Part shown: positions 1-64,000 of the stretch, one piece after another
Numbering within the stretch: position 1 is the first letter of the stretch
Layout: each line of letters begins with the position of its first letter
Source: Bdellovibrionales bacterium
Lineage (GTDB): Bacteria > Bdellovibrionota > Bdellovibrionia > Bdellovibrionales > JAKFYE01
Direction of reading: 5' to 3'
Assembly (NCBI GenBank): GCA_965116215.1
Contig: OZ220494.1
Location: 1,563,992-1,627,991, forward strand
DNA length: 64,000 nucleotides
Program-made: the position numbers and the translations under genes
The notes under the pieces: model-generated
Told to the model about the DNA's origin: nothing
Database searches by the model: none
The model's input: the letters and a program-made list of their open reading frames with translations, nothing else

Positions 1-1
1 T

Positions 2-814
2 GAGGACTTTGTTCAATCTAGTGCCAAGTTGAGATTTCTTTTTAAAACTTTGGAAGATATAAAATCTAAAAATGAGAAGGTTCTTGTCTCGATCACAAAT
101 AAAAATCTTCAGAGAAAGATAAAGGAAATTTGTTATGCAAAATGGGGGCTTGACGTTGCTGTTATCAATGGTGAGATGTCTGGAGAAAAGCGTAAGAGCA
201 CAGTGGACAAATTTGGTGAGCATTCAGGTTTTAATATTTTGATTATTTCTCCTAGGGCTGGAGGGGTGGGTTTAAATATAGTATCTGCAAATCATATTAT
301 CCATTTAGAGAGATGGTGGAATCCGGCTGTTGAAGATCAGTGTACAGATCGCATTTTTAGAATAGGACAGAAAAAATCTGTATTTATTTACTGTCCTTTA
401 TCTGTTCATCCTCAGTATCCAGAAGAGAGTTTTGATGTTGTTTTAGATAAGATTTTAAAGAGAAAACGGAAAATGAGAGAGGAAACTCTTTGTCGATCTG
501 AACCTAGTGACTATGAAAGGAAAGAGTTCTATAGGGAAATCACTCTTGGAGAAGAGATGTATTCTCATCGAGAAGATTGTTTTTACGATAGCCCAGAATG
601 GAAGAGCCTAAGAAATGAAGTTTTTAAAAAATATCCCAGTATTTGTATGCGCTGTAAGAACAAAAATAATTTGCATGTCGATCATGTTAAGCCCAGATGT
701 AAATATCCGGAATTAGAATTAGAATTAAGTAACCTTCAGATTTTATGTGAATCTTGCAATTATTTAAAGGGCACTAAAGATTCTCCTGATTGGAACTTTA
801 GAAAAGCTGGATAA
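2..814 (+). CDS. SNF2-family helicase C-terminal region fused to an HNH nuclease domain (5' end cut by window edge)
   Basis: The reading frame is open from nt 2. Helicase C-terminal motifs are present (SPRAGGVGLNI; DQCTDRIFRIGQKK, a motif VI-like QxxxRxxRxGQ). They are followed by an HNH signature (HVDHVKP...LQILCESCNYLKG). Confidence 0.8.
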   Translation, partial: EDFVQSSAKLRFLFKTLEDIKSKNEKVLVSITNKNLQRKIKEICYAKWGLDVAVINGEMSGEKRKSTVDKFGEHSGFNILIISPRAGGVGLNIVSANHIIHLERWWNPAVEDQCTDRIFRIGQKKSVFIYCPLSVHPQYPEESFDVVLDKILKRKRKMREETLCRSEPSDYERKEFYREITLGEEMYSHREDCFYDSPEWKSLRNEVFKKYPSICMRCKNKNNLHVDHVKPRCKYPELELELSNLQILCESCNYLKGTKDSPDWNFRKAG

Positions 815-947
815 TTAAGACTTTTCTTGGATTTATGGGAGAACCAATGTTGCGTTTTCTTTCAATATGTAAAAAATATTGTCTAAATATTAAAACTCTT
901 TGCAAATCATCTTAAATCTATTAAGAGTTTATATTTTAAAGTGGGAG

Positions 948-1038
948 CTGTAATAGGATTTAGTGGCTTGAAATACCACAGACGGCACAGGGTTCATAAA
1001 TCATCAAGTCTGTATGGGATTTAGTGGATTGAAATACC
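948..1038. repeat. Two imperfect ~30-nt direct repeats (core GGATTTAGTGGNTTGAAATACC), the second spanning the stop codon of the GshA-like gene
   Basis: ctgtaataggatttagtggcttgaaatacc (948-977) versus ctgtatgggatttagtggattgaaatacc (1010-1038). The core offset is 61 nt. Confidence 0.6.
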
Positions 1039-2256
1039 TAGATCTTTGGCCTCTTGTCCGACGGCTAAAGCACTAATCTTTGCAATCCAACCATACACAT
1101 TTTCCATAGGATAACCATCAATATTGACCCTTAAATCACTCACACATAATTTTCTATAAATAGCCCCTGGAGCGTTGAGACTTTCCGTTGCATCCTTTCT
1201 CTTATGTGCCCTCAAAAAACCACCCAAAAGACGATGTCCAAACAAATAAATCGTTGGTTCGCAAATATTGTCATCAATAGTTAATGTCGATCGCACACCC
1301 TCTTGAAAAATAAATCCATCAATGCTCCCGCCACCCTTTGCAGCCTTCATTTTTGTTCTCTTACGGTTATTCCAAAGAAGAATGTCTTCAGGTGCATCTA
1401 ACTTTGCTACAGCTAAACCATATGTGCCTGAATCGTTCTTTATAAAAAGATAGGGCTTTTCTGAAACTCCATAAGAGGTATACTTTTTATTAAGACGATC
1501 AAACAGTGTCTTTGCCTCTGTCACGGCACGAGCCCGCCCTTTTTCATTAAAAATATCATGTCCTTCCAATGCTTGAGTTTCAATTTGTAAAAGCCAGGGG
1601 TCCACTTGGATAAGATGACAAAATTCCTGTGCAAATTGATTATAATATTTAAAATGATGACTTTTTTTCCTCTGATGCCATCCTAGTTCTCGAGGAGGAT
1701 TTGTCAGCAACCCCTTAGCCCAAGATTTTCTAGATTCAGAGAAGTCGTTGTTGCCCAAAACAATATTACAAAATTCATCATTAATTTTTAATCTTTCATT
1801 TAAAACCTCATTTGGGCTTATAGTCAGGGTTTTTCCAGAGGCGGTTTGAACACATAGTGGGGTCTTTAGCTCTCTAGGAAAAGTTAAAAACACTTTGTAT
1901 TTTGCAGCACTAAGAATATCTTTCAAAGTTGAGACACTTTCCCAATAATAAGAGTTTTTTGTGTGCTCCTCAGTAATGATAGCAATCTTTTTATTGGAGT
2001 CAGGGTAAAAGTTTTCTAAGTAGAACTTTATAATTTCTAAAGAATCCTCCTGATCAGCCTGACAAATATTATTAAACCCCGCAGGGAAAATATTGGCATC
2101 TACAGGTGCAATTTTATATCCTGAATCACGAATATCTACGCTGAGATAAACAGGGACAAACATCTGTTGCCTATGATTTAAAAACCATTTATCCACAGAT
2201 TCCTTGTTTGTAATAATATGACGATGAATATGTTCTTTAATGTCCAGTGGTTCCAC
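1021..2256 (-). CDS. gshA: Glutamate--cysteine ligase of the GshA (Acidithiobacillus-type, ATP-grasp-like) family
   Basis: 411 aa. The N-terminal block VPVYLSVDIRDSGYKIAPVDANIFPAGFNNI matches my recollection of the GshA/PF08886 family. The gene overlaps the upstream ORF by 20 nt. Confidence 0.5.
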   Translation of the reverse strand: MEPLDIKEHIHRHIITNKESVDKWFLNHRQQMFVPVYLSVDIRDSGYKIAPVDANIFPAGFNNICQADQEDSLEIIKFYLENFYPDSNKKIAIITEEHTKNSYYWESVSTLKDILSAAKYKVFLTFPRELKTPLCVQTASGKTLTISPNEVLNERLKINDEFCNIVLGNNDFSESRKSWAKGLLTNPPRELGWHQRKKSHHFKYYNQFAQEFCHLIQVDPWLLQIETQALEGHDIFNEKGRARAVTEAKTLFDRLNKKYTSYGVSEKPYLFIKNDSGTYGLAVAKLDAPEDILLWNNRKRTKMKAAKGGGSIDGFIFQEGVRSTLTIDDNICEPTIYLFGHRLLGGFLRAHKRKDATESLNAPGAIYRKLCVSDLRVNIDGYPMENVYGWIAKISALAVGQEAKDLGISIH

Positions 2257-3013
2257 CTATGTTCAGCTCATGAACTATTCTTGTGCCACCTATCACTGCG
2301 ATGGGTAGGAGAAAGAAATTGAGTCCGGGAAGTAAAAAAGTCAACCCAACAACCATGCCAAAGCCAGAGAGTTCCCAAAAATGAGAATAAAACACACAAA
2401 ATCTTTGCCTCAAGCTCATACCCCTTAATTCCAGGGCATAATCCCAGCAGTCAAAGGCTATGATCAGAGCCCCTAAAATGACAGACACAATTTGCAAGAT
2501 GGGTATAAAGCCCATTATAAATAACATCAAGCCTATTAAAAGAAATACCAAGGCTTTTGCTAATCCTATTAAGAGCATTCGTATATTAAATTTTATCCAT
2601 GAAACAAAACCATGATGCGGTAAAGTATATCCAGCATCTAATGTCATCACTTTTTCGGCAAGAAGAGCATTGAAGGGAAGGGCTATCAGGTTGGCAAAGA
2701 GAAAGGTGATGAAAATAATAAACCCTATGACAAATACATAGGAGACAAAAGAGAGGGTATAAAAAAGAAGGTTATATAAAAATCCTATAGGTTGATCAAA
2801 TAAAAGACCTAATCCCCAAGTAATAAGAGACCCGAAAGTCACAAGACTTTCTGTATATGATATAGCATAGTAAAAAAAGACTCCAAATATGACTAAAGAT
2901 AGACAGAAAGGTGCAAGTATGTATTTCCAAAGTGTTTTGTGTGATAAGCAGTATTTAAAGGCCTGAATAGGTGCTGCCGCTCCCTTTAAAAATCGATGAA
3001 TGAAGTGAGTCAT
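2237..3013 (-). CDS. EI24/CysZ-like integral membrane protein
   Basis: 258 aa with multiple hydrophobic helices. The N-terminal pattern (AAPIQAFKYCLSHKTLWKYILAPF) resembles the CysZ/EI24 (DUF540) family. It overlaps the downstream gene. Confidence 0.5.
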   Translation of the reverse strand: MTHFIHRFLKGAAAPIQAFKYCLSHKTLWKYILAPFCLSLVIFGVFFYYAISYTESLVTFGSLITWGLGLLFDQPIGFLYNLLFYTLSFVSYVFVIGFIIFITFLFANLIALPFNALLAEKVMTLDAGYTLPHHGFVSWIKFNIRMLLIGLAKALVFLLIGLMLFIMGFIPILQIVSVILGALIIAFDCWDYALELRGMSLRQRFCVFYSHFWELSGFGMVVGLTFLLPGLNFFLLPIAVIGGTRIVHELNIGGTTGH

Positions 3014-3095
3014 AAAATAGATATCCCTTTTCTATCGCCTCAACATGTTTTGTTTAAGATGAAACAGGACGTTTTCTGCTTAAACTCTCCTATTT

Positions 3096-4184
3096 CTAAA
3101 TCTCTAAAGCATCCTTTTTTGTAGATTCACTTAATGTCAATTCTAATTCTTTAGAGATAGCATTTAAAGTTTTAAGATCATAGGCCTCTTTACTCAAATC
3201 TGGTAGGGTTATCATCTTTATTCGAGACATTGATTTGCTATTTTTTAATATTTTTAAGCTGCTCTGATAGTAATTATTAAACTTTGAATAATATTTATAA
3301 AAGGGCTTCATCGGGCCCTCTTTATTTCCCTTCCAATGGGGTAAAGCTCTATTGATAATGATAACCGAAAGAGAGTACCCCTCTTTTTTTAGAGAAGACT
3401 GAAAATGGAGGGCCTCCTTGAGTCTCTGCCTTTCAAAACTCGTAATGAGGAAAAATGTGGTCTTTTGTGAGTTGAGTAATTTGTGGACCTCAAGACTGTG
3501 CTTTCTGATGGGGCCTACAAGCTCACTAATAGCTTGAAAAAAATCTGTCAGGTCATCAATAAATGTAGTGCTTGTGAGTTTCTTTAAAAGATCAAAAGCA
3601 GTAAAAACACCTTTATTCAACAAGAGGGATATTTTATTTCTTCTCTTGGACTTATAGGAAAACCACTTAATAATAGAAGATTGGAATAAGGCATTTATTT
3701 TCTTTGGGGCCCTTAAAAAGTCAATAGCATGTTGTGCCGGGGGTGTGTCTACAATGATTAAATCATAATTATGACTATAAAAAGACTGATGTAGTTTCTC
3801 TAAAGCTGTATACTCTTGTGAGTCGCTCAGTGTTGTAGATATCTTTTTGTAGATTTTATTTTGTAAAATTCTATCAGAAGATTCTTTGGATTTAGAAACT
3901 CTTTTAATAAATTCATCGAAAATATATTTGCTATTTAACATTGATGCATAAAGAACTCCCCCATTGTTTTTATAAGCTAAGGTATCATTTGGAAGAGACT
4001 GCTTTAGGTTGAGAGCATCTGCTAATCTGCGAGCAGGATCAATTGTAAGGACAAGGGCTTTTTTGCCTTGATTGGCAGCCAATATTCCTAATGCTGAGGC
4101 CAGTGTTGTTTTCCCAACACCCCCCGTTCCTGCACAAATAATAATAGAGTGTTTATCAATGATTTCTAAAAGTCTATTTGGCAT
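3096..4184 (-). CDS. ArsA/GET3-family P-loop ATPase (divergent switch motif)
   Basis: Walker A motif CAGTGGVGKTT and DTPPAQHAIDFLRAP in place of the DTAPTGHTLRLL signature. The likely start is the ATG at 4184 (MPNRLLEII), 11 nt inside the upstream gene. The longest ORF extends to 4223. Confidence 0.7.
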   Translation of the reverse strand: MPNRLLEIIDKHSIIICAGTGGVGKTTLASALGILAANQGKKALVLTIDPARRLADALNLKQSLPNDTLAYKNNGGVLYASMLNSKYIFDEFIKRVSKSKESSDRILQNKIYKKISTTLSDSQEYTALEKLHQSFYSHNYDLIIVDTPPAQHAIDFLRAPKKINALFQSSIIKWFSYKSKRRNKISLLLNKGVFTAFDLLKKLTSTTFIDDLTDFFQAISELVGPIRKHSLEVHKLLNSQKTTFFLITSFERQRLKEALHFQSSLKKEGYSLSVIIINRALPHWKGNKEGPMKPFYKYYSKFNNYYQSSLKILKNSKSMSRIKMITLPDLSKEAYDLKTLNAISKELELTLSESTKKDALEI

Positions 4185-5088
4185 GGATTGTTTCTCCAAT
4201 TTGTTTGAAAAAATCCATTGCAATCCCTTCTTGTAAATTTAAAGCAGAGAAATAGAGTGGTAAGTCGTTCTTCTCGAGTAGATCTATAAATTTCTTCTGT
4301 TTTTTGAGCCTCTGGCAGAGGAAATCTAAGAATGGATTTCCAGAGTTTAATGCTTTAAAGGCTTCAATATTCTCTGTGTTGTCGTCTGGGAATATCATTT
4401 TATTTATTATTAAAGCGGGATGGATATCAAATTCTTTTTTTAAAGATTCGAGAAACTCAAGGCACTCAGTTATGGGTAACTCCTCAGGTAGGGTAGCTAC
4501 AAGAAATCCTATAAGACGGGGGTTTTGAAGAAGATTGTTAATGTCTTCACATTGCCGCATAAGGGGACCCACTCGCATAATCTCCTTAATTCCTCTGGGG
4601 GCTCGTAACAAGGCCAGAGTGTGACCTGTTGAAAAACTATCGACAATAATAAGATCATAGGGCATGGGGGAGCCTATATCCCGAAGGCCACTGGTGATTT
4701 TTCCTAAAATAGCCATTTCCTTTAATGCGGGAGTCACGTTGAGAAAAGTACGCATCACTTTATTCTCAAAAAATAACTTAAAAATAAGATCGACTTTAAA
4801 TAAATGAAGAAAATACTCTTTGAGACTATTTTCTACGGTGAGATTTAGAAGGCTTAAATTTTTAGCTATGACTTTTGGATGAGAACATGTCTGTTTGATA
4901 TTAAATTCAGAACGCAGATGGGACTCTGTTCCTAATTCAATGATGAGGACTTTTTTATTTAAAGCAGCAGCTTTTAAAGCCAATGCTCCCGTCAGGGTCG
5001 ATTTACCAACTCCCCCCTTGCCGGTAATAAAGAGGATTTTTTTGTTGAACAGTTCCATTGATTTTCTATACTGCTCTGACCCTTTCAA
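4174..5088 (-). CDS. ArsA/GET3-family P-loop ATPase
   Basis: Walker A motif GKGGVGKST and an ArsA-like signature VDSFSTGHTLALLRAP. Confidence 0.75.
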   Translation of the reverse strand: MKGSEQYRKSMELFNKKILFITGKGGVGKSTLTGALALKAAALNKKVLIIELGTESHLRSEFNIKQTCSHPKVIAKNLSLLNLTVENSLKEYFLHLFKVDLIFKLFFENKVMRTFLNVTPALKEMAILGKITSGLRDIGSPMPYDLIIVDSFSTGHTLALLRAPRGIKEIMRVGPLMRQCEDINNLLQNPRLIGFLVATLPEELPITECLEFLESLKKEFDIHPALIINKMIFPDDNTENIEAFKALNSGNPFLDFLCQRLKKQKKFIDLLEKNDLPLYFSALNLQEGIAMDFFKQIGETIHAK

Positions 5089-5378
5089 ACTGTCGACCTC
5101 TTTCTAACACATGCCTTGCATCAAAACCTAGAGATAGATGAACGTCTTTTGTAGAGACTTATCCTGCTCTATCAAGAGTGAAATCCAGCACTCTAGAGGA
5201 GACAAAAGTCTTTTCATTCAGACTTGCTTTTTGTCGGCGAATCATCTACAACCGATCAACTAGAGCTTTTTTGTTGTTGAAAAAACCATTGTGTCGTTGG
5301 TAGATAGAAAATATATAAAAGAGGGCGTACTCAAGTAGATAAGCCAATTTTCGAAAAAGGATCGGAGTTTTAAAAAAT

Positions 5379-6686
5379 ATGAAAGTTGAAATGGAAGAAA
5401 TATCTAAGTTGGAACGGAAACTCCATATTGAAGTGCCGGTGGAAATGGTCAGGTCGGCCTTTGAGAGGGCTTATAAAAAGGTGCAAAAAGACACCACTCT
5501 AAAAGGCTTTCGAAAGGGAAAGGTTCCTATCGGTCAGATTAAATCCCTATATGTTCAGGATGTTCAATCCAAGGTGTTGAATCAAATGGTCCAATCGTCT
5601 TATGTACAGGCAATGACTGAAAAACAATTGCATCCCATAGGCTCGCCTAAGTTTCATATTTCTTCTATTGAAGAGGATAAACCGTTTAAGTTTTCTTTTG
5701 AGGTTGAAATACGTCCAGAAATTAACCTCAAAATATATAAGGGTTTAGAGGTTGAAAAAGAAATATTAGATGTCAATACAGAACATGTTGTTAATAAAGT
5801 TATTGAAAATCTTAGGAATCAGAAGGCTGAAACAACCCCTGTCTTAGATATTCGGCCGGCCCAAATGGGAGATGTCGTGAGGATAGACTTTAACGGGACA
5901 GTGAATGGTCAACCTTTAAATAAAGGGTCGGCAAAAGACTATGATCTTGAGTTAGGGTCTCAATCGTTTATTCCAGGATTTGAAGAAGGGATCGTTGGAA
6001 TGAATATTAATGAAACGAAAACACTGAACCTGACTTTTCCTGAAGACTATAGTAAGGATCTTGCTAATGTTCCTGTTCAGTTTGAGATTCAATTGAAGTC
6101 TTTAAATAAGAAGCGACTTCCAGAAGTGAATGATGAATTTGCCAAAAGTATCGGCTTGGAAAACTTTAAAAGCATGAAACAAAAAATTTTAGAGGACCAT
6201 ATCAATTTAGAAAAAAAGAGAATAAAGGAAGATTTAAGAAAAAGAATTATCAAAGTGTTAGTGGATAAAAACCCTGTGGAGGCCCCAAGCTCTCTTGTTA
6301 AAGAGCAAAAAAACTTACTCATTGAAGATGTTAAAAAGAATATGACCACAAAGGGCTTGTCGGAAGAGGATTTCAAATCCTATGTTAAAAAATGGGATGC
6401 TCAACTTCAACAGTCTGCTCACTTTATGGTGTGCTCTAGTTTTCTTATTCATGAGATTTCTGATAAGGAAAATTTAAAGTCTACAGGGGTAGATGTTGAT
6501 GTGAAAATTAAAGAATATGCTCGCCAGACGGGTATGGATATAAAGAAAATTCAAGATTTTTATACTAAAAAAGAAAATGTGGAGCGGCTCCGTTTTAAAA
6601 TTTCTGAAGATAAGGTTGTAGACTTTTTATTGAGTCAGTCTAAGATCAAGGAAGTTCCTAAAGATAAGATCTCTCAGCTCAGTTAG
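5379..6686 (+). CDS. tig: Trigger factor
   Basis: 435 aa. The N-terminal ribosome-binding motif GFRKGKVP and a central FKBP-like PPIase region (GDVVRIDFNGTVNGQP...FIPGFEEGIVGM) are present. Confidence 0.93.
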   Translation: MKVEMEEISKLERKLHIEVPVEMVRSAFERAYKKVQKDTTLKGFRKGKVPIGQIKSLYVQDVQSKVLNQMVQSSYVQAMTEKQLHPIGSPKFHISSIEEDKPFKFSFEVEIRPEINLKIYKGLEVEKEILDVNTEHVVNKVIENLRNQKAETTPVLDIRPAQMGDVVRIDFNGTVNGQPLNKGSAKDYDLELGSQSFIPGFEEGIVGMNINETKTLNLTFPEDYSKDLANVPVQFEIQLKSLNKKRLPEVNDEFAKSIGLENFKSMKQKILEDHINLEKKRIKEDLRKRIIKVLVDKNPVEAPSSLVKEQKNLLIEDVKKNMTTKGLSEEDFKSYVKKWDAQLQQSAHFMVCSSFLIHEISDKENLKSTGVDVDVKIKEYARQTGMDIKKIQDFYTKKENVERLRFKISEDKVVDFLLSQSKIKEVPKDKISQLS

Positions 6687-6717
6687 ACGTATTAAAAGTA
6701 TTGCAATATGAAAGATT

Positions 6718-8064
6718 TTAGTTGTGGTTCAATGGCGAGCTATGGGTTGGTGTAGGAGGCTTTAAAAGTCTACTTATTTTAAGATAATTATAAGCTTGAA
6801 AAATTTGAAAATCTTTTTGTAAGAGTTCAATATGTTTTGTAGAGTTTAGAGATTCATCTGGTACACTTGAAAATGCAGGCTTTCTATCTTTTTCTAGATG
6901 TCCCTTTATGTCTTTTTCACGGCGAACCTTTTTGTGTATGAGTGCTTTTTTATATATTTCTGGATCTATTTCATCCAGTTCAATATCGGGACGAATGCCT
7001 TCAACTTGGATGGATTTACCAAGAGGTGTATAGTATCGTGCGACAGTGAGTTTAAGAGCGGATCCATCATCTAACTTGACGACAGATTGTATAGAGCCTT
7101 TGCCAAAACTCCTTTTTCCCATAATAATTGCTCGCTTGTTATCTTGTAGGGCCCCTGCTAAAATTTCACTGGCACTCGCTGAATATTCATTTATCAATAA
7201 AATTAAAGGAAAGTTTTCTAATGTCCCTTCTCTCTTTGCTACAAAACTTTCTTTATTTTTTCCATCACGCCCAATAATATTAACGATTTCCCCTTTATTA
7301 AGAAAAAGATCACTTAATCTTACAGCTTGACGGAGCAAGCCTCCCGGATTGGATCGCAAATCGATGATAAGACCTGCAATTTTACCGTGTGTGTTTTTGT
7401 GTTTCTTTATTTTTTTAGTGAATTGATCATATGTGCTTTTAATGAAGTTGGTGATCTTTAAGTACATATAGCCATTATCTAAGTTGGTATATTTAACAGA
7501 TTGAATTTTAACCTTTGCTCGCTTGATAGAAAAATCCCTGGGCTTTTTAAAACCTTCTCTGAGGATACCTAATGTTATTTTTTTCTTTTTATTTCTTAGC
7601 ATAACAGCCGCTTCAGCTAGAGTTAATCCCTTTGTGGACTGACCCTCGATGGATACAATTTGATCTCCAGGTTTAATGCCTGCTTTCCATGCGGAAGAGT
7701 CTTCTACAGGGGAAATAATAGTGAGTTTCCCATCTCTTACAATAATTTCAATCCCTAGACCACCAAACTCCCCGTTGGTTTTGAGTCGAAAATTCTTATA
7801 AATTTCAGGTGATAAAAAGCTTGTATGAGGATCTAGCTCTGAGAGCATTCCTTTGATGCCTCCATAAATGAGTTCCTCAAAGTCTACATTCTCTACATAG
7901 TGTTTTTCTACTAGATTTAAAACCTTAGTGAAGATTTCTAACTGCTCATATCTTGTTAACAATTTATCTTGCTGTGCTGGCGAGTGATTTTGTTTTTTAG
8001 CAAAGGAGTGATGGCTAAAGAAGAGCAATAAAATAATAAAATATATCCACTTCTTTTTTGTCAT
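6718..8064 (-). CDS. ctpA: Carboxy-terminal processing protease (S41 family) with PDZ domain
   Basis: Signal peptide, PDZ block (GGLGIEI...AGIKPGDQIVSIEG), and S41 catalytic region (LINEYSASASEILAGALQD...GKGSIQ). Confidence 0.9.
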   Translation of the reverse strand: MTKKKWIYFIILLLFFSHHSFAKKQNHSPAQQDKLLTRYEQLEIFTKVLNLVEKHYVENVDFEELIYGGIKGMLSELDPHTSFLSPEIYKNFRLKTNGEFGGLGIEIIVRDGKLTIISPVEDSSAWKAGIKPGDQIVSIEGQSTKGLTLAEAAVMLRNKKKKITLGILREGFKKPRDFSIKRAKVKIQSVKYTNLDNGYMYLKITNFIKSTYDQFTKKIKKHKNTHGKIAGLIIDLRSNPGGLLRQAVRLSDLFLNKGEIVNIIGRDGKNKESFVAKREGTLENFPLILLINEYSASASEILAGALQDNKRAIIMGKRSFGKGSIQSVVKLDDGSALKLTVARYYTPLGKSIQVEGIRPDIELDEIDPEIYKKALIHKKVRREKDIKGHLEKDRKPAFSSVPDESLNSTKHIELLQKDFQIFQAYNYLKISRLLKPPTPTHSSPLNHN

Positions 8065-9191
8065 AATAGATCTCTAGAGTTAAATTTTGTTTTTTTATTG
8101 ATCCATTTTTTGGGGTCTAAAGGCTCCGAGAGGTAACGTATTTCAAAATAGCTGCCAGAGCCAAAGAATGGACCAACATGTCCCGAAAGAGCTAGTGTTT
8201 CCCCCTCTTCGACTGTATCACCTTTGCTGACAAGGAGTTTTTTGTTGTTCCCATAGATGGAAAAGTAATTGTGACCATGGTCTATAATGATGCTTTTTCC
8301 AAATGTTTTAACCGGCCCTGCAAATTGAACATCTCCTTTAAAGATACTTTTTACTGGCTGACTCAATGGACTTTTAAAAAATAATCCTTTTAGAGGAAGG
8401 CCTAATCCAGTGTTTTGATAGTGAATTTTTCTAATAATAGATCCATTTAAGGGATAACCAAGATGCCCTTGTCGTTCAAAAAACGAATCTTTTAAAAATT
8501 GCTTAAGAGTGCGAAGTTGATGTGTGGAATACTTATTCTTTTCCATCATCTGCATATATTTTATTTTTATGTCTTTAAGTTTTTTTAGAGCTAGAGACCT
8601 TTTTGTATTAATTGTTTTTATCCGTGAAAGGTTTTTAGATTTGTGCTTTTCAAGCTGTGCCTTTTTCTTTAATAAATCTTTTTTTAGGGCAACAAATTGG
8701 TTCATATTTTTTTCTTGTTTTCTAAAAGATTTTTTAAAAAGATTCTTATTATTTTTATAGGTTTCTAATAGCTTAAAACTGTTATTTTTGATCTCTTGAT
8801 TGGAATTGTGATTCCCTATTGTTTCTAATCGACTCTTCCATGGATAAAGTATTCGAAATAGATTGTCTTTTTTGTGAGATGATATCTGCTTTATTTCTTT
8901 AGTGTGTTTTTCTTTATCTTCTATTTTTTTGTTCAGTTGTTCAATAAGCCTGTTTAAAGAGGATAGGCTCTTTTTGGAGCGATCTGTGTGATGTTCTGTG
9001 TGCTGTATTTCTTTATTGACTTTTTTTATTTGGTCTATGATTTCATTTAGTTTTCTGAGTGTTGAGAGTCTTTTTACCTCTTGTTTGTGAAAAAGTTGCT
9101 CTTTGGATTTAATGGAATCGACTATCTCAGATAGAGAAATGGAATAAAGAGGGGGTGTGATAAACAGTATCAAGTAAACCCATTTATACAT
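8061..9191 (-). CDS. M23 peptidase with long coiled-coil N-terminus (EnvC-like murein hydrolase activator)
   Basis: A Lys/Glu-rich coiled-coil region precedes a C-terminal LytM/M23 domain (GKSIIIDHGHNYFSIYGNN...GDTVEEGETLALSG). The likely start is the ATG at 9191 (MYKWVYLILF, signal-like, GGAG 6 nt upstream). The longest ORF begins with TTG at 9269. Confidence 0.8.
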   Translation of the reverse strand: MYKWVYLILFITPPLYSISLSEIVDSIKSKEQLFHKQEVKRLSTLRKLNEIIDQIKKVNKEIQHTEHHTDRSKKSLSSLNRLIEQLNKKIEDKEKHTKEIKQISSHKKDNLFRILYPWKSRLETIGNHNSNQEIKNNSFKLLETYKNNKNLFKKSFRKQEKNMNQFVALKKDLLKKKAQLEKHKSKNLSRIKTINTKRSLALKKLKDIKIKYMQMMEKNKYSTHQLRTLKQFLKDSFFERQGHLGYPLNGSIIRKIHYQNTGLGLPLKGLFFKSPLSQPVKSIFKGDVQFAGPVKTFGKSIIIDHGHNYFSIYGNNKKLLVSKGDTVEEGETLALSGHVGPFFGSGSYFEIRYLSEPLDPKKWINKKTKFNSRDLL

Positions 9192-9287
9192 GGATGCTCC
9201 ATTGAGAGAAGACAGCCTTGACACTGTGAGATTTCTCAAGAATATGAGTTGCAATGAAATAAAGCCCAATCATTAAGATATATTGTA

Positions 9288-9566
9288 TCAGTTTGATACA
9301 ATATTTCCAGAAAGGACCTGGTCTAGAATTTTTTGATGTTGCTCTCTAATGGCGAGACGTATGGCTTGTTGGTAGTGAGAAGGTTTATTGAGCCAAGCTG
9401 TTTTGTAGCTTGTTTTTATGCTTTTCACAACAGAGCCTCTCTGGAAAATACGTGTCACTATATAGGGGTTTTTAAAACCCCAGTCTTCAGTCTGAATGTG
9501 AAATTTTTTATTGTGAACGTTGATATTGGAATTAAACCCTTTTTCCAACTTCATTCTCCTTTGCAA
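9288..9566 (-). CDS. Small conserved hypothetical protein
   Basis: A 92-aa ORF lying 18-96 nt upstream of the M23 gene on the same strand. No recognisable motif. Confidence 0.4.
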   Translation of the reverse strand: MQRRMKLEKGFNSNINVHNKKFHIQTEDWGFKNPYIVTRIFQRGSVVKSIKTSYKTAWLNKPSHYQQAIRLAIREQHQKILDQVLSGNIVSN

Positions 9567-9898
9567 AAGGCTACAATATGAGATAGAACTGAGTTGTCTC
9601 TTGAAATACCCCTTTAAAGAATGTTGTAGAATAAATTACTTTTTCAAGAAGCCAGCCCTTTTGATCTTTTTATGGAATTATTTTATCAATGGCAAAGGAA
9701 ATTCTTGTTTTAAGTCTCATCTGTTTTTATCTATGAAAAATAAAGCATGGAATATAGGATCTATGTTTCAGGAGGCTGATGAAGAGTTCCCTCTCCCTCT
9801 TTATTCTTAAATCAGCTTATGACTGATGTTCTATAGGTTTCCTCTTTAAAAGATAATATATTCTAATATATACCATCCCTTTACCGATAAATAATATT

Positions 9899-11587
9899 AT
9901 GAGGAACTATACTTTAGCTCTTTTTGTTCTCTCCTGTATTATTATAAGTTGTTCTGACAAAGAAGATCAATCTCCACCGGAGGGAGAGTACTGTCGGTTG
10001 AGAAAAACATCTTTTCAGAATCCAGTCACTATTACTGGAAAGGCTATTTATAAACGCCGTCTTTTTGTCAATGAAGGGCTGGGTGGAGTGGATCCTAAAG
10101 ACTACCCTATTCGTCATGCAGAAGTTAGGATTTTAAAGGATGGTCAACTTGTTCAATGTACAGAAACAAATGCGCTTGGAGGGTTTTCTTTTAATGTTGA
10201 GATGAGTGAGATTTCTTATTTCGTCGAAGTTGTATCTCGAGCAAACAATTCTAAACTTAAAGTGAGCGTCTTAAATACACCAAGTGCTAATAAATATTAT
10301 GCTATCAATAAAGTATTTATTCCAGATGAAGATAAAAATATTGGCACTTTAACGGCTTCTGCAAAAGGTGATGTTATAGGGGGTGCATTTAATATTTATG
10401 ATCAAATATTCAAAGCGAATGAATATTTAAGAGAAGCTGTAGAAGATTGTAATAATGATGATTGTATTTCATTTACTGTTGCTCCAAAGGCTAAGGTTTA
10501 TTGGAGTTTGGGTGTTAATCCCGGAGAGTATTTTGACAGTCAGAGGGGTATTAGTTTCTATCGATTTCATAAAAGGGAAATTTATATTTTAGGTGGAGTC
10601 AAGAATTTGCCGGATCAGACAGACACGGATCATTTTGATGATTCTGTTATTGTTCATGAATATGCACATTTTATTCAGGATGTTTATTCCAAAGTGGATT
10701 CCTCAGGGGGGCCACACAATGGCAATTTTATTATTGACCCCAGATTGGCATGGGCTGAAGGATTTGCAAACTTCTTTGCCTCAGCTGTTCTTGAAGATCC
10801 TGTTTATAGAGATACAAAGGGAAATATAGATGGTGTAACAAGTTATATACTCTATTTAAATCAGGAAACGAATGCTCGTCGTGATGTCCCCTATGACCCG
10901 ACTCCGGAGAATAAAGAAGATCCCACTGGTGAAGGGCTGTTTAGAGAGTTTGCTATATCTCAAGCCCTGTGGGATATCATAGATGAAAATGATGATAGTG
11001 AAACGGTTCATGGTAGTTTTCATGACCTATGGAAAATTTTTTCTGGAAGAAGATTTCGATCTGAACAATATCATTATAGGCACTTTGGTCTGTTTTTAGA
11101 GCTTTATAATACATTGCCAGGGGTAGCAGATGTGAGTTCGGTATTAAAGTATAATCAAATGGTTGCTAATAGGGATCACTACGCTTTTCGATACCGCACA
11201 GAGGGTTCATGTAGGCACGTTATGAATCCAGATCATGTAAGAAATGGTGTTGATGGCTCTATAGTCAAGCGAGATGATGGAAGTTTTAGTAAATCTAATC
11301 AGTTAGCGTCGAATGACTTTTTCTTTTATAAACATAATGGTGGAATTTTAAATATATCTTTAGAAATAAAAAGTGGAAATTCAGATCTTGATATCTATGT
11401 TTGGAAAAAGGGATATACTTTTGGGTCAATTGAGGATGTTGCAGCTTTTAGCTATGGCATCGAGAGGATTGAGAGGATTATTGATAATATACCAGCAGGA
11501 TTTTATTTACTGAATGTGAAAGCTCATAAACCTAATGGAGAAGTGACATATACTTTAAGTGTTAATGGGAGGTTTGTATGCCGATAG
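9899..11587 (+). CDS. Secreted/lipoprotein zinc metalloprotease-like protein with C-terminal pre-peptidase (PPC)-like domain
   Basis: Signal peptide with lipobox-like IISC, a CarboxypepD-reg-like segment (AEVRILKDGQLVQCTETNALGGFSF), an HExxH motif (HEYAHF), and a C-terminal DLDIYVW PPC-like block. Confidence 0.65.
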   Translation: MRNYTLALFVLSCIIISCSDKEDQSPPEGEYCRLRKTSFQNPVTITGKAIYKRRLFVNEGLGGVDPKDYPIRHAEVRILKDGQLVQCTETNALGGFSFNVEMSEISYFVEVVSRANNSKLKVSVLNTPSANKYYAINKVFIPDEDKNIGTLTASAKGDVIGGAFNIYDQIFKANEYLREAVEDCNNDDCISFTVAPKAKVYWSLGVNPGEYFDSQRGISFYRFHKREIYILGGVKNLPDQTDTDHFDDSVIVHEYAHFIQDVYSKVDSSGGPHNGNFIIDPRLAWAEGFANFFASAVLEDPVYRDTKGNIDGVTSYILYLNQETNARRDVPYDPTPENKEDPTGEGLFREFAISQALWDIIDENDDSETVHGSFHDLWKIFSGRRFRSEQYHYRHFGLFLELYNTLPGVADVSSVLKYNQMVANRDHYAFRYRTEGSCRHVMNPDHVRNGVDGSIVKRDDGSFSKSNQLASNDFFFYKHNGGILNISLEIKSGNSDLDIYVWKKGYTFGSIEDVAAFSYGIERIERIIDNIPAGFYLLNVKAHKPNGEVTYTLSVNGRFVCR

Positions 11588-12138
11588 AAATATCCAGATC
11601 TAAAAAACTTTTTCTTTCTTCTGTCATGGGAATTTTTATTATCATCTTGGCTTTTTTGTTGTTCTATGATTTGCCAGAAGATTCTCACACTTCTGCAAAC
11701 TCTATGTTAAGAGTCCATACTGAGGGGGATGGTTGGGAAAAGTCCAATGGTTATTTCTCAGTGGTATTAAACGTTGAAAAATCCAATGCCAATGATTTTA
11801 AATTATTGGCAAAAATCAAACCTCTTCAGTCCTTTGATAATGTCAGACTCAATTGGAATCTGCCTGAGTTTGTTGAGCTTATTGAAGGGGAGTCTATTCA
11901 AGAACTGGGCTCGTTAGACCACAATAGAGAGTATGAATATGAAATTTTAGTTCGCATCACTTCTGATACACCAGTGAATATCATTGTGGAATGTTCAGCC
12001 CTACAGGATGGTATTAAACTGGGGGGCTATGATATTATTGAGATTAACCCCCTAGAAGAACAAGGCCAGGGCCCTATGACGAAGGTACAAAAATCTATGC
12101 GTATGGAGTCTTCCAAAGAGGACATTATTCTACAATAA
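11578..12138 (+). CDS. Membrane-anchored hypothetical protein, translationally coupled to the metalloprotease-like gene
   Basis: Overlaps the upstream stop by 10 nt. It has one N-terminal TM helix (LFLSSVMGIFIIILAFLLF). Confidence 0.5.
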   Translation: MPIEISRSKKLFLSSVMGIFIIILAFLLFYDLPEDSHTSANSMLRVHTEGDGWEKSNGYFSVVLNVEKSNANDFKLLAKIKPLQSFDNVRLNWNLPEFVELIEGESIQELGSLDHNREYEYEILVRITSDTPVNIIVECSALQDGIKLGGYDIIEINPLEEQGQGPMTKVQKSMRMESSKEDIILQ

Positions 12139-12427
12139 AAACTGCTCACATCTAGAGAGGCTGGAAAAATCTATTAGAACTCAATCGAACACCTCAAAAA
12201 TCAAGTGAGTCAAAATTATATAGACAAAGCCCTTGTTCACTCTTTTCTAAAACGCCAAAATATGGATATCACTTCAAAAGACATCACTCATTATAAAAAA
12301 ACATCGCACAAAATTACCCCGATTTTCTATCACTCAAACAAGCCCTTATAGAACAGGGTCTAGATTATAAAACATGGGAAAAACAACTCAGTCTTATCAT
12401 CTTAGGAAGACGGGTGATTGAATTTTT

Positions 12428-12985
12428 TTATAAAGCATAAACACGTATATGTGGGTCGTATTCATTCTGTAAAATAGATTCAATGGCTTGGAGTGTTCCA
12501 GAAATAGCACTCGGACATGTTCCACAGGCCCCTTGATAACGTATTGTCAATACATTGTCTTCGAGAGATATAATATCTAAATCTCCGCCATCACTTTGAA
12601 GCCCAGGGCGTATAGTTTCGTTTAAAATCTTCTCTATTTTTTGAAGGTCTTCAGAGAGGGGAGTAGAGGGTTTCGTTTTACTACCCTTTCTGTCTATAAA
12701 ATGAGGATCATGAACTGGCATACGTGTAATGATAAGACTTTTTAACTGTGGGATCAGAATATCCCAGTCTGGGGCTGTATCCTCTTTTGTAACAGTTATA
12801 AAATTATCAAAAAAATAAACTTCACTAACACCTTGAATTTCAAAAATTTCTTTTGCAAGTTGCACGTCATTGGCGTCTTTAGGTGATTGAAATATGGCCT
12901 TACCACTTGTTTTTACAATTTGGTTGAGGATAAATTTTTTAGAATTAGGATTGGGAGTGGATTGAATAAGTAATTTTACATTCAT
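12428..12985 (-). CDS. Nfu/NifU-like Fe-S cluster carrier (Nfu_N + NifU C-terminal domain)
   Basis: The C-terminal motif GACGTCPSA and its position as the last gene of the suf operon. It overlaps the sufS stop by 4 nt. Confidence 0.85.
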   Translation of the reverse strand: MNVKLLIQSTPNPNSKKFILNQIVKTSGKAIFQSPKDANDVQLAKEIFEIQGVSEVYFFDNFITVTKEDTAPDWDILIPQLKSLIITRMPVHDPHFIDRKGSKTKPSTPLSEDLQKIEKILNETIRPGLQSDGGDLDIISLEDNVLTIRYQGACGTCPSAISGTLQAIESILQNEYDPHIRVYAL

Positions 12986-14193
12986 GAGAGAATATCCTTT
13001 ATTTTTTGAATAGCTTTTATAAAAGCATCAATTTCTAGCTTTATATTATACAGAGAAAAGGATATCCGTACAGACCCTTCTAAGTTCATTTTTTTAAATA
13101 AGGGCATAGCACAGTGATGTCCTGTCCGGACAGCGATGCCCTCTTCATTTAATAGTGTGCCGACGTCGCTTGAGTGAATCTTATCAAGAATAAATGAAAT
13201 AATAGGACCCCTTGGAACGTCTGGATTGAGGATTTTTAATCCTTTGATCTTCTGTAATTCAGACAGGGCATAGTTAAGCAGTTCATTTTCGTAGTTCTCA
13301 ATATGAGATAGACCAAGAGCATTGATATAATCTATGGCAGCCCCTAAGCCAATAGCCCCTGCAATGTGTGGAGTTCCTGCTTCAAAGCGATATGGGGCAT
13401 CTAGAAAGGTCGTTTTTGTTTTGGTGACTTCCCTAATGATGGCACCTCCTCCCAGAAGAGGGGGGAGTGTATTTAGAAGATTCTCTTTTCCATATAAAAC
13501 CCCAATACCTGTTGGGCCATAAATCTTGTGTGCCGAAAAAATGAGAAAGTCACAGTTCATACTTTGGACATCGATTTTTTGATGAGCTACAGTTTGAGCG
13601 GCATCCACAAGAGTGAGTACATCGTATTGTCTGGCATATTCAATAAATTCTTGTGCCTTGGTGATTGTCCCCAAGGTGTTAGACATGGAAGTGAATGAAA
13701 AAATAGCTGTGTTTTTGTCTATCTTACTTTCAAAATCCTCCCTATTCAGTTCACCATTTTTATCAACAGAGATAAACTCTATTTTTGCTCCCTTTTCTTG
13801 AGCCGCTAATTGCCAAGGAACAATGTTCGAGTGGTGTTCAAGTTCAGTGAGAAGAATTTTCTTTTTGTGTTTGAGTTCAAGCCCTCGTGCAATGATATTT
13901 ATTCCCTCTGTTGCCCCATGAGTAAAAATAATTTCATTGGTATTCTTTGCGCGAATAAAATTTTTAACTTTTTTCCTTGAGTCTTCAAATTTTTTTGTGG
14001 CTCTATTGCTTAAGGCATGGAGCCCACGATGGACGTTCGAGGTGTCATTTGAATAGTGGTCATTAATGGCATCTATAACTCTTTGAGGCTTTAATGTTGT
14101 TGCAGCGTTATCCAGATAGATGAGTGGCTTATTGTTGATTTTTTGGTGAAGTGATGGGAAGTCTTTTCTTACTTTTTCAACATTATAATGCAC
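12982..14193 (-). CDS. sufS: Cysteine desulfurase SufS
   Basis: Class V aminotransferase motifs are present (FSAHKIYGPTGIGVLYG PLP-lysine region; RTGHHCA active-site Cys). The likely start is the GTG at 14193, immediately after the sufD stop. The longest ORF (TTG at 14292) would overlap sufD by about 100 nt. Confidence 0.92.
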   Translation of the reverse strand: MHYNVEKVRKDFPSLHQKINNKPLIYLDNAATTLKPQRVIDAINDHYSNDTSNVHRGLHALSNRATKKFEDSRKKVKNFIRAKNTNEIIFTHGATEGINIIARGLELKHKKKILLTELEHHSNIVPWQLAAQEKGAKIEFISVDKNGELNREDFESKIDKNTAIFSFTSMSNTLGTITKAQEFIEYARQYDVLTLVDAAQTVAHQKIDVQSMNCDFLIFSAHKIYGPTGIGVLYGKENLLNTLPPLLGGGAIIREVTKTKTTFLDAPYRFEAGTPHIAGAIGLGAAIDYINALGLSHIENYENELLNYALSELQKIKGLKILNPDVPRGPIISFILDKIHSSDVGTLLNEEGIAVRTGHHCAMPLFKKMNLEGSVRISFSLYNIKLEIDAFIKAIQKIKDILS

Positions 14194-14194
14194 T

Positions 14195-15454
14195 TTAAGA
14201 CTCCAATAAATTAAAAGATTTTGTATGAATTTCAGATTCCACGCAGTTGCAAATATAATCTCGAATGCTGGAAACTTGAATGTCAGAGGCAATATGCATG
14301 AGAAAGCTCTTTAATAAAAATTGAATCGCCTCTTCTTTACTGAAGCCCCGACTTTGTAGATAGAAAGAGGCTTCTTTGTCTAGCTGTCCTGTTGTGGCAC
14401 CATGAACAGCCTTGATAACATCACTTGTGTTGACCGATAAATTGGGTACGGTATTGATTTCAGAACGAGTGCCAATGACTAGATTTTTGTTTATTTGACT
14501 GGAGCTTGATTGAGGACTATTTCGATCAATAAAAACAGAGCCGGTATAACTTCCACGAGATTTTTCAATGGCCACATTTTTTTGTAGCAGAGTGCTTTTG
14601 GTTTTTTTTACCCTATGCTGGACATCGATATGACATTCTAGGGCTTGGTGGTCTTTAGAAAAAGAAAGCCCTCTATAGTCGAAAGATGAGCTCTCTTCTT
14701 TAAGTTCAATTGTTAACACTCTTTTGGAAAATGTAGATCCCAATTCAATGCCTGAATAAGTACAATGGGATTGTTTTGAAAGATCAAAGGTGGCTTCCGA
14801 TAGAATAGATGGTGTTGAGTTTGTTGAGTTTTGAATGTATGTATAATCTAGTTTTGAACCTTTATCTAGTATGACTTTGTCACATAGAGAGGCAAAGCAT
14901 GAGGTTTTCCCCGATAGACAGACATGTCTTAAAAGGTTGAGTTGGGCATTTGGTTCCAGAATAATAATGTGTTGGACAGCCAATGAGTGAGTGATGTGAT
15001 AGATATCCATAAGTTCTAATGGAGTAGAGATCTTTGTATCTTTACTCACATGAATAACACACCCCATGTTTAAAAAAGACTTGTTCAGTAGACCAAAATA
15101 GCTCGAGAATTCATTATGTTTTATATATTTTTCTCCGTGAGTTATTATGAAATCCCTAATGGGTAGAATGCTTATCCCTTTTGGTAAAGAAGAATGAACT
15201 TCTCCATTATGACCCATTATGCATAAGGAATTTTTGAGTTTAGGATCCGAAGTGTGTGTAAGGGTAGGTTGTATATGAGCGTCTAGAGATTTTATTTTTT
15301 TTAAAGATGTGTATTTCCACTTCTCTAATTTTTTTGTTGGAAACTCAGTTTCAAGAAGTTGCTGAAGAGACTTAAGGCAAATGGACCTTAAGTGGGGCTG
15401 ATTGTGAGACTGAAAACCTTGAAAAGATTTTTTCAGATGAGCATGTGTTATCAT
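14195..15454 (-). CDS. sufD: Fe-S cluster assembly protein SufD
   Basis: 419 aa, located between sufC and sufS. The C-terminal SufBD-family block is present (HGATTGQLDKEASFYLQSRGFSKEEA). Confidence 0.88.
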   Translation of the reverse strand: MITHAHLKKSFQGFQSHNQPHLRSICLKSLQQLLETEFPTKKLEKWKYTSLKKIKSLDAHIQPTLTHTSDPKLKNSLCIMGHNGEVHSSLPKGISILPIRDFIITHGEKYIKHNEFSSYFGLLNKSFLNMGCVIHVSKDTKISTPLELMDIYHITHSLAVQHIIILEPNAQLNLLRHVCLSGKTSCFASLCDKVILDKGSKLDYTYIQNSTNSTPSILSEATFDLSKQSHCTYSGIELGSTFSKRVLTIELKEESSSFDYRGLSFSKDHQALECHIDVQHRVKKTKSTLLQKNVAIEKSRGSYTGSVFIDRNSPQSSSSQINKNLVIGTRSEINTVPNLSVNTSDVIKAVHGATTGQLDKEASFYLQSRGFSKEEAIQFLLKSFLMHIASDIQVSSIRDYICNCVESEIHTKSFNLLES

Positions 15455-16224
15455 TATTGAAGGTCTTTCTCTTTTTGGACAACCCAGTCATAACCTTTTT
15501 CCTCTAGTTTTGAAGCGAGGTGGCTGTCTCCAGATTCGACAATACGTCCATTATAAAGAATATGAACATAGTCTGGAACAATATGATTGAGTATTCTTTG
15601 ATAGTGGGTAATAAGAAGAATCGCTCGCTCTTTAGAGCGCATAGAATTCACTCCGTTTGCAATGATTTTAAGAGCATCAATATCTAAACCAGAATCAGTT
15701 TCATCTAAGAGACAGAGTTTTGGTTGTAAGACAAGCATCTGTAAAATTTCATTACGTTTTTTTTCACCACCAGAGAAATCTTCATTTACTCCGCGAGTTA
15801 AGAAGCTAGTATTTAAACCAACTATTCCTAGCTTTTCAGAGAGGTATTTTATAAATGTTTTTTCATCTGCGGGCTTTATACCTTGCGACTTACATATTTG
15901 ATTATATGTATTTAATAAAAACTGTAAATTGCTGAGCCCAGGTATTTCTACTGGATATTGAAAGGCTAAAAATATGCCTTTTTGAGATCTTTCATAAGGC
16001 TTTAGGGTCAGTAGATTGACTTCATTGAATCCATCTTTGTATGTTATGGATCCGTCTATTTCTTTGTATTCAGGGTGTCCTGCTATCACCTTTGCCAGAG
16101 TGCTTTTTCCTGAACCGTTGGGTCCCATAATCGCATGAACTTCACCCACATTGATTTTTAAATTTAATCCTCTAAGAATTTCTTTATTGTCTACTGTTAT
16201 TTTTAAATTTTTTATGTCTAGCAT
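15454..16224 (-). CDS. sufC: Fe-S cluster assembly ATPase SufC
   Basis: ABC ATPase motifs GPNGSGKST, FSGGEKKRNEILQ and LLDETDSGLD. An ATGATAA stop/start overlap links it to sufD. Confidence 0.95.
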   Translation of the reverse strand: MLDIKNLKITVDNKEILRGLNLKINVGEVHAIMGPNGSGKSTLAKVIAGHPEYKEIDGSITYKDGFNEVNLLTLKPYERSQKGIFLAFQYPVEIPGLSNLQFLLNTYNQICKSQGIKPADEKTFIKYLSEKLGIVGLNTSFLTRGVNEDFSGGEKKRNEILQMLVLQPKLCLLDETDSGLDIDALKIIANGVNSMRSKERAILLITHYQRILNHIVPDYVHILYNGRIVESGDSHLASKLEEKGYDWVVQKEKDLQ

Positions 16225-16265
16225 AATAATATCACCAATTTCATATTTGTTTTTGTTTAAGCATT

Positions 16266-17708
16266 CTAACCTATGCTGTCTTCTAATTTCATTTCTATAA
16301 GTTTGACGGCCTCTACTGAAAACTCAAGGGGTAGTTTTTTAAAAATATCTTTACAGAATCCATTAATCAGTAAAGAGATAGCTTTCTCTAGATCTAAACC
16401 CCTTGAGTTTAAATAAAAAAGTTGATCTTCGCTTAATTTGGAAGTGGAAGCTTCATGTTCTACCTGTGCTGTTTTATTTTTTATTTCTAAATAGGGATGA
16501 GTGTTAGAAGAGCAATTGTCTCCTACAAGCATAGAATCACATTGAGAGTAATTTCTGGCTTGGTTTGCTGAAGGTAAAATTTTAACTAGACCCCTATAGG
16601 TATTTAACGAGTCGTCGGCAAGAATGCCCTTAGATAAGATAGTACTTTTAGTGTTTTTTCCTATATGGATCATCTTTGTTCCAGTATCAGCCTGCATTTT
16701 TCCATTAGTTAAAGCGACAGAATAAAAGGCTCCCACAGAGTGATCGCCTTTTAATATACAACTGGGATATTTCCATGTGATGGCAGAGCCCGCCTCAACT
16801 TGTGTCCAAGAAATTTTTGAGTTGTCTCCTGCGCACAGACCTCTTTTTGTCACAAAGTTGTAAACTCCACCCTTGCCCTCGGAAGATCCGGTATACCAGT
16901 TTTGTACAGTAGAATATCTAATTTCTGAATTTTTGTGTGCGTATAATTCAACAATAGCAGCATGAAGCTGATGAGAATCATAACTAGGTGCCGTGCAACC
17001 CTCTAAGTAGTTCACATAACTTTCGGGTTCGGCAATAACTAGAGTTCTTTCAAACTGACCAGAGTTTTCATTGTTTATTCGAAAATATGTAGAGAGATCT
17101 AGAGGGCATCTGACCCCATTAGGTATATAACAAAATGACCCATCGCTAAACACCGCTGAATTGAGGGCCGCATAATAATTATCCGTATATGGGACCACAG
17201 ACCCTAGGTATTTTTCAATAATTTCAGGACACTCTTGTACGGCCTCTGAAAAGGAACAAAATTTAATGCCATATTTTTCTAATGTCTCTTTATGAGTTGT
17301 GCCTATGGAAACGCTATCAAATACGGCATCAATGGCCACCCCAGATAATCTTTTTTGTTCTTGAAGAGGAATTCCTAACCTCTCAAAAGTTTTTAAGAGT
17401 TTTGGATCGACATCATCTAGCGTCTTTGGGTTTTGGCTTTTTTGTTTTGGTGCCGAATAGTATTGAATGTTTTGAAAATCAATCTTTGAATAAGAGACAT
17501 CAGACCATTTTGGCTCTGGCATTTTTTTCCAAAAATCATAGGCCTTAAGACGTGTATTGAGAAGGAACGGGGGCTCTTTTTTTCTCTTTGATATTTCACG
17601 AATGATATCTTCATTTAAGCCATAGGGAAAAGTTTCTGATGGGATATCAGTAGACCACCCATATTGATATTTTCTATTCGTTAAATCTTCTACCATTTTC
17701 TGAGCCAT
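16266..17708 (-). CDS. sufB: Fe-S cluster assembly scaffold SufB
   Basis: 480 aa with typical SufB blocks ([39 protein letters not shown]). Confidence 0.95.
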
Positions 17709-18287
17709 TTCATTTGAGCTGTGTTACTTCTATGTGTGTTTATTTTTTGTTTTTCTGTTGAGTTTTTCTATCATAATTATTATCTGTTTTCACTCTGCTT
17801 TATTTGTTTTCCGATTTGTCTTTATCTTATGAAGCTATTCTTTCTTCCTTTTGTTTTTTATTCCAATCCCACTGGTTCAGGAGGGTGAATAGAGTTTTTA
17901 TACTTTCCCTTCTAAGAGGGCGTTTGGTGTCCGAAGAGGTTATGTCACATATGTTATCAAAGAACCAATTCCTATTTCGCTTCATGATTTCGTTGCGACA
18001 TAAAAGCCCCTAGTCTCTTATAGGGCAGTTTTTGTTGGGTTTTCAACCTCTTCTCTTTAAATAAGTATTTTTTATACTTATTTTAATGAATAACTCCAAT
18101 GAGGGGATAGAAAATGATGAGTTATTATAGTCTTCATAAGGAGCTACAGTGGTGTCGCTCTCTGTTATGATCGTATGTTCTTAGGGGTATCGTTGATTTC
18201 ATGTTTGGGCTTATTCCTTTTATGTGTAATGTTTCACCAGGAGATTTGGTTCTATCTCTTTGAAAGATATGATAAGATATTCATCTT

Positions 18288-19178
18288 ATGGTTCGCTTCC
18301 TATTGCTCATAACAAGTGTTTTAGTCGTCGTGTTTCTGCTCTTAAAGGCTCTTCGTTTTTATGGTTTGCAGAGAAGTTACTCTGAAAAAGAACATGTTTT
18401 TCTTCAAGACACATTAGCTGTTGTTGCCCACAGAGGGGGCAGTTTAGAAGCCCCTGAAAATACACTCGAGTCCTTTCAAAAAGCATTAGAGATATCTCCA
18501 CATATTATTTTAGAACTCGACATTCGTATAACTAAAGATGATGTATTTGTCGTGATCCATGATGATTCTGTAGATAGAACAACAGATGGTAAGGGCAGGG
18601 TGAGGGATCTGACCTTAAAGGAAATAAAGGCTTTAAACGCTGGTTATCACTTCACTTCTAAAGAGGGAATATTTCCATATAGAGAAAACCCTATTCAAGT
18701 GCCGACTCTGAAAGAGGTTGTGCAGGCTGTCCCCAAAAACCGGTTGATTATTGAAATAAAGGATAACTTACCAGATATTCATAAAAAGGCAGCCTATCTC
18801 TTTGAGGAATTAAATATTACCAAAAGAGCATTATTTGGAAGTGAATTCTCTGTTGTTATTTCTTCTCTTAGGGAATTACGTCCAGAGTGGACTTATGCTG
18901 CAACGAAAAATGAAATCTCACGTTTCTTGATGTTAGCTTCTCTAAAAATTGAAACAATAGACTCTATGCCAGCAGATGTCTTTCTTATTCCTATGGAAAG
19001 TGAAGGAATTCGTGTTTTCAGCGAAAGGCTTTTGAACGAAGCGCAAAGGAGAAAAAAACCTGTTATGATATGGACTATAAACAATAGAGAAGAAATGCAA
19101 AAATTGATTCGCAAGGGTGTTCAAGGGATTATTACGGATAAACCCACTACACTTCAGGGTATTATCTCTCAACTTTAG
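18288..19178 (+). CDS. Glycerophosphodiester phosphodiesterase family protein, membrane anchored
   Basis: N-terminal TM helix followed by GDPD motifs (VVAHRGGSLEAPENTLESF; ELDIRITKDDVFVVIHDDSVDRTTDG). Confidence 0.85.
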   Translation: MVRFLLLITSVLVVVFLLLKALRFYGLQRSYSEKEHVFLQDTLAVVAHRGGSLEAPENTLESFQKALEISPHIILELDIRITKDDVFVVIHDDSVDRTTDGKGRVRDLTLKEIKALNAGYHFTSKEGIFPYRENPIQVPTLKEVVQAVPKNRLIIEIKDNLPDIHKKAAYLFEELNITKRALFGSEFSVVISSLRELRPEWTYAATKNEISRFLMLASLKIETIDSMPADVFLIPMESEGIRVFSERLLNEAQRRKKPVMIWTINNREEMQKLIRKGVQGIITDKPTTLQGIISQL

Positions 19179-19244
19179 AAGGGTTGAGAAAGAAAAACTC
19201 TTCAGTTTATTGCGGTTCTTAAAAAGAAGGTTTAATCTGATCAA

Positions 19245-19985
19245 ATGATCAATTTAGCCTATGCGCAAACAGCAGAGGAAAATATTAAAGTTGTTGCACA
19301 ACTTGATGCTTGGGATGCGATTTGGTCTGCCAGTCCTGTTGTGCAATTATCCCTTTTAGTTCTCTTGATGATGTCTATATATAGTTGGTCTATTATCATT
19401 TTAAAGAGAAAAGCCTTTAAAAATTTATTTGAAAATGACAAATATTTTTTAGATCGCTTTTGGAGCGCAAGCTCTTTTGATAAATTGTCTGATCAAATTG
19501 AAGAGTCATCCCCTTCCCCCATGGCTCGAATTTTTCAGTCAGGGTTCAGAGAGCTTCAAAGAGTGGCAAATACAAAAAAAACTACGGATGAAGAAGAGGG
19601 CACCAGTGGATTGATAGGATTGGATAACTTATCGCGATCTTTAAGAGCTGCTATAGATCGTGAAGTGAATGAAATGGAATCTAAATTGGGATTTCTTGCA
19701 ACAACAGGAAGCACAGCTCCTTTCATAGGGCTTTTTGGAACAGTTTGGGGGATTATGGGGGCTTTTCAAAAAATTGGTGCTACAGGAATGGCCAGCTTAG
19801 CTGTTGTGGCTCCGGGGGTATCGGAAGCCTTAATAGCAACAGCCGTTGGCTTAGCTGCCGCAATCCCTGCGGTTGCTGCGTATAATCATTATGTCAATAT
19901 AATTAAAAAGGCTGAACTCAACTTTCACACTTTTTCGTCAGACTTTCTAAACATTTCTAAACGTAATTTTTTTAAAGGTGAGTAG
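19245..19985 (+). CDS. tolQ: Tol-Pal system protein TolQ (MotA/TolQ/ExbB channel)
   Basis: Conserved C-terminal block TAPFIGLFGTVWGIM...APGVSEALIATAVGL. It is followed by tolR, a tolA-like gene and tolB. Confidence 0.9.
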   Translation: MINLAYAQTAEENIKVVAQLDAWDAIWSASPVVQLSLLVLLMMSIYSWSIIILKRKAFKNLFENDKYFLDRFWSASSFDKLSDQIEESSPSPMARIFQSGFRELQRVANTKKTTDEEEGTSGLIGLDNLSRSLRAAIDREVNEMESKLGFLATTGSTAPFIGLFGTVWGIMGAFQKIGATGMASLAVVAPGVSEALIATAVGLAAAIPAVAAYNHYVNIIKKAELNFHTFSSDFLNISKRNFFKGE

Positions 19986-19987
19986 AT

Positions 19988-20404
19988 ATGAATTTATCTG
20001 AACCACTGGGTCGGAGAAAAGTTCTCAATGAAATTAATGTCACACCTCTTGTCGATGTTATGTTGGTCTTACTGATTATTTTTATGGTGACTGCTCCTAT
20101 GATGCAACAGGGAATTGATGTCGAGTTACCGGAAACATCTAGTACCGGAGTTAAGGTGAATGAAGAACCTTTGGTTCTTGTTGTGAAAAAAAATCGTCAT
20201 ATATATATTGGTTCATCCGAGATAAAATTTGTCTCTCTGAGAGAAAAATTAAAAGCGATTTTTCAGATGCGTAGAAATAAGCAAATTTATTTACAGGCCG
20301 ATAAGAATGTTGACTATGGACGTGTAGCAGAGGTGATGGGGGCCATCCGATCTGCAGGAATCTCTAACATAGGGTTAATAACATTACCTCAACAGTTAAA
20401 GTAA
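19988..20404 (+). CDS. tolR: Tol-Pal system protein TolR (ExbD/TolR)
   Basis: INVTPLVDVMLVLLIIFMVTAP TM motif with the conserved Asp; 138 aa. Confidence 0.9.
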   Translation: MNLSEPLGRRKVLNEINVTPLVDVMLVLLIIFMVTAPMMQQGIDVELPETSSTGVKVNEEPLVLVVKKNRHIYIGSSEIKFVSLREKLKAIFQMRRNKQIYLQADKNVDYGRVAEVMGAIRSAGISNIGLITLPQQLK

Positions 20405-20448
20405 TAAAAAAGCAGTACAGAACCTTAACTGATGATGTCAGAGCTCTA

Positions 20449-21108
20449 GTGATATCTCTTGGGGTTCATATTACTTGCGTAGCATTCATGATTTTCAAGG
20501 TTGTATTTTTCCCAAGTGAACCTCTTGTCTATCAATCTTCTGTGCGAGTGGATCTTGTGGATTTACCTGAAAAAGTAAAATCTGTTCCACCAAAAATTCA
20601 AAAAGCACCAGAAGTGAAAGCTCCAAAGAAAAAGAGAAGTGCCCCTAAGAATAAAGTTATAAATCTCAAAAAGAGACAGAATAATGCCCTAAAAAGATTA
20701 CAGGCCATAAAGAGTATTGAAGACTCTTTTCAAAAGAAAAAAGGGGAGCCAAAACAAAATCAAAAGCAAGAGCCCGTGAAAGGCAATATTATTTCGGAGG
20801 GTACTGTTCTTAAGGGATTACAAAAATTAGACTATGATTCGTATATTTCTCAAATTGATGCCCACATTAAAAATCATTGGATCTTGCCTGAATGGTTGGC
20901 TGAATCTTCTCTGAGGGCCTCTGTTTTGGTGAAGTTTGATGAAGAGGGGTATGTGATTCTGAAAAAGATTGTTTATAGTTCAGGGCAAGGGGAATATGAT
21001 AGGCTAGTGCTTCAAACTATAGATCGGGCTTCCCCCTTTCCATCACCGCCATACAAATTTAAAAATCTTGTTGAAATTGATGGTATAATTTTTAGGTTCC
21101 CAGAGTAG
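20449..21108 (+). CDS. tolA: TolA-like protein (TM anchor, Lys/Pro-rich linker, TonB_C-like C-terminal domain)
   Basis: Positioned between tolR and tolB. It has an N-terminal TM helix, a KxP/K-rich middle, and a C-terminal domain ending in GIIFRFPE. Confidence 0.7.
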   Translation: MISLGVHITCVAFMIFKVVFFPSEPLVYQSSVRVDLVDLPEKVKSVPPKIQKAPEVKAPKKKRSAPKNKVINLKKRQNNALKRLQAIKSIEDSFQKKKGEPKQNQKQEPVKGNIISEGTVLKGLQKLDYDSYISQIDAHIKNHWILPEWLAESSLRASVLVKFDEEGYVILKKIVYSSGQGEYDRLVLQTIDRASPFPSPPYKFKNLVEIDGIIFRFPE

Positions 21109-21117
21109 GAATGGAGG

Positions 21118-22539
21118 ATGCAAGTGGATAGATATAAAAAAAATTTTATAAATCCCTGTATTTTTGTCCTCTTCAGCATACAGGTTTTTTTCTCATTTCT
21201 TATAGGTATTCCTCGAATAGAGGCTAAGGACTCCTCTGTTTATATTAATGTTGGAGAGGCTCGGGTGAGAAAATCACTCCTTGCGATCCCTCCTTTAAGG
21301 GTTTCGAGTTCTATCTCAGAAAAGAAAGTGGGTGTAGAGATTTACAATACGCTTTTCAATAATCTTTCAGTCAGTTCTTACTTTAAATTTATTCCCCAAC
21401 GGGCCTATCTTGAGAAGACATCTGAAGTTTCTTTAAAGCCTTATCCTGGTGATCCTAATGGTTTTAAGTTTTCAAAATGGACGCCCTTGGGCGCAGACTT
21501 TTTGATAAGAGCTGGCTGTCGTATCTCTCGGGGGATAATAACTCTTGAGGGATATCTCTATCATGTACCACAAGCTAAAGTTGTTCTGGCTAAATCTTAT
21601 CAGGCCAGCCAAAAGGGAGCGCGAAAATTAGCTCATACATTTGCTAATGATATTATCTATACTCTTACGGGAAAACAGGGGTATTTTCTCAGTCAAATTG
21701 TCGTCTCTAGTGATCGCGCAAGAAGGCGAGGTCATGTTCTAAAAGAAATTTATGTGATGGATTGGGATGGGCGTAATATGAGGCGTATTACATATCATAA
21801 ATCTGTTGCGTTTTCTCCAGCATGGTCTCCCGACGGTAAAATTGTGGCGTATACAGCTTATGGTTATCATAGAAGGGGTCGTGTTTATAATGCTGATTTA
21901 TACACATATAATTTGAGTACAAAAAAGAGAAGGTTGATATCTTCACGTAAGGGAATTAATTCTGGTGCTACATTTCACCCTCTTCAGCCGTTTATTTATT
22001 TGACTCTTTCACAGGGGGGGGCTCCTGATATTTTCAGAATGACATTAAATGGAAAAAAATTAAAACGGATTACACGGGGACCGGCTGGAGCTATGAATGT
22101 GGAACCCTCTGTCAGTCCTGATGGGCGACAAATTGCCTTTTCATCAAATCGCAGTGGTGGGCCAAAAATTTATATTATGAATGTGGATGGCACTCGGGTT
22201 CGCCCAGTGACTTTTGCGGGGCGATATAATTCCACTCCTGTATGGTCACCTGACGGAAGGAAACTCGCTTTTGCTGGCCAATCGGGAAAACACTTTGATA
22301 TTTTTCAAATCAACGTCGATGGAAAGGGTATGATACGTTTGACATCAGCTAGAAAGAAGAATGGAAGACGTGCAAGTAATGAGTTTCCGACATATTCTCC
22401 TGATGGCCGACAAATTATGTTTGTGAGTAATCGTACAGGGAATAGACAGCTTTATATTATAAATGCTGATGGAACAGGAGAGCGGCGAATAACAAGGGAT
22501 AATTATAATTATGATCAGCCTAAATGGTCAATGAAGTGA
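21118..22539 (+). CDS. tolB: Tol-Pal system beta-propeller protein TolB
   Basis: Repeated (W)SPDG(K/R)xIAF / Y(I/V)MN(V/A)DG blades and a signal peptide. Confidence 0.92.
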   Translation: MQVDRYKKNFINPCIFVLFSIQVFFSFLIGIPRIEAKDSSVYINVGEARVRKSLLAIPPLRVSSSISEKKVGVEIYNTLFNNLSVSSYFKFIPQRAYLEKTSEVSLKPYPGDPNGFKFSKWTPLGADFLIRAGCRISRGIITLEGYLYHVPQAKVVLAKSYQASQKGARKLAHTFANDIIYTLTGKQGYFLSQIVVSSDRARRRGHVLKEIYVMDWDGRNMRRITYHKSVAFSPAWSPDGKIVAYTAYGYHRRGRVYNADLYTYNLSTKKRRLISSRKGINSGATFHPLQPFIYLTLSQGGAPDIFRMTLNGKKLKRITRGPAGAMNVEPSVSPDGRQIAFSSNRSGGPKIYIMNVDGTRVRPVTFAGRYNSTPVWSPDGRKLAFAGQSGKHFDIFQINVDGKGMIRLTSARKKNGRRASNEFPTYSPDGRQIMFVSNRTGNRQLYIINADGTGERRITRDNYNYDQPKWSMK

Positions 22540-22609
22540 AAAAAACAATGCAGGGATTGACCTAGAGACGCTATAGGTTATATTTCAAAAAAGGATTGGG
22601 AGAAAAATT

Positions 22610-23404
22610 ATGATGAGAAAGAGAGTGTTCATCCAATGTCTTGTTTTTTTGGCGGGGATATCTTTTGTATCTTTGGTAGGGGTTAAAAATATAGAGGCTC
22701 TAAGTCCTGTAAGTAAAGTTATGAAAAAGAGCAAAACTCTTTCTGATGTCGATCAGATTAAACGTGGGGACAATGTAGTCACAAAAAAGGGAGAAGCTGT
22801 AAAGGCCGATGCCGAAGATAGTAAAAAGTCCAAAAAGGAATCTCATTCTGCTACTAAGACTAAGAAGGTGATAAAGAAGAAAAGAGGGTCTTCCCAAATG
22901 TTTGCCCTATTTGATACTAATCATGGAAAGTTTAAGGTGCTTTTGCACAAAGCGTTGGTTCCTAAGACTGTTAATAATTTTGTCGAATTAGCTACAGGTA
23001 AAAAAACCTACCAAGATCATAAAACCAAACAGCCGAAGACAGGTAAGTACTATGACGGGACAATTTTTCATAGAGTGATAGAGGGGTTCATGATTCAGGG
23101 GGGAGATCCTACGGGAACTGGAAGGGGAGGCCCCGGCTATACTTTTAAAGATGAATTCCATCCCCTACTCAAACATGATAAGCCAGGTGTTCTCTCCATG
23201 GCTAATGCAGGGCCACATACAAATGGCAGTCAATTTTTTATCACAGTGCGTCCTGTGCCTCATCTGGATCGGCGGCATTCTGTCTTTGGAAAAGTCGTTG
23301 AGGGTTATGATGTTGTAGAGGCGATTTCAAAAGTTCCGACAACTCCTTTTGATAAGCCTCTTAAAGTGGTTCAGTTAAATAAAATCACAATTGTTGAACA
23401 GTAA
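22610..23404 (+). CDS. Cyclophilin-type peptidyl-prolyl cis-trans isomerase with signal peptide and Lys-rich N-terminal extension
   Basis: Cyclophilin blocks are present: [25 protein letters not shown] and [18 protein letters not shown]. Confidence 0.92.
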
Positions 23405-23535
23405 TCAAAATTAAGTGTTTTTAGAAAAATGCAGCAGTTGTTGAACTCTCTTTATATATTGCGGCGAATATGTGTTTCTATAAGTGAAAATGGCACCTCT
23501 TAATCATCCTGTTTGTATGTTTTACAGTTAGGAGT

Positions 23536-24102
23536 TTGAAAGTGTTTGAGTTAGATCAATTTTTATTTCAACAGATAAACATGGTATGGACTCACCCTCT
23601 AGCCCATAAGTTTTTTGGATACATCACTGACCTTCATTATCGCAAGTTTATTTCTTTTTTTTTGACTCCCTTAATTGTCTTTATTTGTCTGTTAAAGTTT
23701 AAGAAAAGAGCTTTTATTGTTTTAGTTGGATTGATAGGTAGTATTCTCTTGTCAGAGGTCCTCTCTCATAGAGTTATTAAACCGATTATTCAAAGAGAGC
23801 GTCCTACAAATCAGGTTGAGGGAGCTGTGCTTAGAACATTTCGTCATAGTGGATGGAGCCTCCCATCGACTCATGCAACAAATTTTTTTGCAGGAGCTAC
23901 ATTTCTTTATTTGTTTTTACCTCAATGGATAGGGGTAGGGCTTTTTGTTTTAGCCATTCTTGTGTCCTACAGTAGAGTTTACTTGGGTGTTCATTATCCC
24001 TTAGATATTACTGTAGGTGCTCTATTGGGGATGGGGATTTCTGTGTGTTGGTATAGAGGGTATGGAAGGTTGATTGCCTATATGGAAAAACGAAATGGAT
24101 AG
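23536..24102 (+). CDS. PAP2-family lipid phosphatase
   Basis: PAP2 motifs KPIIQRERP, PSTHA and SRVYLGVHYPLD, with multiple TM helices. Confidence 0.85.
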   Translation: MKVFELDQFLFQQINMVWTHPLAHKFFGYITDLHYRKFISFFLTPLIVFICLLKFKKRAFIVLVGLIGSILLSEVLSHRVIKPIIQRERPTNQVEGAVLRTFRHSGWSLPSTHATNFFAGATFLYLFLPQWIGVGLFVLAILVSYSRVYLGVHYPLDITVGALLGMGISVCWYRGYGRLIAYMEKRNG

Positions 24103-24114
24103 TGTGTGTAGTGT

Positions 24115-25104
24115 GTGGCTATGGATAAAATATTAGTCACTGGAGCTTCTGGGTTTTTAGGCGAATGGATTGTACGTGATTTGGTCAAAAGGGGACACTT
24201 TGTTCGTATTCTTCATCGTAGAAATTCGGATCTTTCTGGCCTGCCTTCTTCTATTGAAAAATATATAGGTGATGTAACAGATTTCAATTCATTGTTACCT
24301 GCTTTGAAGGGAGTCGATGGTGTTTTTCATCTGGCGGGGGTGGTCGCCTATACAAGATCAGAACGTCAGAAAATGTACAATGTTAATGTTGGGGGAACAA
24401 AAAATATCTTAAAGGCCTGTCATGCCACAGGGGTAAGAAAAATTTTATACTCCAGTAGCGTGACAGCTATCGGGGCGAGTTTTGATGGTAAGATGCCTCT
24501 CAATGAAGATTCCAAGTACAATATAGGACATTTAGGTTTGGGTTATTTCGACTCTAAACATGAAGCTGAAAAATGTGTTCTAAAAGCTGTCCGCTCTAGA
24601 GAAATTGAAGCTAAGATTGTTAATCCCTCAACGATTTATGGTTCTGGAGATGCTAAAAAAAGCTCTCGAAAAACAATGGTTAAAGTGGCAAGGGGTGAGT
24701 TTCCCTTTTATACCTGTGGTGGAGTGAGTGTTATCTCTGTGCATGATGTTGTAGCGGCTACCTATAGAGCCTATATGGATGGTCGATCAGGTGAAAGGTA
24801 TATATTATCAGGGGAAAATATAAGAATTAAAGATTTATTTAAACAAATTTCTGCTTGTGCAGGAGTGCGTCCTCCGACAATTTATCTACCTCGCCCCGTT
24901 TTGTTGGCTTTGGGTTTTGTCGGGGATTTCATAGATAAATGGGGCGGGCATGGATTTATGAGCGTGGAAAATGCATGGACATCAACGTTATTTCATTGGT
25001 TTGATAATACAAAGGCCAAGAGAGAGCTGGGTTTGAATCCTATGTCAGCCAAAGAGGCAATAAGAGAAAGTGTTCTCTGGATGAGGGAAAATAACCAACT
25101 TTAA
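24115..25104 (+). CDS. NAD(P)-dependent epimerase/dehydratase (extended SDR, dihydroflavonol-reductase-like)
   Basis: Rossmann motif GASGFLG and a YxxxK region (YFDSKHEAEK). Confidence 0.85.
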   Translation: MAMDKILVTGASGFLGEWIVRDLVKRGHFVRILHRRNSDLSGLPSSIEKYIGDVTDFNSLLPALKGVDGVFHLAGVVAYTRSERQKMYNVNVGGTKNILKACHATGVRKILYSSSVTAIGASFDGKMPLNEDSKYNIGHLGLGYFDSKHEAEKCVLKAVRSREIEAKIVNPSTIYGSGDAKKSSRKTMVKVARGEFPFYTCGGVSVISVHDVVAATYRAYMDGRSGERYILSGENIRIKDLFKQISACAGVRPPTIYLPRPVLLALGFVGDFIDKWGGHGFMSVENAWTSTLFHWFDNTKAKRELGLNPMSAKEAIRESVLWMRENNQL

Positions 25105-25157
25105 TGACAATATTTTAGAAAAGTTGTCTAAAGAAATTTTGTTTTCTAAGATGACAA

Positions 25158-25220
25158 AGGAAGAGTTTTTCTTAAGGCTTCCAAAATCTCAGACAACTCT
25201 GAGGTTCGCAGCTCGTCTCC
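25158..25220 (-). repeat. Dispersed repeat module, copy of the element at 40702-40765 (inverted orientation)
   Basis: The reverse complement ggagacgagctgcgaacctcagagttgtctgagattttggaagccttaagaaaaactcttcct aligns to 40702-40765 with about 8 differences in 64 nt. Confidence 0.8.
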
Positions 25221-25300
25221 GCCAGAGCCTAAAATCTGGTTGGATAGGGCTCGATATATTCAGGGATAGAACAAACTGCATTTCTGCAGATATACCCTTC

Positions 25301-25440
25301 TGTAGGAAAAAGACTTTATTATCTTCCCCTTAAAGCTCAAGCAGCTTTGAAGGGCGCAAAGCGTCTCCTCTCTATGAAGAAGATACGCATTGCGCTTCAA
25401 AAAACTCGCTTTAAGAGAAAGATAAAAATCTTTTTCCCCA
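25301..25440 (-). repeat. ~140-bp palindromic (MITE/REP-like) element, copy A
   Basis: Terminal inverted repeats GGAAAAAGACTTTATTATCTTCCCCTTAAAGC ... GCTTTAAGAGAAAGATAAAAATCTTTTTCC. The reverse complement aligns along its whole length to 40425-40557. Confidence 0.8.
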
Positions 25441-25512
25441 TTATCCACAAACTTTAAAATACGCCATAAAAACTCTCCTTCCATCAACATTTTTTCAGGG
25501 GCATAAGTCATT

Positions 25513-25566
25513 AAGGTTCGCAGCTCGTGGCACAGCTTAAAATGTTGGCTGGATAGAGTTTGTGCA
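25513..25566 (+). repeat. Partial direct repeat of 25201-25255 (AGGTTCGCAGCTCGT...TAAAAT...TGGATAG)
   Basis: aaggttcgcagctcgtggcacagcttaaaatgttggctggatagag versus gaggttcgcagctcgtctccgccagagcctaaaatctggttggataggg. The two copies flank palindromic element copy A. Confidence 0.6.
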
Positions 25567-25590
25567 GGATGGAATTTCTTATTGTAGAAT

Positions 25591-26400
25591 TTAATGTGTC
25601 AAAAATCTAAAGAGAGCTATGTCCTTAGTTAAGGATGTCTGTGCATATATAGGAGTGATATCGACCTCTGCTCTTGTATTTCCCATATCATTTATTAATT
25701 CATGAGATTTCTTAAATTCGTCATTTGTACGTTTGATATTGTTAAAATTATGGTGTTGTAACCAATTTTCAATAGAGACAATATAATTTTCATTGGCATA
25801 GACTAAAAGCCCCTTTAAATAAGTATTTCTAAAGGATTGGCCATAAAACTTATAGGCTTTGCTGGCCTTCTTTAAAAAAGCATTGGGTGTATCTGTTGCT
25901 CTTCGTACGATGAGGCGACCAACGGTGTGCCCTCTTTTCCAATTAACAGGGTAGCCCATAAAATCATAGGCCGTGTTCGGCTGAAGCTGTGAAGGGGTAA
26001 AAACAAAAAAGTTTTTTGACGGCATAAAGTGTGTGAAGTCCGGTTCAAAAAGCTGACTATAAAGGGTCTTTAATTTTTCCAAATGTTCAGGGTGTTGTGT
26101 TGCTTTATTATAGTCTCCTTCTGTGGAGAGGGTGAGGAATTGAAAAAAAGAAGGTGCTCTATAGGGATCTAATAAGTGCCTTTGAATTTTAAAAATAAAA
26201 AAACTATTGAGGGTTTTGGGATTGTCTTTTTCTAAAATGGTTGTCATATCTTTTGCATAACGTTTGATGGCCAAGCTACGATTGGACACCTCTGGACGGA
26301 TGTGAAATGCACCCACAACGGAAGCACTAGATACGTACTCTCTAGCTACAGCGAGATTTGCAGTCGCTAAAATAAAAAATAACAGAAGCCATCGGTTCAT
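25591..26400 (-). CDS. Secreted hypothetical protein
   Basis: A 269-aa ORF with a signal peptide (LLLFFILATANLAVA). No recognisable catalytic motif. Confidence 0.55.
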   Translation of the reverse strand: MNRWLLLFFILATANLAVAREYVSSASVVGAFHIRPEVSNRSLAIKRYAKDMTTILEKDNPKTLNSFFIFKIQRHLLDPYRAPSFFQFLTLSTEGDYNKATQHPEHLEKLKTLYSQLFEPDFTHFMPSKNFFVFTPSQLQPNTAYDFMGYPVNWKRGHTVGRLIVRRATDTPNAFLKKASKAYKFYGQSFRNTYLKGLLVYANENYIVSIENWLQHHNFNNIKRTNDEFKKSHELINDMGNTRAEVDITPIYAQTSLTKDIALFRFLTH

Positions 26401-26427
26401 TGTAAACTCCTTCTAGGGAGAATTCCC

Positions 26428-26456
26428 TTTATCACCTCTGGGTTGCAGGGCGTCAA
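26428..26456 (-). promoter_or_regulatory. Candidate sigma-70 promoter for the 25591-26400 gene
   Basis: On the minus strand: TTGACG, a 17-nt spacer, then GATAAA. The start codon lies about 28 nt further downstream, preceded by AGGAG. Confidence 0.4.
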
Positions 26457-26602
26457 TAAAATTCTTAAAATAGAGATTTTTTTATGGGGAGCATTTTTTA
26501 AAGGTTGGTATCTTTAAACTCGTATTATAAAAGTAGGGGGCTTACTATAGGTAGGTCCTGTTAGTTTATAGGGATTTTTGTGGTCTTAATGAGGAGGACT
26601 TT

Positions 26603-27115
26603 GTGAAGAGAATCGTGTTTTTCTCTTTCATTTTCATTCTCTGGTCTGGTGTCGTCAGGGCGGACAATATCCACCGTGGGCAGTGGATTATCCGTCATCA
26701 ATTTATAGGTCATTCACAGAATCTTTATCCTTTCAATCTCACAATGGATAGGGTGGGGGTATCGTTTTCTTTAGCTCCTGGCATTGAATACATGATGAGC
26801 GATGTGCTTGCGGTCGGTGGAACCCTTATGATTTTCAAAAGGGGAGCGAAGGCGGTGACTTTATTTTCTTTAGGTCCGTCAGTGCATTATTATTTTTATG
26901 GTTCTCCTAATACGGCAGCCTCTTTGGGAGCAGCCTTTGGATTTACAACAGGAGGAGGGACATCTCGTTCGGATCTGGATGTGAATCTCAATTTTGACTA
27001 TTTCCTGACTTCGAATGTAGCCTTAGGTCCTGTTGCTAATTTGAATTGGGATCTTTCAAATAGGAGATTACAATTTATGTTGTTGGGTGCTTTTAAAATT
27101 GTTCTCTCGCTTTGA
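26603..27115 (+). CDS. Small outer-membrane beta-barrel-like protein (hypothetical)
   Basis: Signal peptide (FIFILWSGVVRA) and alternating hydrophobic/Gly-rich strands typical of small OM barrels. Confidence 0.5.
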   Translation: MKRIVFFSFIFILWSGVVRADNIHRGQWIIRHQFIGHSQNLYPFNLTMDRVGVSFSLAPGIEYMMSDVLAVGGTLMIFKRGAKAVTLFSLGPSVHYYFYGSPNTAASLGAAFGFTTGGGTSRSDLDVNLNFDYFLTSNVALGPVANLNWDLSNRRLQFMLLGAFKIVLSL

Positions 27116-27149
27116 TTTTGTTGTTTTATGTCTCTTACTATGAAGTGAT

Positions 27150-27623
27150 TTATCCCCCACTTCTTTTGGCTTTAAAAAAATCAGATAAGAGTTGAGATGA
27201 GGCATCGGCCAGTAGCCCTTTAATAATTTGAGGGTGGTGGTTTAATTTTTTATCTTCAAAAGCACTGTAGACAGATTCAATGGCTCCAGCTTTTTTATCG
27301 CAGGCTCCATAGATGAGGTGTCCAATACGAGCGGCAATGATGGCTCCTGTACACATGAGACAGGGCTCAAGGGTTGTATATAGAGTGCAGTCTGTTAGTC
27401 TCCAACGTCCTAAACGTTTTTCTGCCTTTTGAATAGTTAATATCTCTGCATGAGCGAGTGCAGAGGGTGTGGTTTCCTTTAAGTTGTGTGCTTGGGCTAT
27501 CACTTTGTTATTACAAACAAGAACAGCTCCCACGGGGACTTCTTGGAGTTCAGCAGCCTTTTTAGCGAGATCGAGAGCCATGGACATATATTTTTTATGA
27601 AGACGTACAGATAGGACAGGCAT
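27150..27623 (-). CDS. tadA: tRNA-specific adenosine deaminase TadA
   Basis: CDA zinc motifs HAEILTI and PCLMCTGAI; 157 aa. Confidence 0.9.
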   Translation of the reverse strand: MPVLSVRLHKKYMSMALDLAKKAAELQEVPVGAVLVCNNKVIAQAHNLKETTPSALAHAEILTIQKAEKRLGRWRLTDCTLYTTLEPCLMCTGAIIAARIGHLIYGACDKKAGAIESVYSAFEDKKLNHHPQIIKGLLADASSQLLSDFFKAKRSGG

Positions 27624-27755
27624 TAGAGTCGAGTTTTGTCTTTAATCTCAATAAACTCAAATGATTATATTAAGCTGTTGTCAAAAAGAAGGCTTGAAAT
27701 TCTCAACGGAGCAGGCTAGATAGGCAGTAGACGTGAGAGGTAGGTGAGAGATAAT

Positions 27756-27959
27756 TTGGCATTGGTGAAATTACGTGAAGGCGAGAGCTTCGAGCAGGCT
27801 TTGCGCCGTTTTAAAAAGCAGTGTGAGAAATCTGGTATACTTTCTGAAATTAAAAAACGTGAACACTATGAAAAACCGAGTGTTCGAAAAAAGAAGAAGT
27901 CACTTGCAGCACGAAAGCGATTGGTTAAGAAAATGAAAAAAGGGTTCACCTCTTTATAG
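27756..27959 (+). CDS. rpsU: 30S ribosomal protein S21
   Basis: [42 protein letters not shown] aligns with E. coli [27 protein letters not shown]. A TTG start at 27756 fits the homology. The ORF track gives an in-frame GTG at 27744. Confidence 0.92.
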
Positions 27960-28140
27960 AATAGGACTCAAAAAGGGGCATTGCTCTACGTGTCATGAGC
28001 TATCCAAAGAGATAGTGGAGGACCAGCTGAGTGGGATAGGCTATTTGGTCATGGGTCTATCTTTGTAATGCAGGCGAGCTTTTATTGTTGTTGTTCTTTT
28101 AAAGTGTCACTCAATAGAAGTCTTCTAGAGGGGTTCATCT

Positions 28141-28593
28141 ATGGTTAAAAATTTAAGAGAAAGAATACTTAATGATATTAAATCTGCCATGCGGGAGAAA
28201 GATAGAGTTCGTTTAGAGACATTGAGGTTTTTAAATTCTTCGATAAAAAACAAGGAAATTGACCTGCGACCAAAGGTATTGACAGAGCAGGACACGCTAT
28301 CTGTTTTGAAAAAAATGGTCAAACAGAGAAAAGAATCTATAGCTCAGTACACTTCTGCTGGTAGGCAAGATTTAGCAGAAAAAGAAACGCAAGAATTAAA
28401 GATTTTAGAAGACTATATGCCTGAGCCAATGAGTCGTGAGGCTGTGAAAAAACTTGTCCTTCAAGCTATTGATGAAACAGGGGCGACGAATATAAAGGAT
28501 ATGGGAAAAGTCATAAAATATGTGCTGACAAAAGTGGAAGGGGCTGCTGATGGCCAGCTTGTAAGTGAGCTTGTCAAATCCCAGTTGGCCTGA
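28141..28593 (+). CDS. yqeY: GatB/YqeY domain protein
   Basis: 150 aa with a typical YqeY N-terminus (LRERILNDIKSAMREKDRVRLETLRFL), located between rpsU and dnaG. Confidence 0.85.
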   Translation: MVKNLRERILNDIKSAMREKDRVRLETLRFLNSSIKNKEIDLRPKVLTEQDTLSVLKKMVKQRKESIAQYTSAGRQDLAEKETQELKILEDYMPEPMSREAVKKLVLQAIDETGATNIKDMGKVIKYVLTKVEGAADGQLVSELVKSQLA

Positions 28594-28647
28594 GTGGCAG
28601 AGGGCAAACTGTGTTTAAACTTTTGTAAGAAATAGAGGTATCAAGCA

Positions 28648-30546
28648 GTGGTTTACTCAAATGACTTTATTCATAGAGTTTTAGAGGCTACCAATATTGT
28701 AGATTTAATTTCACAGCATGTTCATTTAAAAAAAACAGGATCGAATCTTATGGGTCTTTGTCCTTTTCCTGACCACAAGGAAAAGACGCCCAGTTTTTCT
28801 GTCAATGAAATCAAGCAGGTCTATTATTGTTTTGGTTGTCAACGTGGAGGAAACGCTATTACTTTTATGAAAGACTACAGGGCTATGGGTTTTCTTCAGG
28901 CCATGGAGTATTTGGCTGATTTAGCCGGAATTGCAATATCCTATGAGCAGCATTCAGGAGTCTCAGTCGATAGGGATCAGAAACAAAAGCTGTACTCGAT
29001 AAATAAAATATCTGCTGAGTTTTTCCAATCCAACTTAAAGCAGTGTCCTCTTCATGTTAAATCGTATATTGCCAAACGAGGTCTTCAGCCTGAAACGATA
29101 AAGTCTTTTGAATTGGGATATGCAGTGGATGACTGGGAGGCATTGCAAAATCATTTAAAATCAAAAAATATTGATCTCAAATTGGCTGCACAACTAGGTC
29201 TTGTCAGGCGCAGAGAAAAGGGGTCGGGTTATTATGATATTTTTCGTCATCGATTGATATTTCCCATTAGAGATATATCAGGTCGCATTTTGGGTTTTGG
29301 GGGAAGGGTTTTGGATAAAGAGCATTATCCCAAATATCTGAACAGTCCTGAGACCTCGCTGTTCCGTAAGGGACATATTTTTTACGGTCTCAATGAAACA
29401 GCAAAATATATTAGGTCTAAGGATAGTGTCATTGTTGTGGAAGGCTATATGGATCTTTTAGCCTTATATCAGGGTGGATTTAAGAATGTGGTTGCAACTT
29501 TAGGGACAGCATTGACAGAGAAGCACGCTCAGCAATTGGCTCGGCTGACAAAGAATGTGACTGTGCTTTTTGATGGAGATGATGCGGGTATTTTGGCTGC
29601 ACGGAAGAGTTTAAATATTATTTTAAAACACGATCTTTTGGTCAAGGGAGTTTGTCTTCCCTATGGCAAAGATCCCGATGACCTTTTAACCTTGAAACAG
29701 GGAGAGTCTGAATTTTTAAAGGTCTCTTTAAAGAAAGTGGGAACGGCCGGTCATACGGGCTTAGAGTTGCTAAAAGCTCTTTTGCAAGAAGCTCCCGATT
29801 TATTTGAAATAGCACTAAATGGTTCAATGAGAGGGTTTCGAAAAACATCTTCAGAACAAATGCGAGTTTTAAGTGAACTACAAGAGGTTTTAGTGACAAT
29901 GAAAAATCCATTATTGAAGGACCTTTATATACAGAAATTGGCAGAAAGAATTTTTGTGAGTGAAGATTGGGTGAGGAAAGGATTGCGTCGCTTTTCAATA
30001 AATAAGGGACCGTCTCCAAAGCAACAAAGACCTCATGGAAACAAATCCGTAAAGTCTATAAAGTCCTTAGAGGCATCTAAGGGAAAGGGTCATCAGGCCC
30101 CCTATAGAATTGCCGATGCGCACAATAACGAAATTGTTCTTTTGAACTTAGCACTAAGTCATGAGGCCTCTCTTCAAAAAATCAGGGAGATGAATATTGT
30201 TAAAGACTTGGCTTCAGAAGAGTTAAAGAAAGTGTTTGAAGAAATTTTTCGGGTTTATAGACAGAACCCAAGAGATTTTGATAAACTAGCTCCTCTGGTT
30301 GCATCTAAAGTAGATAGGGCCAACTTAGTGACACAACACGTGCAGTTTGGGAACGGAGTTGAGGCAGATGTTCAAGACTGTATTCAAAAAATTCGTGAGG
30401 CCCATTTACGTTCTCGGGCGGATCAACTTGTTAGTGAGTTCAAAACACTTTCAGAACCTGACTCTGAAAAATTGGAATATTTTATGAATATACAAAGGCA
30501 GAGAAGACGGTCGAATCAAACCAACAAAGGACATTCAAAGAACTGA
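28648..30546 (+). CDS. dnaG: DNA primase DnaG
   Basis: CHC2 zinc finger (GLCPFPDHKEKTPSFSV...YYCFGCQRGGN) and TOPRIM domain (VVEGYMDLLAL...LFDGDDAG). Confidence 0.95.
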   Translation: MVYSNDFIHRVLEATNIVDLISQHVHLKKTGSNLMGLCPFPDHKEKTPSFSVNEIKQVYYCFGCQRGGNAITFMKDYRAMGFLQAMEYLADLAGIAISYEQHSGVSVDRDQKQKLYSINKISAEFFQSNLKQCPLHVKSYIAKRGLQPETIKSFELGYAVDDWEALQNHLKSKNIDLKLAAQLGLVRRREKGSGYYDIFRHRLIFPIRDISGRILGFGGRVLDKEHYPKYLNSPETSLFRKGHIFYGLNETAKYIRSKDSVIVVEGYMDLLALYQGGFKNVVATLGTALTEKHAQQLARLTKNVTVLFDGDDAGILAARKSLNIILKHDLLVKGVCLPYGKDPDDLLTLKQGESEFLKVSLKKVGTAGHTGLELLKALLQEAPDLFEIALNGSMRGFRKTSSEQMRVLSELQEVLVTMKNPLLKDLYIQKLAERIFVSEDWVRKGLRRFSINKGPSPKQQRPHGNKSVKSIKSLEASKGKGHQAPYRIADAHNNEIVLLNLALSHEASLQKIREMNIVKDLASEELKKVFEEIFRVYRQNPRDFDKLAPLVASKVDRANLVTQHVQFGNGVEADVQDCIQKIREAHLRSRADQLVSEFKTLSEPDSEKLEYFMNIQRQRRRSNQTNKGHSKN

Positions 30547-30560
30547 GGAGTTAGAAATAT

Positions 30561-32393
30561 ATGTCTTACACACCTTCTTTAAAGACAAAAAAAGCAAAGG
30601 CTTTAGAGGCCAATATTGAATACCAAAAGACTTTAATTACTGAGGAGATACCAAGGCTTATAGCTCTAGGGCAGAAGAAATCTGGATTGACAATTGCAGA
30701 TATTAACGACCTTCTTCCACCTGAGGTATTGGCGGCTGAAGTGCTGGATCAGCTCATGCAGAAGCTGGAAGCAAATGATGTAAAAATTCTAGAGCCATCA
30801 AGTATAAAAAACAAAAAGACGGAACAATCCGAAGAATTTATGTTGGATGACTCAAGCAAGATGGAAGACGAGGAGGATGAGAAGGCAGAGGTTGAAGATA
30901 TAAAGGGGAGTGATCCTGTTCGCCTGTATCTGCGTAAGATGGGAAGCGTGTCACTTTTGACAAGACAGGGTGAAGTGGCGATTGCCCAGAGAATTGAAAA
31001 TGGAGAAAGGGAGATTGTTAAGGCCATTTTGTTATCCCCTGTCGGGACAACGGAAATTATTAACTTAGGAGAAAGGCTCGAGAAGGGGCGTATTAAGGTA
31101 AAGTCTATTTTTCGCGGCTTAGAAGATGAAGAGACGCAGTATGAAGAAAATGAATATATTGAGAAAATTCATGAATTAATTGGTCATGTGAAGGGTTATC
31201 AGAAAAAGACCGCCTCGGAGTTTAGAACACTTCGAAAGGACTATAAGAAGGAGTCTAAGCGAATCGCTTCTCAAAAAAAAGTAATTGAACTCAATCTTGA
31301 ATTAATGAAGGACTTTGAGCAAATCAATTTCAACAGGAAAATTATAGATCGTATTATTATAAAGTTTAAAAATATTGTTGGGCGTATGACAGAACTGCGT
31401 AGTCGATTGAGAAATAGTGCCAAAAAAACATTTACCAATGATGCTCATGATCTTATTGCCCAGTATGAAAGGGCTCAATCAGATGATGTTGAAATGCAAA
31501 ACATACTGCGTAAAACAGGTTTGAGTTATGACACCTTTAGAGCCTATGCTTTGAGTGCAAAAGATGCACTCATAAGAATTGAACGCCTAGAAAAAGAAAC
31601 AGAGATGAATTTTGAGTGGATAAGAGACACGTATACAGCTATTTGGAGGGGAGAAAAGGCAGCTGATGCAGCGAAATCGGAACTTGTTAAGGCCAATTTG
31701 AGACTTGTTGTCTCTATTGCAAAGAAATATACAAATCGTGGTTTGCAGTTCTTAGACCTGATTCAAGAGGGAAATATTGGCCTGATGAAAGCTGTCGATA
31801 AATTTGAGTATCGTCGTGGATATAAGTTTTCAACCTACGCTACATGGTGGATTCGTCAGGCTATTACACGGGCTATTGCCGATCAAGCCAGGACAATTCG
31901 TATTCCCGTGCATATGATTGAAACAATTAATAAGCTTGTAAGGACTTCTCGTCATCTTGTTCAGGAGCTGGGAAGAGAGCCTACACCCGAAGAAATTTCT
32001 GCCAAGATGGAGATGCCGACTGATAAAGTCAGGAAGGTTTTAAAAATAGCAAAGGAGCCTATTAGCCTTGAGACCCCCGTGGGTGAGGAAGAGGATTCCC
32101 ATTTGGGAGACTTTATAGAGGATAAAAAAGTCATTAATCCCTCTGAGGCTATTATAAATATGAATTTAGCGGAGCAAACACGTCGTGTCTTATCTACTTT
32201 AACAGCTCGTGAGGAAAAGGTTTTGAGAATGCGTTTTGGCATTGGTGAGGAGAGCGATCATACTCTTGAGGAAGTCGGGCAGGATTTTAATGTCACACGT
32301 GAGCGTATTCGCCAGATTGAAGCGAAGGCTTTGCGTAAATTGAGACATCCAAATCGATCTAAAAAGATTAAGAATTTTATAGATAGTAAGTGA
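30561..32393 (+). CDS. rpoD: Primary RNA polymerase sigma factor RpoD (sigma-70)
   Basis: Regions 1.1 to 4.2 are present ([11 protein letters not shown]; [40 protein letters not shown]; [30 protein letters not shown]). Confidence 0.97.
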
Positions 32394-32417
32394 TCTTTTC
32401 TGAGAGTTCACCGCATA

Positions 32418-32494
32418 GGGCCTATAGCTTAGTTGGTTAAAGCATCCGGCTCATAACCGGAGGATCCGAGGTTCGAGTCCTCGTAGGCCTACCA
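32418..32494 (+). tRNA. tRNA with CAU anticodon (Met or lysidine-modified Ile2; acceptor stem C4/C5 and the AGGCCT-ACCA 3' end favour Ile2)
   Basis: A 77-nt cloverleaf: acceptor GGGCCTA/TAGGCCT (G1-U72), D stem GCTT/AAGC, anticodon stem TCCGG/CCGGA with loop CTCATAA, T arm CGAGG-TTCGAGT-CCTCG, and an encoded CCA. Confidence 0.9.
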
Positions 32495-32764
32495 ATTTTC
32501 TAGAAGATTTTATGGACCTCTCTGACAGAACAGTATGTTGCGTTTTCTAAATCAATTCCATCTGTTCAATTTAAGATTTCTATTTATTGGAAAAAATCAA
32601 TCCTTATGAATCAGAGATTCGAGTCGGTTTTTGAAGGCTTGTTTTTTGGATTTTATTGAGAATTCACCTCTAACAACTTTGGTCTTTTTGGAAAAAGTGC
32701 ATGGAGTGAGGTGTCCCATATTCACAGTTCGACAGTTTTTACTTCTTTATGATAGTTTTAAATT

Positions 32765-33178
32765 GGTTTTGCAGGTGATCGCTGTGTGGGGTATCTGTAG
32801 TTCATGTCTTTTCTTGGACTTGTAAACAGATATGTCAGTACAGAGGAAAGTCCGGACTCCAAATGGCAACGTAGAGGGTAATACCCTCCCATCGCAAGGT
32901 GAGGAACAGTGGAACAGAAAGGATGTCCAGAGCATTGAGCCTAGGGCTGGGAACGGGAAGCCTTGGGGGAGCTGCTGGAGTGAAATCAGCTAAACTCTAC
33001 GTGGAGCAAGATCAAATAGGAGAGCACTTGAGCACGGCCAGTGCAAGCTTTCGGGTGAGATCGCTAGAGGGCTCTTGTGAAAGAGCCCCCAGATGAATGG
33101 TCCCCTCCTAAATTTGTTTTTGTCGAGCAGGTTTAGAAGACAGAATCCGGCTTAACGCAAATCCCTCGATCGATAAAC
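32765..33178 (+). ncRNA. rnpB: RNase P RNA (bacterial type A)
   Basis: The universally conserved P4 strands GAGGAAAGTCCGG (about 32842) and ACAGAATCCGGCTTA (about 33140) are present. A P3-like hairpin TATCTGT...ACAGATA lies upstream of P4. The ends are inferred from partial 5'/3' complementarity (GGTTTT..GATCG..GGGG versus CCCT CGATC G ATAAAC) and are uncertain by about 15 nt. Confidence 0.9.
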
Positions 33179-33183
33179 TATAG

Positions 33184-33219
33184 GGCCAGCATCTTTATTA
33201 AGTGCTGGCCTTATTTTAT
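33184..33219 (+). terminator. Rho-independent terminator after rnpB
   Basis: Hairpin GGCCAGCA-tctttattaag-TGCTGGCC followed by TTATTTTAT. Confidence 0.75.
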
Positions 33220-33365
33220 ATCTTTTCATCAAGCTCAATTTCAGGAAATAGCAGACATTTCAACCAAAATCTTTTATATCTATGAGAGCTTCGTAAGAGC
33301 TGTGATGTATTGAGAAGACATCCTTCTATCTTTTAGAGCTTTACAAAAGGGAGATAGAAAACCCT

Positions 33366-34970
33366 ATGGAGATAGGATCACCTATTCATCATCAAGATCT
33401 CTCTTTTCAAGAGAATCAGAAATCCATGTTAAAGTGTGTCCAAAATTGGAAATCTGCTCTAGAAACGGTTTATAGTGGAGGAGGAGAATCTTCTATTCGA
33501 AGGCATAAAGAGCGAGGCAAATGGACTGCCCGTGAACGCATTAATCAACTGATAGATGCACAGTCCTCATTTCTAGAATTGAGTGCTCTTGCGGCTTGGG
33601 ATATGTATGACAATGTGGCCCCCGGTGCAGGGCTTATTACGGGCATTGGTGTCATTCATGGCCATGAGTGTGTTGTTGTAGCTAATGATGCCACTGTTAA
33701 GGGGGGAACCTATTTCCCTATCACAGTAAAGAAACATTTACGTGCGCAAGAAATTGCTATGGAAAATGGGCTCCCCTGTATCTATCTTGTGGACAGTGGT
33801 GGTGCCTTCCTTCCGCTACAATCAGAGGTTTTTCCAGATCGTGATCACTTTGGAAGAATTTTTTATAATCAAGCCCAAATGTCAGCTATGGGTTTGGCTC
33901 AGATTGCTGTTGTGATGGGGAGTTGTACAGCAGGTGGAGCTTATGTTCCGGCTATGAGTGATGAAAATATCATTGTTAAAGGGAATGGAACTATTTTTTT
34001 AGGAGGCCCGCCCCTTGTAAAGGCTGCCACGGGAGAAACAGTAACATCTGATGAGTTAGGAGGAGGGCATGTTCATTGTGAGGTGAGTGGCGTTACAGAT
34101 CATTTAGCAGACAACGATGAAGAGGCTCTTCTTATTTGTCGGGACATTATAAAAAATCTAAATATTCAAAAAAATATTCCTCTAAAAACTCTTGAACCAA
34201 GAGATCCACTTTTTGATAAAAAAGAACTTTATGGTATTGTTCCCAGTGATTTGCGAAGAACATTTGATATGAAAGAAGTTATTGCACGTATTGTTGATGG
34301 TAGTGAGTTTTATGAATTTAAACCCAGGTATGGAAAAACCTTATTAACGGGCTTTTCACATATTTGGGGATATCCCGTTGGTCTTATTGCAAACAATGGT
34401 GTGCTCTTTGGAGAAAGTGCTCTTAAAGGGGCTCACTTTGTTGAGCTATGTTGTCAAAGGGGAGTTCCTATTGTGTTTTTACAAAACATTACTGGTTTTA
34501 TGGTTGGAAAAAAGTATGAAAATGAGGGTATTGCTAAGGATGGAGCGAAGTTAGTGATGGCTGTTAGCAACGCCAATGTTCCTAAATTTACCGTGGTTAT
34601 TGGAGGATCTTTTGGTGCTGGTAATTATGGTATGTGTGGAAGGGCTTTTCAACCAAGACAGCTATGGATGTGGCCGAATGCACGCATATCCGTTATGGGT
34701 GGTGAGCAAGCAGCAAATGTTTTATTGACAGTGAAAAAGGATCAGCTTCTTAAGAAAAAGAAAACTTGGAGTGAGGAAGAGTGTGATGAGTTTAAAAAGC
34801 CTATTTTAGATAAATATGAAAGAGAAAGTTCAGCCTATTTTTCAACAGCTCGAATATGGGATGACGGTATTATTGACCCCATAGATACACGAAAAGTATT
34901 AGCTCTGGGTATTTCGGCAAGTTTTAACAAAAAATGGGAAAATACTCACTTCGGTATTTTTAGAATGTAA
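33366..34970 (+). CDS. mccB: Methylcrotonyl-CoA carboxylase carboxyltransferase (beta) subunit
   Basis: Long blocks match those I recall from MCCC2/LiuB ([45 protein letters not shown]; [15 protein letters not shown]; [19 protein letters not shown]). Confidence 0.9.
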
Positions 34971-35023
34971 TGAAAAGTCTTTCTGTATTTTCTGCTGATA
35001 TATGAGGTATATGGACTGTTAAT

Positions 35024-35803
35024 ATGAAAACAATAAAAACCACTCAAGATAATGATATTTTTAGAATCACTTTAAATAGACCAGAGGTTCATAATGCATT
35101 TCATCCGGAAATGATAAGTGAGCTGACTGATATATTTAGATCTGTACAGACGAGGCAAGATATCAGGGTTATTGTTTTGAATGGGGAAGGTCCAAGCTTT
35201 TGCTCTGGAGCTGATTTAAATTGGATGAAATCTATGGTGAATTTTTCTTTTGAGGAAAACATGAAGGATGCAGAGAAGTTTCATGATTTATTGACAGCAG
35301 CCATGGAAACACTCACACCTATTATTGGAAGAGTTCATGGCCATGTGTTTGGCGGAGGTCTGGGGCTTTTGGCCATCTGTGATATTGTTGCTGCCGAAAC
35401 TCAAACACAATTTTGTTTTAGTGAAGTGAGAATAGGACTTGTACCTGCTATTATCTTACCCTTTGTATTGTTAAAAGTCGCTCCCTCTTGGATTAGAGAG
35501 TATGCTCTAACAGCTCAATCTTTTGATACAGCTTTAGCAAAGGAAATGCGGTTGATACAGTTTTTTGGTCATCTAAAAGTTGTGGATGAGTATGTAAATC
35601 GTCATATTGATATGTTGAGGTGTTCGGGTCCAGAAGCCATCAGAGAGACTAAGCGGATATTAAATACAGCATCGGGACATTATATTCATGAAACCTCTAA
35701 GGCAGAAACCATAAGAATTATATCTGAACGCAGGATCAGTAAAGAGGGGCAAGAGGGTTTACGCACTTTTTTTGATAAGCAAAAACCTCACTGGTTAAAA
35801 TAG
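35024..35803 (+). CDS. liuC: Enoyl-CoA hydratase family, probable methylglutaconyl-CoA hydratase
   Basis: Crotonase fold motifs (FCSGADL; GHVFGGGLGLLAICDI) and a position between the MCC beta and alpha genes. Confidence 0.8.
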   Translation: MKTIKTTQDNDIFRITLNRPEVHNAFHPEMISELTDIFRSVQTRQDIRVIVLNGEGPSFCSGADLNWMKSMVNFSFEENMKDAEKFHDLLTAAMETLTPIIGRVHGHVFGGGLGLLAICDIVAAETQTQFCFSEVRIGLVPAIILPFVLLKVAPSWIREYALTAQSFDTALAKEMRLIQFFGHLKVVDEYVNRHIDMLRCSGPEAIRETKRILNTASGHYIHETSKAETIRIISERRISKEGQEGLRTFFDKQKPHWLK

Positions 35804-35821
35804 ATATCATTGGTAAAGATT

Positions 35822-37276
35822 ATGAACTTTAAGAAAGTAGCGATTGCAAACCGAGGAGAGGTGGCTGTTCGAATCATTCATGCCTGTAAAGAACTGGGAA
35901 TCGAAACGGCTTTATTACATTCAGATGCAGATGTAGATACAAAGGCCTATCGTCTTGCCGATGAATGTGTATGTATTGGCTCTGGGCCATCTATTGAGAG
36001 CTATTTAAATATTCAAAATAATATTGATGGGTCTTTAAGTGTGGGTGCAGATGCTGTTCATCCGGGGTTTGGCTTCCTTTCAGAAAATCCAAATTTTTCT
36101 AAAGCCTGTAAAGAAGTAGGGATTGTGTTTATAGGGTGTTCTTCGAAGGTCATGGCCTTAATGGGAAATAAAGTAGAGGCCAGAAAAGTGGCAAAGCAGG
36201 CGGGTCTTCTTGTTTTAGAGGGTTTGGAGTCTGCAGATGTTCAGGCGTGTGCGCAATATGCTGAAGAAATAGGTTACCCTGTCATTATAAAAGCCACTGG
36301 GGGAGGAGGGGGGAAGGGATTAAAAATCGTACGCTCTTCAAAAGAGTTTCAGGAGCAATGGTCTTCGGCCCAAAGAGAATCGCAGAGCAGCTTTGGTTCT
36401 TCTGAGGTTTTTTTAGAAAAATATTTAGCTCATGCTAAACACATTGAGGTTCAAGTCTTAGCAGACTCTAAAGGCAATGTAGTGACCGTTGGTGAGCGTG
36501 AGTGTAGTGTTCAAAGGCGGCATCAGAAAATAATCGAAGAGGCCCCTTGTTTATCATTGGATAGTACAACTAAGGAGTCTATGTATGAGGCTTCGCAAAA
36601 GTTAGCCAGTTCTATTGGATATGTTGGAGCAGGAACTGTTGAGTTTTTATATGAAGGGGGGATGTTTTATTTTTTGGAGATGAATACACGACTACAAGTA
36701 GAGCATCCGGTGACAGAGTTAGTGTACGGGATGGATCTTGTTAAGGAGCAAATTCGTATTGCCGAGGGAGCTCCGCTCTCTGTTACACAATCGGAAATTA
36801 TCCCTAGAGGTCATGCTCTCGAATGTCGTTTATATGCAGAAGATGCCTATGCTGGCGGGCTACCGAGCACGGGGATTTTAGGAAGTGTCATTTGGCCTAT
36901 GGGGCCTCATAGACGCTTTGATGTTGGTTTTGAAACGGGAGATGAAATTAAGCCCCTGTATGATTCTATGATTGCTAAAATTATCACATGGGATACGGCT
37001 AGAGCAGAAAACTTAAGAAAAATGCAAGAGGTTTTATCCAATGTGATTGTTTTTGGAGTACAGACAAATATTCCTCTTTTAAGGGAAATTATTCGTCATT
37101 CTGATTTTTCAAAAGGAGTAATGACTACAGAGTTTATAGAGAAGTATTTCTCTGAAGCATTAAAAAAGCCGTCTCCGCCAAAAGAGATTTTAGAGTTAAG
37201 AGACAAGCTATTAACAGATAATATGCAAGTAGTGGGGAGAGTCCCTTCGCCTTGGGTAGCTGATTGGAAATGTTGA
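35822..37276 (+). CDS. mccA: Methylcrotonyl-CoA carboxylase alpha subunit, biotin carboxylase portion (no BCCP domain)
   Basis: Biotin carboxylase motifs (KVAIANRGEVAVRIIHAC; GYPVIIKATGGGGGKGL; EMNTRLQVEHPVTE). The likely ATG is at 35822. The ORF ends right after SPWVADWKC. Confidence 0.88.
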   Translation: MNFKKVAIANRGEVAVRIIHACKELGIETALLHSDADVDTKAYRLADECVCIGSGPSIESYLNIQNNIDGSLSVGADAVHPGFGFLSENPNFSKACKEVGIVFIGCSSKVMALMGNKVEARKVAKQAGLLVLEGLESADVQACAQYAEEIGYPVIIKATGGGGGKGLKIVRSSKEFQEQWSSAQRESQSSFGSSEVFLEKYLAHAKHIEVQVLADSKGNVVTVGERECSVQRRHQKIIEEAPCLSLDSTTKESMYEASQKLASSIGYVGAGTVEFLYEGGMFYFLEMNTRLQVEHPVTELVYGMDLVKEQIRIAEGAPLSVTQSEIIPRGHALECRLYAEDAYAGGLPSTGILGSVIWPMGPHRRFDVGFETGDEIKPLYDSMIAKIITWDTARAENLRKMQEVLSNVIVFGVQTNIPLLREIIRHSDFSKGVMTTEFIEKYFSEALKKPSPPKEILELRDKLLTDNMQVVGRVPSPWVADWKC

Positions 37277-37298
37277 TTTTTTTAAGGGATAAAAGAAT

Positions 37299-37709
37299 AT
37301 GGTGAGACAGAATGTTGCAGGATCCAGTTTATCCAGTGTGGAGACAGCAGGAGGCGTTTTACTATGGGAAAAAATGAAAGATGGGACGCTCTGGGTGCAC
37401 TTCCAAGGTGATGTGTATGTCTTTCACAGGGGATCTCGTCGTCAAAAGAAGGGGGGGGATTTTAGTGAATCACCTCAAGTGATTAAGGCTCCTATGCCGG
37501 GTAAGGTTATACAGCTTTTAAAAAATGAGGGAGATCTTGTTCAAGAGGGTGATGTGATTGTTGTCATGGAGGCCATGAAAATGGAATACAATTTAAAGTC
37601 TATAAAGAGTGGCACAGTTTCTCAAATCACTTGTCAGGTAGGTGATCAGGTCCCATTGGGTCGGCACCTTGTACACATAAAAATTGAAGATGTCGTTCAG
37701 AGCGAATAA
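37299..37709 (+). CDS. Biotin carboxyl carrier (biotinyl domain) portion of the carboxylase alpha subunit, encoded as a separate ORF
   Basis: Biotinylation motif VMEAMKMEY within a lipoyl/biotinyl fold (APMPGKVIQLLKNEGDLVQEGDVIVVMEAMKME). Confidence 0.85.
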   Translation: MVRQNVAGSSLSSVETAGGVLLWEKMKDGTLWVHFQGDVYVFHRGSRRQKKGGDFSESPQVIKAPMPGKVIQLLKNEGDLVQEGDVIVVMEAMKMEYNLKSIKSGTVSQITCQVGDQVPLGRHLVHIKIEDVVQSE

Positions 37710-37819
37710 TCCTATGAGCAGTTGTTTTATTTAGTGAGAACCTTGTGCTTGTGTACATAAAAATTAAATGTGTAGTGGTTTAGGTTTGATAGGGCCGTTT
37801 CTTCTCCTTCCTATTGAAC

Positions 37820-38557
37820 TTACAAAGCTTCGTCGATAATATTTTTTAACTCATCTTCAAGTTTCTTAAGATCCTTAACAAATAAAGTGTGTTTTTTACT
37901 TAAAAGTTTTCTCAAGCGAGGTCCATTCTTATATGATGATATTATCCACTTTGCACTGTCTCTAAAGAACTTGACCGTGAAATCAAAAGTTTTCTCAAAT
38001 GCTTGCTGCAGCGGTAATTCAGCTTTAAGATTTAAACCCACATCTACTAGGAATATTCCCATAGCCATTGAATAAGCCCCTATACCAACCCCCTGAGCAA
38101 AAGCAGCCGCCCCTCCCCCTACAGCAGCACCTCCAGCAATCGATGGGTTTGTGATTAACGGGATTGTGAATAACGCTAATACTAAAATGGGAACACCTAT
38201 ACTCGTTAAGTTAGTTTTTATTAAAAATTTCTTTAGTGGTTTTATACCTATTGGATGGACCAACTTTTCGCAATCTTGACCTAGATAACACTTGTAAAGA
38301 TGAACTCTTTTTAAGGGTTGGTTGGAACTAGGGGGGACTGTGTAGTAAATGGTTTCAGTCCTAATCTCAAGCCATTCCGACTGAGAGAGTGGCTCAATTC
38401 CTTTTTGATAAATCCTAGTTATTTGCCAGTGTTTATACTGCAAATTGCTAATAGGCGGATGAGTTCCTTCTTGCGTCTGTTTAGTTGTTTGGGCCAAAGA
38501 GCCTGTAGAGAGTGTTAATCCCACAGCTAGAGTGAAAATGAATTTTAAAGGGTTCAT
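37820..38557 (-). CDS. Signal-peptide / Gly-Ala-rich (glycine-zipper-like) membrane protein, paralogue 1
   Basis: 245 aa. The signal peptide MNPLKFIFTLAVGLTLSTGSLAQ is nearly identical to that of the 39288-39893 product. It has a Cys pair (YKCYLGQDCEKLV), the segment AGGAAVGGGAAAFAQGVGIGAYSMAMGIF, and a conserved C-terminal RLRKLLSKKxxLFV. Confidence 0.7.
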   Translation of the reverse strand: MNPLKFIFTLAVGLTLSTGSLAQTTKQTQEGTHPPISNLQYKHWQITRIYQKGIEPLSQSEWLEIRTETIYYTVPPSSNQPLKRVHLYKCYLGQDCEKLVHPIGIKPLKKFLIKTNLTSIGVPILVLALFTIPLITNPSIAGGAAVGGGAAAFAQGVGIGAYSMAMGIFLVDVGLNLKAELPLQQAFEKTFDFTVKFFRDSAKWIISSYKNGPRLRKLLSKKHTLFVKDLKKLEDELKNIIDEAL

Positions 38558-38609
38558 AAAAATTCCTCCTGTTACAGGTTAGTCTTATATATATGCCCTA
38601 TGTTTAAGG

Positions 38610-38625
38610 AGCAAGTGCTGTGCTA
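38610..38625 (-). promoter_or_regulatory. Degenerate sigma-54-type promoter (TAGCACAGCACTTGCT; GG->AG at -24)
   Basis: Positional homologue of the consensus promoter at 39946-39961. The same -12 TTGCT is present but the -24 element reads TAGCAC. Confidence 0.45.
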
Positions 38626-38708
38626 GGTTATAGAGTTTGGTTTTTATTTGAAAAAAAAGGGGATTGTTTTTAAAAGGAGCCAACTTCTTGTTTAAAACAA
38701 AACAATGA

Positions 38709-38728
38709 GCAAACTTTATACAGTTTGC
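38709..38728. promoter_or_regulatory. Perfect 20-bp palindrome GCAAACT-TTATAC-AGTTTGC (candidate activator binding site)
   Basis: The 7-bp arms are exactly complementary. It lies 84 bp upstream of the -24 element of paralogue 1 and directly next to the (AAAAC)2 tract. Confidence 0.4.
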
Positions 38729-38856
38729 CAAGTTCTTTTACATTTTTTCATCATTTCAAAGAGTCTGTCTTTAGTTGTCAGGCTTTTAGATTTTATATGT
38801 CACAAATCCCTATATCAGCTCTTTAGAGCCAAGAGTTTTAAGATTTTGCCAGACAA

Positions 38857-39040
38857 GGGGAGGAAAGGGTTTTTGTCTTTGTCTTAAAGCGAGTTTTCCA
38901 AAGCGCAGGGGCGTATCTTCAAGGAGATACAGTTTATTTTCAACTTGAGTATATGAGCTTTAGTCTGGAGCGGAAAAGGATTTTTATCTTTCTTTTAAAG
39001 GGAGTTTTCCAAAGTATAGGGGTGTATTTGTAATTGAGAT
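38857..39040 (+). repeat. Two tandem direct half-copies of the palindromic-element left arm (copy B)
   Basis: ggaaagggtttttgtctttgtcttaaagcgagttttccaaagcgcaggggcgtatcttc and ggaaaaggatttttatctttcttttaaagggagttttccaaagtataggggtgtatttg. Both resemble 40430-40490. Confidence 0.7.
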
Positions 39041-39164
39041 AGCCACATTTTTGAAGGATTTTAAGTGAGAAGTAGAACATATCTGTGACTGTGAAGTTTC
39101 ATAACGCTTAAATCATGTCACTCTGTTTGCGCTTTTTCTTTTGGTAAAAGATCTTAATAAATAG

Positions 39165-39219
39165 TTATAAAAAACCGCTGACAGACACTCTTTGTGTTTT
39201 TGAGAGTCTTCAGCGGTTT
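39165..39219 (-). terminator. Rho-independent terminator of the 39288-39893 gene
   Basis: Inverted repeat AAACCGCTGA(cagacactc...gagagtct)TCAGCGGTTT, followed on the minus strand by TTTTTTATA. Confidence 0.75.
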
Positions 39220-39287
39220 GAAAGTCGTGTTTCAATGAGAGGTTTTGAGTTTTTTGCTCAAACCTTAATTCCCATTAGTGAGAAAAT

Positions 39288-39893
39288 TTATCGTACGTAG
39301 TTTCTGGGCTCCTCTCTTTTCAAAATTATCTTTTTAATAAGATATTCTAAGTTCTGCTCAAGCTGCTCAATATTGCGAACAAATAAGACATCCTTTTTAC
39401 TTAAAAGTTTTCTCAAACGAGAGCCTTCTGTTAAATTTCTAGTTAGATTATGTCCTCCTTTCTTCATTGTTGTTGCTCCTCCTATTAATGAAACTGCACC
39501 CGTGGCTCCTGCTGCTAACGTTGTTGATGGCACTAGGACGACTGCACCCACCATCACTCCTGCCCCGAAGAGCAAAGCTCCGACTCCGAATACGCCAGCT
39601 TTCAAGTTCTCCTGTTTTAACGTGTTTCTTAACTCATTTAAGGTCACCACTTCATCAACCAAGGGTTCACAACTCTCATTGTTATGACGCTCATCTCTAG
39701 TGCATGTATAGACCACAATGGCTGTGAGTTCTTCATTATTTACCTGTTCAGATGCTTTTCGGACCTCAATCCATTTGAGAAAAGAGGGGTCAGCATTTTT
39801 TTCTTTTATTGTGGTGGTTTTTTGAGCCAAAGAGCTGATAGAGAGTGTTAATCCCACAGCTAGAGTGAAAATGAATTTTAAATAGTGATTCAT
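39288..39893 (-). CDS. Signal-peptide / Gly-Ala-rich (glycine-zipper-like) membrane protein, paralogue 2
   Basis: 201 aa. It has signal peptide MNHYLKFIFTLAVGLTLSISSLAQ, a Cys pair (YTCTRDERHNNESCEPLV), the segment GVFGVGALLFGAGVMVGAVV...AAGATGAVSLIGGA, and C-terminal RLRKLLSKKDVLFV. A strong AGGAGG lies upstream of the ATG. Confidence 0.7.
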   Translation of the reverse strand: MNHYLKFIFTLAVGLTLSISSLAQKTTTIKEKNADPSFLKWIEVRKASEQVNNEELTAIVVYTCTRDERHNNESCEPLVDEVVTLNELRNTLKQENLKAGVFGVGALLFGAGVMVGAVVLVPSTTLAAGATGAVSLIGGATTMKKGGHNLTRNLTEGSRLRKLLSKKDVLFVRNIEQLEQNLEYLIKKIILKREEPRNYVR

Positions 39894-39945
39894 AAAAAGT
39901 TCCTCCTGTTATAGGTTAGTCCTATTGTATGTTCTATGTTTAAGG

Positions 39946-39961
39946 AGCAAGTGTTGTGCCA
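39946..39961 (-). promoter_or_regulatory. Consensus sigma-54 (RpoN) promoter TGGCAC-AACAC-TTGCT
   Basis: The minus-strand sequence TGGCACAACACTTGCT matches TGGCAC-N5-TTGCW at every specified position. Its -12 GC lies about 54 nt upstream of the ATG at 39893. Confidence 0.8.
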
Positions 39962-40034
39962 GGTTATAGAAATTGATTTTTTATTTGAAGAAAGGAAGAT
40001 TGTTTTTGCTCTTAAAAGGAGCTAACCTTTTGTT

Positions 40035-40269
40035 AAAACAAAACAAAACAAAACAAAACAAAACAAAACAAAACAAAACAAAACAAAACAAAACAAAACA
40101 AAACAAAACAAAACAAAACAAAACAAAACAAAACAAAACAAAACAAAACAAAACAAAACAAAACAAAACAAAACAAAACAAAACAAAACAAAACAAAACA
40201 AAACAAAACAAAACAAAACAAAACAAAACAAAACAAAACAAAACAAAACAAAACAAAACAAAACAAAAC
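40035..40269. repeat. Perfect pentanucleotide microsatellite (AAAAC)47, read as (GTTTT)47 on the gene strand
   Basis: 235 bp with no interruption, counted directly and consistent with the KQNKT-periodic ORF in the track. The homologous position at 38694-38703 has 2 units. Confidence 0.98.
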
Positions 40270-40274
40270 AATGA

Positions 40275-40294
40275 GCAAACTTTATACAGCTTGC
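40275..40294. promoter_or_regulatory. 20-bp near-palindrome GCAAACT-TTATAC-AGCTTGC (homologue of 38709-38728, one arm mismatch)
   Basis: Located immediately distal to the microsatellite, 314 bp upstream of the sigma-54 -24 element. Confidence 0.35.
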
Positions 40295-40424
40295 CAAATT
40301 GTTTTACAGTTTTCCATCATTTCAAAGAGTCTGCCTTTAATGGTCAGGCGTTTAGATTTTATATGTCACAAATCCCTATATCAGCTCTTTAGAGCCAAGA
40401 GTTTTTAGCTTTTACCAGACAATA

Positions 40425-40557
40425 GGGGAGGAAAGGATTTTGATCTTTCTATTAAAGCGAGTTTTTCAAAGCGCAGGGCGTATTTCGAAGAAAGACGAGC
40501 CTGCGGCCTTTGAAGCTGTTTGAGCTTGAAGGGGAAGATAAAAATCCTTTTCCTACA
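40425..40557 (+). repeat. ~135-bp palindromic (MITE/REP-like) element, copy C
   Basis: Arms GGAAAGGATTTTGATCTTTCTATTAAAGC ... GCTTGAAGGGGAAGATAAAAATCCTTTTCC. It aligns end to end with the reverse complement of 25301-25440. Confidence 0.8.
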
Positions 40558-40701
40558 GTGACTCATGCGTGAGAAAATCGCTTGTTCTATGCCCAATCAA
40601 ATCAAGCACTATTCAGTCAAGGCTTTTAAACTTTACCAAAGATAGCTTGTTTTATTCTAATGATATCAAGTTTTATCTAACTTCTATTTTTAGGTTTTTG
40701 T

Positions 40702-40765
40702 GGAGACGAGCTGCGGACCTCAGAGTTATTTGAGCTTTTGGAAGGTTTGAGAAAAAACTCTTCCT
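40702..40765 (+). repeat. Dispersed repeat module (related to the right half of the palindromic element), copy D
   Basis: ggagacgagctgcggacctcagagttatttgagcttttggaaggtttgagaaaaaactcttcct is about 87% identical to the reverse complement of 25158-25220. Confidence 0.8.
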
Positions 40766-40981
40766 AGTTATCCATCTTAACAAAGACCATAAAATCTCTG
40801 ATCGGATAATAAACTATCTATACCTTATAAAGAACTAGAGTCAGTTACACTCTATAGCAACCATAACTTAAACTGTGATGAACGAAGATAAGGGCTTTTC
40901 GAAGGGACTCTAATATAGTGATATTTTATACCTTGTTTCTTAAGAGAGTGAAAGATATAGAGGCTAATCGCTCTGGCATTG

Positions 40982-41941
40982 TTATATTTTACTTCGCTCC
41001 TTAAGACTTAAAGGATGGTGTTTTTCTAAGGTGGTGCGTAGAGAATCAAAATCTAAGTGCGTGTACTTTTCTGTTGTTTTCAATGAAGAGTGTCCAAGCA
41101 GATCCTGTATGGTACGTAGATCTGCTCCTCCACGCAGAAGATGGGTGGCGTAGCTATGCCTTAGGGCATGAGGAGAGAGGGGCCGCAAAAGTCCTGCTTG
41201 AGTGCCACAGGATCTGATAAGGGTATAGGCCTGTCGTTCAGAGAGTTTGGGGTTTAAAAGATATCCTGTTTTTTTATTAGAGGTTTTCAATTCTTCAGTG
41301 AGTATGGAAGGCAGACTAATATAGCGTTCTTTAGATCCCTTTCCTAATATGCGAAGTTTGGATTTCTCTAATATGACGTCTTTCCACTGTGAGTGACAGG
41401 CTTCGGAAACTCTTAGTCCACCGCCATAGAGAAGTAGAAAGAGCCGTCGTTTTCTAATCAAAATGTCCGACTTGGGCTGATCTTTAAACGCTTTTTTAAA
41501 ATAGTTCAAAACAGCTAACACTTCATCCAGGGAGAGGTATCGTGGGAGTTTTTCATCAACCTTTGGGAGAGTGATGGTGGTCGAGAGATCATGAACTAAA
41601 TGTCCTTCTTCAAACAAAAACCGCAAAAAACTTTTAAGGGTTGAAAATTTTCTCTGGCGTGTGGAAATAGCTAAATCTGACCAAATTTTCTTCCCCACAT
41701 CGATGAGCAGTTGACAGTTTAGATCTAAATTTTCCAATTTTTGGGACCTTTTATTTTTTTCAATATAATCGGCTAGTTGTAAAAAATCGGAAGAATAGGC
41801 CCGAAGAGTCTCAGGACTAAAGGACTTTAAATTCTCTAATGATTCCAACCAAATATCAAAATACTTGGACAGGAAAGGTTTTGGGGCTTTGTCAGAATTT
41901 CTCACTAAAATTTCCAAGATAATGCATTTTTTTACTTGCAT
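40982..41941 (-). CDS. Tyrosine site-specific recombinase, XerC/XerD family
   Basis: Catalytic signature GGGLRVSEA...HALRHSYATHLL...LLGHSSLKTTEKYTH, plus an N-terminal SAM-like domain (TLRAYSSDFLQLADYI). Confidence 0.88.
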   Translation of the reverse strand: MQVKKCIILEILVRNSDKAPKPFLSKYFDIWLESLENLKSFSPETLRAYSSDFLQLADYIEKNKRSQKLENLDLNCQLLIDVGKKIWSDLAISTRQRKFSTLKSFLRFLFEEGHLVHDLSTTITLPKVDEKLPRYLSLDEVLAVLNYFKKAFKDQPKSDILIRKRRLFLLLYGGGLRVSEACHSQWKDVILEKSKLRILGKGSKERYISLPSILTEELKTSNKKTGYLLNPKLSERQAYTLIRSCGTQAGLLRPLSPHALRHSYATHLLRGGADLRTIQDLLGHSSLKTTEKYTHLDFDSLRTTLEKHHPLSLKERSKI

Positions 41942-42080
41942 TTATTATATTCCTCCAGTAGTTTTATGCAACGTTTCAAAATGATGCATATTGTTATTTT
42001 ATGGGGGGAGGGATATAAGGACAGCCTACGGGGTGGGTAGGTTAAAAATATAAACCATCAATGAAAGATAGGCGGTACGT

Positions 42081-43157
42081 ATGTCAGAACGTGAAAGTTT
42101 TATACTCCCATCCAATAATCAGAGTTCCACATTTAGTCAAAAGGGGCAGGTCCGCAATAAAAATAAGGTGAATATCATCTATAAGTCTGAGGTGATTGAT
42201 CAGCTTTTGAAGATGATTGATCGTGTGGCCCAAAGCGATGCCAGCGTTCTCATTTTAGGAGAGTCGGGAACAGGTAAAGAACTTATAGCTAAGGCTCTTC
42301 ATGAGAAGAGCACACGAAAGTATAAACCTTTTGTGCCTATTAATTGTGGTGCTTTAAGGGAGTCGCTTTTAGAGAGTGAACTTTTTGGTCATGAAAGAGG
42401 TGCCTTTACAGGGGCCTATATGCGAAAAACAGGTTTAGCTGAAGTCGCTAATGGTGGAACATTATTTTTGGATGAAATAGGCGAACTCACTCCGGGTATT
42501 CAGGCTAAACTTTTGCGTTTTATTCAAGAGGGCGAGATTTATAGAGTGGGAGGAAAAGATCCTATCAAGGTGGATATTCGCTTGGTGAGTGCAACAAATA
42601 AAGATTTAGAATCAGAAGTTGTGCGAGGAATATTTAGGGAAGATCTTTTCTATAGAATTAATACTATTACTGCACAAGTTCCTGCTCTCAGGCGTCGAAA
42701 AGAAGATATTCCTTTACTTATCCAGCATTTCTTAACTTCAGGTTCTTATAGGTATCTCAATAGAGGACATCAGGTGAGCCCTGAAGCTATGGAGATTTTG
42801 CAGAAATATGATTGGCCGGGAAATATTCGTGAATTGCAAAACATTTGTGAACGCACACAAATATTGACAGAAGGTCACACTATTATGCCTGGAGACTTGC
42901 CTGATAGTATTAGACATCCGGATCAAAAGACTGTCATTGATGATTATGATCCGACTCTGACTCTTCATGAGCTAGAGAGACGTTATATCCTTAAGGCTTT
43001 AAGTTATTTTGAGGGTAATAAAACACGAGCGGCTCATGCTCTCGGTATTACGATCAAAACACTTTATAATAAGCTCCATGAATATGGTGAATTTGAAAAC
43101 TATGCTATTCATTCAAAACCCAAATCTTCCTCTATAAAGAAAACAGCATCAAATTAA
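42081..43157 (+). CDS. Sigma-54-dependent transcriptional activator lacking a receiver or sensor domain (AAA+ core + Fis-type HTH only)
   Basis: The AAA+ core begins about 35 aa from the N-terminus (GESGTGKELIAKALH; the sigma-54 contact loop ESELFGHERGAFTGA; WPGNIRELQN). The C-terminal HTH is NKTRAAHALGITIKTLYNKL. Confidence 0.88.
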   Translation: MSERESFILPSNNQSSTFSQKGQVRNKNKVNIIYKSEVIDQLLKMIDRVAQSDASVLILGESGTGKELIAKALHEKSTRKYKPFVPINCGALRESLLESELFGHERGAFTGAYMRKTGLAEVANGGTLFLDEIGELTPGIQAKLLRFIQEGEIYRVGGKDPIKVDIRLVSATNKDLESEVVRGIFREDLFYRINTITAQVPALRRRKEDIPLLIQHFLTSGSYRYLNRGHQVSPEAMEILQKYDWPGNIRELQNICERTQILTEGHTIMPGDLPDSIRHPDQKTVIDDYDPTLTLHELERRYILKALSYFEGNKTRAAHALGITIKTLYNKLHEYGEFENYAIHSKPKSSSIKKTASN

Positions 43158-43179
43158 GTCTCGTTTTGCAATAATAGGA

Positions 43180-44616
43180 ATGATTATGGGCTTATTATTC
43201 AGGGTAAGGGTTTTCTTACTTTTCATTGTTTGTTTTTCTTTTTCCTTATTATATGGGGCCGATGAAAAGGATTATAGAAATCTACGTCCATCTGTTGGGA
43301 TTGTTCAGTCCATTAAGGGTTATGGGACTGGTTTTTTTATAACAGAAAATTTATTTGTCACTGCCTACCATAATATTCAAGCTTCAGATAATGCGAGTAA
43401 TGAGCGATTGGGAAGAGATCCGTTGCGTGTCTATACTCTGGGGAAAAAGGATTATGGAAGAGTTCTAGTTGTTGATCCTCAAAATGATTTGGCGATTATT
43501 AAGATGCAAAGAAATGATTATAAGCCACTCAGTATAGGAAGTGATACAGATATTATTCGGGGTAAGGAAACTTTTACTATTGGTTATCCCCCCGATATTG
43601 CTTTGATCAATAGAGGAGAAAATGAAGCAGTTATAAGAGCTGTTGTGGCTCAGGGCTTTATTGGGATGAAGATGGGGAATGAAATCTTTGGTATTACAGC
43701 TTTTGCTTCAAAAGGGAGTAGTGGCTCCCCTGTTTTTTCAGAGGATTTGAAAGTCGTTGGGGTAGTTGTATTAATTACTCCAAAATCAATTTCAGGCTAT
43801 CAGACTTTTGTTACGCCGATCCATAAATTAAAGACTCTTATTGATAGAAATAAAGACCTTTTAGAAAGAGAGGGTGGAATGGGTTTTGGTCATATCTCTT
43901 CTGAGCCGTTGAAGAGGCGTGCTTTTGATGCCGATGTCAAAACAGCAGAGGATATGTTTATTTTGGGTTTAATATATAAAGAGGGTTTGAGACATAGACG
44001 GCCTAACTTTCAGAAAGCTCATTATTGGCATGAACGTGCAGCGAAGAGTGGATATAGAGATGCTGCTTTTTCCGTGGCCCAAATGTATTATACGGGCAAA
44101 GGGGTGAAAAAAGATTTTCAAAAGGCGTTTTACTGGTTTCAGGTGGCCGCAACTCATGGACATAGGGAGTCGCAATTTCATGTTGCACTTATGCACTATC
44201 GAGGGGAGGGAACAGCTCAGAACTTTTCAAAGGCCTTTGAAGGTTTTAAGAGCCTTGCAGAACAGAGGAAGTATAGAGGGGCATCAGCTCAGGTGGCGTT
44301 AATGTATTATGCGGGCAAAGGGGTAAAAAAAGATTTTCAAAAGGCATTTTACTGGTTTCAGGTGGCTGCAACCCATGGACATAGGGACTCTCAGTATAAT
44401 GTTGCACTTATGCACTATCGAGGGGAGGGAACAGCTCAGAACTTTTCAAAGGCCTTTGAAGGTTTTAAGAGCCTTGCAGAAAAGGGACATAAAATAGCGC
44501 AACATGATCTGTCTGTAATGTATGCTAGAGGAGAGGGAGTTTTAAAAAATCTTAAAAAAGCAACATATTGGTGGAAGAAGAGCAAAGGGGAAGAAGGTTC
44601 ACAGTGTTTTTATTAA
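43180..44616 (+). CDS. Secreted trypsin-like (S1) serine protease domain fused to C-terminal Sel1/SLR repeats
   Basis: Signal peptide. The catalytic triad context is VTAYHN, NDLAIIK and GSSGSPVF. There are at least 5 Sel1-type repeats (A..MY..G.GV.KD..KA..W...AA..G). The start lies 22 nt after the activator gene. Confidence 0.8.
   Translation: MIMGLLFRVRVFLLFIVCFSFSLLYGADEKDYRNLRPSVGIVQSIKGYGTGFFITENLFVTAYHNIQASDNASNERLGRDPLRVYTLGKKDYGRVLVVDPQNDLAIIKMQRNDYKPLSIGSDTDIIRGKETFTIGYPPDIALINRGENEAVIRAVVAQGFIGMKMGNEIFGITAFASKGSSGSPVFSEDLKVVGVVVLITPKSISGYQTFVTPIHKLKTLIDRNKDLLEREGGMGFGHISSEPLKRRAFDADVKTAEDMFILGLIYKEGLRHRRPNFQKAHYWHERAAKSGYRDAAFSVAQMYYTGKGVKKDFQKAFYWFQVAATHGHRESQFHVALMHYRGEGTAQNFSKAFEGFKSLAEQRKYRGASAQVALMYYAGKGVKKDFQKAFYWFQVAATHGHRDSQYNVALMHYRGEGTAQNFSKAFEGFKSLAEKGHKIAQHDLSVMYARGEGVLKNLKKATYWWKKSKGEEGSQCFY
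44083..44487 (+). repeat. Tandem 219-bp (73-aa, two Sel1 units) near-identical duplication inside the protease-Sel1 gene
   Basis: cgggcaaaggggt(g/a)aaaaaagattttcaaaaggc... recurs at 44093 and 44312. About 175 bp align with roughly 13 substitutions and no indels. Confidence 0.85.
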
Positions 44617-44659
44617 AAGCTCATAAGAGCTTAAGTCCACCTTTCTTCTTTTGCTCTTT

Positions 44660-45349
44660 TTAAGAAGTCAGTGAATGGTGTTTTTGCGACCGCTTTGAGA
44701 AATAGAATTTAGTTATTAAGGGGGATAAAGCGAGTACGGTCAATAGAGAGATAATTTTTAAGGAGATCAAGTCATCTGTAGAGTTTATTTCCTTTAATTG
44801 TGTTCCTGTGTAAACGTATAAAAAAGTTATGGGTAACATTCCAATCTGACTAATCAGGTAAAAATTTAAAGTTCGTATAGGTGTTAATCCCATAGCTACA
44901 TTCACTAGAAAAAATGGGAATATAGGAGTAAGGCGTAAGCTGAAAAGATAGAACCCTCCTTCTTTTTCTATCATTTGATAAAATGTTTTAAGTTTCTTTT
45001 TAAATTTTGATTGAACTTTTTCAAAAAGGAAAAAACGAGAGATTAAAAATGTTAAAGTGGCTGCAATGGAGCTTGAAAATGAAATTATAAGTGTTCCTTT
45101 TATAAGTCCAAAGAGTGCTCCGGCACCAATGGTTAATAGGGTAAGGATGGGTAGGCCAATGGTAGCTGATAGACCGTAAATAATAAAATATAATAAATAG
45201 GTGAATAGGGTATACTTCTTATAGTAGATGAGCAAAATCTCATATTGTGACTTTAAATCATCTAATGTCAATCCATGAAAGAGTTGTGTTTTAAAAAAAA
45301 CAAATACACTAATACATAGACATAGTGTTAATAGGACGGCTATTTTCAT
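44660..45349 (-). CDS. TVP38/TMEM64 (DedA-related, VTT-domain) membrane protein
   Basis: 229 aa, polytopic, with the family-like core GAGALFGLIKGTLI...RLTPIFPFFLVNVAMGLTPI. Confidence 0.7.
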   Translation of the reverse strand: MKIAVLLTLCLCISVFVFFKTQLFHGLTLDDLKSQYEILLIYYKKYTLFTYLLYFIIYGLSATIGLPILTLLTIGAGALFGLIKGTLIISFSSSIAATLTFLISRFFLFEKVQSKFKKKLKTFYQMIEKEGGFYLFSLRLTPIFPFFLVNVAMGLTPIRTLNFYLISQIGMLPITFLYVYTGTQLKEINSTDDLISLKIISLLTVLALSPLITKFYFSKRSQKHHSLTS

Positions 45350-45584
45350 TTACTTTTATAATATAAAACAGTATTCGATAAAAGGATATTATGGGGTTAT
45401 ACTCGGCTTCGTTTTAAATGTTTTATCAAAAGGCTGGTGCATTTTTATAAATATTCTAAACTTATGAGCAGTGTAGAAAAAGAGTCTGAAATGTAGGGAA
45501 TAATAAAAAGCTCGCATGGAGGACGTGAAGGATCATCTCTATTTGATTCATGTAGAAGTGTTAATGAGGTATAAGAGGTGAACT

Positions 45585-46688
45585 TTAAAGTGACTCATAG
45601 AAGTGGATAAGTTGCTTTGTTACATTTTCTGGAGTGAATTTTTGAGCCCAGAGATAAGACTTTTGGGCCGTTAAAGCTCTTTCTTTGGGAGAGTCGAGAA
45701 TTTCTTGTAATTGAGCAGCTAGCTCTTCTGGCCGATCGGGATCTGCATAATAGCTGTGGGGGCCAGCAACTTCTGGTAAGCAGGAATGCGAAGAGGTCAA
45801 TGTTGCTGTTTTGGAAAAATGGGCCTCTAAGATGGGGAGCCCGAAGCCTTCGGCGACACTCGGGTAGAGCAGCAGTTCGGATTTTTGGCAGAGCATGGCC
45901 ATTTGTTCAGTGGATGTGGGGGAAATAAAATGAACTCGTTTATTGAGTTCATTTTGTTTAACAAATCTTTGACACCTTTTCTTTTCAGGTCCATTGCCAA
46001 TCATTACAAAATCTATATCTGTAGCATGGGCTATGTGTTGAAAAGCAAGGAGAGCTTTCATGGGGTTTTTGCGAGGGATAAAAGATCCTACGAAGTGTAT
46101 GTAGGGTTTGGAAAGAGTAAATTGTTTGCAGGAGTGAACTATATCTTGAGATGAATATTTTTTAAGAAAAGCAGGGTGACAGCTTTGAGGGATGAGGACT
46201 ATTTTTTTTTCAGGGATGTTTAAGCAGTGAATAAGGTTTTTCTTGGTTTCTTCAGTAAAAGTTAGAATATGATGAGCATGATGAGTCGCATAACGAATCT
46301 TATAATTATATATTTGACGGTCTGTCCAAGTAAACTCTTGAGGGCGTAATAGAAAAATGAGGTCGTGAATTGTAACTACCGTTTTTACTTTCTGATGGAT
46401 TCCATATGGAATTTCATGAGTTAATCCATGGTAGAGATCTAAATTGAGCTTTGAAATATTTTGTGGGATCGAGAAACTTCTCCAGATAGAGTGAAAGGTT
46501 TTATTGACAGAACTTTGTGGCGTGATGACTTGCCCCTTTGGAGAAAAGGCTAATTTGCGCAAAGGGGTAAATAGAAAGAGCGTCCAGTGAGGACGGAAAG
46601 CCTCCACGTCTTGAATAAGAGTTCTGGAATAGTTCCCCAGTCCTGTCGTGTTACAAAAAGCTCTTTTTGCGTCGTACCCTATTCGCAT
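45585..46688 (-). CDS. Glycosyltransferase family 4 (GT-B, GT1-domain)
   Basis: C-terminal EX7E-type block (LLLYPSVAEGFGLPILEAHFSKTATLTS); 367 aa. Confidence 0.85.
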   Translation of the reverse strand: MRIGYDAKRAFCNTTGLGNYSRTLIQDVEAFRPHWTLFLFTPLRKLAFSPKGQVITPQSSVNKTFHSIWRSFSIPQNISKLNLDLYHGLTHEIPYGIHQKVKTVVTIHDLIFLLRPQEFTWTDRQIYNYKIRYATHHAHHILTFTEETKKNLIHCLNIPEKKIVLIPQSCHPAFLKKYSSQDIVHSCKQFTLSKPYIHFVGSFIPRKNPMKALLAFQHIAHATDIDFVMIGNGPEKKRCQRFVKQNELNKRVHFISPTSTEQMAMLCQKSELLLYPSVAEGFGLPILEAHFSKTATLTSSHSCLPEVAGPHSYYADPDRPEELAAQLQEILDSPKERALTAQKSYLWAQKFTPENVTKQLIHFYESL

Positions 46689-46719
46689 GAATTTATCTTA
46701 GCAGAAACTGTAGAAAATT

Positions 46720-48135
46720 CTATTCATTGGCTGCTTCATCTCTTAAATCATCATCTGCTGAACCCAGTCCATACTTATCAACTCTGTATCTCATGGATCG
46801 AAATGTAATATTTAAAAGCTTAGCAGCCTTTTTTTTGACTCCCGAGCTTTTGTGGATCGCTTTAATCAATAACTCTTTTTCAATTTGTCCAATGATCTTT
46901 TCTAGATCAATTCCCTCATTTGTAATTTCAATTTCATGACTAGAGGCTATTTTTCGTCCAGATGATGTATTGACAAAAGGGGGTAGAGACTCAGGTAATA
47001 TCACAGAGCCACCCTCAAGAGCCACTGTCCTTTCAATAATATTTTCTAATTCACGGACATTTCCCGGATATTGATAAGACTTTAATGTACTCATGGCTTC
47101 ATCAGAGATGCCGCTAATACTCTTATTCAATCGCTCATTGTATTTTTTTAAAAAATGATGAGCTAAAGTAGGGATATCTACAGATCGATTTCTCAACGGA
47201 GGTGTTTTAATTAAAATCACATTCAATCTATAATAAAGATCTTCTCTAAATTGCCCTGAGCGAACCATTTCCTCTAAGTTTCTATTTGTAGCAGCTATAA
47301 TCCTCACATTTATTTTAATATCTTCTGTTGCTCCTATTCGGCGAATAGTTCTTTCTTGAATGGCTCTGAGCAGTTTCACTTGAATATTCAGTGGAAGCTC
47401 TCCAACTTCATCGAGAAAGAGTGTGCCGCTGTTAGCAACTTCAAAGAGACCTAACTTATCGGAAACTGCACCCGTGAAAGCTCCTTTTTTATGACCAAAC
47501 ATCTCTGACTCTATAAGATTTTCAGGAATAGCCCCACAGTTAACAGTTACAAAGGGGTTTTCTTTTAAGGGACCACTGTAATGAATAGCCTTGGCTACCA
47601 TTTCTTTGCCTGTTCCACTTTCTCCAATAATTAATACATTTGTGGGAGACTGAGAAACACGTTCAATGAGATCATAAATTTTATGCATTTCATCTGAATT
47701 ACCTACTAAATTTTTGAAGCTGTATTCTTTATTTAACTCCTTCTTTAAATTTCTGTTTTCAATTTCTAGATTTTTACTTCGGAGCGCATGTTTAATATTA
47801 ATTCTGACTTCATCAATTTTAAATGGTTTTGTGATATAGTCATAGGCTCCCATTTTCATGATTTCCACGGCGGACTCTGTAGTTCCAAATGCCGTAATGA
47901 TTATAAATAGCGTGTCAGGACAATTATTTTTTACGTATTCTAAGACTTCAGTTCCCGTTAGGTTAGGCATTTGCAAATCTGATATGATCAGATCAAAGGC
48001 TCTCTTTTTTATCATATCTATTGCCACTTGACCATCTTCAGCGAGGGTGACATCATAGCCTTCTTTTTTGAGCATGATATCTAAAAATTCTCTTATGGAT
48101 TCCTCATCATCAATAACAAGAATTCGTGGCTTCAC
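46720..48135 (-). CDS. pilR: Sigma-54-dependent response regulator, PilR-like (REC + AAA+ + HTH)
   Basis: Receiver domain (ILVIDDE...DLIISDLQMP), AAA+ core (GESGTGKEMVAKAIH, GAFTGA) and a Fis-type HTH. It lies directly downstream of a PilS-like kinase in the pil cluster. Confidence 0.85.
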   Translation of the reverse strand: MKPRILVIDDEESIREFLDIMLKKEGYDVTLAEDGQVAIDMIKKRAFDLIISDLQMPNLTGTEVLEYVKNNCPDTLFIIITAFGTTESAVEIMKMGAYDYITKPFKIDEVRINIKHALRSKNLEIENRNLKKELNKEYSFKNLVGNSDEMHKIYDLIERVSQSPTNVLIIGESGTGKEMVAKAIHYSGPLKENPFVTVNCGAIPENLIESEMFGHKKGAFTGAVSDKLGLFEVANSGTLFLDEVGELPLNIQVKLLRAIQERTIRRIGATEDIKINVRIIAATNRNLEEMVRSGQFREDLYYRLNVILIKTPPLRNRSVDIPTLAHHFLKKYNERLNKSISGISDEAMSTLKSYQYPGNVRELENIIERTVALEGGSVILPESLPPFVNTSSGRKIASSHEIEITNEGIDLEKIIGQIEKELLIKAIHKSSGVKKKAAKLLNITFRSMRYRVDKYGLGSADDDLRDEAANE

Positions 48136-48152
48136 TAAGCACTCCCTTCCCT

Positions 48153-49832
48153 TTAGGCTATGAAACTTTTATTATCTAATTTTTTAGGTTTCTCTGCAAG
48201 TCTATTAAACTCTAAGATGAACTCAGTTCCTTTATTGATATCGCTGTTTACAAAAATCTGTCCTCCATGATGTTCAATAATCTTGTGAACTGTAGCAAGC
48301 CCGAGACCTGTGCCTCCTTTTTTTGTTGTTAAAAAAGGCTCAAAAAGTCTTGCTAGTATTTCTGGAGGCATACCTATGCCATTATCTTGGACAATGACGA
48401 CTAGAGTGCCTCTTTTTCGAAAATAACTTTTGACATGTAATATGGGGTTCTCTGTTTTATTCATTGCTTGATAACTATTAATAAAAAGATTTAAGAAAAC
48501 TTGCTTTAATTTATCATATGTTCCTTCAATTTGATGATTCGTATTTAATTCCAATTTGTGTTTTACATTTTTATTTAAATTTTCATTCATCTTTATCATC
48601 GAAAGGCATTCTAGGATTAATGTATTTATATCTATTGGATCAAAGCGTTCCTCCTCTTTTTTTGTAAAGTTTAGAAAGTCATTGATAAGCCCGTTTAATC
48701 TGTCAATCTCTCTTAATGTAATAGTCATAAGTTTATTATCTTCGGGAGATGCTTTATCTTTCATCAACTGTATACTTCCGCTAATACTAGCCAATGGATT
48801 TCGTATTTCGTGTGCAATGCTTGCTGATAATTGACCAATAGCAGCTAGCTTTTCTGATCGTCTCATAGCCTTTTCAAGCCGTTTAATTTGAGTGAGGTCT
48901 TCAAATATTAAAACATAGCCACAAAACAGACCTTCGCGATCATAGATAGAACATGAATTGATTCCTAAGAGCAATTTTTCATCTTTTGAGTTCACATAAG
49001 GCATTTCAAAACGTTCTGTTTTTTTCTCTTGATAAGCTGTTTTATAAACTTCAATCACTCGATCCATTTCCGGGTGAATCTGTTTAAGACTTAAACCTAT
49101 AATTTCCTTCTGATGTCCTAATATTTTTAAGGCAGACTTATTTGCGTGAAGGATTTGAAAATTTTTATCAATGGCCATTAAGCCAATTGTGAGGTTTTCG
49201 ACAATCATTTCATTTAAGTTTTTTAGGATTTTAATATCTTTTTCTTTTTTAATGAGAATATCGCCCATTAAGTTGAGCTGTTCACTTAAATGTCCACTTA
49301 GGGCAGCTATAACAAAGAATGCCAAGTTGTTAATGATTAAGGAAAGGTAAAGGCTTGGCCCCTCCAATTTGGAATCTAGAGCCAATAATAAACTGAAACA
49401 AATAGATGTTAGGAGAGATAAAGTAAAGGCACCGTGCTTTTGGAAAATGAATCCACATAGAATAATATTTACAAGATACATGAACAAAAATATGGGTTGT
49501 GCAATATCAGTATAGAAAATTAGCCCTGTGATAAAAAGAGTATCTATAAAAAATAAAAATGCAGACCAAATATGAGTGTGCTTTTTTTCTATAAAGAATA
49601 GATATAGAGAATGAATAATAAAATTTCCTGCCAACATACAGTATAAAGGTAGAATGACTTCTATATTTATAAACTCTGGTTGTTTTAGTTGAAAGAGAAC
49701 TGTCAGTAATGTAATAGTACTTAAAAATAAAATCCGTACTGTTTCAATGATAAGTAATCGCTTTTTAAATCTCTGGGAGTCTTTTTCGAGATCTGTGGTC
49801 ATATGAAATATTTGAAAAAATAATGACCTCAT
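48153..49832 (-). CDS. pilS: Sensor histidine kinase, PilS-like (about 6 TM helices, PAS, HisKA, HATPase_c)
   Basis: H-box SASIAHEIRNPLASI and G-boxes (DNGIGM; GGTGLGLATV). The likely start is the ATG at 49832 (MRSLFF), 4 nt after the pilC stop. The longest ORF (49880) would overlap pilC. Confidence 0.8.
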   Translation of the reverse strand: MRSLFFQIFHMTTDLEKDSQRFKKRLLIIETVRILFLSTITLLTVLFQLKQPEFINIEVILPLYCMLAGNFIIHSLYLFFIEKKHTHIWSAFLFFIDTLFITGLIFYTDIAQPIFLFMYLVNIILCGFIFQKHGAFTLSLLTSICFSLLLALDSKLEGPSLYLSLIINNLAFFVIAALSGHLSEQLNLMGDILIKKEKDIKILKNLNEMIVENLTIGLMAIDKNFQILHANKSALKILGHQKEIIGLSLKQIHPEMDRVIEVYKTAYQEKKTERFEMPYVNSKDEKLLLGINSCSIYDREGLFCGYVLIFEDLTQIKRLEKAMRRSEKLAAIGQLSASIAHEIRNPLASISGSIQLMKDKASPEDNKLMTITLREIDRLNGLINDFLNFTKKEEERFDPIDINTLILECLSMIKMNENLNKNVKHKLELNTNHQIEGTYDKLKQVFLNLFINSYQAMNKTENPILHVKSYFRKRGTLVVIVQDNGIGMPPEILARLFEPFLTTKKGGTGLGLATVHKIIEHHGGQIFVNSDINKGTEFILEFNRLAEKPKKLDNKSFIA

Positions 49833-49836
49833 TGGT

Positions 49837-51039
49837 TTAAAAGGCTCCAGCCATGTTAAATATAGGTAGATACATTGCAATAACTATAGTGCAAACTATA
49901 GCACCAACAACAATCATCATTATGGGTTCTATGATAGTTGTTAGAGCAGTCGCTGTATGTTCCACTTCCATTTCATAGAAATCTGCAATTTTAGATAACA
50001 TAACATCTAACTCTCCAGATTGTTCACCAATTTCTAACATTTGTATAACCATCTGGGGGATATACTTATTTGTTTTTAATGGAGTTATGAGGGTTTGTCC
50101 TCGAGTTATAGAATCTTTTGATTGTAGAAGTGAGTTTTCAATGAAACTATTTCCAGAAACCTTTGCTGAAAGATCCAGTGCCTCAATAATATCAATTCCA
50201 CTCATTAGCATAGTAGACATTGTGCGAGTAAATCTAGCTATTGCAGATTTTTGAACTAGAGAGCCAAGAATGGGCAGGCGAAGAAGGATATAATCGAATT
50301 GCTTCTTCCCTTCGTTCGAGTTTTTCCAGACAAAGAGGCTATAAATTAAAGCGCCGAAACCTCCGAAGATCAAATACCAATAGTCTATAAAAAGATGGGA
50401 TAGTCCTACAATGAACTCTGTGAGAAATGGCAAGTCTGTTTTTGAATTCTTAAAGAGGTTTTCAAATTTTGGAATAACAAAAACAAGTATAACAGAGAGA
50501 ATGATGGGGATAATAAACATTATAACGGCCGGATACCATAAAGCCCCACGAATTTTACCATTGATTCGTCGTCTTATTTCAACATACTCAGCCAATCTAC
50601 TTAAGACAACATCTAAAACACCACCCTCTTCTCCTGCACGAGTGAGATTAATAAATAATGTATCAAAAATATTAGGAAATTTTCCCATAGCATTCGCTAA
50701 TCTGGTTCCTGATTCAATGTCTTCTTTTATTTTTATAAGAGTGTGTTTTAAATTAGGCTTTTCTGTCGATTGTTGTAAACTTTCTAAACTTTGAACAATG
50801 GGGATACCAGAATTAATGAGCGTTGCGAATTGTCTTGAAAAAATCTGAAGGTCTTTGCTGCTTATTTTGCCCTGTGTTTTTTTCTCTGGGGATGTTTTTT
50901 CAATTTTTATTTTCACCGATATTGGAATGAGTTGTTGAGATCTCAATTTAATACGGGCTTCTGTTTCTGTTGTTGCAGAAAGGTTTCCTGTAATCATTTT
51001 GCCTTCAAGAGTTTTGGCTTGGAATGTATAAGTTGCCAT
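49837..51039 (-). CDS. pilC: Type IV pilus platform protein PilC (GspF family)
   Basis: 400 aa with two GspF repeats and 3 TM helices. The context is pilB-pilT-pilC. Confidence 0.9.
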   Translation of the reverse strand: MATYTFQAKTLEGKMITGNLSATTETEARIKLRSQQLIPISVKIKIEKTSPEKKTQGKISSKDLQIFSRQFATLINSGIPIVQSLESLQQSTEKPNLKHTLIKIKEDIESGTRLANAMGKFPNIFDTLFINLTRAGEEGGVLDVVLSRLAEYVEIRRRINGKIRGALWYPAVIMFIIPIILSVILVFVIPKFENLFKNSKTDLPFLTEFIVGLSHLFIDYWYLIFGGFGALIYSLFVWKNSNEGKKQFDYILLRLPILGSLVQKSAIARFTRTMSTMLMSGIDIIEALDLSAKVSGNSFIENSLLQSKDSITRGQTLITPLKTNKYIPQMVIQMLEIGEQSGELDVMLSKIADFYEMEVEHTATALTTIIEPIMMIVVGAIVCTIVIAMYLPIFNMAGAF

Positions 51040-52116
51040 TTAGAAACCAGCCTTTTTGATAAGACGGTCTAGTTCTTCTGGGTCAGGACTATGTTTAAAG
51101 GCTTCTTTAAGCTCTACTTTTCTCTTTAGAATCAAGTTGAGTAGAGATTGATTCATTGTTTGCATTCCTGTTTTGGCTTGTCCGACTTGCATGTTGCTAT
51201 ACACTTGATGCAATTTATCCTCTCTAATTAGATTTCGTATGGCCGGTGTCGGAACGAGCACTTCATAGGCCAGTTCAAGTCCTCCACTTTTTCCAGGTAA
51301 AAGTTGCTGAGAGATAATACCAACTAATATAAAGCTCATTTGTACTCGGACTCTATTTTGTTGCTCTGATGGGAAAACAGTAACAAGTCGACTTACCGTC
51401 TGAACAGCACTATTTGTATGTAGTGTTGTAAGGACAAGGTGACCTGTTTCTGCTAAGCGTAGGGCTTGCTCAATAGTTTCCAAGTCTCTGAGTTCTCCAA
51501 TGAGGCAGTAATTCGGATCTTGTCTTAAGAGGTGTTTCGTGGAATTTTGATAAGACCAGGTGTCAGGCCCTACTTCTCTTTGAGAGACAATGCTCTGTTT
51601 GTGGTGGTGAATATATTCTATAGGGTCTTCGATGGTAATGATATGACTTCTATGTTCTGCGTTGACCTTATCTATTAGAGATGCGAGTGTTGTCGATTTT
51701 CCTGACCCTGTTGGCCCTGTTACTAATATTAATCCATTGGGTGCATTTGTAAAATTTGCGACGGAAGAAGAAAGCCCTAATTGTTCAAAGTTAGGAATTT
51801 TATAGGGAACTCTACGAAAGGCACCTGACACCGCCCCTTTTTGATAGAATAGATTTCCTCTAAATCGTGCGGTCTGTTTCCATCCAAAACTGAAATCTAG
51901 CTCTTTTGTCTCTTCAAATCTTGCTTTTTGTTTATCTGTTAAAACAGAATAACAAAGACGTTTTGTATCTTCGCTTGTTAGCTTAGGGGCTTTTATTCTT
52001 AAGATCTGCCCCCCTATACGTACAATAGGTGCAGAACCTGTGACAATATGTAGATCTGTTGCATGCTCTTTATCAATAACAACTTTTAATATCTGTTGTA
52101 ATGTGAGGTTGATCAT
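51040..52116 (-). CDS. pilT: Twitching-motility retraction ATPase PilT
   Basis: Walker A GPTGSGKST, HIITIEDPIEY, RQDPNYCLIGELRD, and a His box (TGHLVLTTLHTNSA). Confidence 0.92.
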   Translation of the reverse strand: MINLTLQQILKVVIDKEHATDLHIVTGSAPIVRIGGQILRIKAPKLTSEDTKRLCYSVLTDKQKARFEETKELDFSFGWKQTARFRGNLFYQKGAVSGAFRRVPYKIPNFEQLGLSSSVANFTNAPNGLILVTGPTGSGKSTTLASLIDKVNAEHRSHIITIEDPIEYIHHHKQSIVSQREVGPDTWSYQNSTKHLLRQDPNYCLIGELRDLETIEQALRLAETGHLVLTTLHTNSAVQTVSRLVTVFPSEQQNRVRVQMSFILVGIISQQLLPGKSGGLELAYEVLVPTPAIRNLIREDKLHQVYSNMQVGQAKTGMQTMNQSLLNLILKRKVELKEAFKHSPDPEELDRLIKKAGF

Positions 52117-53849
52117 TTTAAGTCCTTAGTTGAGCTATTGATGACCTCACTTATTGTAATTTCGCCTTCTTTTAATTTTTTTAGAGCTGATTTTCTAAGT
52201 GTTTTCATTCCTGATTTGAGAGCACATCTTTTTAATTCCATGGGACTTACTCTTTGAAATACTAACTTTTTGAGTTTATCTGTGAATGTCATAACTTCAT
52301 AAATAGCCATTCTACCCTTAAAGCCCGTTCCATTACATTGATGACATCCTGTCCCTTTCATCACTTGAAATGTTCCAATTTCTTCTTTTGGTACTTCTAG
52401 ATCTATTAATACTTGAGGGTCCACTGAGATTGGGGTTTTACAGGAGTTACAAATTTTTCTCACAAGTCTTTGGGCCACAATAAGATTTATTGTCGATGTT
52501 ACAAGAAAAGGTTCTATACCCATATTTAATAATCTATTTACAGTTGAGGGTGCATCGTTTGTATGGAGAGTGCTCACTACAAGGTGACCTGTTAAGGCGG
52601 CCTTAAATGCAACTTCAGCCGTTTCCAGGTCGCGAATTTCACCCACCATTAGAATATCTGGATCTTGCCGTAGAAAGCTCCTTAATGCAGACGCAAAATT
52701 AAGGTCAATAGCAGAGTTCATTTGAACCTGATTAATGCCTTCTAGGTTGAATTCGACAGGATCTTCTGCGGTTGAAAGGTTCACATTGGGTTTATTAAGT
52801 TCTGCTAATGCAGAATAAATCGTTGTTGTTTTTCCTGACCCTGTGGGTCCTGTTATCAATACCATTCCATAAGGTTGATATATCCCATCTTGAAACGTAT
52901 CGAGTTGTTCTTGTGTAAATCCTAGACGAGTCATGTCTAATTGAAGAGTTGACTTATCTAATAGACGCATAACAACTTTTTCTCCAAATAACGTTGGGAG
53001 AACGCTGACACGAAAATCAATTTCCTGATTGTCTTTTAAAGTTATTTTTAATCGGCCGTCTTGAGGTCGTCGTCTTTCTGCAATATCCAACTTGCTCATA
53101 ACTTTTAAACGGCTAGTGACCGCACTGGCGATTTCGGAGCTGGGTTGGATTTTTTCATGTAATTGTCCATCAACACGAAACCGTATGCGGAATTTTTTTT
53201 CATAGGGCTCGATGTGAATATCTGATGCCTTGAGTTTAATGGCTTCACTTAACATGAGGTTGACAAACTTTATAATAGGCGGACTATTCTCTGATTTTTT
53301 TGTATCTATAGATGTAGATGTAGATGTAGATGTAGATGTAGATGTAGATGTAGATGTAGATGACATTTTTTCGACAAAAGTGTCTTTTTCTACTTCTGTT
53401 AATATCTCTTCATATCTTACTTCTGTTTGATAGTATCTTTCAATGGCACTTGTGATTTGAGCTTCTACAGAGAGAGCGATTTCAATTTTACAATGAGTGA
53501 GGAATGATAAATCATCTCGAACAGCTACATTAGATGGGTCAGCCATTGCTACAACAAGTGTATTAGAAGCTTTTGAAATGGGAATGAGTTTATTTTTTTC
53601 GCAGAAGTGGCGAGGGATAAGTTTGATAACCTCTGGGTCGATCTCAAAAGTTGATAGATTGATGGATGGAACAGAATATTGCTCAGACATAAATTCAATG
53701 AGCTGTTCTTCATTGACGTACCCTAGCTTTATAAGAGTTTCACCAAGACGCCCACCCATTGCCTTTTGTTCTTTGAGTGCTTGTTCTAATTGATGAATAT
53801 TAATAAAATTTTTGCGAACTAAGATTTCCCCAATATTTTTTGCACCCAT
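52113..53849 (-). CDS. pilB: Type IV pilus assembly ATPase PilB (GspE family) with an internal (Ser-Thr)8 linker
   Basis: N-terminal T2SSE_N/MshEN-like domain, Walker A GPTGSGKTT, LRQDPDILMVGEIRD, and a tetracysteine motif (CNSC...CHQCNGTG). Confidence 0.92.
   Translation of the reverse strand: MGAKNIGEILVRKNFINIHQLEQALKEQKAMGGRLGETLIKLGYVNEEQLIEFMSEQYSVPSINLSTFEIDPEVIKLIPRHFCEKNKLIPISKASNTLVVAMADPSNVAVRDDLSFLTHCKIEIALSVEAQITSAIERYYQTEVRYEEILTEVEKDTFVEKMSSTSTSTSTSTSTSTSTSIDTKKSENSPPIIKFVNLMLSEAIKLKASDIHIEPYEKKFRIRFRVDGQLHEKIQPSSEIASAVTSRLKVMSKLDIAERRRPQDGRLKITLKDNQEIDFRVSVLPTLFGEKVVMRLLDKSTLQLDMTRLGFTQEQLDTFQDGIYQPYGMVLITGPTGSGKTTTIYSALAELNKPNVNLSTAEDPVEFNLEGINQVQMNSAIDLNFASALRSFLRQDPDILMVGEIRDLETAEVAFKAALTGHLVVSTLHTNDAPSTVNRLLNMGIEPFLVTSTINLIVAQRLVRKICNSCKTPISVDPQVLIDLEVPKEEIGTFQVMKGTGCHQCNGTGFKGRMAIYEVMTFTDKLKKLVFQRVSPMELKRCALKSGMKTLRKSALKKLKEGEITISEVINSSTKDLK
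53311..53362. repeat. Hexanucleotide repeat (GATGTA)8, equal to (TCTACA)n on the coding strand and encoding (Ser-Thr)8 in PilB
   Basis: Eight perfect units counted directly. The repeat is in frame. Confidence 0.95.
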
Positions 53850-53870
53850 ATTTTATATTCCCCCCAAATG

Positions 53871-53886
53871 AGCCACTTTTGTGCCG
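53871..53886 (-). promoter_or_regulatory. Sigma-54-like promoter candidate upstream of pilB (CGGCAC-AAAAG-TGGCT)
   Basis: GG and GC are correctly spaced (GG-N10-GC), with 9 of 11 matches to TGGCAC-N5-TTGCT. It lies very close to the ATG, which implies a leader of only about 12 nt. Confidence 0.3.
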
Positions 53887-54003
53887 ATTGAAACTTGTTT
53901 TAGTAAAGAAGTTTCCTACCTATATTCTACATTTAGGTGACATTTTTTGTAACTAGAAAAAGGTCTTTAAAATTAAAATTTTTGAAATTCTGAAGGTCCC
54001 TAT

Positions 54004-54963
54004 TTATTTTATGGGCTTTTCTGTCGCCTTATTCAGAGTTTGGGTCTTTATATAGCTTATATCTTTTTTAATTTGTTTTGATAGTTTTTCTGCCGAAGAG
54101 AAAGCGATTTCATCTCGAATTCGATCTTTAAATTGAAAAGTGAGATCTTTTCCATATAAGTTTTCATTAAAATTTAATAAATGTACCTCTACCTTAGGAG
54201 TGGTGTTTAAGAAATGTTTGAATGTTGGACAATAGCCAATATTGGAAAGAGCATCAAAATACTTTCCGTTTATTTTGACTTGTCCATAATAGACCCCATT
54301 TTTAGGGTAAATTTCAGATTCTGTTTTGATGTTTGCCGTGGGAAAGCCCATTGAAGCTCCTCGTCCATCACCTCTTATAACAACTCCAGAAATATAAAAG
54401 GATCTTCCTAGAAGTATGTTGGCTTCAGAAATATTTCCTAACTGTATTTGTTTTCTAATTCGAGTACTAGATATTATTTTTTTCTTGTATGATATAGGGG
54501 GCTCAAGGATAAGTTTAATATCTAATTTTTTTAGAATATCCTTTAAATATTTTAGAGTCCCAGATCGCTCTTTGCCGAAGCTAAAGTCATAACCGGCAAC
54601 TATAACTTTAGGTTGGAGCTTTGGAATAATGAATTTTAATAAAAAATCCTCAGGTAATAGGAGGCTTAAGTCACGAGTGAAGGGCTGTATAATAAGATGT
54701 TGTATCTTCAGTTTTTCAAATGTACGTATTTGATCATCAAAACTAAAAATTCTTGTAACAGGGGCTTCGGGATTTAAAATTTTTCTAGGGTGGGGGTGAA
54801 ATGTAAAAACAACTGATTCAAAAGGGGGGTTTTTTTGGGCAACTTTTAACAGAGTTGAAATAATTTTGCGATGTCCTAAATGGATGCCATCAAAGTTTCC
54901 TAATGTGAGAATAGAACCTTTGAGTGGCCGAGGGAGGGTATGGACGTCTTTCCAAATGTGCAA
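54004..54963 (-). CDS. ribF: Bifunctional riboflavin kinase / FMN adenylyltransferase RibF
   Basis: N-terminal LGNFDGIHLGH and C-terminal kinase block (GRGASMGFPTANI...GVYYG...NIGYCPTF); TTG start. Confidence 0.92.
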   Translation of the reverse strand: MHIWKDVHTLPRPLKGSILTLGNFDGIHLGHRKIISTLLKVAQKNPPFESVVFTFHPHPRKILNPEAPVTRIFSFDDQIRTFEKLKIQHLIIQPFTRDLSLLLPEDFLLKFIIPKLQPKVIVAGYDFSFGKERSGTLKYLKDILKKLDIKLILEPPISYKKKIISSTRIRKQIQLGNISEANILLGRSFYISGVVIRGDGRGASMGFPTANIKTESEIYPKNGVYYGQVKINGKYFDALSNIGYCPTFKHFLNTTPKVEVHLLNFNENLYGKDLTFQFKDRIRDEIAFSSAEKLSKQIKKDISYIKTQTLNKATEKPIK

Positions 54964-55117
54964 AGGAACTCCTTTAAGGAATGTGGCTTCACTTCAATCT
55001 CCCTCTTTCCAAGAATTTTCAAAAGAAAACCTTATTTGTAAAGAGGGTTGTGCTTTAAAGGACATAAGATAATGATACACTGACAATAATTGCTACGAGA
55101 TGATGAATCTTTCTTTT

Positions 55118-55858
55118 TTAAAATAAGTCTGTCTCATCGTCATCATCATCTGTGGAAAGGTTATCATAGTCATCATCTATGAAGTCATTTTCCAGATCCT
55201 CAAGATCATCATAGTCATTTGATTGTAGGTCATCATCTGTGTTTTCAAAATGTCTTTCATCCATATCATCGAATCTTGAAGATATTTCTTTATTATCCTC
55301 ACTTTTTATCGTTCTTGTTGTTTCAAGATTGGCCAGAGGGTTGGTTATTGAATGTTTGGGAGGGTTTTCGTCTTTTGTAATTTCGGCAAGGCTTCGGACT
55401 GTGGGTTTATTGAACTCTTTTCGGGAGGTGGGTTTTTTAGAAGATTGTTTTTTCCCAGTTGTTTTTTTCTTTGTCTTTTTTTGGGTTAAGGTTTTGGTTT
55501 TCTTCCGAGAGGCCCTTTTTTTAGAAGCTCGTTTTTTCCCGGTCGTTTTTTTCTTTGCCTTTTTTTGGGTTAAGGTTTTGGTTTTCTTCCGAGAGGCCCT
55601 TTTTTTAGAAGCTCGTTTTTTCCCGGTCGTTTTTTTCTTTGCCTTTTTTTTGTTTAAAGATTTGGCTTTCTTTCTGGAGGTGGTTTTCTTTGAAGTTCGT
55701 TTTTTCCCGGTTGTTTTTTTCTTTGCCTTTTTTTTGTTTAAAGATTTGGTTTTCTTCCGAGAGGCCCTTTTTTTAGAATATTGGTTTTTCCCAGTTGCTT
55801 TTTTCTTTGCTATTTGTTTTCGAGTCTTTTTACTTTTTATTCGTCTCTTCTTGGCCAT
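55118..55858 (-). CDS. Lysine-rich, histone H1-like repeat protein with strongly acidic C-terminal tail
   Basis: The N-terminal ~150 aa are almost entirely K/R/T/S/A/G in 28-aa repeats (KKAKKKTTGKKRASKKRASRKKTKTLTQ). The C-terminal ~90 aa are D/E-rich and end in DDDDDETDLF. Confidence 0.75.
   Translation of the reverse strand: MAKKRRIKSKKTRKQIAKKKATGKNQYSKKRASRKKTKSLNKKKAKKKTTGKKRTSKKTTSRKKAKSLNKKKAKKKTTGKKRASKKRASRKKTKTLTQKKAKKKTTGKKRASKKRASRKKTKTLTQKKTKKKTTGKKQSSKKPTSRKEFNKPTVRSLAEITKDENPPKHSITNPLANLETTRTIKSEDNKEISSRFDDMDERHFENTDDDLQSNDYDDLEDLENDFIDDDYDNLSTDDDDDETDLF
55440..55815. repeat. 84-bp tandem repeat (about 4.5 units) encoding the 28-aa basic repeat
   Basis: The landmark TTAA(G/A)G(G/A)TTT(T)GG recurs at 55486, 55570, 55654 and 55738 (period 84). 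Confidence 0.85.
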
Positions 55859-55971
55859 TGTATGATCCTCTATTGAAAAATATGTTTTTATAATTAATAG
55901 AAAAGTCTATAAATGGGAGTGTCTATAAAAATCAATATTTTTTCTTTGATTTAAGGCTTCCGTCGTGAGAA

Positions 55972-57156
55972 TCAGGGGATGATATTATCTAAGGTCCGTG
56001 CTATTGATGGGGGGAAAATCAGTGCGAGATAGACCCCTCCCGACACGCCGCCACTAGATGGGACAAGAGCAAAATAGCCAATGGTTTGTCGCTTAGATTT
56101 TGTGTGAATAGGAAATCTGAGCCCTACTGGCCAGGAATAGTCTTCAATGGGATAATAGATCGCAAAGGCCCCTTTTCCCAGATAAAGATGAATAGTTTCA
56201 TTACCTTTGCTCAAATGTATTCCTACGCTGGGGAGTTCTCCTCCAGGAATTCCAGGCAAGGGTTGGCCGTTGGGTAATCTTTTAATAATGCCCCCTGGTG
56301 GACCATGGAAGACATAGGGTAATGGCATATAAATTTCCATGGCGGGAGTACCGTTCCTGTGGGTAAAGGTACTATAGGCCCCTGGCATTCCAGGAATCGG
56401 AGTGTAGGGTGCGGTCCCTCCCAGTGGGGGGATGAGGGTGGGTGCGCTCAGTATAACCGCATTGTTGCGCCTATCTAGCCGTATAACCTCATGGTTATAA
56501 AAGGGACCTCTATTGAGCCTATAGCTCATATCTAGCTGATCTAGTGGGTGAGTCGTTGTATAGCGATTGGGTGGGTTGCTGTAGTTATAAGGTGATCCGT
56601 TGTATCTATTATAGTTGGTGTAGGGATTGGGAGTATTGCGAGCATTGCGATTGTAATAGAAGTTGTTGTCGTAGGGATTGGGTGGGTTGCTGTAGTTATA
56701 AGGTGAGTCGTTGTATCTATTATAGTTGGTGTAGGGATTGGGAGTATTGCGATTGTAATAGAAGTTGTTGTCGTAGGGATTGGGTGGGTTGCTGTAGTTA
56801 TAAGGTGAGTCGTTGTATCTATTATAGTTGGTGTAGGGATTGGGAGTATTGCGATTGTAATAGAAGTTGTTGTCGTAGGGATTGGGTGGGTTGCTGTAGT
56901 TATAAGGTGAGTCGTTGTATCTATTATAGTTGGTGTAGGGATTGGGAGTATTGCGATTGTAGTAGGAATAGTCCTCATTGTCGTTATCGTCATTGTTGTT
57001 GTAGCCTTGGTGATCGCAGTGAGTTAGGGTCAATAGGCAGAGGGGTAAAAAGAGACTGAGGATCAGCCTTTTTGGTGTTTTATTACGGAAAATCATAAGC
57101 CAGAACTTCTTCTGGGCTTCAGTCGATGAATGCAAAAGATCTGTTGCAGAAATCAT
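55972..57156 (-). CDS. Exported (possibly lipo-) protein with Asn/Tyr/Pro-rich 34-aa tandem repeats and a Gly/Pro-rich C-terminal domain
   Basis: Signal-like LILSLFLPLCLLTLTHC, then four copies of YYNRNTPNPYTNYNRYNDSPYNYSNPPNPYDNNF. An alternative start is the ATG at 57096 (MIFRNKTPKR). Confidence 0.7.
   Translation of the reverse strand: MISATDLLHSSTEAQKKFWLMIFRNKTPKRLILSLFLPLCLLTLTHCDHQGYNNNDDNDNEDYSYYNRNTPNPYTNYNRYNDSPYNYSNPPNPYDNNFYYNRNTPNPYTNYNRYNDSPYNYSNPPNPYDNNFYYNRNTPNPYTNYNRYNDSPYNYSNPPNPYDNNFYYNRNARNTPNPYTNYNRYNGSPYNYSNPPNRYTTTHPLDQLDMSYRLNRGPFYNHEVIRLDRRNNAVILSAPTLIPPLGGTAPYTPIPGMPGAYSTFTHRNGTPAMEIYMPLPYVFHGPPGGIIKRLPNGQPLPGIPGGELPSVGIHLSKGNETIHLYLGKGAFAIYYPIEDYSWPVGLRFPIHTKSKRQTIGYFALVPSSGGVSGGVYLALIFPPSIARTLDNIIP
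56559..56965. repeat. 102-bp tandem repeat: three copies identical by eye (56649-56954) plus one variant copy
   Basis: The unit gattgtaatagaagttgttgtcgtagggattgggtgggttgctgtagttataaggtgagtcgttgtatctattatagttggtgtagggattgggagtattgc starts at 56649, 56751 and 56853. Confidence 0.9.
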
Positions 57157-57477
57157 TTCTCTGGTGTGTTCCCCTAAAAAGGAATCGGACTATGGTTGTA
57201 GGATTTTTACTTAATCTTATAAAGTCAGAGGGCCTTTTGCTTTGATATTTTAAAACTAGACATTCAGATGGGAGGTCAAACATGATTTTCATCCCAGTAC
57301 TTGTTGTAAAATACTTAAAATAGATCATTAGACAAAATATTTTTGAACCACTACTTAGCTAAAAGGCTTTTGATTTTGTCACAGGGATTAAGAGGAGAAA
57401 TGGTTATAAAACCTCAACGATGACTGTTCCCAACCAATAGGATGAAAAAGTTAATATATGAAGATTATGCCCTTAGC

Positions 57478-57795
57478 CTAATAGGGATAGCCATAATAAG
57501 GATAGCCATAATAAGGCTGTAGGCAGCGACGTCCATAGCTAACAGAGCCATTTTCATCTGTGTATTGAAGGGCTAGATTATTACAAGAGGGGTCGCGGTA
57601 TCTGGGGTCGTTATAGTATCCATACTGATTACCGTATTGGTTGCCATACTGATTACCATACTGGTTACCATATCCATATCCATCGTCATCACAACCAGAT
57701 ATCAACGTTATAGATACAGCCATTGATAAGATAATAAACGTATTTAAAATCACGCTTTTTAACTTTTTTGATATTTTGTGCTGGCAGTGAACCAT
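57478..57795 (-). CDS. Small lipoprotein with (GNQY)4 repeat and Tyr/Gly-rich C-terminus
   Basis: Lipobox LISGC, followed by DDDGYGY(GNQY)4GYYNDPRY...YYGYPYYGYPY; 105 aa. Confidence 0.65.
   Translation of the reverse strand: MVHCQHKISKKLKSVILNTFIILSMAVSITLISGCDDDGYGYGNQYGNQYGNQYGNQYGYYNDPRYRDPSCNNLALQYTDENGSVSYGRRCLQPYYGYPYYGYPY
57622..57669. repeat. 12-bp tandem repeat x4 encoding (Gly-Asn-Gln-Tyr)4
   Basis: atactgattacc / gtattggttgcc / atactgattacc / atactggttacc. Confidence 0.85.
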
Positions 57796-58062
57796 AATAA
57801 ATCCTCCTTACTTATGACTATTTATCGGACCTTTGTATAAAGACTTAAGAAAAATTTATTTTAATTTTCATTGGAGGAAACCAGTTGACCGTTTAAACAG
57901 AGCTGGGATGACATTAAGTGAATAAAAACAGTAGGGATATTGGACTCTGGGAAAAAGTATTGCTAAGAGTTCCTAGACTTTCGATGGAGGTGTATGCCCT
58001 TATGATTGGAGCGGCGTGGAGAAAAACGCTGGCAGGAACCCCTCTGGGCTTTAGGCTGTCTT

Positions 58063-58995
58063 TCAAGATTTTGTAAGAAAATTCATTATTTGATCATATG
58101 TCCAATGGGGTATGTCTTCCATAATGTGATGACCCGCTTCGGAGTGAGTTTTTAGAGTGACATTAGGGATTATGGATACGAGTTCTTCCATGACAAACCG
58201 AGGGATGACTTTGTCCTTTTCCCCATAAAGGATGTGAACTCTTGATGAAATATCTTTGAGTTTGTGGGGGAGCCGAGGATCTTTGACTAATTTTGTGGAT
58301 TTAAAAAAACAAGTCATGCTGTTTTTGTCACTTATGTAGGGTCGCAAATAGGCATTTATGGATTCGGATGTAATAAGGTGGTGATTTGCCATTGCTCTTT
58401 TCATTGCGACTTTAATAATAAATGGACTGAGAAGAAAATGTTGAATTTTTGGAAGTGGGGTTTTTGCCAATTTGTAATAGTTGTATCTTACAATGGAAGG
58501 GTTTGTTGCGGGGGCAAGGGCAATAACCTTAGAGAAACGTTTGGGTGCCATTTTTGATAACCAAAGGGCAATAGTTCCACCCATGGAACTTCCTATGAGA
58601 ATGGCTTGCTTTACCTTAATCTCATTTAAAAAGTCGGTAATAATTTGTGTCTGCTCATCTAAATCATACTTTCGATGAGGATCTTTTGAACTCGATCCAA
58701 AACCAGGTATGTCTAAGGCTGTGACAGTATAATGTCTTGATAACATCGGCATAAGAAACCGCCAAGAGTATATTGAAGCTGATAATCCATGAAATAGAAC
58801 AAGATGAGGCCCTCTGCCCATTTGAGTGTAATAAATGTGTACACCATTGACTGTATGTATTTGCGGAGAGGGATAATGGTGGAGAGATTTATTCCATTGT
58901 TTGCGACGAGAACAGATCCACCATATAACTCCTAAGAGCCCGACAAATAGTATGCCAATGAAGAGGAAAGTCAGTTGATTTGTCATTGTTATCAC
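58063..58995 (-). CDS. Alpha/beta-fold hydrolase with N-terminal membrane anchor
   Basis: HGLSAS oxyanion region, nucleophile elbow GSSMGG, and a C-terminal GHHIMED motif carrying the catalytic His. Confidence 0.8.
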   Translation of the reverse strand: MITMTNQLTFLFIGILFVGLLGVIWWICSRRKQWNKSLHHYPSPQIHTVNGVHIYYTQMGRGPHLVLFHGLSASIYSWRFLMPMLSRHYTVTALDIPGFGSSSKDPHRKYDLDEQTQIITDFLNEIKVKQAILIGSSMGGTIALWLSKMAPKRFSKVIALAPATNPSIVRYNYYKLAKTPLPKIQHFLLSPFIIKVAMKRAMANHHLITSESINAYLRPYISDKNSMTCFFKSTKLVKDPRLPHKLKDISSRVHILYGEKDKVIPRFVMEELVSIIPNVTLKTHSEAGHHIMEDIPHWTYDQIMNFLTKS

Positions 58996-59119
58996 CGTTG
59001 TCGTACTTTCTCACTTCTTTTATGAAAAGTGGAGTGTGAATTTTTTATATTAACTTTTCGGTAGCTTTGACTAAGATATTCACCATTAGCATTCTGTATT
59101 CTTAGAGAAAGGCGATAAT

Positions 59120-59872
59120 ATGTTTTCGGGAATTGTAGAGGCCACAGGTCAGCTTATACATTTTAAGCGTCGTCAAGATGTCTATGAGTTATGCATTTCT
59201 AAACCAAAAAACTTTAATGATTTAAAAAATGGAGACAGCGTTTCGGTAGATGGTGTGTGTTTAACAGTAGAAAGTTTAGCTCGGCGAGATATTGTATTTG
59301 CTGTGACTGCTGAGACTTTAAGGTTTACGGGGTGGAGTAGGCTTTTTAATTCTCCAGATAAAGTGTTTAATCTAGAGCGTTCAGTGTCCTTTGGAGCAAG
59401 AGTTCATGGTCATTTTGTTACAGGTCATGTGGATGGGGTAGGTCAAGTTATCGATAAAGTCAATGACATAGAAACCTGTCGTATGGTTATCGATTTGCCA
59501 GAAAGTCTAATGTCTTTTGCTTGGGATAGAGGAACGTTAGCTCTTAATGGGGTCAGTCTTACAATTCATGTTGTGAGAGGAAATAGAGTCCATCTTAACT
59601 TGATTCCTGAAAGTTTAAAAAGGACAAATTTATGGGAACTACAAATAGGTGATAGAGTCTGTATAGAAATGGATATGATGGCAAAGTCCGTTGTGAATTA
59701 TATTGAAAATTTAAATCCTAAGGAGTATTTCTTGAATATTTTAATGAATCAGATACCTAAGCCGGTCAATTGGTTTCGTCATTCCGTTTTAGGGTGGGGA
59801 GAATTGACGAATGGGATTGAGTTTATCTCCAAGAGTCGCTTAGGCAAAAGATTTCGGAAGAAAAGTCTTTAG
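59120..59872 (+). CDS. ribE: Riboflavin synthase alpha chain, with a ~40-aa C-terminal extension
   Basis: MFSGIVEATG start and duplicated lumazine-binding repeats (GDSVSVDGVCLTV / GTLALNGVSLTI). Confidence 0.9.
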   Translation: MFSGIVEATGQLIHFKRRQDVYELCISKPKNFNDLKNGDSVSVDGVCLTVESLARRDIVFAVTAETLRFTGWSRLFNSPDKVFNLERSVSFGARVHGHFVTGHVDGVGQVIDKVNDIETCRMVIDLPESLMSFAWDRGTLALNGVSLTIHVVRGNRVHLNLIPESLKRTNLWELQIGDRVCIEMDMMAKSVVNYIENLNPKEYFLNILMNQIPKPVNWFRHSVLGWGELTNGIEFISKSRLGKRFRKKSL

Positions 59873-59912
59873 AGATATAGTCAATAGAAATGTAAAGCGA
59901 TAGAGGCTTATT

Positions 59913-61142
59913 ATGTTAAATACAATTGAAGAACTTGTTGAAGATTTACGTCAGGGTAAAATGGTGGTGCTTGTGGATGATGAAGACAGGGAGAATGAAG
60001 GGGATCTTATTTTATCAGCAGAGAGGGCAACACCTGAGGCGATTAATTTTATGGCTAAAAAGGCAAGAGGTCTTATTTGTTTGAGTTTGATGCAGGAGCA
60101 AGTCCAGAGATTAGAGTTACCTTTAATGGTTAAGGATGAATTGAATATGTCATCGCATAAAACGGCATTTACTGTAAGTATTGAAGCTTCTGAAGGGGTA
60201 ACAACTGGAATTTCTGCATATGATAGAGCTCAGACTGTAAAAGTTGCTAGTGACCCCTCAGCGACATCAAAGGATATTGTTATTCCCGGGCATATTTTCC
60301 CTATCAGGGCTCAGGAGGGTGGTGTTTTAAAAAGGGCTGGGCATACAGAAGGGAGTGTCGATCTGTGTAAGTTAGCCGGCTGTTGGCCAGCTGCAGTTAT
60401 TTGTGAAGTGATGAATGAAGATGGGTCGATGGCTCGTTTAGCAGATCTCCAAAGATTTACGAGCGAAAATGATTTAAAAATTGGAAGCATTGTGGACTTG
60501 ATAAGGCATAGAGTTCGTAATGAGTCTTTAGTTAAAGAGTTGGCCAGTACCCGTTTGCCTAATCGGTTTGGTAAAGATTTTCGCATTCGTGTGTTTCAAA
60601 ATGTGATTGATAGATCAGAACATCTCATTGTACAAAAGGGTAACGTAGACGATGGAGAGACAACTTTAGTTCGTGTTCATTCTGAATGTATGACAGGTGA
60701 TGTCTTTGGTAGTTTAAGATGTGATTGTGGACCTCAATTACATAAAGCTCTTGAGATGATTGAGAATGAAGGCAGTGGTATTTTACTTTATCTGAGGCAA
60801 GAGGGGCGAGGTATTGGTTTAGGAAATAAAATTCGTAGTTATGCTCTCCAAGAAGAAAACGGGTTAGATACCGTGGAGGCTAATATTCATTTGGGTTTTA
60901 GAGCTGATCATCGAGATTATGGTATTGGTGCTCAAATATTAAGAGCGATTGGGGTAGAAAAAATTAGATTGCTAACAAATAATCCGGCTAAAAGAGTGGG
61001 TTTAAAAGGTTACGGTCTTGAGATTGTCGAACGTGTTCCTATTGAGATTCCGCCCAATCAGGAAAATTCAAAGTATTTAAAAACAAAGCATACAAAGATG
61101 GGCCATCTTTTAAGTCATTTCGATGAAGGTCTACCTTTGTGA
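59913..61142 (+). CDS. ribBA: Bifunctional 3,4-dihydroxy-2-butanone-4-phosphate synthase / GTP cyclohydrolase II
   Basis: DHBP synthase block ([12 protein letters not shown]; [11 protein letters not shown]) and GCH-II block ([22 protein letters not shown]; RQEGRGIGL). Confidence 0.95.
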
Positions 61143-61627
61143 GAGTTCTAGAGAGCCATGTAGAGCCGGAGATATTAAAAGTAGGTCTTGTTGTCTCCAG
61201 GTTTAATCGTCACATTACAGAAAAATTAGAGAAAGGAGCTCTTAAAATATTAGAACAAGAAGGAGTGAATCCAACTTTCCTGGTTTATGTTTCCGGAGCT
61301 ATTGAGATTCCTCTGATGGCCAAAAAACTGATTGAAGCAGGGTGTAATGGCATAGTGGCTTTGGGTTGTGTTATTCGAGGGGAGACTTCTCATTATGAAG
61401 CCGTCTGTAACACCGTCGAACGTGGGTGTTTATCTGTGCAATTAGAAAAGGGAGTTCCGATTGGGATGGGTGTTTTAATGACAGAAACATCTTCTCAGGC
61501 TTTCGAAAGAACTGGCGGTAAAAAAGGCCATAAGGGAGCTGAGGCAGCAAATGTCACATTGGAAATGATAGGGCTTATTCAATCTATAAAGGATATAAAG
61601 AAGACAGGGGAATATGAAAAAAAATAA
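61139..61627 (+). CDS. ribH: 6,7-dimethyl-8-ribityllumazine synthase
   Basis: [14 protein letters not shown]...[14 protein letters not shown]; GTG start overlapping the ribBA stop. Confidence 0.92.
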
Positions 61628-63854
61628 CAATAACCCCTCTCAGATGAAATGGACAACAGAGCTTCGCAAGAGAAAGAGAGAGTTTATTATTGTTGTTTTG
61701 TTAACCCTTTTGCTTTTTGTTTTAACATGGGTTGAGTTTCGTTTTACTCAAATGGGGGAAGAGCTTCCTTTTTCTGATACGATATTCTTTTTTGCATTAG
61801 TTAATTTCAATTTCATTCTTCTACTTTTGATTTTATTTCTAATTTTTAGAAATGTCGTGAAAGTTTTTGTTGAAAGACGAGGGCGTCTTATAGCCTCTTC
61901 TCTTAGAGCTAAACTTGTCGTTGCCTTTGTGGCTTTTAGTTTTGTTCCTACTGTTTTTATGTTTTTAATTTCTATTTTTTACATCAATAGTAGTTTTGAT
62001 AAATGGTTTAATGTTAAAACAGGTAGCGTTTTAAAAAGTGCCTTAGAGGTAACAGATGTATTTTATAGTTCTGTCAAAGATAAAAATCAGCATTTTGCTG
62101 AGCAGGTTGCCAAACAGATAGCCTTGGCTGAAGATGAAAACATATCAACTCTCCTTGAGAAGTTTATAAATGAATATAGAGTAGACTCTATAGAGTATTA
62201 TGATGATATTATTCAGAGTCCCATTGCTGTGATATCTGAAAATGTACATTTAAGTCAGGTCCCACAGGTCTCTTTAGAGTTTTTGAAAAAAGGTCTTCTT
62301 CTTGGTCATATATCAAGTACAATCCATCATTTTTCAAAGGGAAATCTCATACGTGTTATTGCCCCAGTTGAAAAACCCGAATCTATTGAGGGTGCAATTG
62401 TCGTTTCATCTTATGTTCCTACATCATTACTTTCTAAAATTGATGATATATCGACAACCTATAATCAATTTCGAGAGGATAATCCTTTAGAGTATCCTTT
62501 AAAGTCTATTTATTTGGCTATTCTTATACTGATAACTCTGGTTATTCTTTTTGCTGCCACATGGTTTGGATTTCATTTGGCAAAGCAGTTGTCAACTCCA
62601 TTGTCTTTATTGGGGCGAGCCGCACGCAGAGTTTCTAGGAGGCAGTATAAACCTGTAGAAATTCAATCGGGGAGTGATGAAATTCATCAGCTCATTAAAA
62701 GTTTTAATATAATGATGACTGAATTAGAGAAGTCTGAAGAAGAGGTTCGTAAGAAAAACTCTGACCTCAATGAGTATAGCCATTACATTAAAGTTGTTTT
62801 ATCTAATGTCATGACAGGTGTGTTGTCTTTGGATAGCAAGGGACGTTTGACAGCCTATAGTCAGTATGCTGAGAAATTATTAAAGATCGATTTATCTCAT
62901 TTCACAGGCCAGAAGATTGTTGATTTTATTCCCAAAAAGTATTGCCTTCTCTTTGAAAATATGGTGAATACGTTGCAAAAACATAAGGGTCGAACTTTAG
63001 AGAAAGAAATTTCTATTAAAGTCGTAGACGAGTTAAGAACATTTCAAGTGACACTATCTTCCTTAAAAGATCCAGATCATAAAAATGTTGGTTTAATAAT
63101 AGTTTTTGATGATTTCACAGATATGATAAGTGCTCAGAGAAAATCAGCGTGGACAGAAGTGGCTCGGAGAATTGCTCATGAAATTAAAAACCCTTTAACA
63201 CCTATTCGACTGGCTGCTCAGCGTTTGGAAAAAAAATTTGGAGAAAATGTTTCGGATCCAGATTTTTCTAAGTGTACGCAAACCATTATTAATGAAGTTG
63301 ATGGTCTTAAGGAATTAGTCAATGAATTTGGGGAATATGCACGACTCCCTCAGGCTAAAATGAATATGGCCGACTTTCATAAATTAGTGGATGAAGTTTT
63401 AGTATTGTATCGAACGGGTCACAAGAGCTTAGATTTTAAATTGGAAAAAGATATCAGACTGTCTTCATTTTTATTTGACCCCTATCAGATAAAGAGGGTT
63501 CTTATGAACCTTATTGAAAATGCTATTGCGGCAACTAAAAACCAGGAATTTCCCTCTATAACAATAAAAACACAATATGATAGTGTCCGAAAGCTGGTGC
63601 AGGTAGAAGTTTTAGATAATGGGACTGGGATTCCTCTGCATGTTGGAGATCAGATATTTGAACCCTATTATAGTACCAAGAGTGTGGGTACAGGTTTGGG
63701 ATTAGCTATTGTCAGGAAAATTATTTCTGATCATCATGGAACTATAAAGGTCATGCGCAATAAACCTTGTGGAACTCGTATCCTATTTAGAATGCCTTTT
63801 AGGATTTTTGAAAAAGAGCAGACCTTGGACATGCAAACACTGGAGATACAGTAG
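61614..63854 (+). CDS. ntrY: NtrY-like sensor histidine kinase (TM region, HAMP, PAS, HisKA, HATPase_c)
   Basis: H-box ARRIAHEIKNPLTPIRLAAQRL typical of NtrY and G-boxes (DNGTGI; GTGLGLAIV). A response regulator follows. Confidence 0.8.
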   Translation: MKKNNNNPSQMKWTTELRKRKREFIIVVLLTLLLFVLTWVEFRFTQMGEELPFSDTIFFFALVNFNFILLLLILFLIFRNVVKVFVERRGRLIASSLRAKLVVAFVAFSFVPTVFMFLISIFYINSSFDKWFNVKTGSVLKSALEVTDVFYSSVKDKNQHFAEQVAKQIALAEDENISTLLEKFINEYRVDSIEYYDDIIQSPIAVISENVHLSQVPQVSLEFLKKGLLLGHISSTIHHFSKGNLIRVIAPVEKPESIEGAIVVSSYVPTSLLSKIDDISTTYNQFREDNPLEYPLKSIYLAILILITLVILFAATWFGFHLAKQLSTPLSLLGRAARRVSRRQYKPVEIQSGSDEIHQLIKSFNIMMTELEKSEEEVRKKNSDLNEYSHYIKVVLSNVMTGVLSLDSKGRLTAYSQYAEKLLKIDLSHFTGQKIVDFIPKKYCLLFENMVNTLQKHKGRTLEKEISIKVVDELRTFQVTLSSLKDPDHKNVGLIIVFDDFTDMISAQRKSAWTEVARRIAHEIKNPLTPIRLAAQRLEKKFGENVSDPDFSKCTQTIINEVDGLKELVNEFGEYARLPQAKMNMADFHKLVDEVLVLYRTGHKSLDFKLEKDIRLSSFLFDPYQIKRVLMNLIENAIAATKNQEFPSITIKTQYDSVRKLVQVEVLDNGTGIPLHVGDQIFEPYYSTKSVGTGLGLAIVRKIISDHHGTIKVMRNKPCGTRILFRMPFRIFEKEQTLDMQTLEIQ

Positions 63855-63863
63855 AGGTAAGAA

Positions 63864-64000
63864 ATGAGTATTTTGAGAAAAGAAAAAATTTTGATCGTGG
63901 ATGATGAAGCGACTATTCGCGACTTGTTGGCAGCTTCACTGACAGATGAGGGCTATGAGGTTGTTTCTTGTCAAAATGGTAAAGAGGCATTGGAGATTCT
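63864..64000 (+). CDS. Response regulator receiver domain (NtrX-like), 3' end beyond the window
   Basis: The ATG at 63864 lies 9 nt after the ntrY stop. MSILRKEKILIVDDEATIRDLLAASLTDEGYEVVSCQNGKEALEI is a canonical REC N-terminus. It is absent from the ORF track because it is truncated. Confidence 0.8.
   Translation, partial: MSILRKEKILIVDDEATIRDLLAASLTDEGYEVVSCQNGKEALEI

Follow-up and report, generated by a model that had tools for sequence, protein, structure and literature searches.

A sensor-less sigma-54 activator and an adjacent exported protease-Sel1 protein of Bdellovibrionales: probably neighbours without regulatory partnership

Two adjacent genes of a Bdellovibrionales genome, encoding a sigma-54 activator (enhancer-binding protein) that lacks a sensory domain and an exported serine protease that carries Sel1 repeats, are probably functionally independent neighbours whose local adjacency involves no regulatory partnership. 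The adjacency is most likely ordinary, and both genes most likely belong to known kinds. The view that they constitute a new activator/protease module, proposed in an earlier reading of the sequence without database searches (hereafter the sequence-only reading), fails, and the importance of the pair as a module is thus small. Positions given below refer to the whole stretch of DNA analysed, which is 64,000 nucleotides in length (hereafter the window).

The activator, its relatives and its promoter

The activator gene (42081–43157, forward strand) was assigned on the basis of Pfam, NCBIfam, sequence motifs, and orthologues and encodes a protein of 358 aa. A 31-aa N-terminal tail is followed by an AAA+ core (Sigma54_activat, PF00158; residues 32–197, E = 4.3e-69), a lid (AAA_lid_14; residues 204–283), and a Fis-type HTH domain (HTH_8, PF02954; residues 295–335, E = 6.5e-13). 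The Walker A (GESGTGKE, residue 60), GAFTGA (residue 107), and Walker B (LFLDEI, residue 128) motifs are all intact. Pfam yielded no matches ahead of residue 32, and the intergenic DNA upstream of the gene, at 139 nt, is too short to hold an undetected N-terminal domain. The receiver-less layout described in the sequence-only reading is therefore real (31 residues before the AAA+ core, compared with the approximately 35 claimed, and no sensory domain by Pfam), and it is also kept family-wide: approximately 37 orthologues with 64–91% identity and lengths of approximately 340–400 aa share the same sensor-less architecture. More than 100 proteins, all of approximately 350 aa, show 70–90% identity to the activator, and among genome loci, 35 encode proteins in the 64–91% range, beyond which identity falls steeply to 52% or less. 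The HTH sequence GNKTxAAxxLGITIKTLYNKLHEYGEF is near-invariant among the orthologues. As regards a possible c-di-GMP response of the FleQ kind, the FleQ motif following Walker A is Arg-Asn; the activator contains Lys-Ala at this place. No description of an order-wide sensor-less activator of Bdellovibrionales was found in literature searches on Bdellovibrio sigma-54 activators.

In the window, the activator gene is flanked by genes for a Xer-like recombinase, the protease-Sel1 protein, a VTT-domain protein, and a GT4 glycosyltransferase (Pfam and NCBIfam). The recombinase gene (40982–41941, reverse strand) is divergent from the activator gene and encodes a XerC/D-like tyrosine recombinase (Pfam Phage_integrase), the matches of which to the NCBIfam XerC and XerD models are below the cut-off. 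Its homologue is adjacent and divergent to the activator gene in 37 of the 39 related loci, with an intergenic region of 60–390 nt; the constant partner of the activator is thus this recombinase and not the protease-Sel1 gene. The gene downstream of the activator varies by lineage, being convergent in about half of the 39 related loci, and the same-strand genes found at this place are mostly non-homologous to each other. The order Xer, activator, variable genes, c6, flagellin, abhydrolase, and rib genes, which is found in 25 loci, is ancestral. The c6-like, abhydrolase, and rib genes of the window are located at 55972–61627, approximately 13 kb further downstream. An integron-like interpretation of the Xer-like gene and the variable genes was rejected, as the conserved activator sits between the two; the integron-integrase score of the recombinase, which is far below the cut-off, also opposes it.

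The predicted promoter region of the activator gene (41936–41990, forward strand) consists of a sigma-70-like −35 element (TTGCAT, 41936–41941), a −10-like element (TTTTAT, 41962–41967), and a partly palindromic element in the leader, AACGTTTCAAAATGATGCATA (41970–41990). Its putative function is suggested by conservation, as the layout −35 TTGCAA / −10 TATATT / (G)TATCAAAnTGAGAC is repeated in approximately 23 orthologous intergenic regions. In 600 kb of related loci, five of the six near-perfect copies of the leader palindrome (GTATCA-N3-TGAKAC) are located in activator leaders. The best additional copy in the window (9282–9302) has no sigma-54 promoter beside it.

The protease-Sel1 protein and its linkage to the activator

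The downstream ORF (43180–44616, forward strand) encodes a 478-aa HtrA-like S1C serine protease with five to six Sel1 repeats, which is predicted to be exported. Position 43186 is the likely true start, as its spacing to an AGGA ribosome-binding site is better; the public annotation, a 100% match, also begins there and gives a protein of 476 aa. Pfam assigned residues 49–195 to Trypsin_2 (E = 3e-18) and five further stretches to Sel1 (E = 4.7e-42). The triad residues H64, D103, and S181 lie within the motifs TAYH, NDLAI, and GSSGSP, respectively, all of which are conserved among homologues, and the N-terminus reads, by eye, as a Sec signal peptide. In the AlphaFold model (pLDDT 86.8), an HtrA/DegP-like fold is followed by 12 helices corresponding to six Sel1 repeats. 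Foldseek matched this model to MucD, HtrA1, and Deg5 (E of approximately 1e-11) as well as to Rv0983, and the protease domain matched HtrA sequences in the PDB with E of approximately 1e-4, while the Sel1 half matched solved structures (PDB 6ok3, 6deh, and 8sxq) with E values of 1e-43 to 1e-57. No PDZ domain was found in the protein by Pfam or in the model, and Sel1 repeats fill residues 250–470. The claimed combination of an exported S1 protease with at least five Sel1 repeats was thus confirmed by Pfam, the triad, and the model.

The fusion had also been called unusual, which did not hold, as the architecture is widespread: a homology search yielded dozens of Trypsin_2 plus Sel1 proteins, and the 2008 survey of Tripathi and Sowdhamini already lists Tryp-(Sel1)6, represented by the uncharacterised protein YP_374752.1 of Pelodictyon luteolum (PMC2605481). 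That protein has the same domain combination but comes from a different phylum, and the protease-Sel1 gene differs from it in having been amplified in a genome of approximately 1.8 Mb: six further paralogues with 42–47% identity are present on the same 1,824,586-bp contig, giving at least seven in all. These paralogues are fast-diverging. The gene also contains a recent internal tandem duplication (44082–44481, forward strand; 219-bp unit, 1.8 copies, 94% matches by Tandem Repeats Finder), the unit of which equals two Sel1 repeats, and the duplication can also be recognised in the translated peptide.

The gap between the activator and protease-Sel1 genes is 22 nt when the ORF start at 43180 is used, in agreement with the sequence-only reading in respect of both ORFs and the gap, or 28 nt from the start at 43186, and no terminator-like site was found within it. 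A shared transcript, which had also been claimed, is therefore plausible in this genome from the short gap; as a conserved linkage, the pairing did not stand. Adjacency of the two genes was observed at three of 40 genomic places, namely the window and the loci L001 and L005, all of which belong to one sub-lineage. L001 and L005 are the nearest relatives, with activators 90–91% and recombinases 85% identical to those of the window. There, the activator gene is followed by three tandem protease-Sel1 copies (approximately 36% identical to that of the window) after a gap of 250–311 nt, which in L005 contains a strong hairpin. In three other genomes, no activator gene adjoins the protease-Sel1 homologues, and no linkage beyond L001 and L005 was found in the 39 related loci. 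Lack of conserved linkage, one half of what the sequence-only reading had itself named as speaking against the pairing, is thus what was found. In each of the three genomes of the sub-lineage, the place downstream of the activator is taken by protease-Sel1 genes, indicating a neighbourhood that is stable at approximately the genus level.

The sigma-54 promoter of the paralogue pair and its candidate regulators

A consensus sigma-54 promoter, TGGCACAACACTTGC (39947–39961, reverse strand; −24 TGGCAC and −12 TTGC), precedes the ATG of paralogue B by 54 nt. It is the sole exact match to the sigma-54 consensus in the window, compared with 0.05 expected by chance, and lies 2.1 kb from the activator start, which bears out the earlier statement that the only such promoter of the window is located approximately 2 kb from the activator gene. 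Paralogue B (39288–39893, reverse strand; 201 aa), the gene downstream of this promoter, encodes a protein with a signal peptide, a two-cysteine domain, a Gly/Ala-rich hydrophobic segment, and a conserved C-terminal helix. Paralogue A (37820–38557, reverse strand; 245 aa) is preceded by a copy of the promoter (38611–38625) in which the −24 element reads TAGCAC. A perfect palindrome, GCAAACTTTATACAGTTTGC (38709–38728; GCAAAC-N8-GTTTGC), which is a candidate activator-binding site, is located at approximately −119, as calculated from its centre to the predicted start site of paralogue A. A one-mismatch copy (40275–40294) is present upstream of paralogue B at approximately −350, because a repeat tract, the microsatellite (AAAAC)x47 (40035–40271), lies between this copy and the consensus promoter and pushes the palindrome away; the paralogue A copy contains only 2 AAAAC units, compared with 47. 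Activator-binding sites of sigma-54 promoters are typically situated some 80–150 bp upstream; here, the palindrome at approximately −119 goes with the TAGCAC −24 element, whereas the perfect promoter has its palindrome at approximately −350.

The paralogues belong to a rare family of eight members, two of which are encoded in the window and six elsewhere in the genome; no member was found in any of the 39 related loci. Nor was a conserved sigma-54 promoter found within 10 kb of the activator gene in these 39 loci, and in L001 and L005 none was present near the activator gene even when two mismatches were allowed. GCAAAC-N8-GTTTGC gave two one-mismatch matches in the related loci (L002 and L016), both of which were judged to be chance occurrences. 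Two matches to the promoter cassette CACTTGCTCCTTAAACATAG in a metagenome collection were likewise attributed to chance, as both lie in coding DNA that bears no similarity to the cassette and its flanks.

The sequence-only reading named the sensor-less activator as the obvious candidate for control of the paralogue pair, but nothing was found that ties it to the promoter: the eight-member family is absent from the related loci while the HTH is invariant order-wide, no conserved sigma-54 promoter accompanies the orthologues, and a second activator is encoded 3.6 kb downstream. It is decidedly unlikely that the activator and protease-Sel1 genes form a functional operon in which the activator drives the paralogue promoter and is itself restrained by a trans-acting partner, as PspF and HrpS are. 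The short gap without a terminator, the missing sensory domain, the position of the activator as the one encoded nearest to the sole consensus sigma-54 promoter of the window, and the perfect palindrome at a typical enhancer distance in one copy are consistent with such an operon, but the linkage to the protease gene is missing in 36 of the 39 related loci, the paralogue family is missing even where the activator is 90% identical and its HTH identical, and six of the eight family members are encoded elsewhere. Furthermore, the leader palindrome of the activator is unlike GCAAAC-N8-GTTTGC and does not recur ahead of the sigma-54 promoter in the window, and an exported protease is poorly placed to gate a cytoplasmic ATPase. 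Still more doubtful is a variant in which this lineage has co-opted the activator for transcription of the eight-member family of exported membrane proteins via GCAAAC-N8-GTTTGC, with phase variation by the (AAAAC)n spacer and with protease-Sel1 in the same programme. If this were true, (AAAAC)n would be a length-variable enhancer-promoter spacer that switches single family members on and off, each 5-bp unit representing half a helical turn and thus altering the enhancer-promoter phasing, and the co-transcribed protease-Sel1 gene would join the same surface-remodelling programme.

There is somewhat less than an even chance that the paralogue promoter responds to another activator. One candidate is the PilR-like protein (46720–48135, reverse strand; REC-AAA+-HTH), whose gene has a PilS-like kinase gene and pilC/pilT/pilB-like genes as neighbours; the other is an activator encoded elsewhere, which would govern the entire eight-member family. 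The PilR-like gene and its kinase gene lie approximately 6.8 kb from the promoter, and with only two of the eight members in the window, the regulator must act remotely in any case. The distance of an activator gene predicts its targets only weakly in sigma-54 systems. The classical targets of PilR-type regulators are pilin genes, but the paralogues, in which the signal peptide is of the Sec type and a G/FTLIE motif is missing, are not pilins. Polar flagellates commonly possess flagellar sigma-54 activators, and the activator family might accordingly be a regulator of flagellar genes like FlbD, FleQ, and FlrA, its location reflecting an ancestral link to flagellin. A gene for a 277-aa flagellin is located one to six genes downstream of the activator in 25 of the 39 loci, and FlbD and FleQ are among the good sequence matches of the activator. 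Such a role nevertheless appears unlikely: the FlbD and FleQ scores are no better than those of NifA, AtoC, and NtrC, all being below the cut-offs; no sigma-54 promoter was found upstream of flagellin and no conserved one elsewhere in the 39 loci; and the lineage of the window has lost flagellin from the ancestral place but retained the activator at 90% identity.

Proposed functions and comparison with known systems

If the two genes are independent neighbours, as we consider probable, the activator would represent, in this genome, a stand-alone sigma-54 activator that is conserved throughout Bdellovibrionales and Pseudobdellovibrionaceae, built from a short, poorly conserved tail, an AAA+ motor whose GAFTGA loop is intact, and the near-invariant Fis-type HTH. 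It would be expressed from its own conserved sigma-70-type promoter, situated in the region shared with the XerC/D-like recombinase gene. Because it has no sensory domain, the protein would presumably form hexamers and remodel the sigma-54 holoenzyme by default, and its output would consequently be set by the amount made or by a trans-acting factor. The amount may be tuned by autoregulation via the conserved palindrome just downstream of the −10 element. The targets are probably located elsewhere in the genome; with a consensus sigma-54 promoter and a well-placed palindrome at a distance of 2.1 kb, a local target is nevertheless conceivable. The protease-Sel1 gene would sit at the edge of the variable segment found downstream of the activator in every lineage, and would probably be read through from the activator promoter as an accident of insertion. 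In the Sec-exported protease, the Sel1 solenoid may replace PDZ domains as the module for binding partners or substrates.

PspF of the Escherichia coli phage-shock system resembles the activator in that it has no regulatory domain at its N-terminus and is composed of an AAA+ core with a C-terminal HTH. PspF is autorepressing and binds to the divergent intergenic region of its own locus, and by analogy, the palindrome in the activator leader suggests PspF-like autoregulation. The activator differs from PspF in its extra 31-aa N-terminal tail and does not reach the cut-offs of the PspF equivalog models (TIGR02974, 269.6 versus 443.55; NF008622, 229.6 versus 529). In addition, PspF is associated with the psp operon and its inhibitor PspA, whereas no PspA domain is encoded near the activator gene and the divergent gene is Xer-like. 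HrpR and HrpS, the activators of type III secretion in Pseudomonas syringae, also lack a sensor domain, and HrpS is controlled in trans by HrpV (PMC5263251). These two are tandem paralogues acting together upstream of hrpL, whereas the activator is encoded by a single gene without secretion-system context; no adjacent paralogous activator gene was found in the window or at any orthologous locus. Control of the activator by a trans-acting protein, as with PspF or HrpS, would be conceivable by analogy.

Protease-Sel1 shares the chymotrypsin-like fold, the His-Asp-Ser triad, and periplasmic export (predicted in the present case) with the S1C proteases HtrA, DegP, and MucD. HtrA and DegP carry one or two C-terminal PDZ domains, in place of which protease-Sel1 contains six Sel1 repeats, and its scores against the HtrA/Do models are far below the cut-offs (NF047968, 25.9 versus 470; TIGR02037, 22.5 versus 416). 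Its C-terminal half shares the Sel1 solenoid with LpnE, LceB, HcpC, and c5321, but these are repeat-only proteins, to which protease-Sel1 adds an N-terminal protease domain.

A sensor-less activator with a near-invariant HTH that occurs throughout Bdellovibrionales is of modest value in its own right. Because the HTH is invariant, a binding site determined in one cultivable Bdellovibrio would hold for all members of the group and might expose a core sigma-54 programme of these predators. The small genome analysed here is rich in amplified, fast-evolving exported proteins, including at least seven protease-Sel1 genes and the eight members of the rare family, and such amplified exported families point to an interaction-heavy lifestyle. 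Among the relatives, ankyrin-repeat proteins were observed.

Sensor-less sigma-54 activator and its genomic neighbourhood

The 358-aa sigma-54 activator (42081..43157, + strand) contains a Sigma54_activat domain (residues 32–197, E 4e-69), an AAA+ lid (204–283), and an HTH_8 domain (295–335), with Walker A, GAFTGA, and Walker B all intact. Nothing in Pfam was matched before residue 32, and the 139 nt of intergenic DNA upstream leave no room for a missed sensory domain; the activator is thus without the usual gating domains, as the sequence-only reading had stated. A protein search retrieved >100 homologues (70–90% identity), all of ~350 aa and with the same domain set, and every one with a source name was labelled Bdellovibrionales or Bdellovibrionota. 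When a single genome per species was scanned, 35 orthologue loci (64–91% identity) were found in Bdellovibrionales and Pseudobdellovibrionaceae MAGs and in Bdellovibrio sp. HCB2-146, and below these the identity falls abruptly to ≤52%, in other phyla. Given the uniform ~350-aa orthologues and this sharp drop, the sensor-less architecture is the conserved state of an order-wide orthologous family rather than a local truncation. Alignment of 37 members shows a nearly invariant HTH region (GNKTxAAxxLGITIKTLYNKLHEYGEF) and an N-terminal tail of ~30 residues that is of low complexity, with just a loose (I/V)LP(S/T)..SQN pattern. None of the curated activator subfamilies in NCBIfam scores to its cut-off; the score for PspF is 269.6 against a cut-off of 443.55. 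PspF and HrpR/HrpS are known sensor-less activators, and the activator in the window is of this same kind.

Synteny was assessed by tblastn of the window proteins against 39 related loci and by clustering of all ORFs in those loci. An XerC/D-like tyrosine recombinase gene (40982..41941, − strand, in the window) is divergent from and adjoins the activator in 37 of the 39 loci, one of the two exceptions being a locus truncated at the 5′ end of the activator; intergenic regions span 60–390 nt. About half of the loci have a convergent gene 3′ of the activator, and same-strand genes at this position are mostly non-homologous between lineages. In 25 loci, zero to five variable genes are followed by a block made up of c6, flagellin, abhydrolase, and riboflavin genes. 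The c6-like, abhydrolase, and rib genes are present in the window at 55972–61627, separated from the activator by ~13 kb that contains protease-Sel1, VTT, GT4, PilR/PilS-like, pilC/T/B-like, and ribF genes; the pil-type block (46720–53849, − strand) encodes a PilR-like REC-AAA+-HTH activator, a PilS-like kinase, and pilC/pilT/pilB-like products. Flagellin is gone from its ancestral place, which in the 25 loci lies between the c6-like and abhydrolase genes.

We consider it probable that a stand-alone, order-wide sensor-less activator is paired with the Xer-like recombinase gene and that an unrelated accessory protease-Sel1 gene, a member of an amplified family, came to lie in the variable segment immediately 3′ of the activator. 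Both genes, their domains, and the promoter discussed below are as the sequence-only reading described; its interpretation is partly supported.

Several repeats were observed in this region. Within 55972–58062, the place of flagellin is taken by ~900 nt with short tandem repeats (57474–57516 and 57620–57672), the c6-like ORF (55972..57156) carries 102-bp tandem repeats at 56635–56965, and a 245-aa ORF without a Pfam match (55118..55858, − strand) contains an 84-bp tandem repeat at 55433–55810 (4.5 copies, 88% matches). A (TAGATG)x9 repeat lies within the pilB-like gene (53309–53362).

Protease-Sel1 gene and its linkage to the activator

The second ORF (43180..44616, + strand; 478 aa) was found 22 nt after the activator. 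The public annotation starts it at 43186 (476 aa, 100% match), a start better spaced to an AGGA ribosome-binding site. Confirming an S1-type protease with at least five Sel1 repeats, Pfam assigned Trypsin_2 to residues 49–195 and Sel1 to five stretches, and the triad (His64/Asp103/Ser181) lies within motifs kept among homologues. In the AlphaFold model (pLDDT 86.8), the N-terminal half matches the HtrA/DegP-type proteases MucD, HtrA1, Deg5, and Rv0983, and the C-terminal half matches the Sel1 solenoids LpnE, LceB, and HcpC; both kinds of match were also obtained at the sequence level. Unlike HtrA/DegP, in which PDZ domains recruit substrates, protease-Sel1 has no PDZ domain, and by analogy the Sel1 solenoid is most likely the part of the exported protease that binds partners or substrates. 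A 219-bp internal duplication (44082–44481; 1.8 copies, 94% matches), which adds two Sel1 repeats, points to a recent expansion of the array.

The fusion had been regarded as unusual, but dozens of Trypsin_2+Sel1 proteins were found by homology search, and a survey published in 2008 had already listed Tryp-(Sel1)6 among prokaryotic serine proteases (PMC2605481). Both sensor-less activators and Trypsin-Sel1 proteins are therefore known kinds, to which the window genes add members. The window copy is one of at least seven paralogues (42–47% identity) on a single 1,824,586-bp contig.

Conservation of the gene pair was not borne out: of the 39 related loci, just L001 and L005, which belong to the two nearest relatives (activator 90–91% and recombinase 84–85% identical to those of the window), have protease-Sel1 after the activator, and there it occurs as three tandem copies just ~36% identical to the window copy. 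Near the homologues in three other small genomes, no activator was found, the neighbours being hypothetical and mobile-type genes, which suggests that accessory or mobile DNA carries the family along. At these loci (L087–L089, on 1.4–2.3 Mb contigs), conjugation genes (TraG and TrbC), restriction genes (Mrr), AbiEii, and small hypotheticals were observed, and L089 has two protease-Sel1 copies in tandem. In L001 and L005, ankyrin-repeat proteins lie upstream of the recombinase gene, at the position of the paralogue pair in the window, and an IS110 transposase is also present in L001 (ankyrin-repeat/IS110 coordinates together: L001 1037–2413 and 12945–13649; L005 1448–3325 and 6413–7771). Combined with the amplification of Sel1 proteins and the contig size of 1.82 Mb, these features resemble the repertoire of host-associated bacteria.

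Transcription of the activator and protease-Sel1

The proposed co-transcription is plausible in the window, where read-through from the activator promoter into protease-Sel1 is likely because the 22–28-nt gap contains no terminator-like site. In L001 and L005 the gap is 250–311 nt and, in L005, contains a hairpin with a 15-bp stem. The activator has its own promoter, conserved in ~23 orthologous intergenic regions (−35 TTGCAA, with −10 TATATT ~17 nt on), and a partly palindromic element, (G)TATCAAAnTGAGAC, lies just 3′ of the −10 in these regions (window copies of both, 41936–41990). Five of the six near-perfect copies of this palindrome in 600 kb of related loci are in activator leaders. Given this concentration and a 7-3-7 geometry that matches that of NtrC sites, it is reasonable to suppose that the activator may negatively autoregulate through the element.

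A perfect palindrome, ATTGTATCA-GTT-TGATACAAT, was also observed at 9282–9302, with no sigma-54 promoter beside it. It precedes by 13 nt an M23 peptidase ORF (8061..9269, − strand), after which comes an S41/CtpB-like protease gene, and it fits the leader element of the orthologues better than does the window leader copy (41970–41990).

Consensus sigma-54 promoter and the two paralogues

The consensus sigma-54 promoter at 39947–39961 (− strand) was confirmed as the sole exact match in the window (0.05 expected). It lies 54 nt before the ATG of paralogue B (39288..39893, − strand; 201 aa), with a GGAGG ribosome-binding site between. Paralogues A (37820..38557, − strand; 245 aa) and B are ~90% identical in the regulatory cassette and signal peptide, and their coding bodies have diverged. 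They are the two members in the window of an eight-member family, all on the 1.82-Mb contig, characterized by a signal peptide, a two-cysteine domain, a Gly/Ala-rich hydrophobic stretch, and a conserved C-terminal motif, RLRKLLSKKDVLFV. Searching 1.84 billion representative proteins with a profile yielded just 16 clusters, and tblastn detected no member in the 39 related loci.

The cassette carries a palindrome, GCAAAC-N8-GTTTGC. In copy A (promoter and palindrome within 38611–38728) the palindrome is perfect, with its centre at about −119; this copy has TAGCAC as the −24 element and two AAAAC units. Copy B has the perfect promoter and a palindrome with one mismatch (40275–40294), displaced to about −350 by a perfect (AAAAC)47 microsatellite (40035–40271) between this enhancer-like site and the promoter. 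With 5 bp per unit, equal to half a helical turn, tract length could switch enhancer–promoter phasing.

The sensor-less activator may drive this promoter, and had been named the obvious candidate regulator of the paralogue pair, but their 2.1-kb proximity is the sole tie between the two, and four observations count against it. Throughout the order, which otherwise lacks the paralogue family, the activator HTH is invariant; no sigma-54 promoter lies close to the activator in L001 or L005; the leader palindrome is unlike that of the cassette and does not recur ahead of the sigma-54 promoter; and the window encodes a second activator, the PilR-like protein (46720–48135). A model in which the activator controls a phase-variable family, using an enhancer whose distance is set by the microsatellite, is in our view improbable.

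A ~55-nt repeat, AGGGGAGGAAAGGGTTTTTGTCTTT...TTTTCCAAAGCGCAGGG, is present upstream of both cassettes, twice in one (38856–38910, 38967–39021, and 40424–40478), and an inverted partial copy lies near the 3′ side of the recombinase gene (40524–40553).
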